From a virus: a stretch of 37,017 nucleotides of DNA. This document shows, one piece after another, positions 1 through 37,017 of this stretch. The translations under genes were made by a program, and so were the position numbers. The stretch is taken from the IMG/VR virus record IMGVR_UViG_3300048687_000120, positions 1 to 37,017 of that record. One strand, 5' to 3'. The notes under the pieces are model-generated. The model was not told the origin of the DNA. It made no database searches and saw only the letters and a list, made by a program, of their open reading frames with translations. The stretch's first letter is position 1; each line of letters opens with the position of its first letter.

Positions 1-127
1 CCAGGGCCATGGCCAGGGGCGCGTTGTCGATGTGGGAGAGAGCCTGCTCGGTGACCGCGTCGTAGAACTGACCGCAGGCCGCGCCGACTTCCCGCACCTT
101 GGGCTGGACCACCGTGATGCCGAGCCG
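1..127. repeat. Terminal direct repeat, copy 1 (exact 127-bp identity with 36891..37017); circular-closure overlap
   Basis: Bases 1-127 read identically to 36891-37017. The repeat lies inside the terL reading frame. Confidence 0.95.
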
Positions 128-1378
128 TTCTTCCAGGGCCGGGATGAGCGAGCCGGCCGGACCGCCGCCGTCGATCACCCAGCAGCGCGGCTTGTGTCGT
201 TCGTGCAGGTCAGCGGCCCTGTCCAGGAGCCAGCCGGTACCCGGTTGATGGTCGACAACTTCCACGTGGGTGCCGCCGCGCCACGTGGAGGCCACGCCGA
301 TCGCCGCGTGCGAGCGTTCCGGGGTCATGTCGATCGAGAAGGACAGCGGCCCCTCGGGCTTGGAGTTGGCGTCCGCCAGCGTCCGCCATACGTCCTCACC
401 GATGACCTGCCAGGTGCTGGCCTTGTCCGACGGATACTCGCCGACCCCCAGCCGCTCCCGGGCGTACAGGAAGTCGCCCATGGTCAGCCGTCCGTGCATG
501 CTCTTGTCGACCTGCAGTCGGTAGCCCACCGCCGGATTCGCCTTCAGCAGCGAGGCCACCGAGTCGACGTCGTCGTGCGCCGTGCAGTCGGGCAGGCACT
601 CGGCCACATGCGGGTCGATCGACCACTCCATGTACGCGAGGACCGGATCCGGATCGCCACTCTCCAGCGCGGCCAGGGCGCGTTCCCGCAGCCGGCCGAG
701 CTGCTGTGAGGCGTGCCCGATACCGGCGCTGCCCAGGTACCACAGCTGGCTGTTCTCGACGGCGTCCGAGGTAGGCGCCAGCGCGGACATCGCGTCATCG
801 CCAAGGATCATGCACTCGTCGAAGATGACGCAGTCCGAGGTGAAGCCTCGTCCCGAGCCGCGGGAGCGGGCGATGTACTTCAGCTCCCGCCCGTCGTGCA
901 GCTCGATGCCCTCGCGGCCGACCGTCTTGTGGTAGTGCTTGACGCGTTTGTGCAGGTCAGGGCACCCGCGGATGAGCCGCTCGATGCGCTTCATCGTGTT
1001 CTGTGTCGTCTTGAACTCGTGCGCGCTCAGCAGGATCTGCTTCTCGTCGCCGATGAACAGGCCCCACAGCACCCGCGCCTCGATGATGCCGCCCTTGCCG
1101 TTCTGCCGCGGGAGGTTAACCGCGACCTCGGTGGCGTTCCAGCTGCCGTCCGCCCGCTCGCTCATGCCCTGGTCCAGGACGAACTGTTGCCAGGGATCGA
1201 GGTGGAGACCGGCTCGGGCCGCCAGGGCAACGGCCTCCTGCCCGGCGCTCGAGAGGGCGAAGCCCGGTACAGCGTGGATCCGCGGCCGCTGTGCGCCGTA
1301 GATGGTCGTGTCAGTCGCCGGCTGCTGCCTGCTCGCGGGCTTCGGCCCGGCGCTTTTCTCGCTGACGAGCGATGTCAT
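1..1378 (-). CDS. terL: Terminase large subunit, N-terminal ~459 codons; the ORF runs off the left edge and continues at 36890..36736
   Basis: Hand translation of the minus strand from ATG 1378 (SD GGAGGGAG about 9 nt upstream) is open to base 1. It contains ...AVNLPRQNGKGGIIEARVLWG... (Walker A) and ...SDCVIFDECMILG... (Walker B). It is missing from the ORF track because it has no stop inside the window edge. The start is uncertain (68-nt overlap with the upstream ORF). Confidence 0.9.
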   Translation of the reverse strand, partial: MTSLVSEKSAGPKPASRQQPATDTTIYGAQRPRIHAVPGFALSSAGQEAVALAARAGLHLDPWQQFVLDQGMSERADGSWNATEVAVNLPRQNGKGGIIEARVLWGLFIGDEKQILLSAHEFKTTQNTMKRIERLIRGCPDLHKRVKHYHKTVGREGIELHDGRELKYIARSRGSGRGFTSDCVIFDECMILGDDAMSALAPTSDAVENSQLWYLGSAGIGHASQQLGRLRERALAALESGDPDPVLAYMEWSIDPHVAECLPDCTAHDDVDSVASLLKANPAVGYRLQVDKSMHGRLTMGDFLYARERLGVGEYPSDKASTWQVIGEDVWRTLADANSKPEGPLSFSIDMTPERSHAAIGVASTWRGGTHVEVVDHQPGTGWLLDRAADLHERHKPRCWVIDGGGPAGSLIPALEERLGITVVQPKVREVGAACGQFYDAVTEQALSHIDNAPLAMAL

Positions 1379-1598
1379 CGACGCTGTCTCCCTCCTCGAT
1401 CACGGGGGCCAGCGTGCGAAGGTCGCTCAGGACGGCGCGCAGTTCGCGGGCTGCGTTGGCCTTGGCGGTCGGGCCGCTGTCCTCGTCGATCGATTCGGCC
1501 AGCGCGATGGCGAGCTGTGCGAGGCCAGGCGCTGTTTCGACGACGCGGAGTTGATCGATCTCGGCCGTGATCTTGTCAGTGACGATGCCCATGATCAC
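1311..1598 (-). CDS. Small acidic helical protein directly upstream of terL; possible small terminase subunit
   Basis: 95-aa ORF MIMGIVTDKITAEIDQLRVV… ending …REKRRAEAREQAAAGD. The call is by position only; no motif recognised. Confidence 0.45.
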   Translation of the reverse strand: MIMGIVTDKITAEIDQLRVVETAPGLAQLAIALAESIDEDSGPTAKANAARELRAVLSDLRTLAPVIEEGDSVDDIARQREKRRAEAREQAAAGD

Positions 1599-1831
1599 CC
1601 CCGGTCACAGAGCGTCAGAGGGTCCGGCGCCCACTAAATCGCCAGCGTGAAGACCAGCGGATTAGCGAGTGATCCGGGCCGCGCAAAAAATCGGGCGAGA
1701 AGGGCGTTTGGGTCGCCCAGGGGTGCACTAAAAAGTGGGGTGGGGCGGGGTCTCCTCGCCGCTCGTCACGGCCCCTGAGAGTGATCGTCCGAGGGGGTTC
1801 CGGGGCGCCGCCGGCCGGGGGTGACCAGGTG

Positions 1832-2269
1832 TCACCAGTCCCTCGAGCGTTGGGGCATGGCCTCTGCGGGGGCGTGCTTGCGGGCCTTGTACCAGCGGGA
1901 GGCGACCCGCTCCATGGCGGGGGACCTCATTGCCTTGATGCGTTCCATCACGACGTCACGGCCAGGGTCGACGGCCACCACCTTGGCCTCGAGACGCTTG
2001 TACTTGGCCATGGCCTTGGCGCTGGGCTGGGTGTGGATGAGGTAGACGTCGAGCTTGTCGAGGTGCTGGCAGGCTTCGTCGATGGCGGCGTAGCGGGCGC
2101 GGTGGGCAACACGCACGACCAGTTCGTTCTGGTTCCACTGCGGTGCGCCCGGGCCGGTGAGCGCGACGGTGATGCGGTCGAGGTCGATGACGATGTCGGT
2201 GGGCTTGGCGCGGGCCTGGATCCACGAGGACTTGCCCGCGGCCGGCGGGCCGGTGACGACGTACAGCAC
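1832..2269 (-). CDS. P-loop NTPase (AAA/kinase-like ATP-binding protein)
   Basis: GTG start with GAGGTG SD. N-terminal Walker A VVTGPPAAGKSSW. 145 aa. Confidence 0.7.
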   Translation of the reverse strand: MLYVVTGPPAAGKSSWIQARAKPTDIVIDLDRITVALTGPGAPQWNQNELVVRVAHRARYAAIDEACQHLDKLDVYLIHTQPSAKAMAKYKRLEAKVVAVDPGRDVVMERIKAMRSPAMERVASRWYKARKHAPAEAMPQRSRDW

Positions 2270-2275
2270 GGCCTG

Positions 2276-2554
2276 TCACCTCACCTCGGCGTCCGGGGCG
2301 AGTGCGAGGCCGGCGGCGTCGAGGAAGTCGCTGAGGTCGATGCAGCCGTCGAGTCTGCCGCCGGTGTTCCACTCGACGATCGGTTCCTTGTCCAGGTCCC
2401 AGGTGTCGGGGTCGGGGCTTGGCTGGGCTTCGACGGTGCCGATGCCGCTCCGGTAGCGCAGGTAGAGGTACTGGCCCGTGGCCGTCCAGGCGTCCCACTG
2501 CGACGGGCAGGCGCTGCAGGTCTCGACGACGCGGACGAGGACGGTTCTCGGCAT
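2276..2554 (-). CDS. Hypothetical small protein with a CxxC motif
   Basis: Only the last 92 codons of track ORF 2276..3817 look protein-like (MPRTVLVRVVETCSACPSQWDAW…). ATG at 2554 lies 3 nt after the HNH stop. Confidence 0.6.
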   Translation of the reverse strand: MPRTVLVRVVETCSACPSQWDAWTATGQYLYLRYRSGIGTVEAQPSPDPDTWDLDKEPIVEWNTGGRLDGCIDLSDFLDAAGLALAPDAEVR

Positions 2555-2556
2555 GG

Positions 2557-2832
2557 TCACCACCTTCGCAGGGTGCTCTGGGTCTGCTTGCGGGTGGTGC
2601 GGTTGCCCTTGACGCTGTTGCACCGCCGGTGTGCGGGGCGGGCATTGGCGGGGTCGAGGAGGCTGCCGCCGCGGGAGAGCGGGATCTCGTGGTCGAGGGT
2701 GAACGACAACGGGTGCCGGGCGTCCAGCTCGTAGCCAATGTTGTGGCCACACAGCCAGCACGGCAGGCCCTGGGCTCTCAGCCAGGCGCAGAGCCTGCGG
2801 TAGGGGCGCCCGTTGCGTGGATTGCTGGGCAC
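2557..2832 (-). CDS. HNH endonuclease (terminase-associated type)
   Basis: 91 aa with CWLCGH…LDHEIPLSRGG…PAHRRCNSVKGN, a classic HNH/His-Me finger. It lies in the same strand block as the terminase genes. Confidence 0.85.
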   Translation of the reverse strand: MPSNPRNGRPYRRLCAWLRAQGLPCWLCGHNIGYELDARHPLSFTLDHEIPLSRGGSLLDPANARPAHRRCNSVKGNRTTRKQTQSTLRRW

Positions 2833-2847
2833 GGGCGCCGCCCCCTG

Positions 2848-3099
2848 TCACTCCTCGCCGAGGACCTCGGCACGTGCGGCGTCGGCCTTGCGGTTGAGTA
2901 CGCCCGTCATCCTGAACACGATGAACGTGAGCAGCAGGAACACGACGACGAGCAGCACCTGTGTGATCACCGAGACGACGGCGACGTGTCGTGTGGCGCT
3001 GGCGATGATCGCCGTGATGCCGATGCCGGAGATCCAGCCGAGCCAGAGTCGGATCTTCTCGGCTCTGACGGCCTTCTGCACTTCGCTGTAGCTGGCCAT
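2848..3099 (-). CDS. Small membrane protein (2 predicted TM helices)
   Basis: MASYSEVQKAVRAEKIRLWLGWISGIGITAIIA…VLLVVVFLLLTFIVF. ATG 3099 is preceded by GGGGGGAACC (SD-like). The track ORF extends to GTG 3111. Confidence 0.6.
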   Translation of the reverse strand: MASYSEVQKAVRAEKIRLWLGWISGIGITAIIASATRHVAVVSVITQVLLVVVFLLLTFIVFRMTGVLNRKADAARAEVLGEE

Positions 3100-3123
3100 G
3101 GTTCCCCCCACGGTGATGGTGTG

Positions 3124-3564
3124 TCAGGGGTTCATGATGCCGCGCGTGAGGCTGGCCGGTACATGGGTTCCGATCGCTGCCATGACGGCGCGGGCGCAGG
3201 CGACGTAGTCGGCGCGGACTGCCTGTATCTGGTCGCTCCAGTCGCTGTCCGGGAACCGGTTGGCGTGGATGGCCCGGGCTGCGCGCAGCACCAGGTCCTC
3301 GTCGCTCACGGCCGGGGCGTGCAGGTCGACGACGTAGCGGTACACGGGCTTGCCGCCGTTGCGCTCCCGGGCGCGGGCCGAGGTGAGTTCGGCGTGCGTC
3401 CAGGTGACGGTGCCGCGGTGTCCGCTGGGGAAGCGGCATTCGAAGCGGTCGGGGGTGGTGGGGACGCCCATGGCCTGGTTGTCGATGCGGGCCTTGGTGA
3501 GTGCTTCGACGCGGTCGGCAATGGTGCGGAGCTGGCGGGGGGTGAGGCTGTTGTCGACGGGCAC
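3124..3564 (-). CDS. Hypothetical protein
   Basis: 146-aa ORF. GTG start with AGGAG 6 nt upstream. Balanced composition, unlike the overlapping Pro/Arg-rich shadow ORFs. Confidence 0.6.
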   Translation of the reverse strand: MPVDNSLTPRQLRTIADRVEALTKARIDNQAMGVPTTPDRFECRFPSGHRGTVTWTHAELTSARARERNGGKPVYRYVVDLHAPAVSDEDLVLRAARAIHANRFPDSDWSDQIQAVRADYVACARAVMAAIGTHVPASLTRGIMNP

Positions 3565-3747
3565 GGGTTGCTCCTGCCGGGGTGGGTGGCTTTGTGCCCC
3601 CGCCCGGGGCCGGCTGCCTGGCAGGTGCTGGCCGTCGGGGCGGGGGCGGGGTCCACGTGCCGCACGCGGCTGCTTCCCGACAGCGGGGGCTCGTGAACAG
3701 GGGGGCCCGCCGGTGGGCGCGGGGAAGCGCCCGGCGGGCTGCAGGAC

Positions 3748-3782
3748 GAGGCCCCGCCGACGGGGGGTGTCGGCGGGGCCTC
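3748..3782 (-). terminator. Strong hairpin downstream of the Xis-like gene (14-bp perfect stem)
   Basis: GAGGCCCCGCCGAC (3748-3761) / GTCGGCGGGGCCTC (3769-3782) with a 7-nt loop. A second hairpin follows: GCCCGCCGG 3705-3713 / CCGGCGGGC 3731-3739. Confidence 0.6.
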
Positions 3783-3858
3783 AAGTCGTGGGGTGGGCAG
3801 AGTTGTTCTACCTGCAACAGATCGTGGCCCGGCGATCGTGGTCCCGCAACTGTGCAGG

Positions 3859-4053
3859 TCAGGCGGCCTGTTGGAGACTGCGGCGGGGCTTGGGGGCCTG
3901 CTTGGCGGCGTGCAGGTGGCGCAGGTCGTACAGCGGGTGGCGGTCGGTGCCGCCGGCGGGGGAGATGAGTCCTCGGCGGCGCCAGTCGCGGAGGGTGGAC
4001 GGCTTGACCCCGGCGGCGACGGCGGCGAGGTCGGAGGGAAGCAGTCTGGCCAT
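3859..4053 (-). CDS. MerR/excisionase-family HTH DNA-binding protein (Xis candidate)
   Basis: The 64-aa C-terminal part of track ORF 3859..4203: MARLLPSDLAAVAAGVKPSTLRDWRRRGLISPAGG…. No SD; it sits 6 nt after a -10-like hexamer (leaderless). It is in the int/endoVII strand block. Confidence 0.6.
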   Translation of the reverse strand: MARLLPSDLAAVAAGVKPSTLRDWRRRGLISPAGGTDRHPLYDLRHLHAAKQAPKPRRSLQQAA

Positions 4054-4059
4054 GCGATC

Positions 4060-4088
4060 AGTGTGATCGGAATTCGCCCGAGTGTTCC
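4060..4088 (-). promoter_or_regulatory. Candidate promoter PA (-35 GGAACA, 17-nt spacer, -10 CACACT), member of a 3-copy motif family
   Basis: Minus strand reads GGGGAGCGGGGGGAACAC-N-CACACTGATCGC-ATG. The 18-mer GTGTTCCCCCCGCTCCCC (4082-4099) is repeated exactly at 10104-10121. Confidence 0.45.
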
Positions 4089-4166
4089 CCCCGCTCCCCT
4101 CCTGTCGCCGTGCGCTGGGTCGTTGCCCGCCCGCCGATCTTCTTACGAACCTTCGGGCGGTGGCGG

Positions 4167-4709
4167 TCACAGGCCGATGCCGTCGGTGACGGCGTCCTCC
4201 CACATGCCGCCTGCACTCTCCGCCATGGACCGGGCTTCCCGCCCGGTGATGGGGTGGACGTACCGAATGGTGACGCCAAGGATCATGGCGGGCGGCCGCA
4301 GCCGGTACTTCACGTACAGGCCGGCGGCGCCGTACAGGCCTTCACGCGTATTGCAGCCGACGCAGAGGTAGCCGCGGACCAGGCCCGTCTCGTGTTCGTG
4401 GTCCTCGACCTGTCCCTCGTTCAGGGCGCCGCAGATGGCGCACAAGCCGTGATGCCAGGCGAGCAGCCGCTGCCAGTCCTCCCCTTCAGGGGCGGGCCAG
4501 GACCAGGACCAGCAGGAGGGGTCGGCATCGAGGACGCGGCAGCGGGCTTCCTCGCGTTCCGCGACGTAGGCGGCCAGTGCCGCCGTCTCGGATTCTGTCA
4601 GGTGCGGACGGCATGCCCTCGGGTCAGGGAGCGCCGTGACACCGGTCCAGATAATGGGGTTCCCGCGGCAGGGCAGTCCCCGCTTTGTCAGGCGCGTGCA
4701 CGTGCTCAC
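4167..4709 (-). CDS. Recombination endonuclease VII family protein
   Basis: …HHGLCAICGALNEGQVEDHEHETGLVRGYLCVGCNTREG… matches the Endo VII CxxC…DH(D/E)H.TG.VRG.LC..CN signature. The GTG start overlaps the int stop (GTGA). Confidence 0.8.
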   Translation of the reverse strand: MSTCTRLTKRGLPCRGNPIIWTGVTALPDPRACRPHLTESETAALAAYVAEREEARCRVLDADPSCWSWSWPAPEGEDWQRLLAWHHGLCAICGALNEGQVEDHEHETGLVRGYLCVGCNTREGLYGAAGLYVKYRLRPPAMILGVTIRYVHPITGREARSMAESAGGMWEDAVTDGIGL

Positions 4710-5842
4710 TCGGTGCCTCTCTCAGCCGGTTCGGTGACGCGGAGCATCGACAGTGCGGCAGCGCGCCGCCCGGAGTCGGTCCGCTTGCCCGCGCGGCGCA
4801 GGCCGACCTTGCGGTACAGCTCCACCATGGCGTCGCTGTGCCAGTCGTCTCCGGTGGCATCGCGGATCTCCGCGGCGCTGAGCCCGAGGGCGCCGAGGTC
4901 GGTGGGGACGCCGGCGCGCAGTCCGTGGGCGGTGACGTTCTCGGCGACGTCGACGTCGGCCTCCACGGCGCGGGCCTTGACGATGTTGTTGACGGCTTGC
5001 CGGGTGAGTCCCTGGCCGGTCTTGGAGCTGACGGGACCGAGGTTGCCCCACATGTCGACGTTGCGCAGCAGCGGCAGGCGAGGGTCCGCCTGCCCGCGTT
5101 CGGCGAGTGCGTCCAGCCAGGCCCGCAGGTCGGCGAGGAAGTCGGGGTCGTCGACCTCGTACTCCTTGCCCTCGGACTCCTTGTCGTTCTTGGAGACTCG
5201 CTTGGTAAAAACGACGAGGGCGGCGGAGACCCACTGGATGTCCCCCAGCAGGAACGCGGCCAGTTCGGAGGCGCGGCCGCGGGTGAAGTAGCCGATGCCC
5301 AGCAGTACGCGGTCGCGGAGGCCGACCAGGGAATCGGTGGGGCAGACGTCCCGCATGGCGCGGAGCCGCTCGAGGTCGACCGGCGCGGAGGACCGCTTGC
5401 CCTTGCCCGCGGCGGCCCACGCATAGCGGTGGTCCTGGTAGATCTTCAGCGCGGCCGCCACGTCGGGGGTGCCCTCGAGCCCGGCGCGGGCGTTCATGTG
5501 GCGCACGGCGGTGATGGCCAGGCGCAGCGTTCCGGGCGGGGCTTCCTTGCGGCGCAGGTGCGAGATGTACGAGGCGAGGTTCTTGGACGTGGTGGCCGGG
5601 CCCGGTGTGCGGCCGTTGGCGGCGCACCAGCGGGCGAACGCCTTCCACTGGTCCTCGTACGTCTGGCGGGTGTTCTCGCGGCCGCTGTTGGCCAGGTCCT
5701 CGGCGGCCTCGTCGGTGAGGGTGTCGTTGACGTCGACCACCTCGGGGACCGCGGGCAGGTGCCCGGAGGGGTCGGGCACGATCTCGGCGTCGATAACGGG
5801 GACGATCTCAGAACCGGTCACGGCCCCAGGGTACCGTAGCAC
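4706..5842 (-). CDS. int: Tyrosine integrase / site-specific recombinase
   Basis: 378 aa. Contains …GLRDRVLLGIGYFTRGRASELAAF… (catalytic-domain Arg region) and …VTAHGLRAGVPTDLGALGLS…AMVELYRK (HxxR … Y). The start is GTG 5842 or GTG 5821. Confidence 0.85.
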   Translation of the reverse strand: MLRYPGAVTGSEIVPVIDAEIVPDPSGHLPAVPEVVDVNDTLTDEAAEDLANSGRENTRQTYEDQWKAFARWCAANGRTPGPATTSKNLASYISHLRRKEAPPGTLRLAITAVRHMNARAGLEGTPDVAAALKIYQDHRYAWAAAGKGKRSSAPVDLERLRAMRDVCPTDSLVGLRDRVLLGIGYFTRGRASELAAFLLGDIQWVSAALVVFTKRVSKNDKESEGKEYEVDDPDFLADLRAWLDALAERGQADPRLPLLRNVDMWGNLGPVSSKTGQGLTRQAVNNIVKARAVEADVDVAENVTAHGLRAGVPTDLGALGLSAAEIRDATGDDWHSDAMVELYRKVGLRRAGKRTDSGRRAAALSMLRVTEPAERGTE

Positions 5843-5843
5843 T

Positions 5844-5865
5844 TTCCATAAGTGGAGTTATGGAA
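5844..5865. promoter_or_regulatory. AT-rich perfect inverted repeat abutting the int start (operator or attP-arm candidate)
   Basis: TTCCATAA (5844-5851) - GTGGAG - TTATGGAA (5858-5865), in an otherwise GC-rich genome. Confidence 0.35.
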
Positions 5866-6039
5866 TGTGGTAAGCCCATACAGCCTCTCGGGGCGGGCGG
5901 AGCCGGGGATCGGCGCCGATCACTGCTGGTGGTTTGGGGGTCGGGGAACAAGCCGGGAGACTGCTCACGGTTACTGGGCCGCGGGGCGTTGTGCTGCCGG
6001 GGCGGCAGGAGGACGCTGGCCCCGACGAGAGGGGCGCCC

Positions 6040-6216
6040 ATGGGCTGGGTGGATTCGCAGTACATTCGCGTCCTCCAGGACGACCCGCGGTACGGGCGAC
6101 TGCTCAGCCTCACCCGGCGGCTGCTGGAGGTACGCATGCCCACCTGCACCAACGCGGGATGTCAGGGCGGGACGATCACCGTGAAGGACGCCGACGGAAG
6201 GGCCGGCGGCCGGTAG
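6040..6216 (+). CDS. Hypothetical small protein
   Basis: The last 58 codons of track ORF 5860..6216 (MGWVDSQYIRVLQDDPRYGRLLSLTRRLLEV…CTNAGCQGG…). A purine-rich stretch (GAGAGGGG) lies upstream and a hairpin follows. Confidence 0.45.
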   Translation: MGWVDSQYIRVLQDDPRYGRLLSLTRRLLEVRMPTCTNAGCQGGTITVKDADGRAGGR

Positions 6217-6225
6217 ACACCGCAA

Positions 6226-6252
6226 CGCCTCCGCCCTCGATCGGGCGGGGCG
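6226..6252. terminator. Bidirectional hairpin between convergent genes
   Basis: CCGCCC (6231-6236) TCGATC GGGCGG (6243-6248), extendable with one bulge. It lies between the 6216 (+) stop and the 6266 (-) stop. Confidence 0.5.
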
Positions 6253-6265
6253 CGTTCGTGTCCGG

Positions 6266-6688
6266 CTACGGGCGCCACTCCTCGCGGTAGCCGGGCCGGT
6301 CCGCGTACACGGCGGCGAGGGCGGCGAGGATGGGTGAGTCGTCAGTCTGTGGATCCCAGCCCCCCATCATGCGGCGGCGCTCGGCGGCGTACCGCTTGTG
6401 CTGCTCAATGATCTGCCGCTTGGCGTCGATCTCGCGCAGCACCCGGGCCGGATCCCACCGTTCGATGTGCCGGCCCACCCCGTCGTCATCGGCGTTGTAC
6501 GGGCTCACGTTCACCACGCCATCGTCCAGGTAGTCCACGATGACGTACTGCTCGTAACGGGCCTGGGGTGGGCGGGCAGTCCATACGTCCGACTGGTCAT
6601 CCCAGCAGGCCGCGCGCGCAATCCGCTCGTCCTCGTCGATCTGCTCGCCGAGCCACTGCACCAGGTCCATGCCCTGAGTCTGGCGCAC
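6266..6688 (-). CDS. DUF6221-like protein (actinobacterial/phage family ending …PGYREEWRP)
   Basis: 140 aa: …ARVLREIDAKRQIIEQHKR…LAALAAVYADRPGYREEWRP. The family is assigned from memory of this C-terminal signature. Confidence 0.6.
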   Translation of the reverse strand: MRQTQGMDLVQWLGEQIDEDERIARAACWDDQSDVWTARPPQARYEQYVIVDYLDDGVVNVSPYNADDDGVGRHIERWDPARVLREIDAKRQIIEQHKRYAAERRRMMGGWDPQTDDSPILAALAAVYADRPGYREEWRP

Positions 6689-6712
6689 CCGGCCGCCGTC
6701 GTTTCCCCCGGT

Positions 6713-6940
6713 TCAGGGGCGCCAGTCCTCGTGGTAGCCGGGCCGGTTGCGGTAGGCGAGGGCGAGCACGCGGTCGATGTCGTCGTCGTGGCGGGCGAAC
6801 AGCCGGCGCCGGGCGTCGGTCTCGCGCAGCAGTGCGGCCACCGGGCCGTCGTCCGGGGCGGCCTGGGCGCGGGCGTCGTCCGCGGCGAGCTGCCGGTCCA
6901 GCCAGCCGCGCAGTCCAGGGGTGTGGTCGTCGGCATCCAT
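6713..6940 (-). CDS. Short DUF6221-like paralogue
   Basis: 75 aa from ATG 6940 (SD GGAAGGGGG): MDADDHTPGLRGWLDRQL…LLRETDARRRLFARH…LALAYRNRPGYHEDWRP. It has the same C-terminal signature as the neighbour. Confidence 0.6.
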   Translation of the reverse strand: MDADDHTPGLRGWLDRQLAADDARAQAAPDDGPVAALLRETDARRRLFARHDDDIDRVLALAYRNRPGYHEDWRP

Positions 6941-7065
6941 CGGCTGCCCCCTTCCGCTTGAACCCGTCAACTCTGCCAGTCGACCGCGGGTGATCGCAGG
7001 GTGGATAGCACACGGGTGCCGGGCGCGGATCGGCCCGGGTGCCGTCCGGCGCCGGGAGCCGGGAG

Positions 7066-7074
7066 CTAGGTTCT
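7066..7074 (+). promoter_or_regulatory. Third copy of the switch-region operator half-site CTAGGTTCT, 6 nt upstream of the parA ATG
   Basis: The exact 9-mer also occurs at 14494-14502, and as its reverse complement at 14469-14477. Confidence 0.45.
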
Positions 7075-7079
7075 CGACC

Positions 7080-8009
7080 ATGACGCGAATCGACAGAACG
7101 CCGCTGCCCGCGTTGTCCGGGCCGCCGGGCGACCGGCTCGAGGTCGTCTCCGCCTTCGACGAGGAGATCCCCTACCAGGCGTGGCGCGCGGAGCTGTACG
7201 TGCCGCCGACGTTCCGCCCGGGCCAGGTGGCCATCACCTATGTGGTGGTGAACCAGAAGGGCGGCGCGGGCAAGACGATCACCACCGTCGAACTGGCGGC
7301 GGCGTGGGCGGCACGGGGCCGGCGGGTGCGGGTCATCGACGCCGACCACCAGGAGGCGGCGCTGTCGATGTGGCTGCTGCCGCAGTACCCGGAAGGTGCG
7401 CCGCGGCACTCGCTGCGGTCGGTGTTCTTCGACGAGGCGAGCCTGGCCGAGGCCACCTATCCGACCCGGTTCGCCGGGATCGACATCGTGCCGTCCGGGA
7501 TGGACCTGCAGCGGGTGGAGTACGAGCGGCCGATCGGCGCCGAGTCCGCGCTGGCGCAGGCCCTGGCCGCGGAGGAGGCGGACGCGGGCGGCCGCGCCCC
7601 CTACGACGTGACGCTGATCGATGCGGCGCCGTCGCTGGGCCTGGTCACGGTGGCCGCGCTGACCGCGGCCCGCAAGGCGCTGGTGCCGGTGAAGGTGGGC
7701 GGCCTGGACCTGAAGGCGATGGCGTCGCTGCACAAGACGATCCGCAGCGTGCAGCGCAAGACCAACCCGAAGCTCGGGGTGGACGCGGTGTTCCTGACCG
7801 CGTGGGACAAGAGCGACTTTGCCCGGCAGCTGGCGGCCCAGGTGAGCCAGGACTACCCGGAGGCGGTCGTGGTGCCGGTGCGGCGCAGTATCCGGGCGGC
7901 CGAGGCGCCGCTGTCGGAGGAGCCGGTGCGCCTGTACGCGCCGAAGTCGACGACGGCGTCCGACTACGACCAGGCGGCCGACGTGCTGCTCGAGGGGGTG
8001 GCCCGGTGA
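7080..8009 (+). CDS. parA: ParA/Soj-family partition ATPase
   Basis: From ATG 7080: …VAITYVVVNQKGGAGKTITTVELAAAWAARGRRVRVIDADHQ… (deviant Walker A KGGxGK[ST]). The track ORF is extended upstream to 6777. Confidence 0.85.
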   Translation: MTRIDRTPLPALSGPPGDRLEVVSAFDEEIPYQAWRAELYVPPTFRPGQVAITYVVVNQKGGAGKTITTVELAAAWAARGRRVRVIDADHQEAALSMWLLPQYPEGAPRHSLRSVFFDEASLAEATYPTRFAGIDIVPSGMDLQRVEYERPIGAESALAQALAAEEADAGGRAPYDVTLIDAAPSLGLVTVAALTAARKALVPVKVGGLDLKAMASLHKTIRSVQRKTNPKLGVDAVFLTAWDKSDFARQLAAQVSQDYPEAVVVPVRRSIRAAEAPLSEEPVRLYAPKSTTASDYDQAADVLLEGVAR

Positions 8010-8950
8010 GCGCGCGGCGCCTGCTGACACTGCCGTCCACGGTCAGCGAGGAGAGCGAGGAGAGTGAGGAGTCCGGCGGCCAGCTCGGGCTGCCCGGGCA
8101 GGCCACGGGGGTGGTGGCCGAGTTGACCGGGGCCGATGTCTCCTCGGTGGTGTCGGTGCAGCAGCTGCCCGCCCCCTACGACGTGGCCGCCGAGGTTGCG
8201 GGGCCGCTCAGTGCGAAGGAGCGCGGCGACCTCGAGCTGTGCGAGCAGGCGCTGCACGGCTTCCGCAAGGCGCTGATCGTGGCGGGCAAGGCGCTGGAGG
8301 TCATCAAGCGGGGGCGGCTGTACCGGGAGACGCACGCGACGTTCGAGGACTACGTGATGGAGGCGTGGGGGTTCAAGCGGGCGCACGCCTACCGGCTGAT
8401 CGACGGGTGGCCGGTGGCCGCCGCGATGTCTCCAATTGGAGACATCAACGAGGCGCAGGCCCGCACGCTGCTGCCGGCCTGGAGGGGGCACGGGCCGGAT
8501 GCCACGGCCGTGCTGTACCGGGAGGTGCGCGAGCTCAGCGGCGGGAAGGTGACCGCGGCCGCGCTCGAGCAGGCGGTGCAGGTACTGCCCAAGCGGCTCG
8601 CCGCACCGGAGCAGGCGGCCGACGTGCTGCGGGTGGCCGCCGCCGAGGGCCGGGTGCCGCTGATCGTGCCGCCGCGTGTCGCGGCGCGGGCCGTCGTCGA
8701 CGAGCCGGCCGGGGACGAGGCCACGGACCCCGGGGTGGAGGCCATGGCGGTGCTCGAGGCCGCCCTGGCGCAGCAGCGGCAGATCTACGACCGGCTCGCC
8801 GGGGTGGTGCCCGCCGCGCTCGCCTTCGATCCGGGGCGGGCCGAGGTGTTGCTGGCCGAGCTGCGCCAGTACGCGAAGCGCACCGGCTATCGGGCGAAGG
8901 GTCGGAGCAAGGGCGGGGGAACACCGGAGGAGGATCAGGGGGAGGATTGA
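8006..8950 (+). CDS. ParB-like / HTH centromere-binding partner candidate
   Basis: GTG 8006 overlaps the parA stop (GTGA). Contains …IKRGRLYRETHATFEDYVMEAWGFKRAHAYRLIDGW…, which resembles ParB/KorB-type HTH regions. No clear ParB N-terminal GERRxR box seen. Confidence 0.5.
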   Translation: MSARRLLTLPSTVSEESEESEESGGQLGLPGQATGVVAELTGADVSSVVSVQQLPAPYDVAAEVAGPLSAKERGDLELCEQALHGFRKALIVAGKALEVIKRGRLYRETHATFEDYVMEAWGFKRAHAYRLIDGWPVAAAMSPIGDINEAQARTLLPAWRGHGPDATAVLYREVRELSGGKVTAAALEQAVQVLPKRLAAPEQAADVLRVAAAEGRVPLIVPPRVAARAVVDEPAGDEATDPGVEAMAVLEAALAQQRQIYDRLAGVVPAALAFDPGRAEVLLAELRQYAKRTGYRAKGRSKGGGTPEEDQGED

Positions 8951-8972
8951 CCTGCAGACGCGGGGGCGCATG

Positions 8973-9015
8973 CGAAGGGCCCGTTACCTCGGGGGTCGGG
9001 GTGACGGGCCCTTCG
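8973..9015. terminator. Bidirectional terminator hairpin (12-bp perfect stem)
   Basis: CGAAGGGCCCGT (8973-8984) / ACGGGCCCTTCG (9004-9015), between convergent stops at 8950 and 9028. Confidence 0.65.
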
Positions 9016-9027
9016 TCGTGTCCGGAC

Positions 9028-9684
9028 TCAGGCGGTGAGGTCGGGCTGGCCGAGTGCCATCCAGGTGTCGAGCCACTGGGTGGGGTCCAGCTCGGTACGG
9101 CAGGTGCGGCAGGAGGCGAGGCGCCGGGCGTGGTCGTAGCGCATCCGCCCGTCGCAGCGGTCGCCGTCGGGAAGTTCGGCCGGGCACGGCACGGCGGGCG
9201 GGCGGGGGGCCCCGCCGGTCACCGCGGTCATCTCCTCGACGACCTTGCCGAGTTCGTCGTCGAGGAGGCGCAGGTCGCATCCCTGGACCGCCCATGACAG
9301 GTGCCGGCGGATGCCGCGCAGCGCCAGGCGGAGGCGGCCGTCCGCGCCGGTGGGCATCAGCTGCGGGGCGAACCCGCGGGCCGCGGAGATGTCGGCGTAG
9401 CGCCAGTACAGGCGGGTCGGGACGCCGCCCGGGCCGATCAGGTTGAGGACCTGTTCGGCGGCCGGGAGCGGCGGGTGGGTGCTGCCGGAGACGCGGGGCC
9501 CGCCGTGCCCGCGGGTCGGCTCGAGGCTGTCGGACAGCTGCGCCCACAGGTCGGGAACCGCGTCGAGGCGGGCGGTGATGCGGGCCTCGCAGCGCGGGCA
9601 GGTGGTCCAGGTGGCCCGGTCGCCGTGCAGGCCGTGCCCGCAGATGGTGCAGACGTTCACGTGCACTCCCGTGTCAGGCAGCAA
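9028..9684 (-). CDS. Hypothetical protein with N- and C-terminal Cys4 zinc-ribbon-like motifs
   Basis: …VCTICGHG…TTCPRCEARI… and …CPAELPDGDRCDG…ASCRTCRTEL. The likely true start is GTG 9666 or 9660 (GGGAG SD). Confidence 0.55.
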   Translation of the reverse strand: MLPDTGVHVNVCTICGHGLHGDRATWTTCPRCEARITARLDAVPDLWAQLSDSLEPTRGHGGPRVSGSTHPPLPAAEQVLNLIGPGGVPTRLYWRYADISAARGFAPQLMPTGADGRLRLALRGIRRHLSWAVQGCDLRLLDDELGKVVEEMTAVTGGAPRPPAVPCPAELPDGDRCDGRMRYDHARRLASCRTCRTELDPTQWLDTWMALGQPDLTA

Positions 9685-10024
9685 GCTGCGGGCGGCGGAT
9701 GAGCTGGCGTATGAGGGCGGGGGCCGGGGCGCCGCGGCGCCGGCCGGTGGATCCGGCGCGGCACCGGCACGGGTGGCCGGAGCGGGCGGGCACGGCCGGC
9801 TGCGGCGCGCTGGGGTAGTCCAGGGCCAGCTCGAGGTCCTGCAGTTGGGGGTGGGTGATGCTCATCCATCCGGCGAGCCGGTGCAGGTGCTCGGGGTCGG
9901 CGCCGTGGTCGAGGTGGTCCTGGATCTGGCGGGCGATGCCGCGGACGGCGCAGGTGGAGCGGTCGGTGCCGTCGGCCCAGTAGCGGGCGATCCGTCGTGC
10001 GGTGGCGCTCACGGGCGTGTCCAT
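9674..10024 (-). CDS. Hypothetical protein
   Basis: 116-aa ORF with ATG 10024. The N-terminal two thirds look protein-like; the C-terminus is Arg/Pro-rich. Confidence 0.5.
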   Translation of the reverse strand: MDTPVSATARRIARYWADGTDRSTCAVRGIARQIQDHLDHGADPEHLHRLAGWMSITHPQLQDLELALDYPSAPQPAVPARSGHPCRCRAGSTGRRRGAPAPALIRQLIRRPQLAA

Positions 10025-10081
10025 CGGGGGGACGCTGCCTTTCTGTCAGTTGTTGATCAGAGCGGCCCCGCGCCTGGTTTC

Positions 10082-10110
10082 AGAGTGGCATGGATTTCCA
10101 GATGTGTTCC
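10082..10110 (-). promoter_or_regulatory. Candidate promoter PB (-35 GGAACA, 17-nt spacer, -10 CACTCT)
   Basis: Same 18-mer as at 4082-4099, with the same hexamer spacing. It lies about 55-80 nt upstream of ATG 10024. Confidence 0.45.
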
Positions 10111-10213
10111 CCCCGCTCCCCCTTGCCGAGCGATGGCCTGCGGGTATGGCGGAGGGCCCGCCCCGGTGTACGGGAACGGGCGCTCGCTGTCGGGCTGGTG
10201 GCGGTGCGTCAGG

Positions 10214-11572
10214 TCACGTCCATGCCGCTTCCTTCGCACCCTGCTGCGCCGGGACGGGTGCGGGCGGGGCCTGGAATCCCTCGGGGCCCGCCGCCTGCCA
10301 CGGCCAGCTGGCGCCCCGCATGAACCCCTCAGGCCAGTCGCGTTCGCTGCGGCTGCCACGCCACGGGTGCCAGCGGACCAGGCCCTCCTCCTCGGCGAAC
10401 TGGATCTCCTTGTTGGAGACCGGGGCGAGACCGAATCCGAACTCGGGCCAGCGCATCCACAGTGAGGAGCCGATGGGGCGATAGTCACGCTGCCGCTCGC
10501 CCCCGGCACGGTGTGGGGCGTGTGCCTCGATCAGCATGGCCGCGCCGTTGGAGGCGACCCTGACGGACTCCAGGGCGGACATGAGGGTGCGGGCGACTTC
10601 TTCGTCATTGGGGTTGCCGCCGGCGAGCTTGTACAGCGGACCGATGGCGATCATGTCGGGGGTGTTGCGCTCGACCAGGCGCAGCAGCCGGGCCCGGTCG
10701 CCGGGGTTGTTCAGGTCCAGGCCGCCCTCGATGACCTCAACTTTGAAGTTGTTGAGCAGGTCGCCCACGTCGCCGTCCAGTTCCTGGCGGGCTGCCTGCT
10801 GCATGCTGCGCAGCCACGGCCGGACCTGCGATCTGCTGTTCTCGACGTCGACCAGGAGCACGCGCTTGGGCACGATGCGGGCTTTCTTCCAGGGGTGCAG
10901 GCCTGCTGCGGTGCGCATGAGCAGCTGCCGGTTGAACAGGGACTTGCCGCCGCCCTCGGGTGCGGTGACGATGAGCCGGTCCCACCGGGCGAGGACGCCG
11001 GGGATGACCCACTCGGGTTCGTCGTCGGCCTCGTCCAGGAACTCGCCCAGGGTCGGCGTCGGAGTGTCGGTGGCTGCCATGCCCCGGTCGCGGACCGCCC
11101 GCAGCCGTTCGACGCCATCCTCCAGCACCTCGGTGACGTCGCCCTGGCGCGCGAACAGGGCCTGCACGGTGCGGGTCGACTCCTCGATCCCACCGCGAGC
11201 GGCCGCGTGCTCGGCGACGATCTCGGCATAGTGCTCGGACTGGCCGGGAGTGGACACGCTCCGCACCAGTTCGTGCAGATAGCTAGGGCCGCCCATCCGG
11301 TAGATGTCGCCGCTCTTGGTGAGCTCGGCCGCGACCGTGATCGGGTCCGCCTGCTCCTGCCCGCGGGCATGCACCGTCAGGATCGCGTCGTACACGGTCT
11401 GATGGGCGGGCTTGTAGAACTCGGTGCCGCTGGTCAGGATGCGGGACACCTCGGCGACGGCGTCTCTGGACAGCAGCATGCCGCCGAGGATGGCCTGCTC
11501 GGCGTCCAGGTCCTGCGGGGGCAGCCGCTCGAACGGCATCGGGGGTGCGGTGTCGTCGAAGTCTGGTTCCAT
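10214..11572 (-). CDS. Replicative helicase-like protein: DnaB N-terminal domain fused to a RecA-like (AAA_25/RepA-type) ATPase
   Basis: From ATG 11572 (SD GGAGA): …PPQDLDAEQAILGGMLLSRDAV…YKPAHQTVYDAI… (DnaB-N), then …LIVTAPEGGGKSLFNRQL… (Walker A) and …VLLVDVEN… (Walker B-like). Confidence 0.75.
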   Translation of the reverse strand: MEPDFDDTAPPMPFERLPPQDLDAEQAILGGMLLSRDAVAEVSRILTSGTEFYKPAHQTVYDAILTVHARGQEQADPITVAAELTKSGDIYRMGGPSYLHELVRSVSTPGQSEHYAEIVAEHAAARGGIEESTRTVQALFARQGDVTEVLEDGVERLRAVRDRGMAATDTPTPTLGEFLDEADDEPEWVIPGVLARWDRLIVTAPEGGGKSLFNRQLLMRTAAGLHPWKKARIVPKRVLLVDVENSRSQVRPWLRSMQQAARQELDGDVGDLLNNFKVEVIEGGLDLNNPGDRARLLRLVERNTPDMIAIGPLYKLAGGNPNDEEVARTLMSALESVRVASNGAAMLIEAHAPHRAGGERQRDYRPIGSSLWMRWPEFGFGLAPVSNKEIQFAEEEGLVRWHPWRGSRSERDWPEGFMRGASWPWQAAGPEGFQAPPAPVPAQQGAKEAAWT

Positions 11573-11658
11573 GGTGGGGGATCTCCTGTTCGGATCACAA
11601 GCTGGCAGGGGGTTCGGCGGGCCGGCCCCGGCATGGGCCGGCCCGCACACATGTCCGG

Positions 11659-12669
11659 CTACAGACCGGAGCCGATGAACCTGCGTCGCGCGGGTGCGGC
11701 CACGGTCGCCTGCACCGCGGAGTACAGGCGCAGATCACGCACCCAGTTGGGCAGGCACTTGACCCAGGAGTCGGCGCCGCCGGTGTTCTTGAAGATGTCT
11801 GCCTCGAGCAGCTGCTGCTGGGCGTCGTCCATGTCGGCGATCTGCGGCCATCCCTGATCGCGCATCGCGCGCAGCAGCAACGGGGCGCACTTGCGGGCGG
11901 TAGCTGCCCCTGCCTGCCAGGTGGTCATCTGCTGCAGGAAGACCTCGGCGTTCCGGGTTTGCTCCGGAGAGAATCCCTCCCCCTCCGCTCGTTGCTGCGC
12001 CGTGCTCTTGGCGTGCGTGAGGGGGTTGGGGGAGGAGGAATCCTCCTCCTCCGGGGGGTGTGGGGGGGGAGCGTCCGATCCGGACAGGGTGTCCCGATCG
12101 GTCTGACCTGCGGCGTTGGGTGATTTCCGATCGGGACAGGGTGTCCCGATCGGCGCCGATCCGGACAGGGTGTCCCGATCGGCCTGACCTGCGCATCCGG
12201 ACAGGGTGTCCCGATCGGAAGCGGCGTTGGCCTCCCCATCGGGACAGGGTGTCCCGATCGGCCTGACCTGCAGTGCTTCCTGGACGCCGCCGCGGACATA
12301 GGCGGCGTTGTTGGCGGGGTTCCGGTAAACACGGAACACCCACTCGGGGCGCTTCGTCTCCGGGTTGTACTCCCGCTTGTGTTCCACGTGGCCGGCCTTC
12401 TTCAGCCGTCGCATGATCTTGCGGAGGTCGCGTTCGCTGAGCGTCCAGCCGCCCGTCCGGAACTCGTCGAGCAGGCCGAGGATGCTGGACGGCTGCTTCG
12501 GGTCACGGAGCAGCAGGCGGATGAGGACGCCGTAGTCGTCGAAGTCGAGGTCCGGTGAGAGCGCGAGGGCGTACGGAATGACGACCTCCTCCGGCGGCTC
12601 CCACATCCGGATGACCCGGGTTGCGGCGAAGCCAGGACCAAAGGTGTCCTGCGTGGCGTCTTGCGCCAT
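11659..12669 (-). CDS. Replication initiator candidate (winged-helix-like N-domain; iteron-containing CDS)
   Basis: From ATG 12669 (SD AGGAA): …DDYGVLIRLLLRDPKQPSSILGLLDEFRTGGWTLSERDLRKIMRRLKKAGHVEHKR…. It lies immediately upstream of the helicase gene and contains the 5x20-bp repeat array. Confidence 0.55.
   Translation of the reverse strand: MAQDATQDTFGPGFAATRVIRMWEPPEEVVIPYALALSPDLDFDDYGVLIRLLLRDPKQPSSILGLLDEFRTGGWTLSERDLRKIMRRLKKAGHVEHKREYNPETKRPEWVFRVYRNPANNAAYVRGGVQEALQVRPIGTPCPDGEANAASDRDTLSGCAGQADRDTLSGSAPIGTPCPDRKSPNAAGQTDRDTLSGSDAPPPHPPEEEDSSSPNPLTHAKSTAQQRAEGEGFSPEQTRNAEVFLQQMTTWQAGAATARKCAPLLLRAMRDQGWPQIADMDDAQQQLLEADIFKNTGGADSWVKCLPNWVRDLRLYSAVQATVAAPARRRFIGSGL
12082..12261. repeat. 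Five exact 20-bp iterons GGACAGGGTGTCCCGATCGG (candidate origin of replication)
   Basis: Copies start at 12082, 12134, 12163, 12199 and 12242. Each is the core of a 23-25 bp near-palindrome (C/G)ATC(C/G)GGACA-GGG-TGTCCCGATCG. Confidence 0.7.
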
Positions 12670-12860
12670 GTGCTTGTTCCTATCGGGTAGGAGAAGCACC
12701 GAGATCCATGTCATCCCCGGCCTGCCTTCCCGCCCTTCCCGGTGGCGGGTACAGTCCTTGATGGGACCTACGTGGAACCCAGACTTCTCATTTGTTTCGT
12801 TTCCTGCGAGACGAGAGATGTGAACCGGCGGCTTCCCGGCCGACCAGTTCGGACGCATTC

Positions 12861-12890
12861 GATGCCCGGCGACTTCCCGCGCCGGGCATC
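12861..12890 (-). terminator. Hairpin after the Cro-like gene (11-bp stem)
   Basis: GATGCCCGGCG / CGCCGGGCATC with an 8-nt loop, 21 nt downstream of the stop at 12911. Confidence 0.55.
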
Positions 12891-12910
12891 AGCGCGTTCT
12901 GGGGGTGTTG

Positions 12911-13126
12911 CTACGCGCTGACGGGCGCCTTGATGCGCTTCGCCAGCTCGCCCTCCCAGTCCCCGCGGTGGATTCGCGTGGCCAGGTCGAACTGCATGGT
13001 GCGCACCTTCAGGCGCCCGTCACGCAGCATGGTCTTCAGGGTGCGCGGGTCGACGCCGATGACGGCCGCAGCCTCGGTCACCTTGATCCACTCGGGCTTG
13101 ATGTGGCTGGGTGTGCTGTACGGCAT
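12911..13126 (-). CDS. Small HTH DNA-binding protein (excisionase/MerR-like HTH_17 type; Cro-like position)
   Basis: 71 aa from ATG 13126 (SD GGGAGGGG): MPYSTPSHIKPEWIKVTEAAAVIGVDPRTLKTMLRDGRLKV…. Confidence 0.65.
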   Translation of the reverse strand: MPYSTPSHIKPEWIKVTEAAAVIGVDPRTLKTMLRDGRLKVRTMQFDLATRIHRGDWEGELAKRIKAPVSA

Positions 13127-13160
13127 GGCCCCTCCCGGGACGCGTTGAGGTCGTAACCAG

Positions 13161-13189
13161 ACACTCGCACAGATTTCACAAGACGTTCC
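13161..13189 (-). promoter_or_regulatory. Candidate promoter PC (-35 GGAACG, 17-nt spacer, -10 GAGTGT)
   Basis: Minus strand GAGGTGAGGGGGGAACGTC…GAGTGT. It has the same G-run + GGAAC + 17 nt + NANNNT architecture as PA and PB. Confidence 0.4.
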
Positions 13190-13193
13190 CCCC

Positions 13194-13643
13194 TCACCTC
13201 TGGCCATGATCTGCAGCCACGAGGCGAGGACTCTCGCCGCCCATTTCGTGTACGGCGCGCTGCACCGTTTCGACTGGATCGCCGAACGATGTCAGGTCGA
13301 ACCACTCGCCCCGTACGCGGTAGGCCGCGAACCGTCGGTGCAGTTCTCTCTCGTACTTCCCGGTCGTGGACCAAAGAAGAGAGAGCGTCATCGGCTGACC
13401 AGTTTGGAGGGCCGCCAGGCGTCTCTGTGGGTCCAGAGTGGTGTGCCCGATCTTGACAAGGTGGGTGTGCTCCGCGCCGATCAGGTACGTCCTGGGGACT
13501 TCCTGCATTCGCTGCCACTTGCGTTCCAAGGCCGATGCCCGACCGGGGAGCAGCGGACGAAAGCGCTCGTTGTTCTTCCTAGGCGCCTCGACACCTCCGA
13601 CGATGAGGTAGCGGCCCGGATCCTCATAGTCGTACTTCCGCAT
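13194..13643 (-). CDS. T5orf172 / GIY-YIG-superfamily (MUG113-like) domain protein
   Basis: 149 aa from ATG 13643: …TYLIGAEHTHLVKIGHTTLDPQRRLAALQTGQPMTLSLLWSTTGKYERELHRRFAAYRVRGEWFDL…. Confidence 0.65.
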   Translation of the reverse strand: MRKYDYEDPGRYLIVGGVEAPRKNNERFRPLLPGRASALERKWQRMQEVPRTYLIGAEHTHLVKIGHTTLDPQRRLAALQTGQPMTLSLLWSTTGKYERELHRRFAAYRVRGEWFDLTSFGDPVETVQRAVHEMGGESPRLVAADHGQR

Positions 13644-13647
13644 CCCG

Positions 13648-14451
13648 CTACTCCTTCGGCCGAACAGGCTGGACGGGCCACTCAGCATCGCCTCCGCGGA
13701 CCAAGTCGGAGACGAGCTCCACCCGGTCGCTCGGAATCACCTTCATCGTGACCTCGATAGGCGCGTCGGTCCGTGCCGAGTAGCCGACCATCGTCACCTC
13801 GAAGACAGGCAGCGCCGTCGCGATGGACAGCAGGTCCGCCTCCTCCTTGCTCGGCATGCGAGCACGGATGGTCTCGCGCCAGGAGATGGGCCCGTGGCCG
13901 GCATCTTCCAGGCGGTCGAGATATCCGCCAGGGCCGGTGTCCGGCTCGGCTACCTGGGGGGCGTCGGCAACGGCGGCGGGACTGATCCATGTGTCGACCA
14001 GCTGGAAGGCGGGCTCTCCCTTGGGGGCCATGACGCGACGCCGACGCAACACGGAAGCCCCCGCCTCCACGCCGAACGTGTCGGCGACGAGTGCGGGCAC
14101 GGGCTCGAGCGATCGGAACGGCTTGCCGAGCGGACCCCACGTCTCGGACGGATCGTGGGTGGCAGGGAAGACGTAGCCGTAGTGCGGGTTGCGGGTGACG
14201 GTCTGGCCACGGCGGATACGCCGGCGCCGGACGCGGTCCTGCAAGACGATGCCGCGGCGGTTCACCGAGCGGATGAGCCCCTCGGCCGCGACCATGTTCA
14301 CGGCCGAACGGATCGTTTCCCGCGCTACGTCGTACTGGTCGGTCAGGTCCGCGATGGTTGCGAGGACTTCGCCGGGCTGCTTCTCCCCGTTGAGAACTCG
14401 GGCTCGCAGATCGTCCGCGACTTCTCGCGCGGTTCGCTTCTTGGTGGTCAT
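13648..14451 (-). CDS. GntR/HutC-family transcriptional regulator (wHTH + UTRA-like C-domain); repressor candidate
   Basis: 267 aa: …VLATIADLTDQYDVARETIRSAVNMVAAEGLIRSVNRRGIVL… followed by a ~180-aa effector-type domain. It faces a divergent promoter/operator region. Confidence 0.8.
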   Translation of the reverse strand: MTTKKRTAREVADDLRARVLNGEKQPGEVLATIADLTDQYDVARETIRSAVNMVAAEGLIRSVNRRGIVLQDRVRRRRIRRGQTVTRNPHYGYVFPATHDPSETWGPLGKPFRSLEPVPALVADTFGVEAGASVLRRRRVMAPKGEPAFQLVDTWISPAAVADAPQVAEPDTGPGGYLDRLEDAGHGPISWRETIRARMPSKEEADLLSIATALPVFEVTMVGYSARTDAPIEVTMKVIPSDRVELVSDLVRGGDAEWPVQPVRPKE

Positions 14452-14458
14452 ACCGACA

Positions 14459-14510
14459 ACCCTAGCAGAGAACCTAGGTACTTGACGTTGAGACTAGGTT
14501 CTAATAGTGT
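14459..14510. promoter_or_regulatory. Divergent promoter/operator switch
   Basis: Rightward promoter: -35 TTGACG 14482-14487, 17-nt spacer, -10 TAGTGT 14505-14510. Leftward promoter: -10 TAGGGT (complement of 14459-14464), 7 nt before the GntR ATG (leaderless). 9-bp inverted repeat AGAACCTAG 14469-14477 / CTAGGTTCT 14494-14502 brackets the -35. ACCTAGGT 14472-14479 is itself a perfect palindrome. Confidence 0.6.
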
Positions 14511-14633
14511 CTGCCATGTCGGAAAGAGCGGCGGCCCAGTAACGCCGATAGGCCCAGGTGGTAACGACACCCAGGCCTATCGGGGGTCCCGAAGGACCCG
14601 GCGACCACGTCCTACCGCAATAGGAGTGACCGC

Positions 14634-15125
14634 ATGCGCAACCGTAGCGCAGCTATCGAAACCACGACCGAACGGGACCGCCTCGGGAACCCGTTCAACG
14701 ACTTCCTCGCCTCCTACGTCGACACGCCCCAGGGCCGCGTGACCGGCCGGCTGAGCGTGGACGACATCGTCTCCATCCGCGAGACCACCCTCTCCGAGGC
14801 GCCGAACCGCACCTACGTGTCGGTCCTCGGCTACGTCGAGTCGGTCCGCACCTTCATGAGCGTCAAGTGGCCCGCCCGGCACCCGTTCGGCGTCTTCCGC
14901 CTGGACTCCGGAACCGGTGCCGCCGCGATCGTCACCCTGACCTCGGTCAAGTACGAGAAGTACTGGGGCGACCTCGTCATGGGCCGCCGCGTCCGCGTCT
15001 GCGGAGCCGTCACCCGTTCCGAGCAGGGCGCCCCCGTGACGCTCCGCCTGGACCGGCTGACCGTCCTCCGCACCCTGCTCGTCACCCCCGCCCAGGACAC
15101 CCACCGTCTGGCCGGAGCCCGGTGA
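14634..15125 (+). CDS. Hypothetical protein, possibly an OB-fold nucleic-acid-binding protein
   Basis: 163 aa; AGGAG SD 8 nt upstream. A beta-rich segment …VRVCGAVTRSEQGAPVTLRLDRLTVL… resembles OB-fold anticodon-binding-type domains (weak call). Confidence 0.4.
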   Translation: MRNRSAAIETTTERDRLGNPFNDFLASYVDTPQGRVTGRLSVDDIVSIRETTLSEAPNRTYVSVLGYVESVRTFMSVKWPARHPFGVFRLDSGTGAAAIVTLTSVKYEKYWGDLVMGRRVRVCGAVTRSEQGAPVTLRLDRLTVLRTLLVTPAQDTHRLAGAR

Positions 15126-15745
15126 TGGCGACCCTCGAAGCCTTCGACGCCGGTCAGCCCATCGACCTCAAGCTGATCCTCGCCGTCGAGAACGCCCTCC
15201 GTCACCTGTCCGACACCCGAGTGCGGCTCGTCCCCGCCCCCCGGGTGTGGAAGGACTCCAACCCCCAGGGCAGCGTCAAGGGCCCCAAGTGGCAGGAGAA
15301 GGCGAGGATCAAGGGCCTCCTCGCCGCCCGCGACGGCGCCGCCTGCGCCTACTGCGGCCACGACTTCTACAACTTGACCGAGGCCACGCTCGACCACGTC
15401 ATCCCGAACTGCATCGTTGGCCACTGGGAACCGTGGAACCTGCTCCTGGCCTGCGAGCCGTGCAACAACCAGAAGGCCGACCTTCTGCCGCTCGTCCTGA
15501 TGCCGATGCTCTGCACGACACTCACGGCCGCCGACCGGTGGCTGCAGGCAAAGGCCGAGAAGAAGCGAGCGAGCCGCCGGGCAAAGAAGCGTCGCGCCAA
15601 TGACAGGCGCAGGGCCCGCCGGCGTCACGACGCCGCCATGGCGGCCGCGAGGAAGCAGATCAGCGCACTGTCCGGCACCCCGTACCGGCTCGCCCTCGAA
15701 GCGGCCCCGGCCCGCGCGGCGCTCCCCAGCGGGACCGGCCAGTGA
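15125..15745 (+). CDS. HNH endonuclease (second copy, early operon)
   Basis: The ATG overlaps the upstream stop (TGATG). Contains …CAYCGHDF…LDHVIPNCIVGHWEPWNLLLACEPCNNQKAD… and a basic C-terminal tail. Confidence 0.8.
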   Translation: MATLEAFDAGQPIDLKLILAVENALRHLSDTRVRLVPAPRVWKDSNPQGSVKGPKWQEKARIKGLLAARDGAACAYCGHDFYNLTEATLDHVIPNCIVGHWEPWNLLLACEPCNNQKADLLPLVLMPMLCTTLTAADRWLQAKAEKKRASRRAKKRRANDRRRARRRHDAAMAAARKQISALSGTPYRLALEAAPARAALPSGTGQ

Positions 15746-16077
15746 CCAGCGACCAGGCCCGCGCCTCCCTGAACCGCCTGGCCGCCGCCCTGCACGAGCT
15801 CAGCTACCGCGGCACCATCCGCATCCGGCCCGAGATCCGGCTGCTGCTGGTCCCCGGCACCCCGGACGCGGACCCCGCCGACCTGCACGCCATCGGCCTC
15901 AGCCCGCAGATCGCGAACCTGCTCGCCGACACCATCGAGCGCCTCATGCGCGACACCGCGCCGACGCTCCCCGCCGAGGATGCCGCGCTCGCGGCCGCCG
16001 TCGCCGACATCTTCAACTCCCTCGACGTCGACGCGCTGCGCGCCGCCGAGACGCACCGTAAGGACGTGGACGAATGA
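15742..16077 (+). CDS. Hypothetical protein
   Basis: 111 aa; GTGA start/stop overlap with the upstream gene. Confidence 0.55.
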   Translation: MTSDQARASLNRLAAALHELSYRGTIRIRPEIRLLLVPGTPDADPADLHAIGLSPQIANLLADTIERLMRDTAPTLPAEDAALAAAVADIFNSLDVDALRAAETHRKDVDE

Positions 16078-16472
16078 GGACCCTGACCGCCACCAAGACC
16101 CCCGCCGTCGTCCGCGTCCTGTCCGAGGACGTCGCCGACCTCGCCACCGACCTCCAGGGCTTCCACCCCGCGCTCAGCATCGCCGTGGACGCGCTCGTCT
16201 CCCTGCTCACCGCGGACGACCTGGACGCCGATCTCACTCAGACGCTCATCGCCGCCCTCGCCGCGCACGGCGACGACTTCCTGCGGCTCGTCACCCTCGT
16301 CGTCCGCGACCTCGGCAACCCCGCCACCAACCCCGCCGTCGCCGGCCTGCCCGTGCACGACCGGCACCGCGCCCGGCAGCTCACCGCCGCATTCGCCGCC
16401 CAGACCGACCTCGAACTGCGCCGCGACCTCGCGTCGGAAGCCTCCGCCGTCATCGACTTCGCCACCGAATGA
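16074..16472 (+). CDS. Hypothetical acidic protein
   Basis: 132 aa; ATGA overlap with the upstream gene. Confidence 0.55.
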   Translation: MRTLTATKTPAVVRVLSEDVADLATDLQGFHPALSIAVDALVSLLTADDLDADLTQTLIAALAAHGDDFLRLVTLVVRDLGNPATNPAVAGLPVHDRHRARQLTAAFAAQTDLELRRDLASEASAVIDFATE

Positions 16473-16651
16473 GACCGAACGTCCTCCGCCTGGTCGGCGG
16501 GACCACCTCCCGCCCGACCAGGCCCCCCACCGAGTTCGACCCGAACGCCGCCCTCGCCGCCCTCGCCGAGTACTTCCGAGAGCACCCGCTCCCCCCGCGC
16601 CTCCACCTCGTCCCCACCGACGACAACCCGACCGAGAGGACCACCCCATGA
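16469..16651 (+). CDS. Hypothetical small protein
   Basis: The last 60 codons of track ORF 15980..16651 (MRPNVLRLVGGTTSRPTRPPTEFDPNAALAALAEYFREHP…); ATGA overlaps on both sides. Confidence 0.45.
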   Translation: MRPNVLRLVGGTTSRPTRPPTEFDPNAALAALAEYFREHPLPPRLHLVPTDDNPTERTTP

Positions 16652-16899
16652 ACAAGAAGACCCTCCCCGCCACGATCAAGCGGAAGTACGACGAGACCAC
16701 CTACTTCCTGTGGCCCCTCGGCATCGCCCTCTGCGTTGCACAGGCCGTCCAGGCGGGCCTGAACGACTACATCGGTGACCCCGCCGCCTTCCTCCTCTCC
16801 GTCATCACCGCATGGAACGTCCTCGGCTCCATCACGCGCCTGCAGGAGATGGCCAAGACCCGGCAGACCGCGGCCGCCGTCGCCAAGGTCGCCGAGTAG
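16648..16899 (+). CDS. Small membrane protein (2 TM)
   Basis: MNKKTLPATIKRKYDETTYFLWPLGIALCVAQAV…AAFLLSVITAWNVLGSI…. Confidence 0.6.
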   Translation: MNKKTLPATIKRKYDETTYFLWPLGIALCVAQAVQAGLNDYIGDPAAFLLSVITAWNVLGSITRLQEMAKTRQTAAAVAKVAE

Positions 16900-16918
16900 A
16901 TCCGCCGGAACTCACCGC

Positions 16919-17194
16919 ATGAACGCCCAGGACATGGTGCTGATCGCACTGGCCGCGGACATCGGCCTCTTTGCCTGGCTCACCGCCTACCTGCGGTCAG
17001 CCTCCCCCACCCGAGAAGAAGGAGAGACACACATGTTCGGACGCAAGAGCACCGGCAGCACCGGCAAGACGGGACGCGCGGCGAAGCCGGGAGAGGTCGG
17101 CAACAAGCGTGGCATCCCAATCACCAAGCCGACCGGGACCCCGGTCAAGGGCCGTGACCCGCGCACCGTCAACACCAAGCGCAAGGGCGTCTGA
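16919..17194 (+). CDS. Small protein: N-terminal TM segment plus a Lys/Arg/Gly-rich tail
   Basis: MNAQDMVLIALAADIGLFAWLTAYL…MFGRKSTGSTGKTGRAAKPGEVGNKRGIP…. An internal in-frame ATG 17033 with a strong SD (GAAGGAGAG) may be an alternative start. Confidence 0.5.
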   Translation: MNAQDMVLIALAADIGLFAWLTAYLRSASPTREEGETHMFGRKSTGSTGKTGRAAKPGEVGNKRGIPITKPTGTPVKGRDPRTVNTKRKGV

Positions 17195-17203
17195 CAGCTG
17201 CCT

Positions 17204-17230
17204 CCCGGGCCCGTCTCGCACGGGCCCGGG
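17204..17230 (+). terminator. Terminator hairpin (11-bp perfect GC stem, 5-nt loop)
   Basis: CCCGGGCCCGT (17204-17214) CTCGC ACGGGCCCGGG (17220-17230), 10 nt after the stop at 17194. Confidence 0.65.
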
Positions 17231-17292
17231 TGCAGGGAGCCGGACAGACCGACCCACCGCACCACCCCGACAGAAAGCAACTGGGGGAAGAC

Positions 17293-18003
17293 ATGGCAAC
17301 CACCGAACTCCAGCAGACGCGGACCATCGTTCCGCCGGCGAGCCCGCTCGAGAACGCGCTGCGCGACGCGGTGAACCGCATGAGCGCCGCACGACTGCGG
17401 CAGCGCGTCGCCCCCGGCGAGGCCCCGGCCCTCCCGCCCGTCGACCTGGAAGCCCTCGCGGACCTCGTCATCGAGGCCGCCATCCGCGACCAGCACGGCA
17501 TGGTGATGTCCAGCCTGGACACCCCCGGCAAGCCGTCCCCGCAGGAGACCGGTTGGGCACAGTCCCTCGCCGGTTCCGTCGCCACCCGCTTCCGGCGCAC
17601 CGCCCGCAAGGTGCTCCGCTCCCTGAAGGACGACGCCCCCGAGATCGTCATCGACGACTCGTCCAAGGACAACGGATGCCCGGCCTGGTGCGTCCGCTAC
17701 GACTCGCCGAACGGCTGCGACTGGTGCGAGTCCCGCCCGATCGCCTTCCACGGCCCGGGCGACTTCTACGACGACGAGCCCGAGCAGTACGAGGTGCTGT
17801 ACGCCGCCCTCTCCGAGGCCCCCCTGGACGACCTGACCGACGCGACCGACGCGGCGCCCTACATCTTCTTCGACACGCTCTCCACCGGGCAGGGCGACCG
17901 CCTGGACGTCGCGCAGACGGACATCGTGATCCGCCGCCTCACCCGGTACGTGGCCGGCCTTCAGGTCCTCCGCGACCAGCTCGCCTACCTGCAGCGCGAC
18001 TAG
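17293..18003 (+). CDS. Hypothetical protein with a CPxWC…C.WC cysteine motif
   Basis: 236 aa from ATG 17293 (SD GGGGGAAG): …SSKDNGCPAWCVRYDSPNGCDWCESRPIAFHG…. Confidence 0.55.
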   Translation: MATTELQQTRTIVPPASPLENALRDAVNRMSAARLRQRVAPGEAPALPPVDLEALADLVIEAAIRDQHGMVMSSLDTPGKPSPQETGWAQSLAGSVATRFRRTARKVLRSLKDDAPEIVIDDSSKDNGCPAWCVRYDSPNGCDWCESRPIAFHGPGDFYDDEPEQYEVLYAALSEAPLDDLTDATDAAPYIFFDTLSTGQGDRLDVAQTDIVIRRLTRYVAGLQVLRDQLAYLQRD

Positions 18004-18092
18004 GCACCGATCACCCGCGGGCGCCCGTCCCGACTCCCTGGCAGGAAACACCGGGACGGGCCCCGCTCGAACTCCCTGCAAAGGAATCCACC

Positions 18093-19124
18093 GTGAAGGT
18101 ACCCGGAGAGGACACCACCGCTCCGAACGACGTCGACCAGATCCTCGGCGACGCCTTCCGGCAGTGGTGGAAGCCGGTCACGCGCTTCATCTGCACACGC
18201 GTCGACAACCGCCACCGCATGCACGCCGAGGACCTCGCCTCCCGCACCTTCGAGGAGTACTGGCGCTTCCTCGAATCGGGAAAGCGACCGCAGGGCCCGG
18301 TATGGGGACTGCTGTGCACGATGGCACGCCAAGCCATCTCGGAGTTCTACCAGGCGTTCAGCAACCGCCTCGAGTCCTCCTGCGACTTCACCGACCCGGC
18401 CAACCGCAGCATCGCGGCCGGCCACGCCTACGCCCCCGCCTCCCCGACCCTGGCCGAACTGAGCGCCGAACTGGACGCGGCCACCGCCGAGATGGAGACC
18501 ACGTCGGCTCTCTGGCGGAAGCTGCACGCCGAGTGCACCAAGGTCTACTCCCGACTGCAGCAGTCCCAGACCGCCCGCACGACGGACCGCCTGACCGCTG
18601 CGCTACGGCAGGCCGACCAGGACGCCGCGGCGCAGCTCGTCGTCTTCCGCGCCGCCTGCCACCGTGTCGGCACGCTGCGCGCCGAGATCGAGGCCGCCGC
18701 AGGTCCGCACTACCGGTCGGTGGTCGTCCAGCCCGAGGTGCCGAACCAGCGCAGCCGGCCGCACACGGTCGTCAGTGACCCGACCCTCACGCACTGCCGC
18801 ACCGGGCACCGCATGACCCTGCACAACACCCAGTTCCACGCAGACGGCACCCGTGCCTGCCGCGCCTGCAAGCACGCTCAGCACCGGCAGCGCGAGGCCG
18901 CATCCGACACCCCGAAGAACGCGCCCACCGCCCTGAAGTGCACGCCCGCTCTGATTGCCCGCGCCCGCCGGCTGTTCGCCGCCCCGGCCGCCGCTAACAG
19001 GACCCTCGCCGACCTCGGACAGGAGCTCGGCGTCAGCGTGCGCGTCCTGCGCAAGCACATCCCCGACCTCACAGAGCTGCGCCACCAGGCGCGCACCGCC
19101 GCCTTGGCAGGTACTGCCCGATGA
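18093..19124 (+). CDS. Sigma-70/ECF-like transcription factor candidate with an internal Cys/His cluster and a C-terminal HTH
   Basis: GTG 18093 (SD AAGGAA). …HAEDLASRTFEEYWRFLESGKRPQGPVWGLLCTMARQAISEFYQ… resembles sigma region 2. …RTLADLGQELGVSVRVLRKHI… resembles a region-4 HTH. …HCRTGHRM…TRACRACKH… lies between them. Confidence 0.45.
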   Translation: MKVPGEDTTAPNDVDQILGDAFRQWWKPVTRFICTRVDNRHRMHAEDLASRTFEEYWRFLESGKRPQGPVWGLLCTMARQAISEFYQAFSNRLESSCDFTDPANRSIAAGHAYAPASPTLAELSAELDAATAEMETTSALWRKLHAECTKVYSRLQQSQTARTTDRLTAALRQADQDAAAQLVVFRAACHRVGTLRAEIEAAAGPHYRSVVVQPEVPNQRSRPHTVVSDPTLTHCRTGHRMTLHNTQFHADGTRACRACKHAQHRQREAASDTPKNAPTALKCTPALIARARRLFAAPAAANRTLADLGQELGVSVRVLRKHIPDLTELRHQARTAALAGTAR

Positions 19125-20605
19125 CCACCACCCCCGAGAGGACCACCCCCGTGCGCACCACCCCCGCCTCCGCACCGGCAGCCCCCGCCACCCGCGAAGA
19201 CCACGACCAGGCCCTCCGCGACATCGCCCAGCTCGAGTCCATCGAGCAGGGCCTCACCCGTGTCCTCGTCATCCTCGGCATCGGCGGGCTGATCTTCACC
19301 GCCGTCAACGTCACCCTGTTCGCCATCGAACACGACACGCACCGGGCCATCGCCTGGATGCTCGACCCGCTCGTCTCCCTCTCCCTGCTCGCCGCGCTGT
19401 TCATCGACGGACGCCTCGCCGCCCACGGCTACAAGCCGGGCGGCTGGCCGTTCGTCCTGCGCTGGTTCGCCGGCCTCACCACCTGGCTGATGAACTGCTG
19501 GGGCGCCCTGTACCCGGGCGGGAAGTTCACCGGCTGGCCCGACCGCGCCGACCCGGCCGGCCTGGTGCTGCACTCCGCGATCCCGTTCCTCGTCATCGTC
19601 CTGGCCGAGGCGGGCGCCGGCTGGCGCCGGTTCACGCTGCGGAAGAAGCCCGAGTACCAGGCCGTCGTCGACGACTGGAAGAACCGTGAGGCCGAGCGCC
19701 GCCGCATCGCCACGGAGAAGCGGGAGAAGGAGGACCAGCGGCTCCGCGACGAGGCGGAAGCCGAGCGGAAGCGCGCCGCGGATCTCGAAGCGGAGGAGCG
19801 GAAGCTGACCGCGGAACTGGCGGCGGAGGAGAAGCGCGCCGCGATCGAGACGGCAAAAGCGCGGGACCTCGCCGACGCAGAAACGCGGCGGATCCAAGCC
19901 GAGGTCGAGGCAAAAGCGCGGACCGCGGAACTGGACCGCGAAACCGCGGAAGCGCAGGAACGCGCCGCCGCAGAAGCGCGGGAGCAGCAGGCCCGCATCG
20001 ATCGCGAGAACGCGGCGCACGCCGCCCGCCTGGAGCAGGATCGCATCGCAGCAGAAGCCGAGGCGGAAGCCGTAAAGGTCAAGGCCGCGGACGAGGCGCG
20101 GGCCGCCGAGGAGGTCCGCCTCAAGCGCCGCGAAACCGCGGAAGCGCGGCGCGCTTCCACCGCGCTTCCGGCCGCGGAACCCGCCGCGCTTCCGGCGAAG
20201 GCGACCGCGCTTTCGACCGCGATTCCGTCCGAGGCGACCGCGATTCCGACCGCGGAACCGACCGCGCCTTCGCATCCCGGCACCGCGCTTCTGTCCGACC
20301 AGGCGACCGCGATTCCGCGGAAGCTGACCGCGGTTCCGCACCGCGATTCCACCGAAGCGGACGACGTACGCGGCGCCGAGGCCAAGCGCCGGCAGATCGA
20401 GGAGGCCAACCTCGAGGCCGCGATCCTGCTCACCCTCGACCGGGCACCGACCCGCAAGGACTTCGCCGCCGGCTACGGACGCGGCGAGACGTGGGGACGG
20501 GACCGGTACGCCGACGCACAGCGTCTGCTCGCCGAGGACGAGGCGTTCGCCGCCAAGGTGCAGGCCGAGGCCGAGCAGCGCACCGCCGCCCTGGTCACCG
20601 CCTGA
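19121..20605 (+). CDS. DUF2637 / SpdB2-like polytopic membrane protein with a long charged coiled-coil and a repeat-rich C-terminal half
   Basis: About 4 TM helices at the N-terminus (…VLVILGIGGLIFTAVNVTLFAI…, …LVSLSLLAALFI…, …FAGLTTWLMNCWGAL…, …LHSAIPFLVIVLAEA…). These are followed by an E/R/A-rich region and TA(I/L/V)P repeats. Confidence 0.6.
   Translation: MTTTPERTTPVRTTPASAPAAPATREDHDQALRDIAQLESIEQGLTRVLVILGIGGLIFTAVNVTLFAIEHDTHRAIAWMLDPLVSLSLLAALFIDGRLAAHGYKPGGWPFVLRWFAGLTTWLMNCWGALYPGGKFTGWPDRADPAGLVLHSAIPFLVIVLAEAGAGWRRFTLRKKPEYQAVVDDWKNREAERRRIATEKREKEDQRLRDEAEAERKRAADLEAEERKLTAELAAEEKRAAIETAKARDLADAETRRIQAEVEAKARTAELDRETAEAQERAAAEAREQQARIDRENAAHAARLEQDRIAAEAEAEAVKVKAADEARAAEEVRLKRRETAEARRASTALPAAEPAALPAKATALSTAIPSEATAIPTAEPTAPSHPGTALLSDQATAIPRKLTAVPHRDSTEADDVRGAEAKRRQIEEANLEAAILLTLDRAPTRKDFAAGYGRGETWGRDRYADAQRLLAEDEAFAAKVQAEAEQRTAALVTA
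20135..20350. repeat. Dense array (at least 12 copies, both orientations) of the motif ACCGCG-NN-T(T/C)C(C), including 3 exact GACCGCGATTCCG
   Basis: Copies include 20216-20226, 20237-20247, 20249-20259, 20261-20271, 20282-20292, 20306-20316, 20327-20337 and 20340-20350. Spacings are 12-24 bp, most often 21. Related GACCGCGGAACTGG occurs twice near 19807 and 19921. Confidence 0.7.
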
Positions 20606-20616
20606 CCGTTCCGACA

Positions 20617-20648
20617 ACGCCCCTGCCGGGTTCGACCGGTGGGGGCGT
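20617..20648 (+). terminator. Terminator hairpin after the DUF2637 gene (13-bp stem including two G-U pairs, loop GTTCGA)
   Basis: ACGCCCCTGCCGG (20617-20629) / CCGGTGGGGGCGT (20636-20648), 12 nt after the stop. Confidence 0.6.
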
Positions 20649-20950
20649 CGGCGTGTCCGGGCTACGCACGCGCGGTAGCCGTCCGGCGGGCCGGGACCGC
20701 CTACTTACTACTTACCGACCGGGGGAGAAAGCCCCCGATGTCCGATTCTCGGGCCGGATCGGCAGGAAGTAGCGCTCTTCCGGGCCGGTCGGTAAGAAGT
20801 CAGTAACTCGGCGACGTGACGCGGGGTGACGAATCGTCATCATCACATTGCCGGGAGAAGGTGATGATGCGGGCCCCAACGCGCGCGCGCGACGCGCGTG
20901 CGCGAGGGAAGCACAACCGGTGACGCAGCGTCAAGGAATTCCGGGCAGCG

Positions 20951-20992
20951 AAAAGGCCCCCGCGGCACCCGTGTTGGGCGCCGCGGGGGCCT
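20951..20992 (-). terminator. Canonical rho-independent terminator for leftward (late) transcripts
   Basis: 13-bp perfect stem AGGCCCCCGCGGC (20954-20966) / GCCGCGGGGGCCT (20980-20992). On the minus strand it is followed by TTTT (complement of AAAA 20951-20954). Confidence 0.65.
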
Positions 20993-21232
20993 CGTCCGTT
21001 CTTCCTCCCACTTCCTCCCCCCAGGCAGGAGAACCGCCGTTCGCCCTTGTGACGTGGCCGGACGTGATGGCGACCGTGTCAGGGGGAGGGAGGAGGAGAA
21101 GCCACCACCGCCTCACGGCGGGGCGTGGCGGCGCCTCTGGCGGGCTTTCAGCCCATCGGCGGCGCGGAGTCCGCGCGCGCCTCTGCTGTCCCGGCAGACG
21201 GGCGCTGAGTGCGACTTGGCCAATCCGTGGCA

Positions 21233-21883
21233 TCACGGGTACTGGCGGCGCTGAGGATCCAACGCGGCCGCAGACGGGGACGGCTGCCCGTCGTCGTCCG
21301 GTGCCGGTGCACCATCCCGGCGGCAGACGAGCGCGTCGGGGTCGCCGGGCGGGGTCTGCAGGCTGTACCCGTCCGGGCAGGTCTGCCCGTCACGGCCATC
21401 GGCCCCGTCTTTTCCGGCGGCGCCGGCGGGGCCTGGCTCGCCCTGCGGTCCGGCCGGCCCTGGCTCGCCCTGCGCGCCTGGAGCGCCCGGTGTTCCGGCG
21501 GCGCCACTCGGGCCGGTCTTGCCCACGCCATCGGTTCCCTTCGCGCCGTTGTCGCCGTCGCTGCCGTTCTTGCCCGGTGATCCGGACGGTCCCGGGCTGC
21601 CCGGGTTTCCCGGTTCACCCTGCGCGCCGCGCGGACCCTGTATCGAACGGCCAGGGGTGCCGCGGCTCCCGGGCGGGCCAGCCACGGGTGTGCCGCCCAT
21701 CCGCTCGACCTGCCGGGCCAGCTGGTCACGCGCCTCGTTCGCCGTCCGCAGGTCGTCCGTCATCGCCTGCACCGTCAGCACGATCCAGGCGACGGCGATT
21801 CCCAGCGCGATGGCGCCGAACACCGCGAAGACGTCTCCGCGGCGCCAGCGCCGTTCCTCCGCCCGGATCTGGCCGCGCGTCAT
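21233..21883 (-). CDS. Membrane-anchored collagen-like (Gly-X-Y repeat) protein
   Basis: 216 aa from ATG 21883 (ATGA overlap with the upstream gene). N-terminal [23 protein letters not shown], a short coiled segment, about 30 G-X-Y triplets ([25 protein letters not shown]…[19 protein letters not shown]; nt ~21383-21679), and a Cys-containing C-terminal domain. Confidence 0.75.
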
Positions 21884-22176
21884 GACCCCGCCCCCTGGGT
21901 GAGCAGAATGATCACCGGCAGAAGGATCCCGACCAGCGGCACCACGACCGCACCGATCAGCCACCTCCTGGTCGCGACCAACTTCTCGGACTCCTTCTCC
22001 CGCAGGGTCTCCAGCGTGCTGACCCGCGCGGTTAGTGCCTCGTGCCGCAGGTCGTAGATCCGGGCGTCGACTTTCTCGTCGAGGCGGTGGCCGAGCTGCT
22101 GGATGTCGTCGCGGACATCGGCGAAGCGGTCTTCGAATCGGCGTACGACCTCGCCTAGCGTCGGCTCATCAGCCAC
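21880..22176 (-). CDS. Tail-anchored membrane protein with a coiled-coil N-domain (lysis-cassette position)
   Basis: 98 aa; GTG 22176 with AGGAG SD. …[41 protein letters not shown]. Confidence 0.55.
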
Positions 22177-22193
22177 CGCTCAACTCCTGTCTG

Positions 22194-22379
22194 TCAGGCG
22201 TCCTGCGTGGGCTGCTTGTTGGGCACGCTGAAGACGATGCCCCAGGCAGCGAGGACGGCCAGCGCGATGATGACGCCCTCGCCGCTGGTCAGGGTGCCGT
22301 CCTGTACGGCGGTGACGGCGGCGGTGGCGCCCGCGGCGAGAGCGCCGACGATGGACTTGGCGATGCTGGAAACGCGCAT
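22194..22379 (-). CDS. Holin-like small membrane protein (2 TM)
   Basis: MRVSSIAKSIVGALAAGATAAVTAV…GVIIALAVLAAWGIVFSV…. ATG 22379 has a GAGGA SD. The track ORF extends to GTG 22391. Confidence 0.5.
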   Translation of the reverse strand: MRVSSIAKSIVGALAAGATAAVTAVQDGTLTSGEGVIIALAVLAAWGIVFSVPNKQPTQDA

Positions 22380-22433
22380 GGGGATCCTCACTTCTTGGGG
22401 GGACTTGAACGGGTCGGGCGGGAGGCGAGCCGC

Positions 22434-22949
22434 TCAGGATGCGGTCTGGTAGGTGCCGTAGCCGCGGAGGATGTAGGTGGCGGCGGGCGCCATCGGGGAC
22501 GACTCGGTCATGACGTTCCAGTCGCCGGCGGTGGTCTGGTTCGGCATCCAGATGTTGTCGCTGGTCGTCGCCCCGTTCGGGAGCGGGCCCGCACCGGTCA
22601 TGAAGTTGTTGGATGCGCTCGTGCTGTAGGTCCAGCTGAGAACGCCGGGGTTACCGCCCGCGACCGTGGCGGCGGTGAAGGGGAGGCTGATGCGCCAGTT
22701 GCCCGTGCCGAAAGTGCTGGTCGAGCCGATCGTGAGGACGATCTGCACGATGCAGGTGCGGCCGATCTTCATGTACTGGCCGGTCAGCGTGCCGTTGCCG
22801 AGGGCCGGGTTCGTGGTGGTCGCCGTCCACACCGGGGTGTACGGGGTCCACGCCCCGAACATGGTGTTGAACTGGTCGCGGATCTCCGTGTTCAGGGTGG
22901 CCGCGGAGACGACCTCCCCGACCAGCCAGGTCCGGGGCGAGAACGTCAC
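22434..22949 (-). CDS. Minor tail / tail-fibre-like protein
   Basis: 171 aa from GTG 22949: VTFSPRTWLVGEVVSAATLNTEIRDQFN…. This N-terminal signature is common in actinophage minor tail proteins, and the C-domain is beta-rich. Confidence 0.6.
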   Translation of the reverse strand: MTFSPRTWLVGEVVSAATLNTEIRDQFNTMFGAWTPYTPVWTATTTNPALGNGTLTGQYMKIGRTCIVQIVLTIGSTSTFGTGNWRISLPFTAATVAGGNPGVLSWTYSTSASNNFMTGAGPLPNGATTSDNIWMPNQTTAGDWNVMTESSPMAPAATYILRGYGTYQTAS

Positions 22950-23443
22950 GGCGTCGCCGCCTTCGGACTGGCGGGAGCCGGCTCGCCCTGCGGCTGCTCC
23001 GGCTCCGGGTCCTCGACGGGGGGCTCCGGCTCCTCGACGGGCGGGTTGGGGTTGCTCGGATCGGCGGGGTTCCACCAGGAACGCAGGTGCGGGCGGGGCT
23101 GCTTCATCAGCTCGGCCTCGATCGCGGCGACCTCGTCCGGGGTGGGCACGACCATGCGGACCCAGCCGTAGTCGCACTCGGTGCAGCCCCACCGCGGATC
23201 GGCCGGCGAGACGCAGGCCGCGGACCCGCAGACACAGTCGGCGATCCACCGGTTCTGATCGACGCGCGCGTACACCGGCGGTACGTCGTCGAGGTAGCCG
23301 GCGGGCAGCTGCACGCGCCGTCCCATGCGGGACTCGACGTAGGCGTACACCAGCTCGGCGGGCGGGATGCCGACCCAGGCGTCGGCGGGCAGGGGCCGGG
23401 CCGGAAGGTAGTACGTCTCGGCGCGGACGACGGCGATGGGCAT
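22946..23443 (-). CDS. Hypothetical tail-module protein with a Cys cluster and a Pro/Glu-rich tail
   Basis: 165 aa from ATG 23443: …WIADCVCGSAACVSPADPRWGCTECDYGW…PPVEEPEPPVEDPEPEQP…. Confidence 0.55.
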   Translation of the reverse strand: MPIAVVRAETYYLPARPLPADAWVGIPPAELVYAYVESRMGRRVQLPAGYLDDVPPVYARVDQNRWIADCVCGSAACVSPADPRWGCTECDYGWVRMVVPTPDEVAAIEAELMKQPRPHLRSWWNPADPSNPNPPVEEPEPPVEDPEPEQPQGEPAPASPKAATP

Positions 23444-23453
23444 GAGGCTCCGA

Positions 23454-25895
23454 TCAGTAGGCGAGGCGTGTGGTGGTGCCGAGCACGCCGTAGACGGCAT
23501 CGCCCAGGACCCAGACGGAGTCGGTCGAGGACGCCGACGTGTGGAACGTGACCGTGTGCGAGTTGTGTTTGATCGTCTCGGTGTAGCCCTCGACGGTGAC
23601 GCGCATCGTCGGGGCGGTGGCCTGCGCGGGCAGGCTGGTGACCGAGAAGTAGGAGCCGATCTCCGCGTCGAGGATGTCGAGGTAGCCGTCCAGCGTGTAC
23701 GCCTCGATGGGCACCTCGCGCAGTTCCGGCTGCGGATCGGCGTAGCGGGAGACCGTCCACGACGCCGCGTCGAGGACCGCGTTGTCGGTCGTCTTCAGGA
23801 CGGTCAGGTCCTGCGGGTACTCGCCGAACGTGTCGATGGAGGAGGCCGCGGTCACTCGCTGGGTGGCGCCGCCCGGCCTGCTGGCCTCGACAAGGTTGAC
23901 CATCTTCTGGTCGTCGTCGGCCAGGACGATGCCCGGCTCGAGGTCGGCGTAGGAGATGGTGAACGTCTCGGCCCCGGGGGAGGGGTTGTAGCGGACATCG
24001 CGGGACTGGTAGGCCAGCCCGTAGTAGTCGCGCTCGGCCCACAGGCGGGCCGACTCGGTGGCTTCGATCTCCCGCATCCGGGTCACCACCGAGGAGCCGC
24101 CCGGCCCCTGGCTGGCCACCGGGTCGTGCGTGACGCCGAAGACGGTGACCGAGTTCAGCCCGGCGTAGCGGGCCAGCCGCTGGATCCGCTCGTCTGCCGC
24201 CTCGCCCGCGAAGCCGGTGGCGCCGGCCGCGTAGTGCTGGGCGAGGGCGGCGCCGGTCCCGCCGGTGGCCGCGTACAGGACGATGTGGCCCACGCTGCCG
24301 TTCCACATCCGGCTGCCGCGGTAGCCGCCCACGTGCAGCTGCTGCAGGGTGGTGCCCGGGTAGACGAACACGCTGCTGTCGCGCAGGGTGCCGTCGACCC
24401 ACACGCTTTCGGCGAGCTCGTCGAAGACGACGTGGTGCCAGTTCCCGTCGGTCATCGCCGAGGTGCCGGAGACCGTCTCGACGGTCAGGGATCCGCCGAC
24501 GTCGGTCCATTCCAGTTGCAGGCTGCCGAGCGACGACACGCTCAGCACGATCTGCTTTTGCAGGTCGGTCGAGTACAGGCCCATCGCGGCGCGGGTCGTG
24601 GTGGTGCCCTGGAACCAGCACTCGAAGGCCAGGTAGCCGCTGGTCTGCGACAGCGTGGTGCCCAGGTTGGTGGTCAGGTACTTGCCCGCGGTGGCCGAGG
24701 ACGAGGTGAACAGGGGGTGCTGGTCGCCGGTCTCGGCCGGGCCGGTGGCGCCGCCCATTTCGAGCGTGCCGCCGCTGCTGACCTGGGTGATGGCCAGGGA
24801 GGAGGCGGCGTTGCCGGAGATGTCGCCGGCGCTGGCGGCCGCGGAGTCCTCGGTGAGCGGGTAGTAGGCGAGCGGCCGGCTGGGGATGCCCTCGAGGATC
24901 TCCTGCGCCAGCATCGACTTCAGCGGCGTCTGCCTGTTGAGCCGCTTGAACAGGTCGGTGCAGGAGATCTGCACGGTGGAGTACAGGCCCGCCCAGGAGA
25001 CCGGGAACTCGTTGACCATGCCGTAGAACCGCGGGCGCACGTCGGCGCCGAGCAGGTCCCACTCGATGTAGTCGGCGCTGCCCCCGGTGCGGACCCCGGT
25101 GAACTCGAAGGCGTGGCTCTGCGAGGTGACCCAGGATGGGGTGGCCACGCTGCGGCGCACGGTCCATTCGCGGCCGTCGCCGCTGGTCTCCCAGTAGACG
25201 GTGCCGCCCGTCTCCCGCACCCGCAGCCACGCGTGCTCGATCGGCGAGTACGGGAACGACGGGTGCCCGGCGTCCCCGAAGCCGACCTGGTTATCGGCGA
25301 ACAGCATCTGGGTGGCCGGGTTGAACAGCCAGCCGACGCGGGTCCCGGCCGTGGTGGAGTGCACCCACATCGACGCCGCCCCCGATGACGAGCCGTTCGC
25401 CGCGGGCGCCGTCGCCAGCTTCGCGGCAACCTGGGATCCGGCCAGGCTGTACGACTGGGCGGATCTCAGGCCGGCGTTGACGCCCGGGGCGACCGGGATG
25501 CGGGCGCGGCCGCCCACCTCGACGGTGCCGCCGTACACGGTCGCCCACTTCGAGGTGTCGATCTGCCCGTCGTCGAAGTCGTCGCCGAGCTGGGCGAGTG
25601 GCCAGGGCGCCGAACCGGTGCGCTGCGGGATGACCGCGACCGCCACCCGGATCGGGGCGTTGCGGCGCACGTAGGGGTAGTAGGGCGAGCTGCTGTTGCC
25701 GGGCGTGAACCGGCCGTCGCTGTTGTCGAGGGTGAGCGTGCACGTGCCCGGCTGGGTTTCGGCCAGTTCGTCCGAGGCGCCCCGGGTGATGTTCACCCCC
25801 TGCACCGTGTCGACGTGCTGCGTGATGTCCGTCCACTGGATGTAGTCCGGCACCTGCACCAGGCCGTCCCAGCCCATTTCGACGAGCAGCGGCAT
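23454..25895 (-). CDS. Minor tail protein (Dit-like N-terminus, large central insertion)
   Basis: 813 aa immediately after the tape measure. MPLLVEMGWDG…TDITQHVDTVQGVNITRGASDELAETQPGTCTLTLDNSDGRFTP… is typical of siphovirus distal-tail proteins. Confidence 0.75.
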   Translation of the reverse strand: MPLLVEMGWDGLVQVPDYIQWTDITQHVDTVQGVNITRGASDELAETQPGTCTLTLDNSDGRFTPGNSSSPYYPYVRRNAPIRVAVAVIPQRTGSAPWPLAQLGDDFDDGQIDTSKWATVYGGTVEVGGRARIPVAPGVNAGLRSAQSYSLAGSQVAAKLATAPAANGSSSGAASMWVHSTTAGTRVGWLFNPATQMLFADNQVGFGDAGHPSFPYSPIEHAWLRVRETGGTVYWETSGDGREWTVRRSVATPSWVTSQSHAFEFTGVRTGGSADYIEWDLLGADVRPRFYGMVNEFPVSWAGLYSTVQISCTDLFKRLNRQTPLKSMLAQEILEGIPSRPLAYYPLTEDSAAASAGDISGNAASSLAITQVSSGGTLEMGGATGPAETGDQHPLFTSSSATAGKYLTTNLGTTLSQTSGYLAFECWFQGTTTTRAAMGLYSTDLQKQIVLSVSSLGSLQLEWTDVGGSLTVETVSGTSAMTDGNWHHVVFDELAESVWVDGTLRDSSVFVYPGTTLQQLHVGGYRGSRMWNGSVGHIVLYAATGGTGAALAQHYAAGATGFAGEAADERIQRLARYAGLNSVTVFGVTHDPVASQGPGGSSVVTRMREIEATESARLWAERDYYGLAYQSRDVRYNPSPGAETFTISYADLEPGIVLADDDQKMVNLVEASRPGGATQRVTAASSIDTFGEYPQDLTVLKTTDNAVLDAASWTVSRYADPQPELREVPIEAYTLDGYLDILDAEIGSYFSVTSLPAQATAPTMRVTVEGYTETIKHNSHTVTFHTSASSTDSVWVLGDAVYGVLGTTTRLAY

Positions 25896-28800
25896 CAGGG
25901 ACCCACCTTCAGGCTCACGGTCGCGCCCTGCGCACGCCCGTACTTGACCAGCACCTTCTGCAGTTCCCGGCCCACGGCCACCGGGTCCATCGCGTTGCCG
26001 ATGTTCACGGTGATTGACGTGCCGCCGCCCGCCCCGACACCGACGGCGGGCCGGCCGAGGACCGGGCGGGTCGCCGCGACCCGGGCCGAGATGTCGCTCA
26101 GCGCCCGGTCCAGCACGGGGGTGCGCTGGGTGAGCCCGGCGGCCAGGCCCTCCGTGCTGTAGCGGCCGACCTCGGCCATCACGGTCGACGGCGACTTGAT
26201 GCCGAGGGCCTTGCGGATGGCCTTGTCCATCCCCTTGGCGATCTTCAGCATCTGCTTTTCGATCGCGGCCTGCTGTGAGGTCAGGCCCTTCAGGAACCCC
26301 TTGCCCGCGTTCTTGCCGCTGTCGTACAGGGCGTCGGCGCCCGCATTGCCCAGCTTGCTGGCCTGCGAGTTGATGCCCGCCTGCGCGGAGTTGATCTGCT
26401 TGAGGAGGGTGGAGTTCGACCCGGCCAGCGCGGACGCGTAGGCGTAGCCCTCCTCCGGGCCCATGTTGAGGATCTCCCTCAACATGGTTTTGTTGAGGCC
26501 CTTCTTGGCGAGCGTGTTGATGTACGACGTGAACGTCTTCATCTTGGCCAGCCGCGCCTGGATCTTCGCGCTGATCCCGGTGGCGGTGACCGTCTCCTCG
26601 CCCTCGAACAGGGTGCCCAGACCGGCCGACTGGATGGCGCCGGTCTTGGTCGTCGACGCGAACGCCTTGGCGTTCTTGATCGTGGCGATCAGGGTGTCCC
26701 GCTTGCCGGCCAGACCGGTCAGGGTCTTGGTCTGCTTGTTGACCCAGGCGACCAGCTTGTTGTCCTTGCTGCCCGTGAAGGCGGCCCAGATGTCCTTGGC
26801 CAGATCCTTGGACGTGGCCGCAATCTTGGCCTTCGACCCCGTCAGCCCCTTGATCAGACCGGCGCCGACGTCCTTGGCCAGAGCCGTCGTCTTCTTGGAC
26901 GGCGATGCGATCTCCAACTCGGCCTTCATCGCCGCGATGATCGCGGCCGCCGTCGACCGGGCGCCCGCCGTGACCGTGCTGTGCGAGCCGGACATGCCCG
27001 CGGCCAGGCCGCGGCCCACGTCCATGCCCACACCGGCGGTCAGGCTGTGCGGCACCCGGTCGTCGTTGATGGCCTCGATCAGACCGCGGTGCTTGCGGGT
27101 CGAGAGCGCGTTGACTACGAACTCGCCAGCAGACCCGTACAGCGGGATGGAGTCCGAGACGCCCGTGCCGGAGCCGGTGATGGGGCCGCCGCCCGCCCGG
27201 GTCAGGATGCCGCCGCGCCAGCGTGAGGTCTCGGCGAAGTTTTTCGCGCCCTGGTTGTTGGCGCCCCCCGCCTGCGCCGTCTTGAAGATCGTGAGCTTGG
27301 TCGTCGTGAACGTGATGCTCTTGCTCTGGAGCCGGTCACGGGCGCGTTGGAGAGCGCCGATCCCCGACAGTGCCGAGCCGGTTTTGGCCGTGACCTTGAA
27401 CTGCCCGTTCTCCAGATGGGTGACTTTGTAGCCGAGGCTTTCCAGCAGCCTGACGGCATCCTTGGTCAACGCCTTCACCGTGACGCTCTTGGCGTTCGGC
27501 GCCGACCGGATCTTTCTGATCACCGAGTCCAGGTTGGCGACCGCGTCCTCGGTCCTCAGGTTGACCCGGGCCGTCTTGTCCGGAACGCGCATGATCTGGC
27601 TGGCCAGCTGCGCAGCCTCGCTGCGGGTGAGGCCCATCGCCTGAGCCGACCGCATGAACGTGGCGCGGCCCTTGTCGTAGATGCCCTGGACGGTTTCCCA
27701 CGACGACCCGGACTCGCGCGCCGCACTGGTCGCCTCGTCCGTCTTGGTCGCCAGATCCTGCAGCGAGGTGGCCGCGTTGCGGGCCTTCTCGCTGCCGAGG
27801 TTCAGCTCCCCGTTCGACATCGACAGCGCACCGGCGTTCTCGCGCGCCGACTTGGCCGCGGCGTCGACGCTCGACTCGAACGCAATCATGCTGCCGAGGC
27901 CCGCACGCTGCGTGTCGTTGAGGGCCTGCAGGCTCTGGCGCAGGCCGTCGGCGCTCTGCTTCTGTGCGGCGAGCGCGGCCTGCGTCTTCTGCGCCTGCGC
28001 GCCGAACAGGCCCATCGACTCGGCGGCCAGCTGCGCCTCGAACTTCTGGTCAGCAAGGGCGGACTGGTAGTCGCCCATCTGCGCCTTCAGCTCGGACGCC
28101 GACATGCCCTGCTTGCGCATGGCCGCTTCGACGCGCTGGTACGCGGCCGCCGCCAAGTCCGCCTTGCCACCGGACACGAGGTTGGCCAGCGACTTGTCGA
28201 CGGCGTCGAGGTTCTCCTTGGCCTTCTTCGTCTCGGTGGAGTCCATGCCGAGGATCGAGGTGAGGCCCTGGATGACGCTCTGCGTGGTCGACGGGCGGGC
28301 CAGGGTCCGCAGGGACTCGGCGAGCCCTCCCAGGTCCTCACCGAAGGCCTTGGCCGCCTCCCCGGTCACCTTGCCCGTGCGGCCGAGCGTGCCCAGCGAC
28401 GTCGTCAGCCGGTCGACGTCCGGTGCCTTGTCTCCGGCACTGTCCAGGGCGCTGATCGCGACGAGCAGCAGGCCGATCCCGGTACCGGCGGCCGCGACCT
28501 TAGCGGTCTTGGACAGCGCGCCGATGCCCGCGCGCACCGCGGCGAGACGGCCGGGTGCGGCGGCGGACGCGGTGTTCATGGCGATGATCTGCGCGGCGAA
28601 ACCCACCATCGCGGCACGGCCGGCCGCCATGCCGGCGGCCGCCAGCTTGACGAGCTTCAGCGCAATGGCCAGCTGCAGCAGCGCACTGAGAGCGGAGGCG
28701 GGCACCGCGGCCACGATGCTGGCCAGGACACCGACGACCTGCAGCATGCTGACGCCCATGTCGGCGCCCGCGTCGAGGACGTGGATGAGCGCCTGGGCGA

Positions 28801-29662
28801 CGTCGCGCAGCACGGCTCCCACGGCCGGGCCCTGCGCCCGTGCCCAGTCCATGAACTCGGCGGCACCCGCGCCGATCTGCCCCGAGTCGGAGATGCGGAG
28901 CAGGTGCACGAACTCGTCATTGAGCTGGCGCAGCGTGCGCTGCGAGAACGCGGTGAACTTGGTGTTCAGACGGTCCAGGCCCGGCGATGCCATCTCGCCG
29001 CCGACGATCGTCATGAACCGGTCGGCCTCGGCCGCCGTGCCCTTGACCAGGTCCTGCGTCTTGGGCAGCAGGCTGTTGGCGATGGCGACGCCCTTGATGA
29101 AGGGGGCCATCGTGTCGCCGGACAGGCTGTCCGACCAGTCGGCGAAATCGTCCTTCAGGATCCCGACCGCGGCCGCCGCTTCACGGGTCGCGGGCGGCAG
29201 CGCCGACACGGTCCGCAGGTACTCGGCATGCGCCTTGGTGGCTTCCTCGGAGCGCGCGCCGGACTTGGCGACCGCGTCCTCGTACTTCGTCTGCGCCTCG
29301 GACGCCTCGCTCAGTGCGCTGATCTGAGGGATCAGGGCCGCGCCCATGGCGAGCGACGCGATGGCCACCGCTCCCGCACCGGCAGCGATCGGCGCCAGCG
29401 ACGCCGCGGCCGGGATCGCCGCGGGCGCCAGCGAGATGGCGGACTTCTTCAGGGCTTCCAGCGCCTTGGCGCCCGCATCGCTGTCCCGGTCGAGCTCGGA
29501 CAGGTTGCGCGTTGCGTTGTTGGTGAACCGGCGCACCGCGGCGTCGCCGTTGATCGAGGCGACCAGCAGGCGCCGGCCGAGCCGGTCAGCCGAGTCGCCT
29601 GCCCGGTCCAGGACCCGCGAGAGCTGGTCGCGGCCAGTCAGGATGAAGTCGAGGCGGGGCAC
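25895..29662 (-). CDS. Tape measure protein
   Basis: 1255-aa Ala/Gly/Ser-rich helical protein with TM-like segments, directly downstream of the G/G-T chaperones. GTG start 29662. Confidence 0.9.
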   Translation of the reverse strand: MPRLDFILTGRDQLSRVLDRAGDSADRLGRRLLVASINGDAAVRRFTNNATRNLSELDRDSDAGAKALEALKKSAISLAPAAIPAAASLAPIAAGAGAVAIASLAMGAALIPQISALSEASEAQTKYEDAVAKSGARSEEATKAHAEYLRTVSALPPATREAAAAVGILKDDFADWSDSLSGDTMAPFIKGVAIANSLLPKTQDLVKGTAAEADRFMTIVGGEMASPGLDRLNTKFTAFSQRTLRQLNDEFVHLLRISDSGQIGAGAAEFMDWARAQGPAVGAVLRDVAQALIHVLDAGADMGVSMLQVVGVLASIVAAVPASALSALLQLAIALKLVKLAAAGMAAGRAAMVGFAAQIIAMNTASAAAPGRLAAVRAGIGALSKTAKVAAAGTGIGLLLVAISALDSAGDKAPDVDRLTTSLGTLGRTGKVTGEAAKAFGEDLGGLAESLRTLARPSTTQSVIQGLTSILGMDSTETKKAKENLDAVDKSLANLVSGGKADLAAAAYQRVEAAMRKQGMSASELKAQMGDYQSALADQKFEAQLAAESMGLFGAQAQKTQAALAAQKQSADGLRQSLQALNDTQRAGLGSMIAFESSVDAAAKSARENAGALSMSNGELNLGSEKARNAATSLQDLATKTDEATSAARESGSSWETVQGIYDKGRATFMRSAQAMGLTRSEAAQLASQIMRVPDKTARVNLRTEDAVANLDSVIRKIRSAPNAKSVTVKALTKDAVRLLESLGYKVTHLENGQFKVTAKTGSALSGIGALQRARDRLQSKSITFTTTKLTIFKTAQAGGANNQGAKNFAETSRWRGGILTRAGGGPITGSGTGVSDSIPLYGSAGEFVVNALSTRKHRGLIEAINDDRVPHSLTAGVGMDVGRGLAAGMSGSHSTVTAGARSTAAAIIAAMKAELEIASPSKKTTALAKDVGAGLIKGLTGSKAKIAATSKDLAKDIWAAFTGSKDNKLVAWVNKQTKTLTGLAGKRDTLIATIKNAKAFASTTKTGAIQSAGLGTLFEGEETVTATGISAKIQARLAKMKTFTSYINTLAKKGLNKTMLREILNMGPEEGYAYASALAGSNSTLLKQINSAQAGINSQASKLGNAGADALYDSGKNAGKGFLKGLTSQQAAIEKQMLKIAKGMDKAIRKALGIKSPSTVMAEVGRYSTEGLAAGLTQRTPVLDRALSDISARVAATRPVLGRPAVGVGAGGGTSITVNIGNAMDPVAVGRELQKVLVKYGRAQGATVSLKVGP

Positions 29663-29666
29663 GATC

Positions 29667-30301
29667 TCACCCGCCTTCCGTCATCTGCTGTGCCTGGTGG
29701 GCGTCGATCCAGTCGAGGAGCTGTTCGAAGTCGCGGACCTTCAGACCGTCGACATCGCCGGGGGGGATGTGGCAGAGGTGGGCGAGGAGTCCGAGGTACT
29801 GATCTCGGAGGACGCCGATGTCGGGGTCTCGCTCGCGCCGGTCGTCGGCTGCCCGCTCGGCTGCTCGTCCTCGGCCGGCTCTTTTGGGCCCGCCGCCAGC
29901 CGGGCATCGACGAGGGCCTGCGCGTGCTCGGGGTCGGCGCACGCTTCCACGAGCCCGGCCAGGGCCCTGCCCACGACCTCGGGGTCCACGTCGTCGCCCT
30001 GCTCCTCGACCACCGCAAGGCCGTTCTCGATGACGCGTACGGCCTCGTCCTTGTCGAAGCGGGTCGTCATCTCCTCGACGCCGGGGTCGAACTCGCCGAA
30101 CCGCAGCGAGGGCTGGCGGCGCTTCTTGAGCACCCACACGATGCCGCGCATCGCGTCGACATCGTCCGCTTGCAGAGATTCCTTGATCTCCGCCCACTTC
30201 ATATCGATCGTGCGCGAGACGATCGAGGCTTCGGACACCTTCAGGGAGCTGGCGTCGTAGTGCTCGGGCTCGCCGCCGGCGGGGGTGTAGACGATGATCA
30301 C
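29667..30301 (-). CDS. Tail assembly chaperone G-T fusion via programmed -1 frameshift
   Basis: Zero-frame GGC CCA AAA gives the slippery heptamer C_CCA_AAA (complement of 29882-29888). The -1 frame then reads …PKRAGRG…DPDIGVLRDQYLGLLAHLCHIPPGDVDGLKVRDFEQLLDWIDAHQAQQMTEGG, stopping at 29667. The alternative site is C_CCC_CCG (29759-29765). Confidence 0.6.
29741..30301 (-). CDS. Tail assembly chaperone (gpG-like)
   Basis: 186 aa from GTG 30301 (SD GGAG). Acidic (…VEEQGDDVDPEVVGRALAGLVEACADPEHAQAL…). Position is between the major tail region and the tape measure. Confidence 0.7.
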   Translation of the reverse strand: MIIVYTPAGGEPEHYDASSLKVSEASIVSRTIDMKWAEIKESLQADDVDAMRGIVWVLKKRRQPSLRFGEFDPGVEEMTTRFDKDEAVRVIENGLAVVEEQGDDVDPEVVGRALAGLVEACADPEHAQALVDARLAAGPKEPAEDEQPSGQPTTGASETPTSASSEISTSDSSPTSATSPPAMSTV

Positions 30302-30309
30302 GGGGGCTC

Positions 30310-30822
30310 CTACTCGATGCGGCGGCGCACGTCGTCCAGGACGCGGGCGACCTCGCGTTCGATACGGGGGGTGTGCTGGCGAACCGTCTTGGTCCACCAG
30401 CCGGCCGGGGCGTTCTGCTGCACCCAGCGGCTGCGGTTGTTGAAGACCGGGTGGCGTACCCGGCCGTCGTCGAGCTGCTTGATCAGCCCGTTGGTGATGT
30501 CCTGCGGCAGGCGGCTGCGGTCGATCCACAGCCGGGCCCCGGCGGTGGCGCCCTGGGTGTGGACGCTGATGCGGATGGCCTCGGCGATCGTGGCCCGTAG
30601 CGGGCGGCTGGTCGGCGAGTGTCCGCCGCCGCGGGTACGCCCGGGCTGCGCGACGAGCGGCAGGGAGCGGATGCCGTCCTGGAGGTCGTCGCGCAGCGGC
30701 TCGGCGGCCCGCCGGATGCGGCGCTGCATGCTGCTGCGGATGTTCTCGTGACCGGCCGACCGCAGGCGCCGCTGCAGGTCGAGCAGTTGGCCGGTGCCGA
30801 GGATCCGTACGTCGCCGGGCAC
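30310..30822 (-). CDS. Hypothetical structural protein (possibly HK97 gp10-like)
   Basis: 170 aa, GTG 30822, basic. The call is by position only, between the major tail protein and the chaperones. Confidence 0.4.
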   Translation of the reverse strand: MPGDVRILGTGQLLDLQRRLRSAGHENIRSSMQRRIRRAAEPLRDDLQDGIRSLPLVAQPGRTRGGGHSPTSRPLRATIAEAIRISVHTQGATAGARLWIDRSRLPQDITNGLIKQLDDGRVRHPVFNNRSRWVQQNAPAGWWTKTVRQHTPRIEREVARVLDDVRRRIE

Positions 30823-30828
30823 GGCCGG

Positions 30829-31815
30829 CTACAGCGTCGCGTCGGTCGAGATGTACTCGATCTTCGGCTGGTTGGTGCCGTCGTACAGGGCCGTGAAGTT
30901 GAACGTCGGCTTCACGACGCCGAAGCCGTCGACGACCGGCGGCCCTTCGTCGAGCTTGACCACCGGCAGTGTGATCCGGAACGTCTCGAAGAACGTGGTG
31001 GCGATGTTCGGGCCGACGAACTCCCACACCAGCGACGTGCCGCCGTCGGTCGTGTGCAGGTCGTCCAGGGTCGTGGCGACGTAGTCCGTCTCCAGGCTGC
31101 CGCTGATCTTGACCTGATCATTGCTGATCGGTTCCTTCTTCAGCCCGGACTGCCCGGCGTAGAACCGCTCGACCTCCTGCGGCCGCTCGATCTTGCAGCT
31201 GACCTTGCGGATCCCGTCCAGCGCGGTCTCGGTGCCGAACGTGCCGGTCTTGACCGCCATCTGCCCGAAGTGGAACGGCGACATCGCCGCATACGAGGCG
31301 GCCGCCAGTGTCTGGCCCTCGTCGACGTCCTTGCCGTCGAACTCGAAGCTGCCGGTCAGCATGCCGCCGGTCTCGCACGCGAACTCGCCAGACGTGATCT
31401 TGCAGCCGAGGAACGTCTTGTCGGTGACGGTGCCCGTGGTCAGCGGGACGCCCTTCTGGATCGTGAGGCTCTTGCCCGCGGTGTCCGCCAGGGTGTGCGT
31501 CTGCAGGTACGCCGGCCCGGCGCCCTGCTGCACCGGCGTCACGGTCGTGCCCATGAGGGACTGCAGCAGCAGCCCCATGTTCTTGTTGGTCACCTCGATA
31601 TCGACGGACCCCGCCACCTCGCGACGGGTCACCACCCGCCGGGAGGACAGCGCCAGCAGACGGCCGGCCGCGATGCCCGAGGACTGCGCCGTCGTCTTCT
31701 TCAGCTGCAGTCCTTCCTTGGTGAACTCGATGAACTTCGTCGGCGCCACGAACGTGCCGTACGTCGTCTCTGCGCTGATACCGATTTGGGCACCCAGCCC
31801 GGATCCGATCGCCAT
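30829..31815 (-). CDS. Major tail protein
   Basis: 328 aa, beta-rich, Gly/Thr-rich (MAIGSGLGAQIGISAETTYGTFVAPTKFIEFTKEGLQLKK…). Position is upstream of the chaperone/tape-measure genes. Confidence 0.7.
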   Translation of the reverse strand: MAIGSGLGAQIGISAETTYGTFVAPTKFIEFTKEGLQLKKTTAQSSGIAAGRLLALSSRRVVTRREVAGSVDIEVTNKNMGLLLQSLMGTTVTPVQQGAGPAYLQTHTLADTAGKSLTIQKGVPLTTGTVTDKTFLGCKITSGEFACETGGMLTGSFEFDGKDVDEGQTLAAASYAAMSPFHFGQMAVKTGTFGTETALDGIRKVSCKIERPQEVERFYAGQSGLKKEPISNDQVKISGSLETDYVATTLDDLHTTDGGTSLVWEFVGPNIATTFFETFRITLPVVKLDEGPPVVDGFGVVKPTFNFTALYDGTNQPKIEYISTDATL

Positions 31816-31818
31816 GGA

Positions 31819-32022
31819 TCAGTCCTCCTTCTGCAGCGACTTCGCCGCCGCCTTCTTGGGCTTGGCGCCCGGCTCCTCGACGGACTCCCACGTGAACGGC
31901 TGGCACACATAGGCGTCGTGCCGCTCGTCGGGAACCTCGACAACTTCGTCGGGCTGTACGGTGCGGTCGCCCAGTTCAGGGACGGACACCGGCTCGGGCC
32001 CGATCAGACGCACACGCGCCAT
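31819..32022 (-). CDS. Hypothetical small protein
   Basis: 67 aa: MARVRLIGPEPVSVPELGDRTVQPDEVVEVPDERHDAYVC…. Confidence 0.5.
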   Translation of the reverse strand: MARVRLIGPEPVSVPELGDRTVQPDEVVEVPDERHDAYVCQPFTWESVEEPGAKPKKAAAKSLQKED

Positions 32023-32047
32023 GGGGTACTCCTCGGGTGGTGGGTGA

Positions 32048-32515
32048 TCAGATGCGGGCCTGGCAGGAGACGGTGAACGAGAGGCCCGCGAGAGTGCCGT
32101 TGCCGTTCTGTTCCTGAATGAGGCTGCCGGTGGCCAGGTACGCCCACAGGACGGTGCCGCCGAGCGTGCCGGCCGTCGGCTGCTGGTCGGTCTGGCGCAG
32201 GATGTCCTCGACGATGGCGAGGAGACCGAACACCGCCTCGCGGCGCAGCCTCATGTCCTTGTCTCCGGCCCGCGCCTCGGCGTAGCAGTGGATGGTGAAC
32301 TGCTCGTCTCGGCGGCGGCCGCCCGCATAGGCGAAGTCCTGCACGATGTCGGTGGCGGTGTCGGCTCCGGGCGACCAGCCGACGCAGATGCGGCGCCGGC
32401 CGGAGAAGTCCACGGCGCTGGGCCCGTCCACGATCGTCACGCCCGCCAGTTCGGCGGATCCGTTCAGCGTCTCAACCAGCGCCTGGATCGCGGCGGGCAC
32501 GCGGGAGGTCGCCAT
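32048..32515 (-). CDS. Head-tail joining / tail-terminator-like protein (by position)
   Basis: 155 aa; abuts the connector-protein stop. Confidence 0.45.
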   Translation of the reverse strand: MATSRVPAAIQALVETLNGSAELAGVTIVDGPSAVDFSGRRRICVGWSPGADTATDIVQDFAYAGGRRRDEQFTIHCYAEARAGDKDMRLRREAVFGLLAIVEDILRQTDQQPTAGTLGGTVLWAYLATGSLIQEQNGNGTLAGLSFTVSCQARI

Positions 32516-33070
32516 CTATGCCACCCCCGGCGGCAGCTTGTACGCCTCGAGCAACTGCAGCACCCGGTTGGGGATCGCGTACCCGAAGCCGGGGATCGGC
32601 TCGGTCACGGAGAACCCGTCGTCGCTGCCCTGCCCGCGGGCGCTGCCGTACTGGGTGCGCCACAGATGCTGAAGCAGCATCGCCGCGGCGAGCTTGATGG
32701 TGGCCGGCACCTCTCCGTCCTCGGCGACCCGGCCGGCGGTGTAGGCGGCCCGCCATACGGTGCCGCTGAACGAGCCGTTCAGGTAGCGCACGATGCCGGT
32801 GGCCGGGTCCAGATCGAGCACCCCGACGTCGAGGGCGGTGCCGCCGCCGAGCGGGGTCATGGACACCAGCGCGGTGACCGGGATGGTGGACAGGCACATG
32901 GTGCTGCCGCGGCCCTCGATGGTCTCGGTGACCTCCCGGAACTGCACCGGTCCGATGTGCCGCTCGATGGCGGCCGTCAGTGCGTCGATGTAGACCTGCA
33001 GTTCGAGGTCGTCGGCGGCCGTCTCCATGTCGAGCTGCCGCTTGGCCTCGGTGAGGGTGAGCAGCGCCAT
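32516..33070 (-). CDS. Head-tail connector (gp6-like) protein
   Basis: 184 aa from ATG 33070: MALLTLTEAKRQLDMETAADDLELQVYIDALTAAIERHIG…. This N-terminal pattern is typical of the phage gp6-like connector family. Confidence 0.6.
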   Translation of the reverse strand: MALLTLTEAKRQLDMETAADDLELQVYIDALTAAIERHIGPVQFREVTETIEGRGSTMCLSTIPVTALVSMTPLGGGTALDVGVLDLDPATGIVRYLNGSFSGTVWRAAYTAGRVAEDGEVPATIKLAAAMLLQHLWRTQYGSARGQGSDDGFSVTEPIPGFGYAIPNRVLQLLEAYKLPPGVA

Positions 33071-33083
33071 GGCCTGCCCCCTT

Positions 33084-33314
33084 CTACTTGGCCGAGGGCT
33101 TGCGGCGCTGCGGCGTCGAGGTCTCGGCCGTGGGGGCGGTGGCCTCCTCGATGACCGGCGCCTCGTCACCCCCGTCCGTGTCCGGTTCCTCGGCCAGGCC
33201 CGCGCGGACCATATGCGTGGCCTCGGCGTCGGGCAGATCGACCAGCTCGCCGCGCGGCGGCCAGGTCTCCCCGTCCCGGGTGCCGGACAGCGTGACCTTC
33301 ATGCGCACCTGCAT
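33084..33314 (-). CDS. Hypothetical small head-module protein
   Basis: 76 aa downstream of the capsid gene, with an acidic/Thr-Pro-rich tail. Confidence 0.5.
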   Translation of the reverse strand: MQVRMKVTLSGTRDGETWPPRGELVDLPDAEATHMVRAGLAEEPDTDGGDEAPVIEEATAPTAETSTPQRRKPSAK

Positions 33315-33341
33315 GGGGTGCTCCCTTCCGGGTGGGTGGGG

Positions 33342-33368
33342 CCCGGGGCGGCGTGCGGCCGCCCCGGG
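33342..33368 (-). terminator. Hairpin directly after the major capsid gene (11-bp GC stem)
   Basis: CCCGGGGCGGC (33342-33352) GTGCG GCCGCCCCGGG (33358-33368), 8 nt after the stop at 33376. Confidence 0.5.
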
Positions 33369-33375
33369 GAGGGGA

Positions 33376-34593
33376 TCAGGTGGCCGCGCCGGTGAAGACC
33401 TTGACGGCGCCGGTCTGGTCGACGAGTAGGCCGTCCGCGCGGATGATCGCGCGGAAGGTGGTCAGGTCGGAGTTGAACGCGTAGTCGTCGGAGCGCTCGA
33501 AGCGGACCCCGCCGGCCAGGCGCACGAAGTACTGGCTGAAGTCGCCGAACGCGACGGACTTGGCGTTGGTCGCCGTGGCGGCCATGTTCGGGTCGGTGTA
33601 CACCGGCTTGCCGAGCAGCAGGTCCGGGAGGCCGAGCTGGATGGAGGGCTGCCACAGGTACTGCCCCTGGCTGTCCTTCAGCTTGCGGGCCGCGCCCAGC
33701 GAGGCGTCACGCATCAGCCAGCCGCACGAGGTGCTGTTGCGGTACGGGGCGATGACCGAGTGGTACAGGTCGATCAGGTTGTCCGCGGTGAACGCGCCCG
33801 CCACGCCGGTGCCGCCGGTCACGCCCGCCGATGCGGAGGTGACGACGCCGATCGGCTTGGACGAACCGTCACCGGTGATGGCGTGCACGCCGAACGCGTT
33901 GCCCAGCGCCCGCCCGGCCTGCATGGCGAGGTAGCCCTCGAGGTCGACGCCGGTGTCGTTGAGCAGCTCGAACGATGCCTGCATGAGGACGCCGTACTTG
34001 TAGGCGCCGAGCGTGCGCTTGGCGAACGCCGGGTCGGACTCGCTGATCGCGGTGGCCTCGGGCGTGATGGACGCCGAGGAGTGCGCGGTGGTGACCGGGA
34101 TGTCGATGTTCTCGCCGGACGCCGTGTTGAGGACGGTCGGCCCGGCCATCATGATCCCGGACACCTCGACGAGGTGGGCCATGAGCTGGCCGTAGAACGT
34201 GGTGGGGACGGTGTTGCCGCCCGCCGTCGCGGTGCCCTTGGTCAGGTCACGGAAGGCGACGCCCTGCGGCGCCTCGATGTTGACGCTGCGCTGCTCGCCG
34301 CGCGCCCACCGGCGCAGCTCGGAGTCCTCCCCGGCCGGGGCCTGCCGCTCATCGGCCGGCTTGGAGAGCAGGACGGCGAACGCCGCCAGGGCGTCCTGGT
34401 TGCGCTGCTCGGCGTCGACGAGCTGCTTGGCCCGCGCGTCGATCTTGTCGAGGTCGGCGTTCAGCGCCTGGTACGACGCCTCCTCCTCGCCGGTGAGGTC
34501 GCGGCCCTCGGCGTCGGCGGTGTCGAGCAGTGCCTTGGTCTGCTCCCACACGTTCTGGCGCCGCTCCTGCAGCGCCTTGATGTTGCTGGACAT
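33376..34593 (-). CDS. Major capsid protein, HK97 family
   Basis: 405 aa from ATG 34593 (SD AGGAGGG). The N-terminal coiled delta-like region (MSSNIKALQERRQNVWEQTKALLD…) is followed by a typical HK97-fold body (…YGQLMAHLVEVSGIM…FERSDDYAFNSDLTTFRAI…). Confidence 0.85.
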   Translation of the reverse strand: MSSNIKALQERRQNVWEQTKALLDTADAEGRDLTGEEEASYQALNADLDKIDARAKQLVDAEQRNQDALAAFAVLLSKPADERQAPAGEDSELRRWARGEQRSVNIEAPQGVAFRDLTKGTATAGGNTVPTTFYGQLMAHLVEVSGIMMAGPTVLNTASGENIDIPVTTAHSSASITPEATAISESDPAFAKRTLGAYKYGVLMQASFELLNDTGVDLEGYLAMQAGRALGNAFGVHAITGDGSSKPIGVVTSASAGVTGGTGVAGAFTADNLIDLYHSVIAPYRNSTSCGWLMRDASLGAARKLKDSQGQYLWQPSIQLGLPDLLLGKPVYTDPNMAATATNAKSVAFGDFSQYFVRLAGGVRFERSDDYAFNSDLTTFRAIIRADGLLVDQTGAVKVFTGAAT

Positions 34594-34677
34594 CTGCCCT
34601 CCTGGGCATGACGACGGCACCCGCGACCGGTGGCCGGGGTGTCAGGGATGGATGGTCGAGGTGGGTGTCGCCCTGCC

Positions 34678-35424
34678 TCAGAAGGTGCGGCGCTTCATGA
34701 GCTCGGCGCGTCGCTGCCGGTTCGCGAGCGTCGGGTGGGTGTCGCCCTGCCCGTCGCCGTGCGGAGTCTTGGGGTCTGCTGCCTGCCGCAGGGCCGCCTC
34801 GAGGCGGCTCGGGTCCGCGTGCAGGTCGATCGTGATCGTGTTCTTCGCGCGGTCGAGGAACCGCTCGAGGCGCCCGTCCTCGGCGGCCGCCCGCACCTCG
34901 GCCAGGTCCGCCTCGGCGTGCTCGGCCAGCGAGCGCAGCCCGGTGGACGTATCGAGGTAGGCGGGGGTGTTGACGGGGGCGACGTCGACCAGGCGGCCGG
35001 ACAGCAGCGTCCGCACCGGGAACCCGTCGTCCGTCATCCCCCAGTCGTCATCGAACGTGTAGAACGCGAAGCTGGAGCGCTGTACGTCGCCGCGCTGCAC
35101 CAGCTCGTACACGTCCGCGCGGGCGGCCGGGACGTCCACGCTGTAGTCCAGCCCGGTGCCGTCCGTGAGCAGCCGCAGCGTGCCGCCGGCGGTCGTGCCC
35201 AGCAGCATGTTGTCGTCGTGGTTGTAGCGGGCCATGGCCTCCGGCCAGCCGTCGCCCTCGGACTTGGCGAAGAAGCCGGGGTCGATCCGTTCGACGAACC
35301 CGCCGAGGTTGCGGCTGAGCGCGTTGTACTTGGCGGCGTACCCGCCGATCGTGCGCGTGCTGTCGCCGGCCGCCCGCACCTCGACAATGCCGCGGGTGAA
35401 CCGGCGTTCCTGCTGCTCGTTCAT
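34678..35424 (-). CDS. HK97-family prohead protease
   Basis: 248 aa: …IGGYAAKYNALSRNLGGFVERIDPGFF…ARYNHDDNMLLGTT…GDVQRSSFAF…, between the portal and capsid genes. Confidence 0.8.
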   Translation of the reverse strand: MNEQQERRFTRGIVEVRAAGDSTRTIGGYAAKYNALSRNLGGFVERIDPGFFAKSEGDGWPEAMARYNHDDNMLLGTTAGGTLRLLTDGTGLDYSVDVPAARADVYELVQRGDVQRSSFAFYTFDDDWGMTDDGFPVRTLLSGRLVDVAPVNTPAYLDTSTGLRSLAEHAEADLAEVRAAAEDGRLERFLDRAKNTITIDLHADPSRLEAALRQAADPKTPHGDGQGDTHPTLANRQRRAELMKRRTF

Positions 35425-36725
35425 GGTTCCTCCGTGACCGGGGGTGGGGTGAATGTGCCGGTGAGATTCGCGCCGACCTGGTTGAGGATCTGCCGGGCCT
35501 CGTCGGGGGTGAGCAGTACGCCCACTCCCGCACCGAGCTTGCCGATCATCTCGACGAGGTTGCGGGCGTTGGCCTGCTCCGGATCGAGGGACACGGACAG
35601 CGCGTTGGACAGCGGCAGGTAGGTCTGGCCGAGCCCGTTGGGCAGCGGTGGCTCGTCCTCGATAGCGCGGACCTCGTCGCGGTTACGCCAGCCCTGATCG
35701 AGCGCCAGGCCGTGGGCCTGTACGCGCGACAGCAGGTCGGTGCGCAGCATCGCGTCCGGGTTGAACTTCACCTCGTGATCGGGCGGCAGCAGCAGCGAAA
35801 ACGCCGCCTCCAGGCGGGCCAGCCACGGGCGCAGCGTCCAGGTGAGCAAGTCGATGCTGTTCTGCTCGACGGTGGCGTAGGTGAGGCTGCCGCCGGTCTC
35901 GCCGCCGACCTTCTCCGGGGGCACGCCGTAGATGGCGGCCACCTGGTTCGCCGAGGCCTTGATGGTCTCCAGGAACTGCGACTCCTCGGCCGGCACGGCG
36001 ATCGGCCGGTATTTCACATCGAGGCCGAGCACGGCCACGTCGCGGCCCGTCGCGGCCTCTTTGAACCGAGCCTTGAGGATCGTCGCCTGCTCCTTGGTGA
36101 CGTCCCGGTCCGTCTCCAGGACCGCGGCCGGGGTGGAGCCGTTGGCGAACCAGTCCCGCCCGTACTGCTGGGCAAGCAGGCCCGTCTCGGTGGTGGAGGC
36201 GAAGTAGGCAACCGGGGACAGGCCGAGGATCTGCCCGGGCAGCGTGTACGCCGCCACGTGGAACAGTTCCCCGGGCTCGAGCCGGCGGCCCTTGTAGTAC
36301 CAGACGGGGACCGTGGCGAAGTTGTCCTGGATGCTCACGTCGTCCGGGTGCAGCCACTCGATCTGTGACGGGTAGCCCGTCCGGTCGGTGGCGACGATCA
36401 GCCCGTAGGCGTTGCCGCGCAGGGCCAGCGAGGTCATGCAGCGGTGCAGCCAGTCGTAGCGGCTACCCGATGCGGCGGGGGTGCGCAGCACGTCGGGCAG
36501 CGGAAGACGCAGGCGGCTGTCTCCCGCGTCCCGGTAGACCTTCAGCGGCAGCGACGCCACCGCGTCGGACAGGATCCGGGTGGCGGAGTACACGGGCGCC
36601 AGGCGCAAGGCCTGCTCCTGTGTCGTGCCGCGCAGCCCGTTGACCGGGCCCCCGGAGCCCCACACGTCCTGGAACGACAGCGCCCGCTGTTCCTGCGCCT
36701 TGCGGCGGAAGGGCCACCACCTCAT
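35421..36725 (-). CDS. Portal protein, HK97 family
   Basis: 434 aa directly downstream of terL: …APVYSATRILSDAVASLPLKVYR…LALRGNAYGLIV…. ATGA overlap with the protease gene. Confidence 0.85.
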   Translation of the reverse strand: MRWWPFRRKAQEQRALSFQDVWGSGGPVNGLRGTTQEQALRLAPVYSATRILSDAVASLPLKVYRDAGDSRLRLPLPDVLRTPAASGSRYDWLHRCMTSLALRGNAYGLIVATDRTGYPSQIEWLHPDDVSIQDNFATVPVWYYKGRRLEPGELFHVAAYTLPGQILGLSPVAYFASTTETGLLAQQYGRDWFANGSTPAAVLETDRDVTKEQATILKARFKEAATGRDVAVLGLDVKYRPIAVPAEESQFLETIKASANQVAAIYGVPPEKVGGETGGSLTYATVEQNSIDLLTWTLRPWLARLEAAFSLLLPPDHEVKFNPDAMLRTDLLSRVQAHGLALDQGWRNRDEVRAIEDEPPLPNGLGQTYLPLSNALSVSLDPEQANARNLVEMIGKLGAGVGVLLTPDEARQILNQVGANLTGTFTPPPVTEEP

Positions 36726-36735
36726 AACTGCCCCC

Positions 36736-37017
36736 TCACCAGACCGCGTTCATGATGTCGCCGGGATACTCGACCTCGGCGCCGAGTCCCCACTTGGCCA
36801 GCGTCACGGCCACCAGGGGGGAGATATCGACACCGACGCCACGCCGGGCCCACGCCCAGGCGTCGCCCAACGGACGCTTCTGTGCGCCCGCCAGGGCCAT
36901 GGCCAGGGGCGCGTTGTCGATGTGGGAGAGAGCCTGCTCGGTGACCGCGTCGTAGAACTGACCGCAGGCCGCGCCGACTTCCCGCACCTTGGGCTGGACC
37001 ACCGTGATGCCGAGCCG
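36736..37017 (-). CDS. terL: Terminase large subunit, C-terminal part (same gene as 1..1378 through the circular junction; about 510 aa in total)
   Basis: Track ORF 36736..37002 (…VQPKVREVGAACGQFYDAVTEQALSHIDNAPLAMALAG…) is in the same frame (coordinate mod 3) as the ORF leaving base 1. Residues encoded by 1-127 are the same as those encoded by 36891-37017. Confidence 0.9.
   Translation of the reverse strand, partial: RLGITVVQPKVREVGAACGQFYDAVTEQALSHIDNAPLAMALAGAQKRPLGDAWAWARRGVGVDISPLVAVTLAKWGLGAEVEYPGDIMNAVW
36891..37017. repeat. Terminal direct repeat, copy 2 (identical to 1..127)
   Basis: Same 127-nt string as the window start (ccagggccatggccaggggcgcgttgtcgatg...gtgatgccgagccg). Confidence 0.95.

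Follow-up and report, generated by a model that had tools for sequence, protein, structure and literature searches.

Can a small temperate phage both insert into the chromosome of its host and persist as a plasmid? The question is raised by the stretch of viral DNA analysed here (IMG/VR record IMGVR_UViG_3300048687_000120, 37,017 nucleotides, hereafter the window), in which a tyrosine recombinase gene and a ParA-type partition gene lie close together. The original prediction read this pairing as possible dual maintenance and gave as an alternative that one of the two systems is a relic or has been repurposed. The genes on which it was built, encoding an integrase, an Endonuclease VII protein, a small helix-turn-helix (HTH) protein, ParA and its partner, are all found at the positions given for them, as judged from Pfam and PHROG matches and the sequence itself.

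A closed phage genome with its own replicon

Because the ends of the window overlap (its first 127 nt are also its last 127 nt), it represents a complete, closed circular genome of 36,890 bp, that of a siphovirus-like Streptomyces phage. TerL is restored across the junction, and a portal protein, a protease, a major capsid protein and a tape measure protein are encoded as well. Host flank, host genes and tRNA genes are absent from the window. In the same sample (reads SRR26075316), an independent Logan contig is 100% identical and runs unbroken across the recombination core site described below. A circular assembly is compatible also with virion DNA or replicating DNA.

The original prediction credited the element with an initiator, iterons and a helicase of its own, and this is borne out, with the initiator still putative. 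A DnaB-like replicative helicase is encoded at 10214-11650 on the minus strand (Pfam DnaB N-terminal domain, E 3e-27; AAA_25, E 2e-20). Beside it, on the same strand, lies the putative initiator gene (11659-12858), which returned no Pfam or PHROG match and contains five copies of the iteron CCGATCSGGACAGGGTGTCCCGATCGG at 12075-12272.

The ParA-ParT-parS locus

The partition ATPase is encoded at 7080-8009 on the plus strand. It is of the Walker type (Pfam AAA_31, E 5e-30; CbiA, E 1e-16; PHROG 164 'ParA-like partition protein', E 6e-42), its Walker A motif being the deviant KGGAGKT, and over 308 aa it shares 76% identity with ParA of SCP2, a plasmid of Streptomyces coelicolor. The start codon of its partner (8006-8950, plus strand) lies within a GTGA overlap with the parA stop, an arrangement that points to translational coupling. 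Both frames are intact with a GC3 of 0.93, and because of this value the partner ORF is taken as coding. Although it has no Pfam match (including to the ParB/CTPase domain) and no PHROG match, its product matches SCP2.04c, the CTP-independent ParB-like centromere-binding protein ParT of SCP2, along the entire length at 56% identity (E 1e-108). The SCP2 ParATS system has been characterised experimentally, ParT having been described in 2025 (Sukhoverkov et al., PNAS 2025, PMC12260392).

In the AF2 model of the phage protein, the N-terminal peptide is disordered, a long helix is predicted with confidence (residues 70-102), and the middle domain is helical; a linker of low confidence (214-240) separates it from a C-terminal domain that is helical as well. 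This predicted architecture, which like that of SCP2 ParT is without a CTPase domain, matches the published one (PMC12260392); a point on the other side is that a Foldseek search of the full model against the PDB recovered no ParB structure. Within parT, at 8427-8444, lies the 18-bp sequence TGTCTCCAATTGGAGACA, part of a perfect 20-bp palindrome (8426-8445) and the sole match in the window at up to 3 mismatches (chance expectation 0.01). In SCP2, parS was mapped by ChIP-seq and BLI as an 18-bp inverted repeat within parT (PMC12260392); the identical 18-mer occupies the homologous codons there, and gene order and gene overlap are shared as well. Relatives of the phage have parS variants in which the palindrome is kept through paired synonymous changes. 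The two systems differ in their carrier, SCP2 being a conjugative plasmid and the window a 36.9-kb phage genome in which the system is known from sequence; a phage context for ParATS is not mentioned in PMC12260392. Judged by homology and by the shared centromere, ParA and its partner are a genuine partition locus of the SCP2 type, as had been proposed for the pair.

That the phage is an ordinary integrating prophage, in which ParA and ParT are a relic or serve some other role (superinfection exclusion through incompatibility, or positioning for replication or packaging), is highly improbable. ParA-like genes do occur in integrating actinophages, the recombinase attracts a generic 'integrase' annotation, and its parS, being the same as in SCP2, could make the phage incompatible with SCP2-like plasmids. 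Against this stand the two intact, high-GC3, coupled par genes, a perfectly conserved parS whose palindrome is also preserved in relatives, a full replicon with iterons and a circular assembly without flanks. Moreover, none of the 120 ParT homologue clusters among the matches listed is on a Mb-scale contig; all are on contigs of at most ~105 kb, many of them 30-45 kb.

A Cre-like recombinase beside a simple site

The recombinase gene was called at 4706-5842 on the minus strand (Pfam Phage_integrase, 29.9 bits; cut-off, 27.1). Its true start is probably 5821, giving 371 aa, the length also obtained in an independent gene call. The best sequence match in the PDB is Cre (E 2e-6, full length), with XerD at E 0.3. 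In a Foldseek search with the AF2 model (pLDDT 88), the 33 best matches were to Cre or Tre without exception (E 2e-14, TM 0.74-0.77), followed by weaker ones to Xer (1e-6) and lambda Int (2e-5). The catalytic set R-K-H-R-W-Y is present, with R190, K218, R309, W334 and Y343 invariant and H306 nearly so. In the model, residues 1-40 are disordered and there is no arm-binding domain. By sequence and predicted fold, then, the 'integrase' appears to be a recombinase of the Cre type.

Just upstream of the gene and abutting its start is a lox/dif-like core site (5837-5872), AT-rich within a genome of 70% GC. It consists of inverted arms of ~12-15 bp, TAGCACTTTCCATAA and TTATGGAATGTGGTA, around the asymmetric 6-bp spacer GTGGAG (5852-5857); no arm-type repeats are seen around it. 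The spacer has the length found in dif/Xer sites, while that of loxP is 8 bp, and the position of the site against the gene sets it apart from both Cre/loxP and MrpA of SCP2. In other respects these systems are alike: all are simple tyrosine recombinases with the two-domain Cre fold and the same catalytic set, and each has a simple site in which inverted repeats flank an asymmetric spacer. P1, which carries Cre and ParAB, and SCP2 are also low-copy replicons on which such an enzyme lies alongside a ParA-type partition locus; in SCP2 the Cre-like mrpA gene is ~1 kb from parA-parT, and the phage gene is comparably placed.

MrpA is reported to resolve plasmid multimers (PMC3218068), and by analogy the phage enzyme more probably serves multimer resolution than chromosomal insertion. 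The analogy carries this function over from distant homologues (26% identity to MrpA and ~20% to Cre). The fallback of the original prediction came close in this respect, the recombinase being putatively repurposed as a multimer resolvase.

Distribution of the recombinase and its site

Homologues of at least 70% identity are all on plasmid-sized contigs of 22-90 kb, a plasmid-type distribution; those at 54-66% identity include some on chromosome-scale contigs, which speaks against a plasmid reading. Among the latter, the homologue in Streptomyces sp. SID8374 belongs to a prophage-like region and lacks par genes within 10 kb, and in NBC_01217 it is a lone gene on a chromosome-scale contig. Recombinase, ParA and ParT are found together on phage-like contigs of 30-45 kb, for example one of 38.5 kb from S. 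mirabilis and one of 35.9 kb from Streptomyces sp. 111WW2, and also on IMG/VR contigs; the recombinase with its site is present, too, as a cassette on a non-phage 101-kb circular plasmid. The same core site stands upstream of the homologues in plasmid pFP4 and in the loci L004-L015, L018-L021 and L032, and L033 has a variant of it. At every locus where the site occurs it adjoins the recombinase gene, the arms co-vary symmetrically among relatives, and the orientation of the spacer is fixed relative to the gene. In the relatives L026 and L027 other, unrelated tyrosine recombinases occupy the same slot; such swapping is typical also of exchangeable integration cassettes, which counts against the plasmid reading preferred here.

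Neighbouring genes

Two genes downstream of the recombinase is a small MerR-type HTH gene (3859-4203, minus strand), thought in the original prediction to be Xis-like (Pfam MerR_1, 24.7 bits; PHROG 2474 'MerR-like regulator', E 5e-10). An independent gene call from the same sample (L022) has a shorter form, 3859-4053. Its matches to the excisionase PHROG are weak, and its place beside the recombinase is conserved in pFP4, L013 and L020; it could nevertheless be an excisionase, another point against the plasmid reading. Between the two lies an Endonuclease VII domain gene (4167-4709, minus strand; Pfam Endonuclease_7, E 8e-12), predicted to be co-transcribed with the recombinase, and this arrangement is repeated in L020.

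On the other side of the core site, a small plus-strand ORF (6040-6216) was called independently in L022 and has no family match; a longer frame, 5860-6216, has a GC3 of 0.82. It is followed on the minus strand by a DUF6221 gene (6266-6688; Pfam, E 4e-31) and a second, divergent paralogue (6713-6940; 24 bits, below the cut-off), called as 75 aa from L023, which is separated from parA by a divergent intergenic region of 139 bp.

Integration or multimer resolution

Under dual maintenance the recombinase would integrate the phage into the chromosome, or into a copy of the lox-like site resident on another replicon, and the replicon and ParATS would permit an episome as well. Cre-type enzymes can recombine two identical sites intermolecularly, and the GTGGAG-spacer site accompanies a copy of the recombinase in L004, a chromosomal contig of 5.3 Mb, and in L018, a contig of 335 kb. 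The conserved MerR-like HTH might act as a directionality factor, and different tyrosine recombinases do fill the slot in relatives. We nevertheless regard this explanation as unlikely. The enzyme is without an arm-binding domain, and its site without arm-type repeats. When 185,579 species-representative genomes were scanned for the full core site, only two matches were found, each lying within ~2.5 kb upstream of a recombinase homologue, and no orphan attB-like copy. The site in L004 is intact with phage lysis genes beyond it and is therefore internal to the element rather than a junction; IMG/VR contigs of 79 and 88 kb have a single site each; the window holds no host junction; and the close homologues are those on plasmid-sized contigs. 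Of the original proposal, episomal persistence is the part best supported, and a chromosomal integration mode is not. Nor is a role of the recombinase as an integration cassette supported, given its Cre-like sequence and fold, its simple conserved site, its placement like that of MrpA and the plasmid habitat of its family.

Cre in P1 has roles in the cyclisation of infecting DNA and in the resolution of cointegrates, and the phage enzyme, which resembles it, might serve either (with cointegrates formed with other plasmids in the second case), with partition still maintaining the plasmid. In favour of this, mosaic exchange with plasmids is evident. We consider it very unlikely all the same: the cassette also occurs on plasmids that are not phages, and an HNH endonuclease gene adjoining the terminase genes suggests cos-type packaging, with which cyclisation would need no recombinase.

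A phage probably kept as a plasmid

From these features we infer a plasmid state in vivo and a resolving recombinase: the window is probably a temperate Streptomyces siphovirus kept as a low-copy plasmid prophage through its replicon, ParATS and Cre-like multimer resolution, much in the manner of pFP4 (NC_017833). This circular plasmid of 40.9 kb carries phage structural genes and a ParA gene; PMC4170104 describes it as a plasmid-phage, episomal in its propagation and able to produce infective particles (Chen et al. 2012, as cited in PMC4170104 and PMC6950372). Both are circles of ~40 kb that combine siphovirus structural genes with plasmid functions, and they share the recombinase (75% identity), the upstream core site, genes for MerR-like, HTH and GntR-type regulators, and a few early genes. 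They differ in their structural genes, in the replicon (Prim-Pol/DUF927 in pFP4, DnaB-like helicase and iterons in the window) and in ParA, the pFP4 protein belonging to another type and being paired with an 85-aa partner rather than ParT; FtsK/SpoIIIE transfer genes are present in pFP4 and were not found in the window. The extrachromosomal cluster A mycobacteriophages (Hatfull laboratory; PMC7157519) are likewise temperate actinophages in which a partition locus confers a plasmid state, but they have a canonical ParB and carry parABS in place of the integration cassette, whereas in the window the centromere-binding role falls to ParT, with a tyrosine recombinase encoded alongside.

In the proposed life of the prophage, the putative initiator with its internal iterons and the DnaB-like helicase would replicate the plasmid. 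If the mechanism of SCP2 ParT carries over, the phage ParT would load at the single palindromic parS inside its own gene and spread over flanking DNA without CTP, while its N-terminal peptide would stimulate the ParA ATPase, so that sister copies are moved apart along hyphal nucleoids. The recombinase, acting on the 30-36-bp site just upstream of its gene, would turn dimers and multimers into monomers and so provide separate units for partition. The best reading is thus a P1-style phage-plasmid, with partition and multimer resolution, and not dual maintenance. Since a recombinase together with a partition locus is the usual outfit of phage-plasmids and low-copy plasmids (P1, SCP2 with MrpA and ParAT, pFP4), their pairing in this small phage genome is no anomaly.

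A ParA-ParT-parS partition locus

The two adjoining genes that the original prediction read as ParA and a ParB-like partner belong to a complete ParA-ParT-parS (ParATS) partition locus at positions 7080-8950. The parA gene (7080-8009, plus strand) encodes a protein with AAA_31 and CbiA domains and the deviant Walker A motif KGGAGKT, 76% identical over 308 aa to ParA of the Streptomyces coelicolor conjugative plasmid SCP2. It is followed by parT, a 314-codon ORF (8006-8950, plus strand) with a GC3 of 0.93, whose start overlaps the stop codon of parA in a GTGA motif. Judged by profile searches alone, the partner might have seemed unrelated to centromere-binding proteins. ParT has no match in Pfam (including the ParB domain), in PHROG or among PDB sequences, yet it is a full-length homologue of the SCP2 protein SCP2.04c, with 56% identity end to end. 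When the ORF was searched against plasmids with tblastn, 150 records were returned, mostly from Streptomyces and with SCP2.04c among them.

SCP2.04c is ParT, described as a ParB-like protein without the CTPase domain, which loads at an 18-bp inverted repeat in its own gene, diffuses on DNA independently of CTP and activates ParA (PMC12260392). By analogy with SCP2, the ParT of the window would be predicted to load and diffuse without CTP, to stimulate the ParA ATPase and to stabilise the replicon. Its AlphaFold model (pLDDT 80) agrees with the domain layout published for ParT, which includes helix alpha2 and a middle domain of HTH type and lacks the CTPase (ParB N-terminal) domain. From the N-terminus of the model, a disordered peptide leads into a long helix predicted with confidence (70-102), after which come a helical middle domain, a linker of low confidence and a helical C-terminal domain. 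A Foldseek search of the whole model against the PDB gave noise only, with nothing significant and no ParB match, and the link of this protein to ParB therefore rests on its homology to the published ParT.

The parS site, TGTCTCCAATTGGAGACA, is found at 8427-8444 within parT, as part of a perfect 20-bp palindrome. The site occurs nowhere else in the window (0.01 occurrences expected by chance), and SCP2 carries the identical 18-mer at the homologous parT codons. The partition reading of the original prediction is correct, and it stands on firmer ground than that prediction could have known. Among the relatives compared with the window (L003, L014/L024, L020, L025 and L027), parS is either TGTCTCCAATTGGAGACA or TGTCCCCAATTGGGGACA, two alleles separated by paired synonymous changes, which leave the palindrome and the SPIGD peptide of ParT intact. 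Two further related loci, L029 and L030, have more diverged parS palindromes. SCP2 itself has a second parS-like palindrome, TGTCCCCAATTGGGGACG (14884-14901), with three mismatches to parS and located inside SCP2.15c, a putative DNA-binding protein gene; no mention of it was seen in the sections examined of the SCP2 study (PMC12260392). All 120 ParT homologue clusters listed are on contigs of at most ~105 kb, many of them 30-45 kb, and none is at chromosome scale.

A circular phage genome with plasmid genes

The G+C content of the window is ~70%, and real genes were told from the many spurious ORFs by codon-position GC3. The gene coordinates of the original prediction were all borne out by profile matches and ORF checks. 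Nucleotides 1-127 are identical to nucleotides 36891-37017, and the reading frame of TerL is restored once the two ends are joined, so that the window is a closed circle of 36,890 bp without host DNA. The linearisation point of this circular assembly falls inside the large terminase gene, and the length of the overlap suggests an assembler k-mer of 127.

Genes for the virion and packaging include TerL, a portal protein, a protease, the major capsid protein, a tape measure and tail proteins. Also present are a GntR/UTRA regulator, HNH endonucleases and a DnaB-like helicase. Beside the phage genes stand those of plasmid type, namely the helicase, the iterons and ParATS. A complete gene complement for virion, packaging and lysis shares one replicon with genes for replication and partition of plasmid type, as expected of a phage-plasmid. 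The five iterons (CCGATCSGGACAGGGTGTCCCGATCGG) lie at 12075-12272 with spacings of 29-52 bp, within a 399-codon ORF (11659-12858) without a family match. This ORF presumably encodes the replication initiator, and the origin would lie within it. Neither a second integrase nor an FtsK-type transfer gene was found in the window.

The GntR/UTRA regulator (13648-14451) shows 61% identity to its counterpart in the Streptomyces plasmid-phage pFP4 and 31% to SCP2.35. It belongs to the KorA/KorSA type of Streptomyces plasmid regulators and is probably the prophage repressor; an HTH_17 gene (12911-13207) is located near it. Further along, a 494-aa ORF without a Pfam match (19121-20605) contains internal tandem repeats of 12-45 bp at ~20160-20345, and downstream of it, from ~20600 to 21900, the codon-position GC signal is unclear.

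A megablast search with 25 kb of the window against 50,697 phage records gave no match. With ParT and the recombinase as tblastn queries, phage records returned weak matches only, the best full-length ones to Streptomyces phage Gilgamesh, which indicates that INPHARED holds no close relative.

A Cre-like recombinase and its core site

The tyrosine recombinase gene (4706-5842, minus strand) is accompanied by an endonuclease VII gene (4167-4709, minus strand) and a MerR-type HTH gene (3859-4203, minus strand). In the original prediction, the recombinase was an integrase with an Xis-like partner, which together with the par genes might allow dual maintenance by integration and as a low-copy episome. 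Its Pfam score of 29.9 bits is barely above the cut-off of 27.1. In a phmmer search of PDB sequences, only Cre and Tre, an engineered form of Cre, are matched significantly; the alignment spans the full length (E 2e-6), and XerD reaches E 0.3. The AlphaFold model (pLDDT 88) shows disorder in residues 1-40 followed by two Cre domains, and Cre or Tre account for every one of the first 33 Foldseek matches (E about 1e-14, TM 0.74-0.77). Xer follows at ~1e-6 and lambda Int at ~2e-5, about nine orders weaker than Cre. The model has the two-domain fold of Cre (helical core-binding and catalytic domains), and the N-terminal arm-type DNA-binding domain, a trait of lambda-type integrases, is absent from it. 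No variation is seen at R190, K218, R309, W334 or Y343 across 36-37 homologues, and at least 90% of these keep H306; the catalytic Trp is at the position it has in Cre. The MerR-type HTH protein, for its part, has its best matches among regulators, and its match to an excisionase PHROG is weak (E 0.0016).

Directly upstream of the recombinase gene lies an AT-rich inverted repeat with a 6-bp spacer, TAGCACTTTCCATAA-GTGGAG-TTATGGAATGTGGTA (5837-5872). The same architecture is found upstream of the recombinase homologue in every carrier locus (pFP4 and the related loci L004-L015, L018-L021 and L032, with a variant in L033), at distances of 0 to ~2.5 kb from the gene. The arms co-vary symmetrically between loci (cact/agtg, cacc/ggtg, cacg/cgtg), the spacer occurs as GTGGAG, ATGGGG, TTGGGG or GGACAG, and the orientation of the spacer with respect to the gene is constant. 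A search for arm-type direct repeats flanking the core site yielded nothing convincing. Run SRR26075316 contributes two Logan contigs that match the window with 100% identity, and the site is crossed unbroken by one of them.

Between the site and parA are two tandem DUF6221 paralogues (6266-6688 and 6713-6940). The two same-sample Logan contigs join with a 27-nt overlap at 6416-6442, inside the first paralogue, and a 25-nt imperfect repeat (88% identity) common to both paralogues is situated at this junction.

A recombinase of this kind next to a partition locus has known counterparts. The phage-plasmid P1 carries ParAB together with Cre/loxP, and dimer resolution is one role of Cre there. In SCP2, a Cre-like recombinase (SCP2.07c, MrpA), only 26% identical to that of the window, is encoded ~1 kb from parA-parT. 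MrpA reportedly resolves plasmid multimers (PMC3218068). With MrpA and P1 Cre as precedents, multimer resolution is a putative function of the recombinase in the window. Dual maintenance is not the best reading of an integrase beside par genes. The element is probably a P1-style phage-plasmid whose stability kit of ParA, ParT, parS and a Cre-like recombinase corresponds in kind to the one of SCP2. The circular assembly, with its 127-nt overlap and no flanks, fits an extrachromosomal prophage, as it also does virion or replicative DNA.

Relatives and the evidence on integration

The closest recombinase in annotated collections, at 75% identity, is that of pFP4. This circular Streptomyces plasmid of 40.9 kb encodes phage structural proteins, a ParA and transfer proteins of the FtsK type. 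It has been described as a plasmid-phage that combines episomal propagation with infective particles (PMC4170104; reference in PMC6950372). Common to pFP4 and the window are the recombinase and a small number of early genes, regulators of the HTH and GntR types, and a weakly matching tape measure; pFP4 has other structural genes, another replicon and another par type. Homologues of the recombinase with at least 70% identity are on contigs of 22-90 kb, and the relatives in isolate assemblies are on element-sized contigs. ParA-ParT is encoded within 1-4 kb of a recombinase homologue in S. mirabilis (38.5 kb), Streptomyces sp. 111WW2 (35.9 kb) and IMG/VR contigs of 37.8 and 20.8 kb. The recombinase cassette also occurs on a 101-kb circular plasmid that is not of phage nature. 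Another carrier, L032 (NZ_CP134214.1), was deposited as a linear 90-kb plasmid of S. janthinus; it has the site and a recombinase of 75% identity along with phage-like lysin, collagen-like fibre and Rad52 genes, and may be a larger phage-plasmid.

Some observations speak for integration. Homologues of lower identity (54-66%) are found on chromosome-scale contigs. The homologue of Streptomyces sp. SID8374 (L004) is in a region resembling a prophage, where par genes are absent within 10 kb. Its site is intact and lysis genes lie beyond, which places the site within the element rather than at a junction; within the ±10 kb examined, a tRNA-Arg gene is 8 kb from this copy. The homologue of NBC_01217 is a lone gene without a recognisable site. 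A strict two-arm pattern of the full site, scanned against 185,579 species-representative genomes, matched twice, both times upstream of a recombinase homologue, and all eight of its matches in IMG/VR adjoin a homologue; with this pattern no orphan (attB-like) full site was seen in either collection. The window contains no tRNA gene or tRNA-like sequence, and therefore no attP of the tRNA type can be proposed. We consider true dual maintenance, whether by cointegration between sites or at a target in the chromosome, unlikely.

Also on the side of integration, the MerR-like gene, which could encode an excisionase, is kept beside the recombinase in relatives. The IMG/VR relatives L026 and L027, which have ParA-ParT, might have appeared to hold this gene without a recombinase, uncoupling the "Xis" from the "Int". 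Pfam rules this out, identifying other tyrosine recombinases (L026, 6413-7783, 456 aa; L027, 2118-3290, 390 aa) in the slot between the MerR-like gene and parA. These are unrelated at the BLAST level to that of the window, and the slot seems to be a point at which recombinases are exchanged. Unrelated recombinases in one slot are compatible with an exchangeable integration cassette and with an exchangeable resolvase alike.

The site with the same GTGGAG spacer occurs in a chromosomal contig and on large plasmids, which could allow reversible cointegration. The recombinase and its site would then dock the phage-plasmid to any resident replicon carrying a copy of the site, a proposal to which we give a slim chance. 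If true, it would provide a second, integrated mode of inheritance beside ParATS-driven episomal maintenance, as well as a route for modules to move between phages, plasmids and the chromosome.

Implications for Streptomyces phage-plasmids

ParATS, Cre-like recombinases and Streptomyces plasmid-phages are already known kinds, to each of which the window adds a member. The recombinases form a new Cre-like family with a minimal, clearly delimited lox-like site, and the natural spacer variants could yield orthogonal lox-like tools native to high-GC actinomycetes. For annotation, an actinophage "tyrosine integrase" beside par genes should be read first as a resolvase and not as evidence of a dual lifestyle.

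The CTP-independent ParA-ParT-parS system was described in 2025 on a single conjugative plasmid (PMC12260392). It is now found in temperate phages too, as the partition module that recurs in a family of Streptomyces phage-plasmids of 30-45 kb. The nucleotide identity of the module to the plasmid copies (76-80%) attests to recent exchange, and since the parS of the window is identical to that of SCP2, partition incompatibility of the phage-plasmid with SCP2-type plasmids is predicted.

Follow-up and report, generated by a model that had tools for sequence, protein, structure and literature searches.

In phage lambda the replication origin lies inside the O gene, where this codes for the linker that joins the N-terminal, origin-binding domain to the C-terminal, recruiting domain. 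Four closely packed palindromic iterons are followed there, on the C-terminal side, by a palindrome and an AT-rich region, and relatives of the phage exchange their N- and C-terminal modules. G38P of SPP1, an origin-binding protein, has its sites in the very gene that encodes it, with a helicase gene of DnaB type nearby, and in the plasmids with a Rep_3-type RepA (pPS10, F, R6K) a winged-helix initiator, built of WH1 and WH2, binds repeated origin sites that are direct repeats. Amongst the Streptomyces linear plasmids, pSLA2 was reportedly found by Chang, Kim and Cohen in 1996 to have a 'phage-like, centrally located origin' inside rep1, and the SLP2 origin is said to have been mapped by Xu and co-workers in 2006. 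The common replicon of Streptomyces linear plasmids comprises rep1, for a DNA-binding protein with iterons, and an adjacent rep2, for a helicase-like protein (PMC2974207, PMC13152386, PMC11707576); the definition of the rep1/rep2 replicon used here is that of PMC2974207 and PMC13152386.

The window analysed here, a stretch of 37,017 nucleotides from an IMG/VR virus record, is a complete temperate siphophage of 36.9 kb, of Streptomyces type and with an integrase. On its minus strand the gene that we call rep (11659–12669) encodes a candidate initiator, Rep, of 336 residues; the start codon, an ATG at 12669, was picked through the alignment of homologues. From the sequence comparisons it would appear, with a probability that we put at about 80%, that a theta-type phage replication origin of the iteron type is embedded in the linker-coding middle of this, its own initiator gene. 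We favour this reading because the repeats are non-random, their geometry is conserved and shared with relatives, the codons are constrained, the motifs recur in different reading frames, the iterons co-vary with the N-terminal domain, and the predicted structure, the order of rep and helicase, the exclusion of other candidates on a plasmid and the literature all point the same way. The kind of origin is already known from the Streptomyces plasmid rep1/rep2-type replicons, from lambda and from SPP1, and the present one is a further member.

The gene downstream, which had been predicted to encode a DnaB-N/RecA-like helicase, starts 83 bp beyond rep (10214–11575, minus strand), and its product does combine the N-terminal domain of DnaB with a RecA-like ATPase domain, AAA_25, on matches in Pfam, PHROG and NCBIfam. 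The putative binding sites in the initiator's own gene, with a helicase gene close by, recall the 'replisome organizer' G38P and oriL of SPP1. In lambda, on the other hand, the next gene encodes a P-type loader for the host DnaB rather than the helicase itself, and no separate helicase-loader gene was identified in the window. A GntR/UTRA regulator (13648–14451, minus strand) heads the leftward early operon to which rep belongs and is context outside the origin; a GntR gene is likewise found upstream of the rep homologue in another locus (L060) and in the plasmid NZ_CP094263.1. There are no tRNA genes in the window, an Rfam search of 11000–13500 returned nothing meaningful, and neither megablast of 9000–16000 nor tblastn with Rep found a relative amongst 50,697 phage records. 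The cumulative GC skew has its maximum near 12–13 kb, which coincides with a switch in gene orientation, and it was therefore rejected as independent evidence for an origin.

Searches of Pfam, PHROG and NCBIfam with Rep gave zero matches, neither Phage_rep_O nor Rep_3 being found, which sets the protein apart from lambda O and from the initiators of the Rep_3 iteron plasmids. A sequence-profile search of the PDB returned a spurious match to PPR repeats and a hint of PadR (E = 0.84) and nothing else. The AlphaFold2 model agrees with the arrangement of winged-helix-like N-domain, linker and C-domain that had been proposed, with a winged-helix N-domain at residues ~40–133, a disordered linker at 135–230 and a helical C-domain at 235–324. 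The winged helix is encoded by 12271–12552 on the minus strand and is modelled with pLDDT above 90 as three helices (residues 43–54, 63–72 and 79–91) and a beta-hairpin (95–114). Its neighbours in the PDB, as identified with Foldseek, are the winged helices of PadR, MarR, DnaD-N and RTP, all of them weak (E ≥ 0.015; 0.067 for DnaD-N). In BFVD the model matches proteins named 'RepA-like replication initiator', 'replisome organizer' and DnaD-like with E values from 6e-7 to 4e-4 over alignments of about 320–345 columns, though with a TM-score of only ~0.23, and the possible likeness of fold to DnaD-like and SPP1-type initiators comes without a match in the sequence search of the PDB. A predicted winged-helix initiator with repeated sites is shared with the Rep_3 iteron plasmids; these differ, however, in having WH1 and WH2 where the model of Rep has a single winged helix, and direct repeats where the window has intragenic palindromes.

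The original prediction was founded on five exact copies of a 20-mer inside this minus-strand open reading frame, each forming the core of a dyad, and on every one of these points it holds. The 20-mer GGACAGGGTGTCCCGATCGG is found on the plus strand at 12082, 12134, 12163, 12199 and 12242, without further copies elsewhere in the window; 0.01 matches would be expected by chance in dinucleotide-preserving shuffles, and none of 100 shuffles reached 6. Around every copy there is a unit of 27 nt, CCGATC(C/G)GGACAGGGTGTCCCGATCGG, so placed that the copy forms the centre of a dyad of 27 bp. Reading the plus strand, the 12+3+12 palindrome is perfect in copy 2 (12127–12153), has a single arm mismatch in each of copies 1, 3 and 5, and is more degenerate on the left arm in copy 4. 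Taken in coding order on the minus strand, iteron 1 (CCGATCGGGACACCCTGTCCCGATGGG, 12235–12261) and iteron 4 (the perfect palindrome, 12127–12153) are read as PIGTPCPD, and iteron 2 (12192–12218, with a degenerate 3′ arm), iteron 3 (12156–12182) and iteron 5 (12075–12101) are read as DRDTLSG, an alternation that arises because identical DNA is read in two frames. The short motif that had been seen after plus-strand copies 1, 3 and 5, (T/C)CTGACCTGC, reads GCAGGTCAG on the coding strand. Of these boxes, box 1 abuts iteron 1 on its 5′ side and is read as Q-V-R (12263–12271), whereas box 2, 5′ of iteron 3 (12184–12192), and box 3, 5′ of iteron 5 (12103–12111), are read in a different frame as A-G-Q; all three are conserved throughout the family with rare codons. 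Together the array, from 12075 to 12271, supplies the codons for residues ~133–198, inside the stretch predicted to be disordered. Compared with the four closely packed sites of lambda, the window has five at a spacing of 29–52 bp. Control of the GATC/Dam type was rejected, GATC being enriched in the arrays of the family at 13.8 per kb against 5.8, in certain iteron classes only, and absent from 15 of 49 arrays.

We found 208 homologues of Rep, all unannotated and nearly all from Streptomyces or Kitasatospora, many of them borne on plasmids; in PLSDB a homologue (E ≤ 1e-5) is carried by 38 Streptomyces or Kitasatospora plasmids, SLP2 amongst them. Downstream of rep, at least 35 homologous loci out of 48 encode a DnaB N-terminal motif, and in the circular plasmid NZ_CP094263.1 (23.9 kb) the pair of rep and helicase genes is the sole replication candidate. 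The module occurs in a 37-kb integrase-carrying phage, in other viral contigs and in circular and linear Streptomyces plasmids, some of which, of ~87–92 kb, are also listed as viral in IMG/VR, and many Streptomyces plasmids of both topologies apparently have the Rep family as their replicon. A close comparison is with pQC542.19 of SLP2, a linear plasmid of S. lividans, which is a true homologue, 36% identical across 90% of the protein. It has palindromic repeats of its own, CGCTTCCCGGAACGCCGGAAGCG, at the equivalent place, together with GCAGGTCAG boxes; the CCCCCACACCCCCCGGAGGAGGAGGATTCCTCCTCC element is identical, and the neighbouring gene is for a helicase. The SLP2 module differs in that the partner is a full-length DnaB with the DnaB_C ATPase rather than AAA_25, and in that the plasmid is linear and capped by terminal protein. 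To judge from secondary citations, the mapped origins of SLP2 and pSLA2 may belong to the Rep family; the deposited SLP2 sequence names its gene only as pQC542.19. To the rep1/rep2 replicons more widely (pSLA2, pSCL1) the likeness consists in the layout, a gene for an iteron-bearing DNA-binding protein beside a helicase gene, and in the plasmid residence of the homologues; the module of the window, by contrast, sits in a 36.9-kb integrase-carrying siphophage. No plasmid of S. clavuligerus was amongst the tblastn matches of Rep, and the pSCL1-type Rep1 may therefore belong to another protein family.

One check proposed with the original prediction was whether homologues conserve the repeats as DNA or as peptide, and the comparison, carried out in detail on 44 homologous loci, favours an element at the level of DNA. 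In the two closest relatives, with protein identities of 66–75%, identity is 95–97% for the iterons and 100% for the boxes but falls to 55% in the spacers. Further afield the palindrome differs from member to member, as in the GGGCCGAATCGGCCC iteron of L002-type loci, which is heterologous to that of the window. The palindromic cores are nevertheless present in most homologues examined, at offsets of ~63, 106, 142, 171 and 223 nt (a spacing of 43/36/29/52) across the 44 loci, with three invariant GCAGGTCAG-type boxes in each array. The arrays of SLP2 and of the 23.9-kb circular plasmid have the same layout, and the distance between the RNPANN and PPHPP motifs is 246–258 nt in 44 of 45 loci. 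One locus from the motif scan of IMG/VR (L065) was left uncounted as a chance-like intergenic match. Codon choice in the boxes is similarly fixed: the glycine of AGQ or PGQ is encoded by GGT in 69 of 76 in-frame boxes (background 14%) and the alanine of AGQ by GCA in 38 of 40 (background 8%), whereas the synonymous sites of RNPANN, an invariant motif used as control, vary freely. Identical DNA motifs also occur in differing reading frames across loci. On these comparisons the position, spacing and sequence of the repeats are under selection as DNA. The similarity of the iterons between loci follows that of the N-domain (Mantel rho 0.79, p = 0.001) rather than that of the C-domain (0.14), the two domains being uncorrelated with each other (0.05), although physical linkage rather than recognition could account for part of the correlation with the N-domain. 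The N-domain and the iterons are swapped as one cassette, irrespective of the C-domain, and the exchange takes place at a junction of conserved DNA.

That junction is a GC-rich element which borders the array on its 3′ side (12019–12069, minus strand) and is made up of C8-ACA-C6, the inverted repeat GGAGGAGGA-T-TCCTCCTCC and C5-AA-C5. It encodes PPHPPEEEDSSSPNPL, and viewed on the plus strand it presents four G-runs around a hairpin. In the family as a whole the form is a C-tract, a GGAGGAGG/CCTCCTCC inverted repeat and a second C-tract, always after the array, and the DNA is almost invariant in 43 homologues. In one locus (L062) the N-domain and iterons have been replaced by unrelated ones and the element is still preserved. 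CCA is used in the element in 37 of 44 loci against a background of 4%, serine is TCC in 38 of 38, CCG is never used for proline within the C-runs, and the inverted repeat is retained in alternative reading frames. Of 52 loci, 44 have the four-run pattern at the element, and the remaining 862 kb that were scanned contain it only 10 times. In the hairpin 95% of the pairs are kept, with 5 compensatory and 11 GU cells; covariation was rejected as proof of the structure, there being too few compensatory changes to set against plain conservation of sequence. There is no AT-rich unwinding region beside the array, where the adjoining 50-bp bins have 64–74% GC (74% at 12050–12100), and the sole stretch of low GC (48%) lies ~480 bp away, upstream of rep, at about 12745–12830. 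The likeness to lambda O/ori claimed in the original prediction therefore stands for the layout, that is an intragenic, linker-coding array of individually palindromic iterons, a flanking palindrome on the C-terminal side and exchange of N and C modules; it fails for the sequence family and for the adjacent AT-rich region, in place of which the window has a C-tract element of 74% GC.

The way in which such an origin might work can be outlined as follows. Rep would be made from the leftward early operon, and dimers of its N-terminal winged helix would bind the five 27-bp palindromic iterons, as the dyad symmetry and the co-variation of iterons and N-domain suggest. The occupied array would then, by analogy with the lambda O-some, form a nucleoprotein complex to which the helical C-domain would recruit the DnaB-N/AAA_25 helicase, a step suggested by the gene order and by the independent exchange of the C-domain. 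Similarity amongst the C-domains did not follow that of the helicases (Spearman 0.06, with a crude, automatic extraction of the downstream open reading frames), and a contact between the two is therefore without comparative support. Members that differ in iteron specificity all have the invariant GCAGGTCAG boxes, which would therefore probably be read by a conserved component, whether the C-domain of Rep, the helicase or a host factor. Opening of the strands and loading of the helicase may occur at or beside 12019–12069, the position of the AT-rich region and palindrome in lambda, and this is the least certain step of the scheme. More specifically, the element could open the origin or load the helicase in a way new for replicons of high GC, taking the place of the AT-rich region, with the boxes docking a conserved factor. 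Non-B DNA would stabilise the open state: the GGAGGAGG/CCTCCTCC hairpin would be extruded, and the four G/C runs would fold into a G-quadruplex (template strand) or an i-motif (coding strand). This possibility is suggested by the invariance of the element in the family, its rare or non-preferred codons, its retention across frames, its place at the module junction and the rarity of the four-run pattern, and we offer it tentatively, as a doubtful proposal.

Other explanations bear on the array and the element to different degrees. Disordered linkers, of which this region is predicted to be one, tolerate repeats, and the array might have arisen through a recent duplication within the peptide, or through insertion of a repetitive or mobile element, without having any function as DNA. 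We regard this as highly improbable, since it is contradicted by one palindrome being read in two frames as two different peptides, by the fixed rare codons, and by iterons that are kept while the spacers diverge, at positions that stay fixed although the family has diverged to 36% protein identity. A CRISPR, a simple tandem repeat and a MITE were likewise rejected, given the irregular spacing of 29–52 nt, the location within a coding sequence and the family-wide fixed positions.

A different objection accepts that Rep binds the array and makes it a control site, either for autoregulation (as roadblock or operator) or for copy control, incompatibility or handcuffing, with initiation elsewhere, for example in the low-GC stretch around 12745–12830. 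Iteron arrays of plasmids are known to have control roles as well, occupied sites within the gene would block the transcription of rep itself, and the array has no AT-rich neighbour, the only stretch of 48% GC being upstream of rep. Set against this is the family-wide conserved element that directly adjoins the array and that is kept in L062 despite an unrelated N-domain and iterons; the roles of control and origin can, moreover, coexist, and we think it unlikely that control is the whole explanation. The C-tracts and GGAGG hairpin might instead act on RNA or translation, leaving the iterons as the origin, if a strong internal Shine–Dalgarno-like GGAGGAGGAGGA and the hairpin were to pause ribosomes once the N-domain and linker had emerged. 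Binding of the nascent initiator in cis would then be favoured, or expression of the C-domain and helicase attenuated. GGAGGAGG is complementary to the anti-Shine–Dalgarno sequence of 16S rRNA, the element invariably occupies the coding strand of the open reading frame, and the stem shows G–U-compatible changes; such a pause would, however, leave the four flanking C-runs with their strict avoidance of CCG unexplained, and there is no match to an Rfam family, so that this seems distinctly unlikely to us. The reading that we prefer remains that of an origin embedded in rep.

If this is correct, about 200 hypothetical proteins gain a candidate label, that of putative iteron-binding replication initiators with an internal origin, and one replication module would be common to phage, virus-listed plasmids and plasmids. 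The most original part is the GC-rich element found where an AT-rich unwinding region would be expected; together with the GCAGGTCAG boxes it provides targets for mutation through which the opening of an origin in DNA of ~70% GC, lacking an AT-rich region, could be approached. For Streptomyces vectors, the fragment from 10.2 to 12.9 kb offers a candidate for a minimal replicon, and the variety of iteron and N-domain pairs within the family suggests a set of mutually compatible replicons.

The 20-mer GGACAGGGTGTCCCGATCGG occurs in five exact copies, starting at 12082, 12134, 12163, 12199 and 12242 (0.01 matches expected from shuffles), as the original prediction had described, with start-to-start spacings on the plus strand of 52, 29, 36 and 43 nt. 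In register the iteron unit is 27 nt, CCGATC(C/G)GGACAGGGTGTCCCGATCGG, which agrees with the dyad proposed around each copy; one copy, at 12127–12153, forms a perfect 12+3+12 palindrome. The motif noted beside three of the copies was also found there, as CTGACCTGC, the coding strand reading GCAGGTCAG. Six copies of this 9-mer (the box) are present in the window, where 0.6 would be expected, and three of the six are in the array. The array lies within the minus-strand ORF 11659–12669, which encodes Rep, the 336-aa candidate initiator. Read in two frames, the palindrome gives two different peptides, PIGTPCPD (A) and DRDTLSG (B), arranged A, B, B, A, B; every part of the original description was thus borne out. 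The array (12075–12261) contains eight GATC sites because CGATCG belongs to the iteron class of the window; GATC enrichment is not common to the other iteron classes of the Rep family.

Rep gave no match in Pfam, PHROG or NCBIfam, and a sequence search of the PDB found no relative. An AlphaFold2 model built from a 39-sequence alignment predicts, with confidence, a winged helix at residues ~40–133 (three helices and a beta-hairpin, pLDDT >90) and a helical C-domain at 235–324. Residues 135–230 are predicted to be disordered (pLDDT <50), the first two-thirds of them, to ~198, being encoded by the repeats. Using Foldseek, the matches in the PDB were the winged helices of PadR, MarR, DnaD-N and RTP (E from 0.015), and those in BFVD, for both domains, were proteins with the names RepA-like replication initiator, replisome organizer and DnaD (E 6e-7 to 4e-4, with low TM).

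An exact 127-bp direct repeat at the termini (1–127 and 36891–37017) indicates that the window is a circular assembly of ~36,890 bp; a terminase large-subunit ORF spans the joined ends, giving 557 aa after joining. Genes for terminase, portal, prohead protease, major capsid, tail tube, tape measure and a tyrosine integrase mark it as the complete genome of a temperate siphophage, with ~70% GC. The leftward operon runs GntR/UTRA regulator, T5orf172 protein, HTH_17 protein, Rep, an 83-bp gap and the helicase (10214–11575, minus strand). The helicase has the predicted DnaB N-terminal and RecA-like character, the second domain being an AAA_25 ATPase (RSF1010 RepA/RecA-like) and not DnaB_C. The gap between the rep stop and the helicase start contains a perfect GC-only hairpin at 11617–11646 (GCGGGCCGGCCC / GGGCCGGCCCGC, 6-nt loop), which may serve for attenuation, or for processing, between rep and the helicase gene. 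The GntR/UTRA regulator (PHROG 10724, E 8e-70) and the T5orf172/MUG113 protein lie upstream of rep at 13194–14451 on the minus strand. As a GntR gene also precedes the rep homologue in L060, one of the two closest relatives, and in plasmid NZ_CP094263.1, a GntR-type master repressor is suggested, by analogy with Streptomyces integrative and conjugative elements. The translation of ORF 14867–15745 (plus strand) has an HNH-type motif, CAYCGH...DHVIP...N, and L060 likewise has an HNH gene close to its own replication module.

We found 208 homologues of Rep, almost all annotated as 'hypothetical protein'; the hosts among those listed are nearly all Streptomyces or Kitasatospora, with a few Rhodococcus, Nocardia and Actinacidiphila. 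With tblastn, homologues were located on 38 plasmids of PLSDB, the linear plasmid SLP2 among them, and in none of 50,697 phage records. Six IMG/VR contigs have the rep gene, one of them a 35.9-kb relative, and several match plasmid records (~87–88 kb) in size. Two of the Rep-carrying viral records in IMG/VR, L055 (86,882 bp) and L058 (87,893 bp), are identical in size to the plasmids NZ_CP032230.1 and NZ_CP058980.1 of PLSDB; these replicons are therefore listed under both headings, plasmid and virus, which makes them candidate Streptomyces phage-plasmids. In the protein alignment the layout is fixed, with the N-domain running to YRNPANN, followed by variable repeats, the near-invariant PPHPPEE(E/V)(D/T/E)(S/T)SSP and the C-domain. 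A DnaB-N helicase gene follows rep in at least 35 of 48 loci. The SLP2 partner is a full DnaB, which has only the N-domain in common with the window helicase (28% identity over 216 aa). In NZ_CP094263.1 (L068), a 23.9-kb circular plasmid, the gene order is GntR, Rep, helicase, and Rep with the helicase is the sole annotated replication candidate; the plasmid is conjugative, with FtsK/SpoIIIE Tra and KilB.

The comparison of homologues that had been proposed showed the repeats to be kept as DNA beyond the peptide level. The distance from RNPANN to PPHPP is 246–258 nt in 44 of 45 loci, and every homologue carries a palindromic repeat of its own (for example GCGGGAAACCCGC, CGTTGGATTCCAACG, ATCGGGGAAAACCCGA and CCGATCGGGCCGAATCGGCCCGATC, or CGCTTCCCGGAACGCCGGAAGCG in SLP2) at shared offsets of ~63, 106, 142, 171 and 223 nt, the spacing in the coding direction being 43/36/29/52. 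In L054, the other close relative (66% protein identity), and L060 (75%), the iterons match those of the window at 97% and 95% respectively and the boxes at 100%, against 55% for the intervening spacers. Codon use, judged against usage in the same genes, is similarly constrained. The second proline of PPHPP is CCA in 37 of 44 cases (4% of proline codons in the background), the serine at position 11 in the SSS stretch is TCC in 38 of 38 (25%), the glycine of AGQ/PGQ is GGT in 69 of 76 in-frame boxes (14%) and the alanine of AGQ is GCA in 38 of 40 (8%). The prolines of the C-runs are CCC or CCT and never CCG, which makes up 61% of the background, whereas the control motif RNPANN, equally invariant, uses synonymous codons freely. 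The reading also shifts: for GCAGGTCAG it is Q-V-R at box 1 but A-G-Q at the other two boxes, and GGAGGAGG...CCTCCTCC gives EEEDSSS, EEVTTSS, SGGGTSS or GGGGTTS depending on the member. This is evidence, drawn from sequence comparison, that selection in the array acts on the DNA and not on the peptide.

At the 3′ edge of the array, in the coding direction, lies a GC-rich element (12019–12069, minus strand) consisting of C8-ACA-C6, GGAGGAGGA-T-TCCTCCTCC and C5-AA-C5, which is near-invariant as DNA in 43 sequences with protein identity down to 36%. In the inverted repeat the arms are maintained and the loop varies (ATT, TAACTA, TGGATA, TGGAAA). Hairpin pairs are retained at 95% with only five compensatory cells, which fits either structure or plain sequence conservation. 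In 44 of 52 loci the hairpin is flanked by four C-runs, a pattern with only 10 occurrences in the other 862 kb scanned. Folded as single-stranded DNA, the 275-nt region gives five iteron hairpins and the element hairpin (z = -6.7). A scan of IMG/VR for CCCCCACACCCCCCGGRGGAGG returned every one of the six viral contigs that have Rep, plus a single further hit that looks like chance, so the motif is essentially diagnostic of the Rep module. The complete layout is present in L068 at 11919–12180, with five iterons spaced 42/37/28/53 and three GGTCAG boxes, and this plasmid also has the C-tract and a GGGAGGAGG-AAA-CCTCCTCCC hairpin. By GC content, the rep neighbourhood has no AT-rich stretch next to the array; the closest segment of low GC (12750–12800, 48% GC) is upstream of rep, within the lowest-GC stretch of the neighbourhood (12745–12830), which could be a promoter or alternative unwinding site.

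Across 44 loci, iteron similarity follows that of the N-domain (Mantel rho 0.79, p=0.001); it hardly tracks that of the C-domain (0.14), and the two domains are uncorrelated with each other (0.05). Physical linkage contributes to the rho of 0.79, though function is favoured over linkage alone because the iterons are conserved while the equally linked spacers are at 55%. The window and L054 share iterons and a 91% identical N-domain, against 35% for the C-domain and 23% for the helicase. In L062 the same junction and C-domain are joined to another, non-homologous winged-helix N-domain with iterons that are likewise unrelated, clearly a case of the specificity module being exchanged as a cassette at the box/C-tract junction, the junction being the conserved element at 12019–12069 of the window. 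L062 is the 89-kb record IMGVR_UViG_2767802108_000001, with the swapped N-domain and iterons (CCACGTGGCACCAATGGCCACACGTGG) at ~550–930 on the reverse strand.

The best-supported reading of these comparisons is that the array is probably an iteron-type origin embedded in its own initiator gene, as originally predicted; the component parts exist, are conserved and co-vary across the homologues. We infer that winged-helix dimers of Rep would occupy the five palindromic sites and that the C-domain would bring in the neighbouring helicase, with opening or helicase loading presumably within or close to the GC-rich element. That the array is a control-only site, with initiation elsewhere, seems unlikely; it is slightly less likely still that the GGAGG hairpin, as a sub-element, acts at the level of RNA or translation. 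It is scarcely credible that the repeats are purely peptide-level or junk, which is contradicted by the fixed geometry, the conservation of iterons over spacers, the rare codons, the frame independence and the co-variation.

As a probable embedded origin, the array resembles lambda O/ori in its linker-coding palindromic iterons, the palindrome alongside and the exchangeable N and C modules, and its layout also matches that of SPP1 G38P/oriL. The predicted likeness to lambda thus holds for the layout but not for sequence family or the AT-rich region: Rep is a sequence member of neither the lambda O nor the G38P family, and the array lacks an AT-rich region. In the secondary literature the usual replicon of Streptomyces linear plasmids is a locus of rep1 (DNA-binding, with iterons) and rep2 (helicase), Chang et al, 1996 being cited for pSLA2 and Huang et al, 2003 for SLP2 (PMC2974207, PMC11707576, PMC13152386). 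The SLP2 homologue of Rep is deposited under the name pQC542.19 only. In pSLA2 the origin is reported to be located within rep1. The probable origin of the window is unusual in its setting, an integrase-carrying phage, and in its protein family, which is large and almost wholly unannotated; the GC-rich element and the GCAGGTCAG boxes may be worth experiments.

What the first reader, a model, noticed from the sequence alone, without database searches (positions are those of the whole stretch)
14452..14633. Compact genetic switch: leaderless GntR/HutC regulator gene facing a rightward promoter bracketed by a 9-bp inverted repeat
Seen: the only clearly AT-enriched stretch between the divergent genes holds a consensus-like rightward promoter (TTGACG-17-TAGTGT, 14482-14510). 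A leftward TAGGGT -10 ends 7 nt before the GntR ATG (14451), which implies a leaderless mRNA. The inverted repeat AGAACCTAG (14469-14477) / CTAGGTTCT (14494-14502) flanks the rightward -35 and lies in the leftward spacer, and ACCTAGGT is itself palindromic. Established: HutC/GntR regulators bind short palindromes of this kind, and GntR-type Kor repressors control Streptomyces plasmids and AICEs, whereas classical phage repressors are usually cI/Xre-like. Inference: the GntR protein is the master repressor. Its effector-type (UTRA-like) domain would allow small-molecule control of induction, which would be unusual for a phage.
Basis: partly seen in the sequence, partly recalled or inferred. Interest (0 to 1): 0.65.

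Follow-up and report, generated by a model that had tools for sequence, protein, structure and literature searches.

The report
GntR repressor switch plus antisense RNA

Summary
The window is a about 37-kb phage-plasmid related to Streptomyces plasmid-phage pFP4. The gene at 13648-14451 encodes a full-length HutC-type GntR regulator (wHTH + UTRA; the predicted fold matches DasR and NagR).

The "9-bp inverted repeat" is better read as two separate CTAG-centred 14-bp palindromic operators. O1 is 14469-14482 and O2 is 14489-14502, with centres 20 bp apart, bracketing the -35 of TTGACG-17-TAGTGT. In 11 close relatives the sites, both promoters and the leaderless arrangement (TGnTAnnnT 6-7 nt before the ATG) keep their positions. 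In distant relatives the box sequence changes along with the GntR recognition helix.

So the repressor-operator pairing is well supported. It is the Kor-type logic known from Streptomyces plasmids and AICEs. "Master repressor" and small-molecule control remain inferences.

New here: the rightward leader carries hairpins that are selected on the minus strand.
- G·U pairs: 60 minus-strand versus 3 plus-strand equivalents.
- Loop: a cUUCGg tetraloop.
- Consensus fold: -34 versus -14 kcal/mol.
- Promoter: an invariant minus-strand TAnnnT sits inside codons 3-5 of the first rightward gene.

This predicts a about 100-nt cis-antisense RNA over the leader, SD and start codon. No Rfam family matches it.

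The parts
13648..14451 (-). HutC-type GntR regulator gene (267 aa), leaderless, first gene of the leftward operon (GntR, T5orf172, HTH_17, 399-aa protein with iterons, DnaB helicase)
   Evidence: PF00392 3.6e-12 and UTRA PF07702 9.4e-16. Full-length match to phrog_10724, 8e-70. AlphaFold model pLDDT 88.9. Foldseek top hits are 3eet, DasR 4zs8 and YvoA/NagR, E about 1e-14.
14459..14467 (-). Leftward promoter: extended -10 TGCTAGGGT, ending 7 nt before the GntR ATG (leaderless mRNA). No recognisable -35.
   Evidence: TGnTAnnnT lies 6-7 nt before the ATG in the window and 10 of 10 close relatives.
14469..14482 (.). Operator O1, AGAACCTAGGTACT. It matches the palindrome AGAACCTAGGTTCT at 13 of 14 positions. 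It abuts the rightward -35 and covers about -18 to -31 of the leftward promoter.
   Evidence: The same box core is found in relatives at 55-80% identity.
14482..14487 (+). Rightward promoter -35, TTGACG
   Evidence: Conserved as TTGACG, TTGACT, TTGCAT or TTGCCA at the same place in 11 relatives.
14489..14502 (.). Operator O2, TGAGACTAGGTTCT (11 of 14 matches), in the -35/-10 spacer of the rightward promoter. Its centre is 20 bp from the O1 centre.
14505..14510 (+). Rightward promoter -10, TAGTGT. The predicted start site is about 14516-14518.
   Evidence: TAGTGT, TAATGT or TATTGT is conserved with a 17-18 nt spacer. The homologous promoter is called by the scan in L002 and L028.
14533..14583 (-). 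P1' on the minus strand: a long GC-rich hairpin (14583..14545) plus a U-rich tail. It is the terminator-like 3' end of the predicted antisense RNA.
   Evidence: The 10 core pairs are never broken in 24 sequences when G·U is allowed. All 18 non-Watson-Crick cells in the core are minus-strand G·U equivalents. The homologous hairpin in L002 is called terminator-like on the GntR-direction strand.
14584..14599 (-). P2' on the minus strand: GGGUCC-UUCG-GGACCC, a hairpin with a cUUCGg tetraloop.
   Evidence: In 14 of 24 relatives the stem has a C·A mismatch on the plus strand, which is a U·G pair on the minus strand.
14606..14629 (+). P3: a hairpin in the rightward mRNA leader that pairs the Shine-Dalgarno sequence AGGAG (14622-14626). 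Pairs are UCCUA/UAGGA plus CAC/GUG.
   Evidence: MFE fold. CAC/GUG changes to CGC/GCG, and CCUA/UAGG to CCUG/CAGG, across relatives; this was read by eye.
14641..14646 (-). Predicted -10 (TACGGT) of a leftward antisense promoter, inside codons 3-5 of the first rightward gene. The predicted start site is about 14633-14635.
   Evidence: TAnnnT occurs at the same offset in 23 of 24 relatives. Codon 4 ends in T in 24 of 24 (background T3 is 5.8%) across six different amino acids, and codon 5 starts with A in 23 of 24.
14634..15125 (+). First gene of the rightward operon (163 aa, OB-fold-like, function unknown). It is followed by HNH (15125-15745), small ORFs, DUF6907, an ECF-like sigma factor (18093-19124) and a 494-aa protein.
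7061..7074 (.). Possible third, weak operator-like site, GGGAGCTAGGTTCT (perfect right half), 5 nt before the likely parA start at 7080.
   Evidence: Not conserved at parA in the relatives examined. It may be chance.

Best explanation
The 182-bp interval is the divergent control region of a pFP4-like Streptomyces phage-plasmid.

Shown by sequence and comparison:
- A leaderless gene for a HutC-type GntR protein is read leftward from an extended -10 promoter.
- A Streptomyces-type promoter (TTGACG-17-TAGTGT) reads rightward into an operon that encodes an OB-fold-like protein, an HNH nuclease and an ECF-like sigma factor.
- Two CTAG-centred 14-bp palindromes, O1 and O2, have centres 20 bp apart. 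They lie over the upstream edge of the -35 and inside the spacer of the rightward promoter. O1 also lies directly upstream of the leftward -10.

Inferred:
- One GntR dimer binds each palindrome. Together they block RNA polymerase at the rightward promoter and keep the operon silent in the plasmid-prophage state. Through O1 they also limit GntR's own synthesis. This is the kil-kor logic of KorSA, KorA and ImpA.
- A second layer acts on the rightward transcript. A promoter inside codons 3-5 of the first rightward gene fires leftward and makes an RNA of about 100 nt. This RNA has an anti-SD segment, a UUCG hairpin and a terminator hairpin. It is fully complementary to the rightward leader, SD and AUG, so it should block translation or trigger cleavage of leaky transcripts. 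It is also transcribed convergently with the rightward promoter.
- Derepression would let the operon's sigma factor switch on later genes. What triggers derepression is unknown: a ligand on the UTRA domain, an antirepressor, or dilution.
For: Protein identity:
- Pfam GntR + UTRA.
- NCBIfam PhnF/HutC-like over residues 9-247.
- Model pLDDT 88.9 with DasR, YvoA and PhnF as the best structural matches.

Operators:
- Pattern enrichment and CTAG clustering.
- Conserved positions and 20-bp spacing in 11 relatives.
- Eight relatives at 45-60% identity carry three AAACCTAGGTTT boxes. One lies in the GntR-proximal part of the intergenic region, one abuts a TTGACA -35, and one lies after the -10.
- Other relatives carry different palindromes at the same place: ACAGTACCGGTACTGT, CATGACCGGTCATG, ACATCTCTAGAGATGT, and a 15-bp IR in pFP4.
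- The GntR recognition helix differs between box groups and is conserved within them.
- HTH_17 is absent from many box-bearing loci. In pFP4 it is 72% identical to the window's copy although the boxes there are unrelated.

Leaderless arrangement.

Context:
- pFP4-like synteny.
- Sigma factor.
- Literature on Kor repressors (PMC2440964, PMC8584621).

Antisense RNA:
- Covariation in the hairpins: 8 pairs with double changes against 2.7 in shuffles, 0 of 500 shuffles reaching 8.
- Strand asymmetry of wobble pairs over P1 and P2: 60 minus-strand against 3 plus-strand.
- RNAalifold on the same 24-sequence alignment: -34.4 kcal/mol on the minus strand against -13.6 on the plus strand.
- Window minus-strand fold z = -3.8.
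- A terminator call in L002.
- An invariant minus-strand TAnnnT with a synonymous-site constraint.
Against: - There are no binding, transcript or genetic data. Every functional step is inferred.
- The window's O2 is a weak palindrome (11 of 14).
- The rightward promoter fails the E. coli-type scan in the window.
- No -35 was found for the leftward promoter or for the antisense promoter.
- The window's terminator tail (UAUCGGCGUUACU) is poorer in U than in relatives, and the scan does not call it.
- Plus- and minus-strand single-sequence MFEs are similar.
- The rightward operon is assumed to be the 'lytic' one. The 21-23 kb relatives have the same operon, but no capsid or tail genes are annotated in the one mapped in full (L002), so the operon may serve plasmid functions.
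- I could not read the pFP4 or pZL12 papers. I cannot say what is already known about this regulator.
Confidence: 0.7

Rival explanations
1. The GntR/operator pair is a plasmid kil-kor or early-function control, not the lysis-lysogeny master switch. It would gate transfer or spread, replication start-up or accessory genes. Another factor would decide phage induction: the sigma factor, a WhiB-like protein in relatives, the HTH_17 protein, the antisense RNA or a host factor.
For: In pFP4 the homologous rightward operon carries FtsK/SpoIIIE (Tra-type) and DUF2637 genes. A 22-kb circular relative has the same GntR and rightward operon, with no capsid or tail genes annotated. Kor proteins of AICEs control transfer and replication (PMC2440964).
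Against: In the window no Tra/FtsK gene was found in the rightward operon. No cI/Xre-type repressor was found among the ORFs scanned. The operon encodes a sigma factor, a typical cascade element.
Confidence: 0.25
2. The conserved hairpins act in the rightward mRNA on the plus strand, and no antisense RNA exists. Possible roles are a processive-antitermination (put-like) element, an RNase III site, an mRNA stabiliser or a riboswitch-like leader. The invariant T-A in codons 4-5 would then serve translation or mRNA structure.
For: The element lies directly downstream of the rightward promoter. P3 pairs the SD on the plus strand. The plus-strand fold z is -3.2. Single-sequence MFEs are similar on both strands.
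Against: Non-Watson-Crick cells are almost all C·A on the plus strand, which equals G·U on the minus strand: 60 against 3 over P1 and P2. P2 has a mid-stem C·A mismatch on the plus strand in 14 of 24 sequences. The loop is cUUCGg only on the minus strand. The consensus fold is -34.4 against -13.6 kcal/mol. The U-rich tail follows the hairpin only on the minus strand.
Confidence: 0.2
3. The inverted repeat is a chance feature of an AT-rich promoter region, or it binds a different protein (HTH_17 or a host regulator such as a DasR-like factor) rather than the adjacent GntR.
For: A 9-bp IR alone is not rare: there are 31 such loci in the window. The box in L027, GGTTCTAGACC, resembles host DasR boxes; that resemblance rests on my own knowledge.
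Against: CTAG clustering and pattern enrichment. Conserved position across 11 relatives. Box type tracks the GntR recognition helix. HTH_17 does not track the boxes.
Confidence: 0.05

Closest known systems
KorSA of pSAM2, KorA of pMEA300 and ImpA of SLP1: GntR-type Kor repressors of Streptomyces and actinomycete plasmids and AICEs
   Same: A GntR/HutC-family repressor on a mobile element that binds its own promoter and that of a neighbouring operon. [quoted passage not shown] Both keep the element quiescent. No effector is known (PMC2440964, PMC8584621). TraR of pSN22 (PDB 1v4r; identification from my own knowledge) is among the best sequence matches to the wHTH.
   Different: Sequence identity to Kor-type plasmids such as pEN2701 is only about 36%. 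The host element here carries a full siphovirus structural module. The window's controlled operon has no Tra gene but does have an ECF-like sigma factor. There are two operators at a 20-bp spacing over one promoter. A predicted cis-antisense RNA has not, to my knowledge, been reported for Kor systems.
Plasmid-phage pFP4 of Streptomyces sp. FR1 (NC_017833.1; Chen et al. 2012, Plasmid 68:170)
   Same: The overall architecture matches: structural genes, tyrosine recombinase, ParA, replication genes, HTH_17, then GntR facing a small OB-like gene. GntR is 61% identical. The structured leader and antisense element is conserved.
   Different: The operators differ: pFP4 has a 15-bp IR, CATGCCCATCCTTGC/GCAAGGATGGGCATG. 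The recognition helix also differs, so a different immunity specificity is predicted. The replication genes differ (Prim-Pol/DUF927 against DnaB). The rightward operon differs (WhiB and Tra against HNH and sigma). I could not read the paper, so what it says about the GntR gene is unknown to me.
DasR and NagR (YvoA), structurally characterised HutC regulators
   Same: They are the best structural matches to the model. The domain order is the same. They bind as dimers to roughly 16-bp palindromic operators with a central TA (4wwc is a YvoA-operator complex).
   Different: Sequence identity is 18-21%. They are chromosomal metabolic regulators with known amino-sugar phosphate effectors. Nothing here identifies a ligand.
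Dual protein + countertranscript control (pIP501 CopR/RNAIII) and phage antisense RNAs (P22 sar, lambda OOP); comparison from my own knowledge
   Same: A repressor at the promoter is combined with a short, structured, constitutively made antisense RNA that covers the leader, SD and start of the controlled transcript. The two promoters are convergent.
   Different: No sequence or Rfam relationship. The setting is an actinobacterial GC-rich phage-plasmid. Expression and mechanism are untested.

Membership tests
GntR superfamily, HutC subfamily | N-terminal winged-helix GntR DNA-binding domain | tested here: met
   PF00392 E=3.6e-12, residues 8-69. The profile hits the wHTH of YvoA, TraR and 3eet.
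GntR superfamily, HutC subfamily | C-terminal UTRA (chorismate-lyase-like) effector/oligomerisation domain | tested here: met
   PF07702 E=9.4e-16, residues 115-244. Foldseek matches the effector domains of DasR, PhnF and HutC with TM-scores normalised to the target of 0.66-0.78.
GntR superfamily, HutC subfamily | Binds a palindromic operator as a dimer | not testable with these tools
   Only indirect evidence: two 14-bp palindromes next to the gene, with box type tracking the recognition helix.
GntR superfamily, HutC subfamily | DNA binding released or modulated by a small-molecule effector | not testable with these tools
   No ligand can be inferred. Invariant Arg136, Arg137 and Arg139 on a UTRA strand are only a hint of an anion site. 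They do not align with conserved residues in 3eet.
Streptomyces Kor-type (kil-kor) repressors | GntR-family gene on a plasmid or AICE-type mobile element, next to the operon it controls, with inverted-repeat sites in the shared promoter region | tested here: met
   Literature: PMC2440964.
Streptomyces Kor-type (kil-kor) repressors | The controlled operon contains the kil/transfer gene (FtsK/SpoIIIE-type Tra) | tested here: not met
   No Tra/FtsK domain in the window's rightward ORFs. It is present in pFP4's homologous operon.
Streptomyces Kor-type (kil-kor) repressors | The repressor gene cannot be deleted without the kil target (kil-override phenotype) | not testable with these tools
   Genetic test only.
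pFP4-like Streptomyces phage-plasmids | A siphovirus structural module together with ParA, plasmid-type replication genes and a tyrosine recombinase on one element of about 35-41 kb | tested here: met
   Portal, protease, capsid, adaptor, tape measure and tail proteins. ParA, recombinase and EndoVII. DnaB. Synteny with NBC_01259 plasmid unnamed3 (36.7 kb, circular) and pFP4.
pFP4-like Streptomyces phage-plasmids | Maintained as a circular plasmid and able to form virions | not testable with these tools
   The window equals its whole contig, 37,017 bp. The gene order runs across the window ends. Relatives are deposited as circular plasmids.
cis-encoded antisense (countertranscript) RNA | A conserved promoter on the strand opposite the target leader | tested here: met
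   A minus-strand TAnnnT at a fixed offset in 23 of 24 relatives, with a synonymous-site constraint. No -35 was identified.
cis-encoded antisense (countertranscript) RNA | Stem-loops selected on the antisense strand | tested here: met
cis-encoded antisense (countertranscript) RNA | An intrinsic terminator that defines a short RNA | tested here: inconclusive
   Called in L002, but not in the window or in L028. A U-rich tail is conserved in most relatives.
cis-encoded antisense (countertranscript) RNA | The RNA is actually made and acts on the target | not testable with these tools
   Needs strand-specific RNA-seq, a Northern blot and genetics.
Classical cI/Xre-type phage repressor | HTH_3/Xre DNA-binding domain, often with an S24 peptidase domain | tested here: not met
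   The regulator is GntR + UTRA. No Xre, cI or S24 domains were found in the ORFs scanned. Not every small ORF was scanned.

The most novel reading that the evidence does not exclude
pFP4-like Streptomyces phage-plasmids use a three-part switch. The first part is an immunity-specific HutC-type repressor whose UTRA domain senses a metabolite. The second is a pair of operators over the early promoter. The third is a previously undescribed, immunity-independent cis-antisense RNA family of about 100 nt, with a UUCG hairpin and a terminator, made from a promoter embedded in the first codons of the early gene. The plasmid-versus-lytic/transfer decision would then integrate a small-molecule signal and convergent RNA control.
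Probability: 0.3. Interest if true: 0.75.

Novelty: new variant of a known kind. Interest (0 to 1): 0.55.

Why it matters
Phage-plasmids are increasingly recognised, but their switches are known mainly from P1, N15 and VP882 in Proteobacteria. Streptomyces examples (pZL12, pFP4) are barely characterised.

This region gives a compact, testable model. A Kor-type plasmid repressor has been recruited to gate an operon containing a sigma factor. Operator and recognition-helix variants define predicted immunity groups. A conserved antisense RNA could be a new RNA family.

If the UTRA domain does bind a ligand, this would be a metabolite-gated phage-plasmid switch in antibiotic-producing bacteria. 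The promoter/operator/repressor set could also serve as an orthogonal regulatory part for Streptomyces engineering.

The repressor-operator part taken alone is an ordinary member of a known class.

Tried and rejected
- **Nucleotide searches:** megablast of 13000-16000 against phages and plasmids gave no match.
- **tblastn input quirk:** given as a DNA reference, tblastn returned nothing. The same protein given as letters found 170 plasmids and only 3 weak phage hits.
- **Rfam:** with permissive thresholds on 14300-14800, only noise.
- **E. coli-type promoter scan of the window:** no promoter called. I rejected this as a test, because Streptomyces -10 elements are TAnnnT-like.
- **One split 9-bp operator with a 16-bp gap:** rejected in favour of two palindromes. 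Each arm is half of its own CTAG-centred palindrome, and relatives have near-perfect palindromes at each site. Examples are GAACCTAGGTTC at O2 in L028 and GGGACTAGTCCC at O1 in L029.
- **HTH_17 as the box binder:** rejected.
- **A lambda PRE-like leadered GntR mRNA from the antisense promoter:** disfavoured, because I saw no SD upstream of the GntR ATG in the relatives I inspected.
- **RNAalifold on the plus strand:** gave a poor consensus.
- **Looking by eye for a sigma-70 -10 just upstream of P2':** none found. The invariant hexamer lies further upstream, in the coding region.
- **IMG/VR pattern scan:** mostly false positives; only 2 true relatives.
- **Extra operator copies at parA in relatives:** not found.
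- **tRNA or attP clues:** none.
- **Primary papers:** those on pFP4, pZL12 and KorSA binding sites are not held.
- **Arg136-139 as a phosphate site:** the sequence alignment to 3eet does not support equivalence.
Full report
**1. The observation**

Reading 13500-15200 confirms every coordinate in the finding:
- CAT, the reverse complement of the GntR ATG, ends at 14451.
- ACCCTA, which is TAGGGT on the minus strand, is at 14459-14464, 7 nt from the ATG.
- AGAACCTAG is at 14469-14477 and CTAGGTTCT at 14494-14502.
- TTGACG is at 14482-14487, followed by a 17-nt spacer and TAGTGT at 14505-14510.

The repeat finder returns the perfect 9-bp inverted repeat. It also shows that the first arm is part of a palindrome, and that CTAGGTACT and CTAGGTTCT form a direct repeat 20 bp apart. 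The stretch 14447-14506 is the lowest-GC 60-mer of the whole window: 45% against 70% overall.

A perfect 9-bp IR is not strong evidence on its own. It arises in 1.9% of shuffles of the 182-bp region, and the window has 31 such loci. The real signal lies elsewhere:
- CTAG is extremely rare here: 8 copies against 42-100 expected. Three of the 8 lie within 36 bp of each other.
- The idealised palindrome AGAACCTAGGTTCT, allowing up to 3 mismatches, hits three times against 0.24 expected.

**2. What the element is**

The window is 70% GC. On the minus strand it encodes portal, protease, major capsid, head-tail adaptor, tape measure and tail proteins. It also encodes ParA, a tyrosine recombinase, EndoVII, a DnaB-type helicase and HNH nucleases.

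The GntR protein has 714 homologues at E<1e-10, nearly all from Streptomyces. The best annotated matches are small circular "plasmids":
- NEAU-sy36 unnamed2 (22.4 kb, 81% identity).
- S. chartreusis unnamed4 (21.6 kb).
- NBC_01259 unnamed3 (36.7 kb, with capsid and tail genes).
- pFP4 of Streptomyces sp. FR1 (40.9 kb, 61% identity).

pFP4 is the published "plasmid-phage" (Chen et al. 2012, cited in PMC6950372 and PMC4170104). I could not read the paper itself. Its gene map has the same architecture as the window.

The window is mosaic. Its rightward operon resembles that of NEAU-sy36. Its structural genes resemble those of NBC_01259. Its recombinase and HTH_17 resemble those of pFP4. The window equals its whole contig, and the head genes continue across the window ends. 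It is therefore probably a complete circular genome.

**3. The regulator**

The gene at 13648-14451 encodes a 267-aa protein:
- It has a GntR wHTH and a UTRA domain.
- It gives weak PhnF/HutC equivalog-type matches.
- It gives a full-length match to PHROG 10724.
- An AlphaFold model built on 38 homologues has pLDDT 88.9.
- The model's best PDB neighbours are full-length HutC regulators: 3eet, DasR, YvoA/NagR and PhnF, at E about 1e-14.

The HutC assignment is therefore solid.

**4. Promoters and operators, by comparison**

I compared the intergenic region in ten close relatives plus the window (70-81% protein identity).

The leftward promoter is conserved:
- All have TGnTAnnnT on the GntR strand, 6-7 nt before the ATG.
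- I saw no Shine-Dalgarno sequence.
- The arrangement is therefore a conserved extended -10 promoter giving a leaderless mRNA.

The rightward promoter is conserved:
- All have TTGAC-like, then 17-18 nt, then TA(G/A/T)TGT pointing away from GntR.
- The generic scan calls this promoter in L002 and L028, though not in the window.

Two CTAG-centred sites keep their places:
- O1 sits just upstream of the -35 and O2 sits in the spacer.
- Their centres are 20 bp apart, 19 bp in one case.
- Several relatives have near-perfect palindromes at a single site. GAACCTAGGTTC is at O2 of L028 and GGGACTAGTCCC is at O1 of L029.

More distant relatives show the same design with other box sequences:
- Eight relatives at 45-60% identity carry three AAACCTAGGTTT boxes. 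One is in the GntR-proximal part of the region, one abuts a TTGACA -35, and one follows the -10.
- Others carry different palindromes in the same places. These are ACAGTACCGGTACTGT, CATGACCGGTCATG, ACATCTCTAGAGATGT, and a 15-bp perfect IR around TTGACA in pFP4.

The box type points to GntR as the binder:
- The GntR recognition helix is conserved within box groups and differs between them. It reads ARETxR, S(Y/H)ETxR, GRGVI and SRQTAQ in different groups.
- The fit is imperfect. The CATGACCGGTCATG locus (L015) has an SRETIR helix close to the window's group.
- The conserved neighbour HTH_17 does not follow the boxes. It is missing from many box-bearing loci. In pFP4 it is 72% identical to the window's copy although the boxes there are unrelated.

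This is the pattern expected of a repressor and its operators diversifying into immunity groups.

**5. Mechanism**

*What is shown.* The positions are established. O2 occupies about -28 to -15 of the rightward promoter and O1 about -48 to -35. O1 also occupies about -18 to -31 of the leftward promoter.

*What is inferred.* Occupancy by two GntR dimers should occlude the rightward promoter and autoregulate the leftward one. KorSA, KorA and ImpA do this on pSAM2, pMEA300 and SLP1 (PMC2440964, PMC8584621).

*The two operons.*
- The leftward operon continues into replication genes. The synteny GntR, HTH_17, then Prim-Pol/D5, Toprim or DnaB is seen. A 5-copy iteron array lies at 12074-12263. This fits expression in the plasmid-prophage state.
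- The rightward operon encodes an OB-like 163-aa protein that is conserved as the first gene. It also encodes HNH, DUF6907, an ECF-like sigma factor at 18093-19124 and a 494-aa protein. A cascade to later genes is therefore plausible but not shown.

*Limits.* Whether this operon is "lytic" is uncertain. In pFP4 the homologous operon carries a Tra-type FtsK gene. The 21-23 kb relatives keep the operon, but the one mapped in full has no capsid or tail genes annotated. Small-molecule control cannot be assessed. No effector is known even for KorSA (PMC8584621).

**6. An additional component: a conserved antisense RNA**

The 117-nt rightward leader is more conserved than the promoter, even between heteroimmune elements such as the window and pFP4. 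Two hairpins show compensatory changes. P1 is 14545-14583 and P2 is 14584-14599. Eight pairs show double changes against 2.7±1.2 in shuffles. Controls with the partners slid by 1-3 columns give 0-2. Pattern scans of IMG/VR and metagenomes, filtered with nhmmer, raised the set to 24 distinct sequences.

The pairing is strand-specific:
- Over P1 and P2, 60 non-Watson-Crick cells are C·A or A·C on the plus strand, which means G·U on the minus strand. Only 3 are G·U on the plus strand.
- In the 10-bp P1 core, all 18 exceptions are of the minus-strand kind.
- P2 has a cUUCGg tetraloop only on the minus strand.
- In 14 of 24 sequences P2 has a mid-stem C·A mismatch on the plus strand.
- On one and the same alignment, RNAalifold gives -34.4 kcal/mol for the minus strand and -13.6 for the plus strand.
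- On the minus strand, P1' is followed by a conserved U-rich tail (YUUYGGYGUUUCUGG-like).
- In L002, P1' is called terminator-like.

A promoter is also predicted upstream on the minus strand:
- A TAnnnT hexamer (window TACGGT, 14646..14641) lies at a fixed offset inside codons 3-5 of the first rightward gene in 23 of 24 relatives.
- Codon 4 ends in T in 24 of 24. The background T3 frequency is 5.8%, and the codon encodes six different amino acids across the set.
- Codon 5 begins with A in 23 of 24, across five amino acids.
- This is a nucleotide-level constraint, not a protein-level one.

Together these predict an RNA of about 100 nt running leftward from about 14634 to about 14535. It would be complementary to the leader, SD and AUG of the rightward operon. 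The window sequence folds into three hairpins with z = -3.8. No Rfam family matches.

The plus-strand leader also has an SD-pairing hairpin, P3, whose arms co-vary by eye.

I rate this antisense layer at about 0.6. It has no transcript evidence, no recognisable -35, and a U-poor tail in the window itself.

**7. Comparison, novelty and verdict**

The repressor-operator core works like the Kor repressors of Streptomyces plasmids and AICEs, and probably belongs with them in the broad sense. It fails one Kor feature in this window: the controlled operon has no Tra gene.

I found no paper in the held library that describes a GntR/HutC protein as the switch repressor of a temperate phage or phage-plasmid. 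I could not read the pFP4 and pZL12 papers.

My assessment is therefore as follows:
- The core is a new variant of a known kind.
- The antisense RNA is the most novel and most testable addition.

Noticed in passing
window 12074-12263: There are five copies of an iteron-like unit, CCGATCSGGACAGGGTGTCCCGATCGG. Each unit is itself an inverted repeat. They lie inside the 399-aa ORF (11659-12858, minus strand) upstream of the DnaB helicase gene. This is probably the plasmid replication origin. The pattern is enriched: 4 hits against 0.33 expected.
   Followed up: partly
window 13194-13688 (minus strand): A T5orf172/MUG113-domain ORF sits between GntR and HTH_17 and overlaps the GntR 3' end by 41 nt. 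It has lower GC3 (0.75). Relatives go straight from GntR to HTH_17, so this looks like an inserted homing-endonuclease-like gene. A CCTAGG-core sequence (13574-13587) lies inside it.
   Followed up: no
window 7061-7074: An operator-like sequence, GGGAGCTAGGTTCT, with a perfect right half-site, lies 5 nt before the probable parA start (ATG 7080). It could link GntR to partition control or be chance. No equivalent was found at parA in relatives, though L002 has a third box-like site (19800) downstream of its recombinase gene.
   Followed up: partly
window 20650-21850: About 1.2 kb has no clear GC3 coding signal, between the end of the rightward operon and the tail-fibre end of the structural module. 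It contains a 21-nt inverted repeat (20702-20722 and 20785-20805), a 17-nt hairpin (20954-20992) and several GC-rich direct repeats. The window has no tRNA. The function is unknown; candidates are attP, cos or a terminator region.
   Followed up: partly
L002 (NZ_CP058979.1), L003 (CP108844.1), L004 (CP075612.1): These 21-23 kb plasmids share the GntR region. L002 and L003 share the rightward-operon genes (OB-like and HNH; sigma in L002), while L004 has a WhiB-type gene there. L002 and L004 share HTH_17 and replication genes, and L002 also has ParA and a recombinase. In L002, the one mapped in full, no capsid or tail genes are annotated; it has only a tape-measure-like fragment. They could be defective derivatives, plain plasmids or satellites of the 35-41 kb phage-plasmids.
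   Followed up: no
GntR residues 73-95 and 135-140 (window about 14235-14167 and about 14049-14032): An Arg-rich linker, RVRRRRIRRGQ..VTRNP..GYVF, follows the wing and is conserved in all relatives. Arg136, Arg137 and Arg139 on a UTRA beta-strand are invariant. These may be an extra DNA contact and an anion-binding site respectively. They are not explained.
   Followed up: partly
L121, L124, L151, L158; L034, L066, L090, L168 (metagenome and IMG/VR loci): The antisense/leader element also occurs next to other operator types: GCGCTAGTACTAGCGC, TCGCTAGCACTAGCGA and repeated GTGTAGTGCT. Where a regulator was detected (L090, L151) it is only a weak wHTH match. The RNA module is therefore more widely conserved than the GntR specificity group.
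   Followed up: partly
window ends (1-3564 and 35421-37017): A putative terminase-side block lies at the left end: a 458-aa ORF at 2-1378, an HNH at 2557-2832 and small ORFs. The portal lies at the right end. All are on the minus strand, so the late operon runs across the window boundary. This fits a complete circular or circularly permuted genome.
   Followed up: no

Follow-up and report, generated by a model that had tools for sequence, protein, structure and literature searches.

A putative protein-binding repeat array within the coding region of an Spd-like membrane-protein gene of a Streptomyces phage-plasmid

Little is understood of how plasmids and plasmid-prophages are retained and transported in the multinucleate mycelium of Streptomyces. 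Spreading genetically requires Spd proteins, but the membrane-bound members are not known to have a specific DNA target. A dense array of short repeats within the gene for an Spd-like membrane protein, carried by a Streptomyces phage-plasmid, raises two questions: whether these repeats belong to the DNA or only to the encoded peptide, and, if to the DNA, which protein would read them. As a conserved, element-specific array inside a gene, it offers a concrete, testable target. Features of the window, which refers here to the whole stretch of 37,017 nucleotides that was analyzed, are collected in Table 1.

Table 1. Coordinates of the array, its host gene, and other features in the window
Feature	Position	Strand	Remarks
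ParA	7081-8009	+	partition module, unlinked to array
314-aa ParB-like protein	8006-8950	+	partition module, unlinked to array
DnaB and candidate initiator	10214-12858		
GntR/UTRA regulator	13648..14451	-	divergent from operon ending in Spd-like gene; synteny conserved
ECF/BldN-like sigma-70-family gene	18093..19124	+	directly upstream of Spd-like gene
Spd-like membrane-protein gene, 494 aa	19121..20605	+	GC3 0.89; AF2 and hydropathy; no Pfam family
Sparser outlying units	19750..20134	+	ACCGCGGAA at 19808, 19922, 19943; ACCGCGAAA at 19935
Predicted disordered linker, aa 337-414	20129..20362	+	AF2 pLDDT <50; coincides with array
Dense repeat array	20135..20351	+	12 units in frame, one (20340) out of frame
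C-terminal four-helix HTH-like domain, aa 415-493	20363..20602	+	AF2 pLDDT 93; candidate array binder

The array consists of 13 units of the form G-ACCGC-R-V-(AA/TT)-CCG, all on the plus strand; each spans ~13 bp, with a single unconstrained base between G-ACCGC-R and the AA or TT step, which CCG follows. Start-to-start spacings are, in order, 24, 12, 12, 21, 12, 21, 12, 12, 21, 24, 21, and 13 bp. The array and coordinates reported in the initial annotation were thus reproduced, with 13 units counted against its "at least 12," and the three exact copies of GACCGCGATTCCG lie where it had placed them (20215-20227, 20236-20248, and 20305-20317). Two details were revised. The description of copies in both orientations applies only if units with GAA are read as inverted TTC; when anchored on ACCGC, all units share the plus strand. 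The palindrome TTCCGCGGAA, said to overlap several copies, has a single exact occurrence (20313-20322). The units are nonpalindromic direct repeats. The in-frame units encode T-A-x-P, or with all variants T/A-A-x-P/S/L, while the out-of-frame unit encodes H-R-D-S; GCGCTTCC at 20151 is likewise out of frame (R-A-S).

The motif is limited to this gene. All six exact matches of ACCGCGNTTCC in the 37-kb window fall inside 20159-20350 (0.15 expected from shuffling; 0/100 shuffles reach 6), and the eight matches of ACCGCGNNTYC, compared to 1.75 expected, are all in the array. The looser pattern ACCGCRNWW gives 16 matches versus 7.0 expected over the whole window, and 14 of these lie at 19808-20348, all on the plus strand. 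The outlying copies first noticed near 19807 and 19921 were confirmed, starting at 19808 and 19922, and others accompany them at 19935 and 19943. In this coiled-coil-coding part, GCR-GAA hexamers are enriched: family-wide, GCR-GAA occurs 93 times and GCY-GAA 14 times (p=1e-12), while in other window genes GCR-GAA accounts for 1/72 Ala-Glu pairs. The concern that the motif might be equally frequent throughout coding DNA can be set aside, as it is restricted to the Spd-like gene at every locus examined.

To distinguish DNA-level from peptide-level conservation, we used homologous genes with ~55-60% protein identity, in sets of 14 and 18 genes. In the 18, ACC-GCR is followed by a codon with A or T in the third position in 118/132 cases (89%), compared to 16.5% at other linker codons. 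Among the 14, A or T closes 93 of 104 codons that follow T-A in the linker versus 21 of 86 elsewhere in those genes. The conserved membrane motif FTAVN serves as an internal control: its TAV is written ACC-GCC-GTC in 11/14 genes, and for Val all 14 use GTC or GTG and none uses GTT. For other genes of the window, NTT makes up 2.7% of Leu/Ile/Val codons and GAA 19.6% of Glu codons. Within a unit, only one codon position is A/T-ending; Thr and Pro are encoded by the common ACC and CCG, and GCC, the commonest Ala codon, is avoided. Out-of-frame copies recur as well, with ACCGCGGAA found within xAA-CCG-CGG-AAG (encoding P-R-K) in six homologues. In a distant clade (~35% identity), a different peptide repeat, A/T-S-E/I-S, is encoded by an analogous DNA motif, CC-TCG-N-WW, and A or T follows TCG in 59/63 linker cases versus 4/46 elsewhere.

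Because relatives keep the motif at the nucleotide level, including where the encoded peptide differs, the array is most likely a protein-binding site within the coding region. The initial proposal of a cis element hidden in a coding sequence is borne out to the extent that, judged from sequence comparison, the array behaves as a nucleotide-level element. It is a clear case of a second code laid over the coding sequence, visible through the rare codons it forces in a 72% GC genome, and gene-finding and codon-optimization pipelines would erase it.

The same data bear on the reading that the array is not a binding site but rather a set of peptide repeats kept uniform by slippage or gene conversion, a rare-codon pause in the linker, or an mRNA feature. 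The units are tandem and their number differs between homologues, so expansion and contraction clearly happen, and rare-codon clusters are known at domain boundaries. However, the single A/T-ending position per unit amid common Thr and Pro codons, the out-of-frame copies, and the analogous DNA motif on a different peptide repeat make this reading quite unlikely. A generic rare-codon cluster was rejected on the first of these points. The interchange of AA and TT is, moreover, to be expected of a duplex DNA element and not of an RNA one, and it would fit minor-groove readout beside a major-groove contact on ACCGCR. An RNA-level feature was rejected, since folds of the array are not unusual (z = -1.57 for the window and -1.37 for homologous locus L033) and an Rfam match is absent. 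Antisense coding was likewise discarded, as the change from GCG to GCA is silent in the sense frame but replaces Arg with Cys in the antisense frame; so was intrinsic curvature by phased AA/TT steps, as spacings of 12, 21, and 24 bp are out of helical phase. We infer that the array acts as double-stranded DNA, and a candidate binder and biological role are proposed below.

One candidate for the binder is the ParB-like protein, for which the array would be the partition centromere (parS), as the initial annotation had suggested. Centromeres are often short-repeat arrays, and, in agreement with the initial observation, no repeat array flanks parAB (none at 5800-7400 or 8800-10300), leaving the centromere unassigned. 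Nevertheless, the array is found without the ParB-like family and vice versa. CP109525 encodes ParA and a 53%-identical ParB-like protein yet lacks the array, its ACCGCRNWW matches being only 4 and scattered. Conversely, loci L038 and L042 carry an array of the same motif, but there ParA is paired with an unrelated protein of 78 to 112 aa, of the small centromere-binding type, and L043 retains the array although par genes are absent within 10 kb upstream. With the array also ~11 kb from parAB in the window, we regard a parS role for this protein as very unlikely.

A second candidate is TraB, the FtsK-like translocase of double-stranded DNA, for which the array would be a clt-type loading or recognition site. 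Since the element has no traB of its own, the translocase would come from a conjugative plasmid or an AICE residing in the same host, or would be an FtsK-type pump of the host, and would carry the phage-plasmid from one hypha or compartment to another. Known clt loci consist of 7- to 9-bp direct repeats that TraB recognizes, with plasmid-specific sequences (pSVH1, GACCCGGA; pJV1, CCGCACA(C/G)(C/G); pWTY27, TGACACC), and they lie in or next to tra/spd genes; that of pWTY27 extends 16 bp into traA. The array studied here likewise comprises several short direct repeats, namely 13 same-strand units with the core ACCGCR-N-WW, and its 12-bp spacing is close to that of pJV1, where CCGCACA occurs five times at 11- to 13-bp spacing (~12 bp). 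Unlike clt loci, it has longer units with an obligatory AA/TT step and lies wholly inside a coding sequence, and its element encodes no TraB. The experimentally defined pJV1 repeat, in turn, is located outside the homologous gene, ~600 bp upstream of it.

The initial statement that the element has no TraB/FtsK-like translocase held for the window ORFs scanned, none of which matches FtsK_SpoIIIE or plasmid_TraB, and the domain was not found in related loci either; TraB was encountered in the distant clade only. There, the homologous gene with its analogous array directly follows a TraB gene (NCBIfam plasmid_TraB, E=6.5e-89), as on CP109049. Because distant homologues adjoin traB, on its downstream side, a clt-like origin of the array is plausible. 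A clt relic, as the initial annotation alternatively proposed, is unlikely because the array is under clear selection although the element lacks TraB. Mobilization in trans through clt-like sequences has been proposed in the literature, but strong motif conservation across many elements is hard to square with a variable helper, and we consider a clt function unlikely. If TraB did use the array in trans, temperate actinophages could be mobilized by conjugation.

Further candidates are other DNA-binding proteins of the element or host. The sigma-like gene and the Spd-like gene overlap in ATGA, where the stop codon of the former meets the start of the latter, and the homologue of the sigma-like protein in CP058979 is named "sigma-70 family RNA polymerase sigma factor" by PGAP; no homology of this upstream protein to TraB was found. 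The divergent GntR/UTRA layout is the KorA/TraR arrangement of Streptomyces conjugative plasmids. The array might be bound by a small HTH_17 protein (Xis/BldC-like), GntR, the ECF-like sigma factor, or a replication initiator acting on iterons. Proteins of the Xis/BldC type bind in head-to-tail fashion to direct repeats, and HTH_17 occurs in most group-1 elements with enough upstream sequence (Pfam match in L033, L035, L037, L038, and L044). These elements also encode GntR, except L043 and L046, and all but L046 have the sigma-like gene upstream. Locus L043, on the other hand, retains the array without GntR, HTH_17, or DnaB in 10 kb upstream, and the distant clade has an analogous array although a TraB gene, rather than a sigma-like gene, lies immediately upstream. 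For iterons, an AT-rich unwinding region is absent (from 19700 to 20959, no 60-bp window has a GC content below 0.63), and a better replication-origin candidate is present at 12127-12271. In all, a binder of this kind seems improbable. A promoter or terminator role was rejected, consensus sites being absent across 19000-21400.

The remaining candidate is the product of the gene itself. AF2 models and hydropathy point to four membrane helices (approximately aa 25 to 168), and AF2 further predicts a long helix of ~190 residues (aa 145 to 336), which is followed by the linker that coincides with the array and by the HTH-like domain. The product is thus a predicted four-helix integral membrane protein of a tra/spd module, with homologues on pJV1, pSNA1, and CP109049. 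The initial label, "DUF2637/SpdB2-like," can be kept in part: Spd-like is reasonable by synteny, while DUF2637 membership is unproven. None of 23 family members matches Pfam DUF2637, even at E<=10; 13 of the 23 give weak DUF6264 matches, and tblastn gives remote matches to genes of pJV1 and pSNA1 and to a protein named DUF2637 by PGAP (27% identity, E=5e-6). For the C-terminal domain, Foldseek ranks HTH or DnaA domain IV-like folds highest, none of them significant (E >0.4), and a sequence search of this domain against the PDB gave no match. A profile search with the domain returned only four matches, including a soluble family of 165 to 171 aa whose own sequence is without such a repeat, and no plasmid or phage relatives beyond those known.

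Our preferred reading, to which we assign a probability of roughly 40%, is that the array is a double-stranded DNA site for the gene product's own C-terminal domain and forms part of a membrane tether for spreading or stability. The most likely binder would be the HTH-like domain: the four N-terminal helices would anchor the protein in the membrane, the long helix would reach into the cytoplasm, and by binding the gene that encodes it the protein would hold the phage-plasmid DNA at the membrane. Such a tether could help the element to be inherited stably and to spread through the mycelium, a role proposed for Spd proteins. Position 6 of the motif varies with a Gly/Ser residue that immediately precedes the putative recognition helix: Gly-type genes have GCG in 10/10 cases and Ser-type genes GCA in 6/7, the exception being L049, and the Ser types are scattered on the membrane-domain tree. 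This association is confounded, because the adjacent array and domain-coding DNA would share their history after recombination. Direct repeats at 12, 21, and 24 bp, for their part, are equally compatible with a translocase-loading site (clt), a filament-forming protein, and an HTH monomer.

The closest parallel to binding by the gene's own product is SpdA2 of pIJ101, which binds sps repeats inside its own coding region; these encode a peptide repeat, affect segregational stability (Thoma et al. 2014, PMC4170104), and are conserved as DNA across otherwise variable plasmids (PMC4170104). The array resembles sps in lying inside the coding region of an spd gene, in matching a short peptide repeat, and in being conserved at the DNA level. 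It differs in the units themselves, as sps is a 12-bp palindrome in 2 to 3 copies, a type of unit absent here, where 4 to 13 nonpalindromic direct repeats of ~13 bp are found. The proteins differ as well: SpdA2 is small and soluble with an N-terminal DNA-binding region, whereas the predicted binder here is membrane anchored with a C-terminal HTH-like domain. SpdB2, which binds double-stranded DNA in a manner described as nonspecific and has homologues noted on actinophages, offers a second comparison. Like SpdB2 of pSVH1, an oligomeric/coiled-coil protein implicated in double-stranded DNA binding, the product is an integral membrane protein for which four helices are predicted, and it likewise has a coiled-coil part and a putative role in double-stranded DNA binding; the domain order differs, with SpdB2 having an N-terminal coiled coil (aa 1 to 99) and a C-terminal domain at aa 206 to 409. 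A third precedent is the lambda origin, whose iterons lie in the flexible-linker-coding part of gene O and are bound by the gene's own product. The candidate sites here are likewise repeated and embedded in the linker-coding part of a gene; lambda ori, however, has an adjacent AT-rich region and an initiator, while the array lacks the former and the product is a membrane protein.

Three array versions unrelated in sequence were found (ACCGCR-N-WW, CCTCG-N-WW, and CGAGCAGCCGAAGC). A wider and more doubtful proposal is that, on plasmids and phage-plasmids of Streptomyces, the DNA for the disordered linker of Spd-type membrane proteins carries an element-specific array of sites for the protein's own C-terminal DNA-binding domain. 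During coupled transcription and translation, the N-terminal helices would insert into the membrane, and the C-terminal domain would therefore emerge beside its own sites and could, in cis, fix the DNA molecule that encodes it to the membrane. A self-tether of this kind would provide a physical handle for intramycelial spreading, with or without TraB, and may have been recruited by temperate phages living as plasmids. Scans of viral and of metagenome contigs returned one relative each.

The 3' half of the Spd-like gene holds a real, strongly selected nucleotide-level element hidden in a coding region; from sequence comparison, its most probable role is as a dsDNA binding site. All coordinates given for this array in the initial annotation match the window sequence; the palindrome said to be overlapped by several copies, however, is present in exact form only once (TTCCGCGGAA). 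In the window, ACCGCGNTTCC has six matches, every one at 20159-20350, compared to 0.15 expected. The looser motif ACCGCRNWW has 16, 14 of which lie at 19808-20348, all on the + strand, so the motif is not spread through coding DNA. Not every unit follows the peptide repeat: the unit at 20340 is read in another frame, encoding H-R-D-S, and GCGCTTCC at 20151 is likewise out of frame.

Coordinates of the array and of other features in the window
Feature	Position	Strand or location	Description
Array	20135-20351		13 units; spacings 12, 21, or 24 bp, one of 13 bp
Array-containing ORF	19121-20605	+	494 aa; GC3 0.89
Gene for ECF/BldN-like sigma-70-family protein	18093-19124	5' of Spd-like gene	TIGR02952, E=1.5e-7; weak Sigma70_r2, HTH_11
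Tandem repeats	12127-12271	within ORF 11659-12858	about three copies of a 29- to 36-bp unit (CCGATCCGGACAGGGTGTCCCGATCGGCCTGA); candidate iteron set or replication origin
ORF	11659-12858	-	399 aa, no family; directly upstream of DnaB-like helicase gene
19-bp inverted repeat	8973-9015	between convergent ParB-like gene and ORF 9028-9684	89% complementary, 5-nt loop; probably a bidirectional terminator
AT-rich 15-bp inverted repeat	5837-5872	integrase gene start	TAGCACTTTCCATAA / TTATGGAATGTGGTA; possible operator or attP component
(CG)n-like run	20879-20905	intergenic, downstream of Spd-like gene	about 12 dinucleotides

The window is the complete 37,017-bp contig on which the Spd-like protein is recorded (GC content, 70 to 72%). 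It is a temperate siphovirus-type genome, with structural genes (HK97-type capsid, prohead protease, portal, tail tube, and collagen-like tail fibre) and plasmid-type genes (ParA, a 314-aa ParB-like protein, tyrosine integrase, DnaB-like helicase, and a GntR/UTRA regulator). Megablast against isolated phages returned a sole match, 139 bp of tape-measure sequence; related modules are carried by Streptomyces plasmids of 22 to 60 kb. The Spd-like gene is predicted to be translationally coupled to the upstream sigma-like gene, which it overlaps by ATGA at 19121-19124.

The encoded protein has 54 relatives at roughly 35 to 60% identity, none with a Pfam domain; in all of them, a repeat region of variable length separates a long charged helix from the conserved C-terminal domain. 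Nucleotide comparison used the DNA of 17 group 1 relatives (the closer homologues, about 55 to 60% identical). In every one, the repeat consists of ACC-GC(G/A) and then CTT, ATT, GTT, GAA, AAA, CAA, CCT, or ACT. In a comparison of 14 genes, A/T ends the codon that follows T-A in 93/104 linker cases versus 21/86 elsewhere in the same genes; across 18 genes, the linker count is 118/132, compared to 16.5% for all other linker codons. The DNA motif is thus kept in homologues, contrary to conservation of the peptide alone, which the initial annotation had named as a refuting outcome. As background, NTT makes up 2.7% of Leu/Ile/Val codons and GAA 19.6% of Glu codons in the other 31 window genes. The same tripeptide is also written differently by location: linker TAV is ACC-GCR-GTT, unlike the TAV of the conserved membrane motif FTAVN, which in the 14 genes examined ends in GTC or GTG throughout (ACC-GCC-GTC in 11; GTT in 0/14). 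A general rare-codon cluster was ruled out, since unit Thr (ACC) and Pro (CCG) use common codons and unit Ala avoids GCC, the commonest.

The family consensus of the unit is G-ACCGC-R-V-(AA|TT)-C-C-G, most often spaced by 12 (28 times), 21 (25 times), or 24 bp (25 times); six homologues also contain out-of-frame ACCGCGGAA, made by xAA-CCG-CGG-AAG. At every locus examined, the motif is restricted to the array gene, where a weaker GCR-GAA signature continues on the 5' side, in the segment encoding the coiled coil (odds ratio, 4.2; p=1e-12); in other window genes, GCR-GAA was found once among 72 Ala-Glu pairs. Interchangeability of AA and TT would suit duplex DNA with minor-groove reading, not RNA. 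RNA folding of the array was unremarkable, and no RNA family matched it.

AF2 modeling on the family alignment predicted membrane helices at aa 25-71, 75-101, and 109-130 and a fourth beginning at 145 and continuing unbroken to residue 336. Residues 337-414, encoded by nt 20129-20362, which coincide with the array, are predicted to be disordered, and 415-493 form a four-helix domain (pLDDT of 93 when modeled alone). It most resembles HTH domains of the sigma region 4, GerE, DeoR, and DnaA domain IV-like types (TM-scores up to 0.54-0.68; E-values not significant). Helix 4 is followed by the basic stretch RRFTLRKK, so that by the positive-inside rule for membrane-protein topology the C-terminal part is assigned to the cytoplasm. 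With respect to the earlier DUF2637/SpdB2-like label, neither the window protein nor family members match Pfam DUF2637, but the membrane domain matches a PGAP-named DUF2637 protein (27% identity), as well as genes of pSNA1 (55%) and pJV1 (30%). The pJV1 homologue (NC_001759.1, 666-1781) has the same architecture of membrane domain, charged helix, short repeat, and HTH; its linker-coding part holds four GTGAGC(G/A)C units at 1540-1600, spaced by 12, 21, and 12 bp (read by eye), the spacing pattern of the window array. Soluble proteins (P0055-P0057; 165-171 aa) share the C-terminal domain of the window protein at about 67% identity and also have a Cys-rich N-terminus and a second HTH-like segment but no TA repeats, which marks the domain as a mobile module.

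The initial annotation's proposal of a protein-binding element within a coding sequence survives as a putative binding site, but not as parS for the ParB-like protein. A 53%-identical ParB-like homologue occurs on CP109525 without the array, and two array-bearing loci (L038 and L042) pair ParA with an unrelated small partner, making a partition centromere very unlikely. No protein except the product of the gene itself accompanies every array, and the C-terminal domain of that product is the leading candidate for the binder. Whether motif position 6 is G or A correlates with the Gly/Ser residue of YGR(G/S)ETW, with GCG in 10/10 Gly-type genes and GCA in 6/7 Ser-type genes. Ser types are scattered across the membrane-domain tree; the association is confounded by physical linkage of the array and domain-coding DNA. 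Experimental precedent exists in pIJ101, where SpdA2 binds sps repeats inside its own coding sequence, with an effect on stability (PMC4170104). SpdB2 binds dsDNA, and SpdB2 homologues have been noted on actinophages. The main rival is a clt-type site used by TraB in trans. Ancestry makes it plausible, as distant-clade homologues directly follow a TraB gene, in the position of the sigma-like gene here; yet, as initially annotated, the window has no TraB, nor do close relatives, and the motif is under strong selection. Streptomyces is already known for cis sites located inside tra/spd genes, and the array is a new variant of this theme on a phage-plasmid.

Relatives at about 35% identity reside on 50- to 100-kb plasmids. 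Their peptide repeat differs (A/T-S-E-S/N, A-S-I-S), yet the DNA unit is analogous: CC-TCG, then GAA, ATT, AAA, or CAA, then the rare codons AGT and TCT. A/T follows TCG in 59/63 linker cases versus 4/46 elsewhere. The third rare-codon repeat in a gene with such an architecture is unrelated to the other two and occurs on NZ_CP109525.1, whose PGAP-annotated DUF2637 gene (22434-23999, minus strand; unrelated to the array gene) has about seven copies of CGA-GCA-GCC-GAA-GC(G/C) in its coiled-coil-coding part; this plasmid has a MobF relaxase gene yet is typed as non-mobilizable by MOB-suite. Short (about 300-aa) homologues of the membrane domain (L017-L029; e.g., L022, 9707-10828) contain five to seven repeats of TCCACC / GTCCAC, located in the parts coding for the linker and the C-terminal HTH and made of common codons, so that DNA- and peptide-level selection are indistinguishable there.

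Follow-up and report, generated by a model that had tools for sequence, protein, structure and literature searches.

An apparently endolysin-less lysis cassette in a circular plasmid-phage of the Streptomyces type

The viral genome described here (IMG/VR record IMGVR_UViG_3300048687_000120; "the window" is the whole analysed stretch of 37,017 nt) carries the membrane-protein genes of a lysis cassette next to an empty position in which its relatives encode an endolysin. The three genes code for a 61-aa holin-like protein, a 98-aa tail-anchored coiled-coil protein and a 216-aa collagen-like protein; by homology and gene order, these are the membrane proteins of a modular lysis cassette common in Streptomyces prophages. 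We consider it rather probable that this cassette works without an endolysin of its own, release depending on wall hydrolases supplied in trans, or being inefficient. The initial annotation had proposed either a novel lysis effector, hidden in the cassette or in a tail protein, or an element that does not lyse conventionally, and the latter is the best-standing branch.

The two ends of the window share an exact 127-nt repeat, so the genome is a circle, of 36,890 bp, and TerL reads through the circle junction intact. Because the circle is closed, the absence of an endolysin holds for the whole genome. A second assembly, Logan contig L031 (11,536 nt, 100% identical), shows the same fibre-to-holin junction. 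The virion genes (portal, protease, capsid, tube, TMP) are all intact, and the functions for plasmid maintenance are complete (ParA, a ParB-like protein, iteron-like repeats, a DnaB-like helicase and a tyrosine recombinase). In combining a circular replicon, partition genes and a complete set of virion genes, the element belongs to the Streptomyces plasmid-phage type. Homologues of the backbone of plasmid pFP4 (NC_017833; Chen et al. 2012, Plasmid 68:170, as referenced in PMC4170104) include the recombinase (75%), GntR (61%), a 218-aa protein (63%) and an HTH protein (72%), and the N-terminus of a 146-aa protein is 81% identical to its pFP4 counterpart. No window ORF contains a TraB (FtsK/SpoIIIE) conjugative translocase domain. 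With its virion genes intact and dN/dS low in the 98-aa and collagen-like genes, the element looks functional. The hosts of its relatives are all Streptomyces or other actinomycetes. A nucleotide search of phages with the structural half gave as its sole match a 139-nt tape-measure stretch of Vondra-like phages, and the sigma-like 343-aa protein, searched against IMG/VR and a metagenome collection as a single sequence and then as a 3-sequence alignment, recovered only one already-known contig and a 1.3-kb fragment.

Table 1. Features of the lysis region, in window coordinates
Feature	Position	Strand	Remarks
Last tail-fibre gene, 171 aa	22434..22949	-	Called by GC-frame analysis and start choice; bounds the lysis slot on its upstream side
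Empty endolysin slot, 54-nt spacer	22380..22433	-	0.8-1.0-kb endolysin gene in the same place in relatives
Holin-like gene, 61 aa from ATG	22194..22379	-	GTGAGGA 5 nt upstream of start
98-aa gene	21880..22176	-	GTG start, AGGAG 7 nt upstream; 17 nt past holin stop
216-aa collagen-like gene	21233..21883	-	ATG overlaps the 98-aa stop as ATGA
Candidate late-operon terminator, G+C-rich 18-bp hairpin + UUUU	~20950..20998	-	Inverted repeat I2

Three coupled membrane-protein genes follow the last tail gene (Table 1), as the initial annotation had described. The holin-like protein would have 65 aa if translation started at the GTG at 22391, the upper end of the 61-65 aa proposed, and an independent gene call on L031 likewise yields 61 aa. 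Hydropathy of the cassette proteins (Kyte-Doolittle, 19-aa window) places one strong TM at about residues 34-51 (KD 2.31); the second TM of the earlier "two-TM" description corresponds to an Ala/Gly-rich N-terminal helix that is weakly hydrophobic and under the 1.6 threshold, so the layout of a class II holin, with two TMs in 60-100 aa, has partial support. The protein has no Pfam, PHROG or NCBIfam match and is 70-77% identical to the product of the gene directly after the endolysin in six relatives (L014, L020, L021, L025, L026, L041), so that it is a small membrane protein at the end of the late operon with endolysin-adjacent orthologues.

The 98-aa protein consists of a coiled coil, predicted to be cytoplasmic, and a single strong C-terminal TM at about residues 72-92, in agreement with the anchor noted earlier. 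It is 88% identical to gp24 of phage OnionKnight, annotated as a "holin", PHROG 38457 matches it over its full length, and Streptomyces relatives at 80-100% identity fill more than 600 clusters. By its dN/dS of 0.11 the gene is under strong purifying selection; the value for the collagen-like gene is 0.32. A candidate terminator ends the operon some 235 nt past the stop of the 216-aa gene, where a late terminator had been noted: an 81-nt segment around the hairpin folds with a dG of -54.5 kcal/mol (z -6.2). The simple terminator scan missed this hairpin because it requires 5 T.

The 216-aa protein has a basic N-terminus, a TM, a short coiled coil, GXY repeats, a Cys-Cys hairpin and a C-terminal LDPxRRQY motif. 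Hydropathy identifies one strong hydrophobic segment, at about residues 18-38 and preceded by RRWRRGD, and the predicted topology is that of a type-II membrane protein. The approximately 30 triplets reported before at about 21383-21679 proved to be 32 Gly-X-Y triplets in three runs (aa 69-168, nt 21380-21679; Pfam Collagen, E 2.8e-13), and the Cys-containing C-domain is borne out by Cys169 and Cys187, which are invariant in an alignment of 22 homologues. An AlphaFold2 model shows a helix at 3-61 and a beta-hairpin at 173-189, and a Foldseek search of BFVD with this model returned nothing significant. The C-terminal part comprises only about 50 aa, modelled as this small hairpin, and therefore leaves no room for an enzyme in the collagen-like protein.

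In its full form the cassette has the order endolysin, small holin, tail-anchored coiled-coil protein and translationally coupled collagen-like protein. This order is found in OnionKnight (gp22 endolysin, gp23 holin, gp24, gp25) and, with an Amidase_2 endolysin, in chromosomal prophages and in the metagenomic or read-assembly contigs L005, L008-L010 and L051. In 30 of 31 informative relatives with the same tail module, an endolysin gene separates the fibre gene from the holin or 98-aa-like gene: 18 of 19 genome loci, and all 12 IMG/VR loci that share the TMP, 813-aa, 184-aa and 171-aa tail genes. The enzymes are Amidase_2, GH25, CHAP, or an amidase like OnionKnight gp22. In the window the 171-aa fibre gene, which matches PHROG 13144 and 30320 and whose homologues (35-71% identity) precede the endolysin in relatives, is followed by the 54-nt spacer. 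The 3' part of this spacer, AAGAAGTGAGGATCCCC and then the holin ATG, matches the last codons, stop and SD of the amidase-holin junction in L014, and its 5' part contains the motif CCCGCCCGACCCG, as in fibre-to-lysin spacers. The slot is thus probably, on this sequence comparison, the deletion scar of an endolysin gene.

Two other, diverged elements built on this plasmid-phage backbone (ParA, GntR, pFP4-like) also have no endolysin, which makes the loss a trait of the lineage. NZ_CP108470 (36.7 kb), a circular plasmid within a finished genome, is syntenic with the window throughout at 30-75% aa identity and has the order fibre, 102 aa, collagen, with a 57-nt gap. IMG/VR contig L046, which shares GntR (77%), ParA (71%) and a ParB-like protein (64%) with the window, has the order fibre, approximately 80 aa, 116 aa, collagen. 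Neither contains a match to any of seven endolysins from relatives, and the small holin is absent from both as well, so the only cassette genes kept in all three members encode the 98-aa-type protein and the collagen-like rod. Streptomyces sp. NBC_01259, whose genome is finished, carries a sister plasmid (unnamed3). Two further plasmids were rejected as relatives: that of NBC_01335 (34.5 kb) is another phage, which encodes an integrase and a PG-binding endolysin, and S. anulatus NZ_CP109525, which has ParA alone in common, is a MobF conjugative plasmid and no phage.

In the account that we prefer, the enzyme module would have been cleanly deleted from a circular plasmid-phage, leaving the 54-nt spacer, and the sister members have lost both the endolysin and the small holin. 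The 61-aa holin, probably with the 98-aa protein, would damage and depolarise the membrane at a late stage of the lytic cycle, and the wall would then be opened by peptidoglycan hydrolases encoded outside the element, either host autolysins freed when the membrane potential collapses or lysins of other prophages in the same cell. Alternatively, release may be poor and the element may persist mainly as a partitioned plasmid. The 98-aa and collagen-like proteins probably form a membrane complex, from which a trimeric collagen rod of about 27 nm would project through the wall in an accessory, non-enzymatic role. Against this account, we know of no tailed phage of a walled host that has been established to lack an endolysin of its own, which leaves room for a hidden enzyme of unknown fold. 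As a precedent in its favour, holin action can recruit host autolysins, and LytA contributes to the release of phage SV1 (PMC6116005).

A further version is possible, though we hold it more doubtful: the lineage may have abandoned a phage-encoded endolysin and yet release particles, the 98-aa and collagen-like proteins serving as an envelope-spanning device. Such a device would activate or attract the wall hydrolases of the host, or make release coincide with developmental autolysis of the mycelium. Holin loss in two of the three endolysin-less plasmids fits decaying lysis as well as alternative lysis. It is unlikely, on balance, that the element is simply lysis-defective, a plasmid-prophage heading for domestication or decay that is inherited vertically by partition and retains cassette leftovers. 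Loss of the endolysin in three members and of the holin in two points that way, as do the complete plasmid maintenance set and a hint of relaxed constraint on the window's holin (dN/dS 0.56 against 0.33 in endolysin-linked homologues, a noisy estimate from 60 codons). However, all three members keep intact virion modules despite their divergence, which would be unexpected if particles were useless, and the 98-aa gene is under strong purifying selection. Moreover, TraB is absent from the window and from L003, which leaves particles as the one obvious means by which they could spread horizontally.

Searches for a muralytic enzyme bear on whether lysis could still be of the ordinary holin-endolysin kind. 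No muralytic domain was found by Pfam in 46 ORFs of the genome, by PHROGs in 30 ORFs or by NCBIfam in 10 ORFs, and tblastn of the seven endolysins against the genome gave a best E of 0.11. Where a canonical holin-endolysin cassette has a peptidoglycan hydrolase gene, the window has the spacer, and no searched ORF belongs to a muralytic family, in line with the initial annotation, which had recognised no endolysin in the cassette or elsewhere. That annotation had named the tape measure, the 813-aa tail protein and the 146-aa ORF as places where a standard endolysin domain might still come to light, and none appeared there by profile or structure search. A profile of the 813-aa family matched a LamG domain alone in the PDB and nothing muralytic, the sole PDB match of the TMP (phmmer) was another tape measure protein, and five further ORFs gave nothing under E 0.1 in the same type of search. 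The 146-aa ORF, conserved only over its first ~85 residues, was modelled confidently (AlphaFold2 pLDDT 81.5) and has no known fold, its best Foldseek match in the PDB having an E of 0.57. Its pairing with an adjoining 87-aa two-TM protein as a second holin and lysin was rejected, as the sister plasmids carry unrelated lipoproteins at that place and the 146-aa protein has no enzyme-like fold.

We therefore regard as improbable a muralytic enzyme of unrecognised fold elsewhere, in an unannotated late or early ORF or a tail-protein domain, that would act with the holin in conventional lysis. In its favour, about 15 ORFs are without annotation, the 146-aa ORF being the one modelled among them; ORFs of 184, 170, 155, 146, 116, 111, 132, 163 and 257 aa and most of the 813-aa protein have no family match, and the slot itself accepts very different enzymes in relatives, with unusual genes in L050 (a 330-aa ORF without a Pfam match) and L027 (a BNR/sialidase-like protein). 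Against it, the tail and head ORFs are common to relatives that have a separate endolysin, so the tail proteins are no substitutes for one, and the ORFs common to the three plasmids show no signal peptide or enzyme-like motif by inspection. An effector within the three cassette genes finds no support either: in hundreds of Streptomyces prophages and in OnionKnight the 98-aa and collagen-like pair is conserved behind an ordinary endolysin and holin, and is thus no endolysin replacement.

Collagen repeats in phages had been taken to belong usually to tail fibres and not to membrane-anchored proteins, a premise that does not hold for this family. Databases contain more than 2,300 members of the collagen-like family, whose length is tightly conserved, and the window protein is 59% identical over its full length to OnionKnight gp25; going by these sequences, membrane-anchored collagen-like proteins are not rare here, and the family is uncharacterised. 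It is nevertheless conceivable, if quite unlikely, that the collagen-like protein, helped by the 98-aa protein, acts as a fibre of the virion or as a surface protein of lysogenic conversion (superinfection exclusion or adhesion) and that its place among lysis genes is incidental. PHROG 18350, "tail fiber protein", matches it nearly over its full length (E 8e-29, residues 18-215), and there is also a match to PHROG 1806, "collagen like minor tail"; against this, the PHROG names probably derive from the collagen repeats alone. The pair lies directly after the fibre genes in the three plasmids, at the operon end, a frequent moron site, and survives the loss of endolysin and holin, so it has a function independent of both. 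The collagen gene occurs in 3 of 3 plasmids against about 12 of 32 relatives, which is not significant (p ~0.07, hypergeometric by hand). A docking-type tail fibre would be expected among the tail genes with a soluble docking N-terminus, but canonical relatives have the collagen gene behind those for the endolysin, holin and 98-aa protein, and the conserved N-terminal signal-anchor helix with RRWRRGD and positive-inside flanks is not a virion-fibre feature. The conserved ATGA coupling to a tail-anchored membrane protein argues in the same direction, and searches of the cassette proteins with PADLOC and NCBIfam matched no relevant family.

The nearest known system is OnionKnight (OQ938575), which forms plaques on S. 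lividans. Its cassette is gp22-gp25, of which gp24 and gp25 share with the window genes the ATGA-type overlap and the position at the late-operon end. It and the prophages differ in having an endolysin (Amidase_2 in the prophages, the related amidase gp22 in OnionKnight) and a holin of 88-123 aa upstream, whereas the window lacks the enzyme and its holin, of 61 aa, is a different one.

The lambda i-spanin Rz, whose gene lies at the lysis-cassette end, is anchored in the membrane in type-II orientation; its external domain is an elongated rod, and its C-terminal cysteines are conserved. The collagen-like protein has the same type-II rod plan, C-terminal cysteines and cassette-end position, but the host is monoderm, the rod is collagen and not alpha-helical coiled coil, and there is neither sequence similarity nor an o-spanin lipoprotein partner. 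No lipobox gene lies in or beside the cassette and the relatives' hosts are actinomycetes, so a two-component spanin is not indicated. Streptococcal Scl1/Scl2 and Legionella Lcl are bacterial surface collagen-like stalks that give sub-threshold NCBIfam matches through the repeats; they are LPXTG-anchored or secreted and bear large globular heads, whereas the window protein has an N-terminal TM and a hairpin head of about 20 aa.

XhlA of Bacillus subtilis PBSX is short, begins with a coiled coil and ends in a C-terminal TM. The PBSX cassette (XepA-XhlA-XhlB-XlyA) resembles that of the window as a monoderm prophage cassette with extra non-enzymatic proteins, and the 98-aa protein has the architecture and neighbourhood of XhlA: about 90 aa, an N-terminal coiled coil, a C-terminal TM and a holin beside it. 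However, it gave no match to Pfam XhlA (PF10779) at E <= 0.1 and only a weak one to PHROG 1193, "hemolysin" (E 0.0033, no stretch passing alone), and the resemblance is best read as an analogy of architecture only. Vondra gp22-like proteins, also a coiled coil with a C-terminal TM, were likewise rejected as homologues (hhalign probability 2.4%); they are analogues and not demonstrably relatives. PBSX differs further in having the amidase XlyA, and its XepA is a soluble pentamer and no collagen-like membrane protein. XhlA is reported as essential for lysis (PMC6834076, citing Krogh 1998).

In cluster F1 mycobacteriophages a two-TMD holin-like protein, LysF1a, and a single-TMD protein, LysF1b, are both required for efficient lysis (PMC13056207). 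Compared by description, this actinophage cassette resembles that of the window in pairing a holin-like protein with a second, single-TMD protein; it differs in the N-terminal TMD of LysF1b (N-out, C-in) and in the LysA and LysB that F1 phages encode. Plasmid pFP4 is similar in being circular, in encoding ParA and all of a virion module, and in having no annotated endolysin, but its virion module is another one, and it has different replication genes (primase-polymerase and DUF927) and TraB for conjugation. No lysis gene is annotated past its last tail gene, and it has no match to the seven endolysins and no homologue of any of the three cassette proteins.

To our knowledge, every tailed phage of a walled bacterium is expected to encode an endolysin. 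If a complete and apparently functional lineage does without one, either host enzymes can take over release or plasmid-phages can give up lysis while keeping their virions; and if the lineage does release particles, it would achieve lysis with no muralytic enzyme of viral origin. The 98-aa and collagen-like pair, present at tightly conserved length in hundreds of Streptomyces prophages, is on these comparisons an uncharacterised part of actinophage lysis cassettes.

Within the window (G+C ~70%), a 127-nt exact direct repeat (1-127 and 36891-37017) lies at the two ends, inside the large terminase gene, which indicates a circular genome of 36,890 bp. TerL is intact once the ends are joined across the junction, and the length of the overlap would seem to be that of an assembler k-mer. 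A complete HK97-type virion module occupies the minus strand and the remainder is a plasmid-type backbone. The element is a Streptomyces plasmid-phage, since it is syntenic throughout with unnamed3 (NZ_CP108470, 36,685 bp; 30-75% amino acid identity), a circular plasmid from Streptomyces sp. NBC_01259, and has backbone proteins in common with the described plasmid-phage pFP4.

Coordinates and arrangement of the main genes of the element
Feature	Position	Strand	Remarks
Portal	35421-36725	minus	HK97-type virion module
S78 protease	34678-35424	minus	HK97-type virion module
Capsid	33376-34620	minus	HK97-type virion module
Tube	30829-31815	minus	HK97-type virion module
Chaperone		minus	HK97-type virion module
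Tape measure, 1255 aa	25895-29662	minus	HK97-type virion module
LamG tail protein, 813 aa	23454-25895	minus	HK97-type virion module
Fibre-associated protein, 184 aa		minus	HK97-type virion module
Fibre-associated protein, 171 aa	22434-22949	minus	Directly before cassette
Holin-like gene, 61 aa	22194-22379	minus	65 aa with upstream GTG
98-aa gene	21880-22176	minus	17 nt past 61-aa gene
216-aa gene	21233-21883	minus	ATG overlaps stop of 98-aa gene as ATGA
494-aa membrane and coiled-coil protein	19121-20605	plus	Backbone
399-aa gene	11659-12858	minus	Backbone; five iteron-like 27-nt palindromes
ParA and ParB-like gene	7080-8950		Backbone
Tyrosine recombinase			Backbone
DnaB-like helicase			Backbone
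GntR regulator			Backbone
Sigma-like protein			Backbone

The palindromes in the 399-aa gene are copies of CCGATCGGGACAGGGTGTCCCGATCGG, spaced 29-52 nt apart (12075-12272) and translated as a repeated DRDTLSG motif; they likely mark a replication origin inside a Rep-like gene. The 494-aa protein has a multi-TM N-terminus followed by a very long charged coiled coil, and a 406-aa membrane protein is encoded at the matching position of NZ_CP108470. pFP4 encodes a DUF2637 (Spd-like) protein beside TraB; no TraB translocase was found in the window. A tandem pair of DUF6221 paralogues (6266-6688 and 6713-7081, minus) adjoins the recombinase and the divergent parA/parB-like genes. Gene calls on a second assembly of the element, a Logan contig, revealed a T5orf172/MUG113 (GIY-YIG-like) gene (13194-13643, minus) whose GC3 is below that of its neighbours and which is probably a recent insertion. 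Between the 146-aa gene and the HNH/terminase genes lies an 87-aa two-TM protein (2848-3111, minus), and the same slot holds unrelated lipoproteins in NZ_CP108470 (25724-26002) and in IMG/VR contig UViG_3300025917_000044 (about 19690-20040). The flanking 146-aa gene is conserved across the three plasmids, and the variable small envelope protein is moron-like and may be a cargo for superinfection exclusion.

Hydropathy analysis of the cassette gives the 61-aa protein one strong membrane segment and one weak, Ala/Gly-rich segment, the 98-aa protein a single strong C-terminal segment, and the 216-aa protein a strong segment at residues 18-38 preceded by a basic RRWRRGD stretch. The 216-aa protein contains 32 Gly-X-Y triplets (aa 69-168, nt 21380-21679), matches Pfam Collagen (E 2.8e-13) and has two cysteines; in the AlphaFold2 model residues 3-61 form a single long helix, the repeats are extended and a small beta-hairpin lies between the two cysteines, which leaves no room for an enzyme. 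About 235 nt downstream is a strong hairpin followed by UUUU. The initial annotation had thus described gene order, membrane segments, collagen repeats and terminator correctly, with the qualifications that the holin has a weak first TM segment and that the U run of the terminator is just four long. A 21-nt inverted repeat (20702-20722 and 20785-20805, 90% complementary, 62 nt apart) sits in the 630 nt of non-coding DNA onto which the 494-aa and collagen genes converge.

The same annotation had recognised no endolysin in the element, and database searches agree: no muralytic family was found by Pfam (46 ORFs), PHROGs (30 ORFs) or NCBIfam (10 ORFs), and seven endolysins of relatives gave nothing by tblastn against the whole window (best E 0.11). 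Nor did a muralytic domain appear in the three proteins it had named as possible carriers. The tape measure matches tape-measure families and one PDB tape measure only, laminin-G domains are the sole PDB matches of a 16-sequence profile built for the 813-aa protein, and the 146-aa ORF, confidently modelled by AlphaFold2 (pLDDT 81.5), has a best Foldseek E of 0.57. The untranslated gaps of the window are too small or non-coding. Misassembly is unlikely, since the fibre-to-holin junction is reproduced in the independent Logan assembly (100% identical over 11.5 kb).

Cassette genes were mapped in phages with the same tail module, comprising 20 genome loci found via the 813-aa protein and 13 IMG/VR loci found via the 171-aa fibre protein. 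A recognisable endolysin directly follows the fibre gene(s) in 30 of the 31 informative loci, with Amidase_2 or PGRP amidases, GH25 lysozymes, CHAP peptidases and amidases like gp22 of Streptomyces phage OnionKnight (OQ938575) freely swapped at this position. The exception, locus L027 (9271-10416), has a BNR/sialidase-like 381-aa protein and unexplained sequence there. At the endolysin position of L050 (JGI 3300049165, 6739-8282) are a 330-aa ORF without a Pfam hit and an Rv2179c-like 184-aa protein. These unusual genes of L050 and L027 may be unconventional lysins.

In many relatives the gene next after the endolysin is a homologue of the 61-aa protein (70-77% identity). In the window, the same fibre-to-holin interval is 54 nt. 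The 3' end of this interval reads AAGAAGTGAGGATCCCC up to the holin ATG and corresponds to the last codons, stop and ribosome-binding site at the amidase-holin junction of L014, another tail-module relative, and its 5' half has a CCCGCCCGACCCG motif that recurs in relatives' fibre-to-lysin spacers. The interval looks like the product of a clean deletion of the endolysin ORF, a footprint that is suggestive because the matching motifs are short and G+C-rich. Mean pairwise dN/dS of the window holin is 0.56, against 0.33 among endolysin-linked homologues, which over 60 codons hints at relaxed constraint.

The other two cassette proteins belong to large families. The closest relative of the cassette is that of OnionKnight, in which gp22 endolysin, gp23 holin, gp24 and gp25 follow in order, gp24 and gp25 overlapping as in the window; it has the same pair and differs by having the endolysin. 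Identity to gp24 is 88% for the 98-aa protein, and identity to gp25 is 59% for the 216-aa protein over its full length, with dN/dS of 0.11 and 0.32 (0.19 in the C-terminal part of the collagen gene), respectively. Clusters of the 98-aa family at 80-100% identity number more than 600; all come from Streptomyces and most lie on chromosomal contigs. In those inspected, which were chromosomal prophages as well as contigs from metagenomes or read assemblies, the order is Amidase_2 endolysin, a 105-123-aa membrane protein, the 98-aa protein, the collagen-like protein and the operon end. Members of the collagen family, of which there are more than 2,300, are 205-225 aa long. They conserve a basic N-terminus followed by a hydrophobic anchor and a juxtamembrane helix with a 10-residue stretch at its end, as well as an invariant Cys pair and a C-terminal LDPxRRQY motif. 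The pair is a regular component of Streptomyces prophage lysis cassettes and does not replace an endolysin, since it accompanies an ordinary endolysin and holin elsewhere and the collagen protein leaves no room for an enzyme; the earlier suggestion that a novel lysis effector is hidden in the cassette is unsupported on the same grounds.

Endolysins are also missing from relatives of the backbone. In NZ_CP108470 a 57-nt gap separates the fibre gene from the gene for a 102-aa protein homologous to the 98-aa one; a collagen-like gene comes next, and the small holin is absent from this cassette. In UViG_3300025917_000044, whose GntR, ParA and ParB-like proteins are 77%, 71% and 64% identical to those of the window, the fibre gene is followed by an ORF of about 80 aa, by a gene for a 116-aa protein that combines a coiled coil with a C-terminal TM, and by a collagen-like gene. 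The seven relatives' endolysins have no match in either. The tail-anchored and collagen-like proteins are the only cassette genes retained in all three endolysin-less elements. These elements are far diverged and their virion genes are intact, from which it follows that the plasmid-phage lineage lost its endolysin repeatedly or long ago and that the loss is compatible with persistence. The virion module of pFP4 (NC_017833.1) differs from that of the window and its tail module ends in a beta-helix protein (20-2503); past the last tail gene its annotation lists neither endolysin nor holin, and neither a 98-aa nor a collagen gene, and pFP4 has no tblastn match to any of the seven endolysins or of the three cassette proteins. 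The whole backbone family may be without conventional lysis genes.

Conservation of the ATGA coupling across relatives points to joint action of the 98-aa protein and the collagen protein. Collagen rises 0.286 nm per residue, so the 32 triplets predict a rod of about 27 nm, and the thickness of a Gram-positive wall is of the same order. The tight length conservation of the family fits a spacer or ruler, and roles in accessory lysis, in surface functions or exclusion, or as a fibre are possible. The PHROG 'tail fiber' label of the collagen protein rests on the repeats, and conflicts with the conserved membrane anchor and the position after the holin. In topology the protein resembles an i-spanin, from which it differs in having a monoderm host and no lipoprotein as partner.

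Extra membrane proteins are frequent in cassettes of monoderm and actinobacterial phages, as shown by PBSX (XepA, XhlA, XhlB, XlyA) and, among F1 mycobacteriophages, by the pair LysF1a/LysF1b (PMC13056207). In architecture the 98-aa protein matches PBSX XhlA, reportedly essential for PBSX lysis (PMC6834076); membership of the XhlA family was not established by Pfam or PHROGs. Vondra gp22-like proteins also have this architecture, and homology to them was undetectable. Gene anatomy, homologies, the empty slot and the lineage pattern are demonstrated. Beyond these, we infer that late in infection the 61-aa protein, and probably also the 98-aa protein, would make the membrane permeable or depolarise it, and that the wall would then be broken down by hydrolases encoded outside the element. 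Such breakdown has precedent, as loss of membrane potential activates autolysins and release of pneumococcal phage SV1 is aided by LytA (PMC6116005). Alternatively, release would be inefficient and the element would persist chiefly as a partitioned plasmid.

The finding thus holds, in a more specific form than at first: this is an endolysin-less version of a common cassette, carried by a plasmid-phage lineage. Interest would be moderate should the lineage be simply lysis-defective or hide an unrecognised enzyme, and high should it actually release particles.
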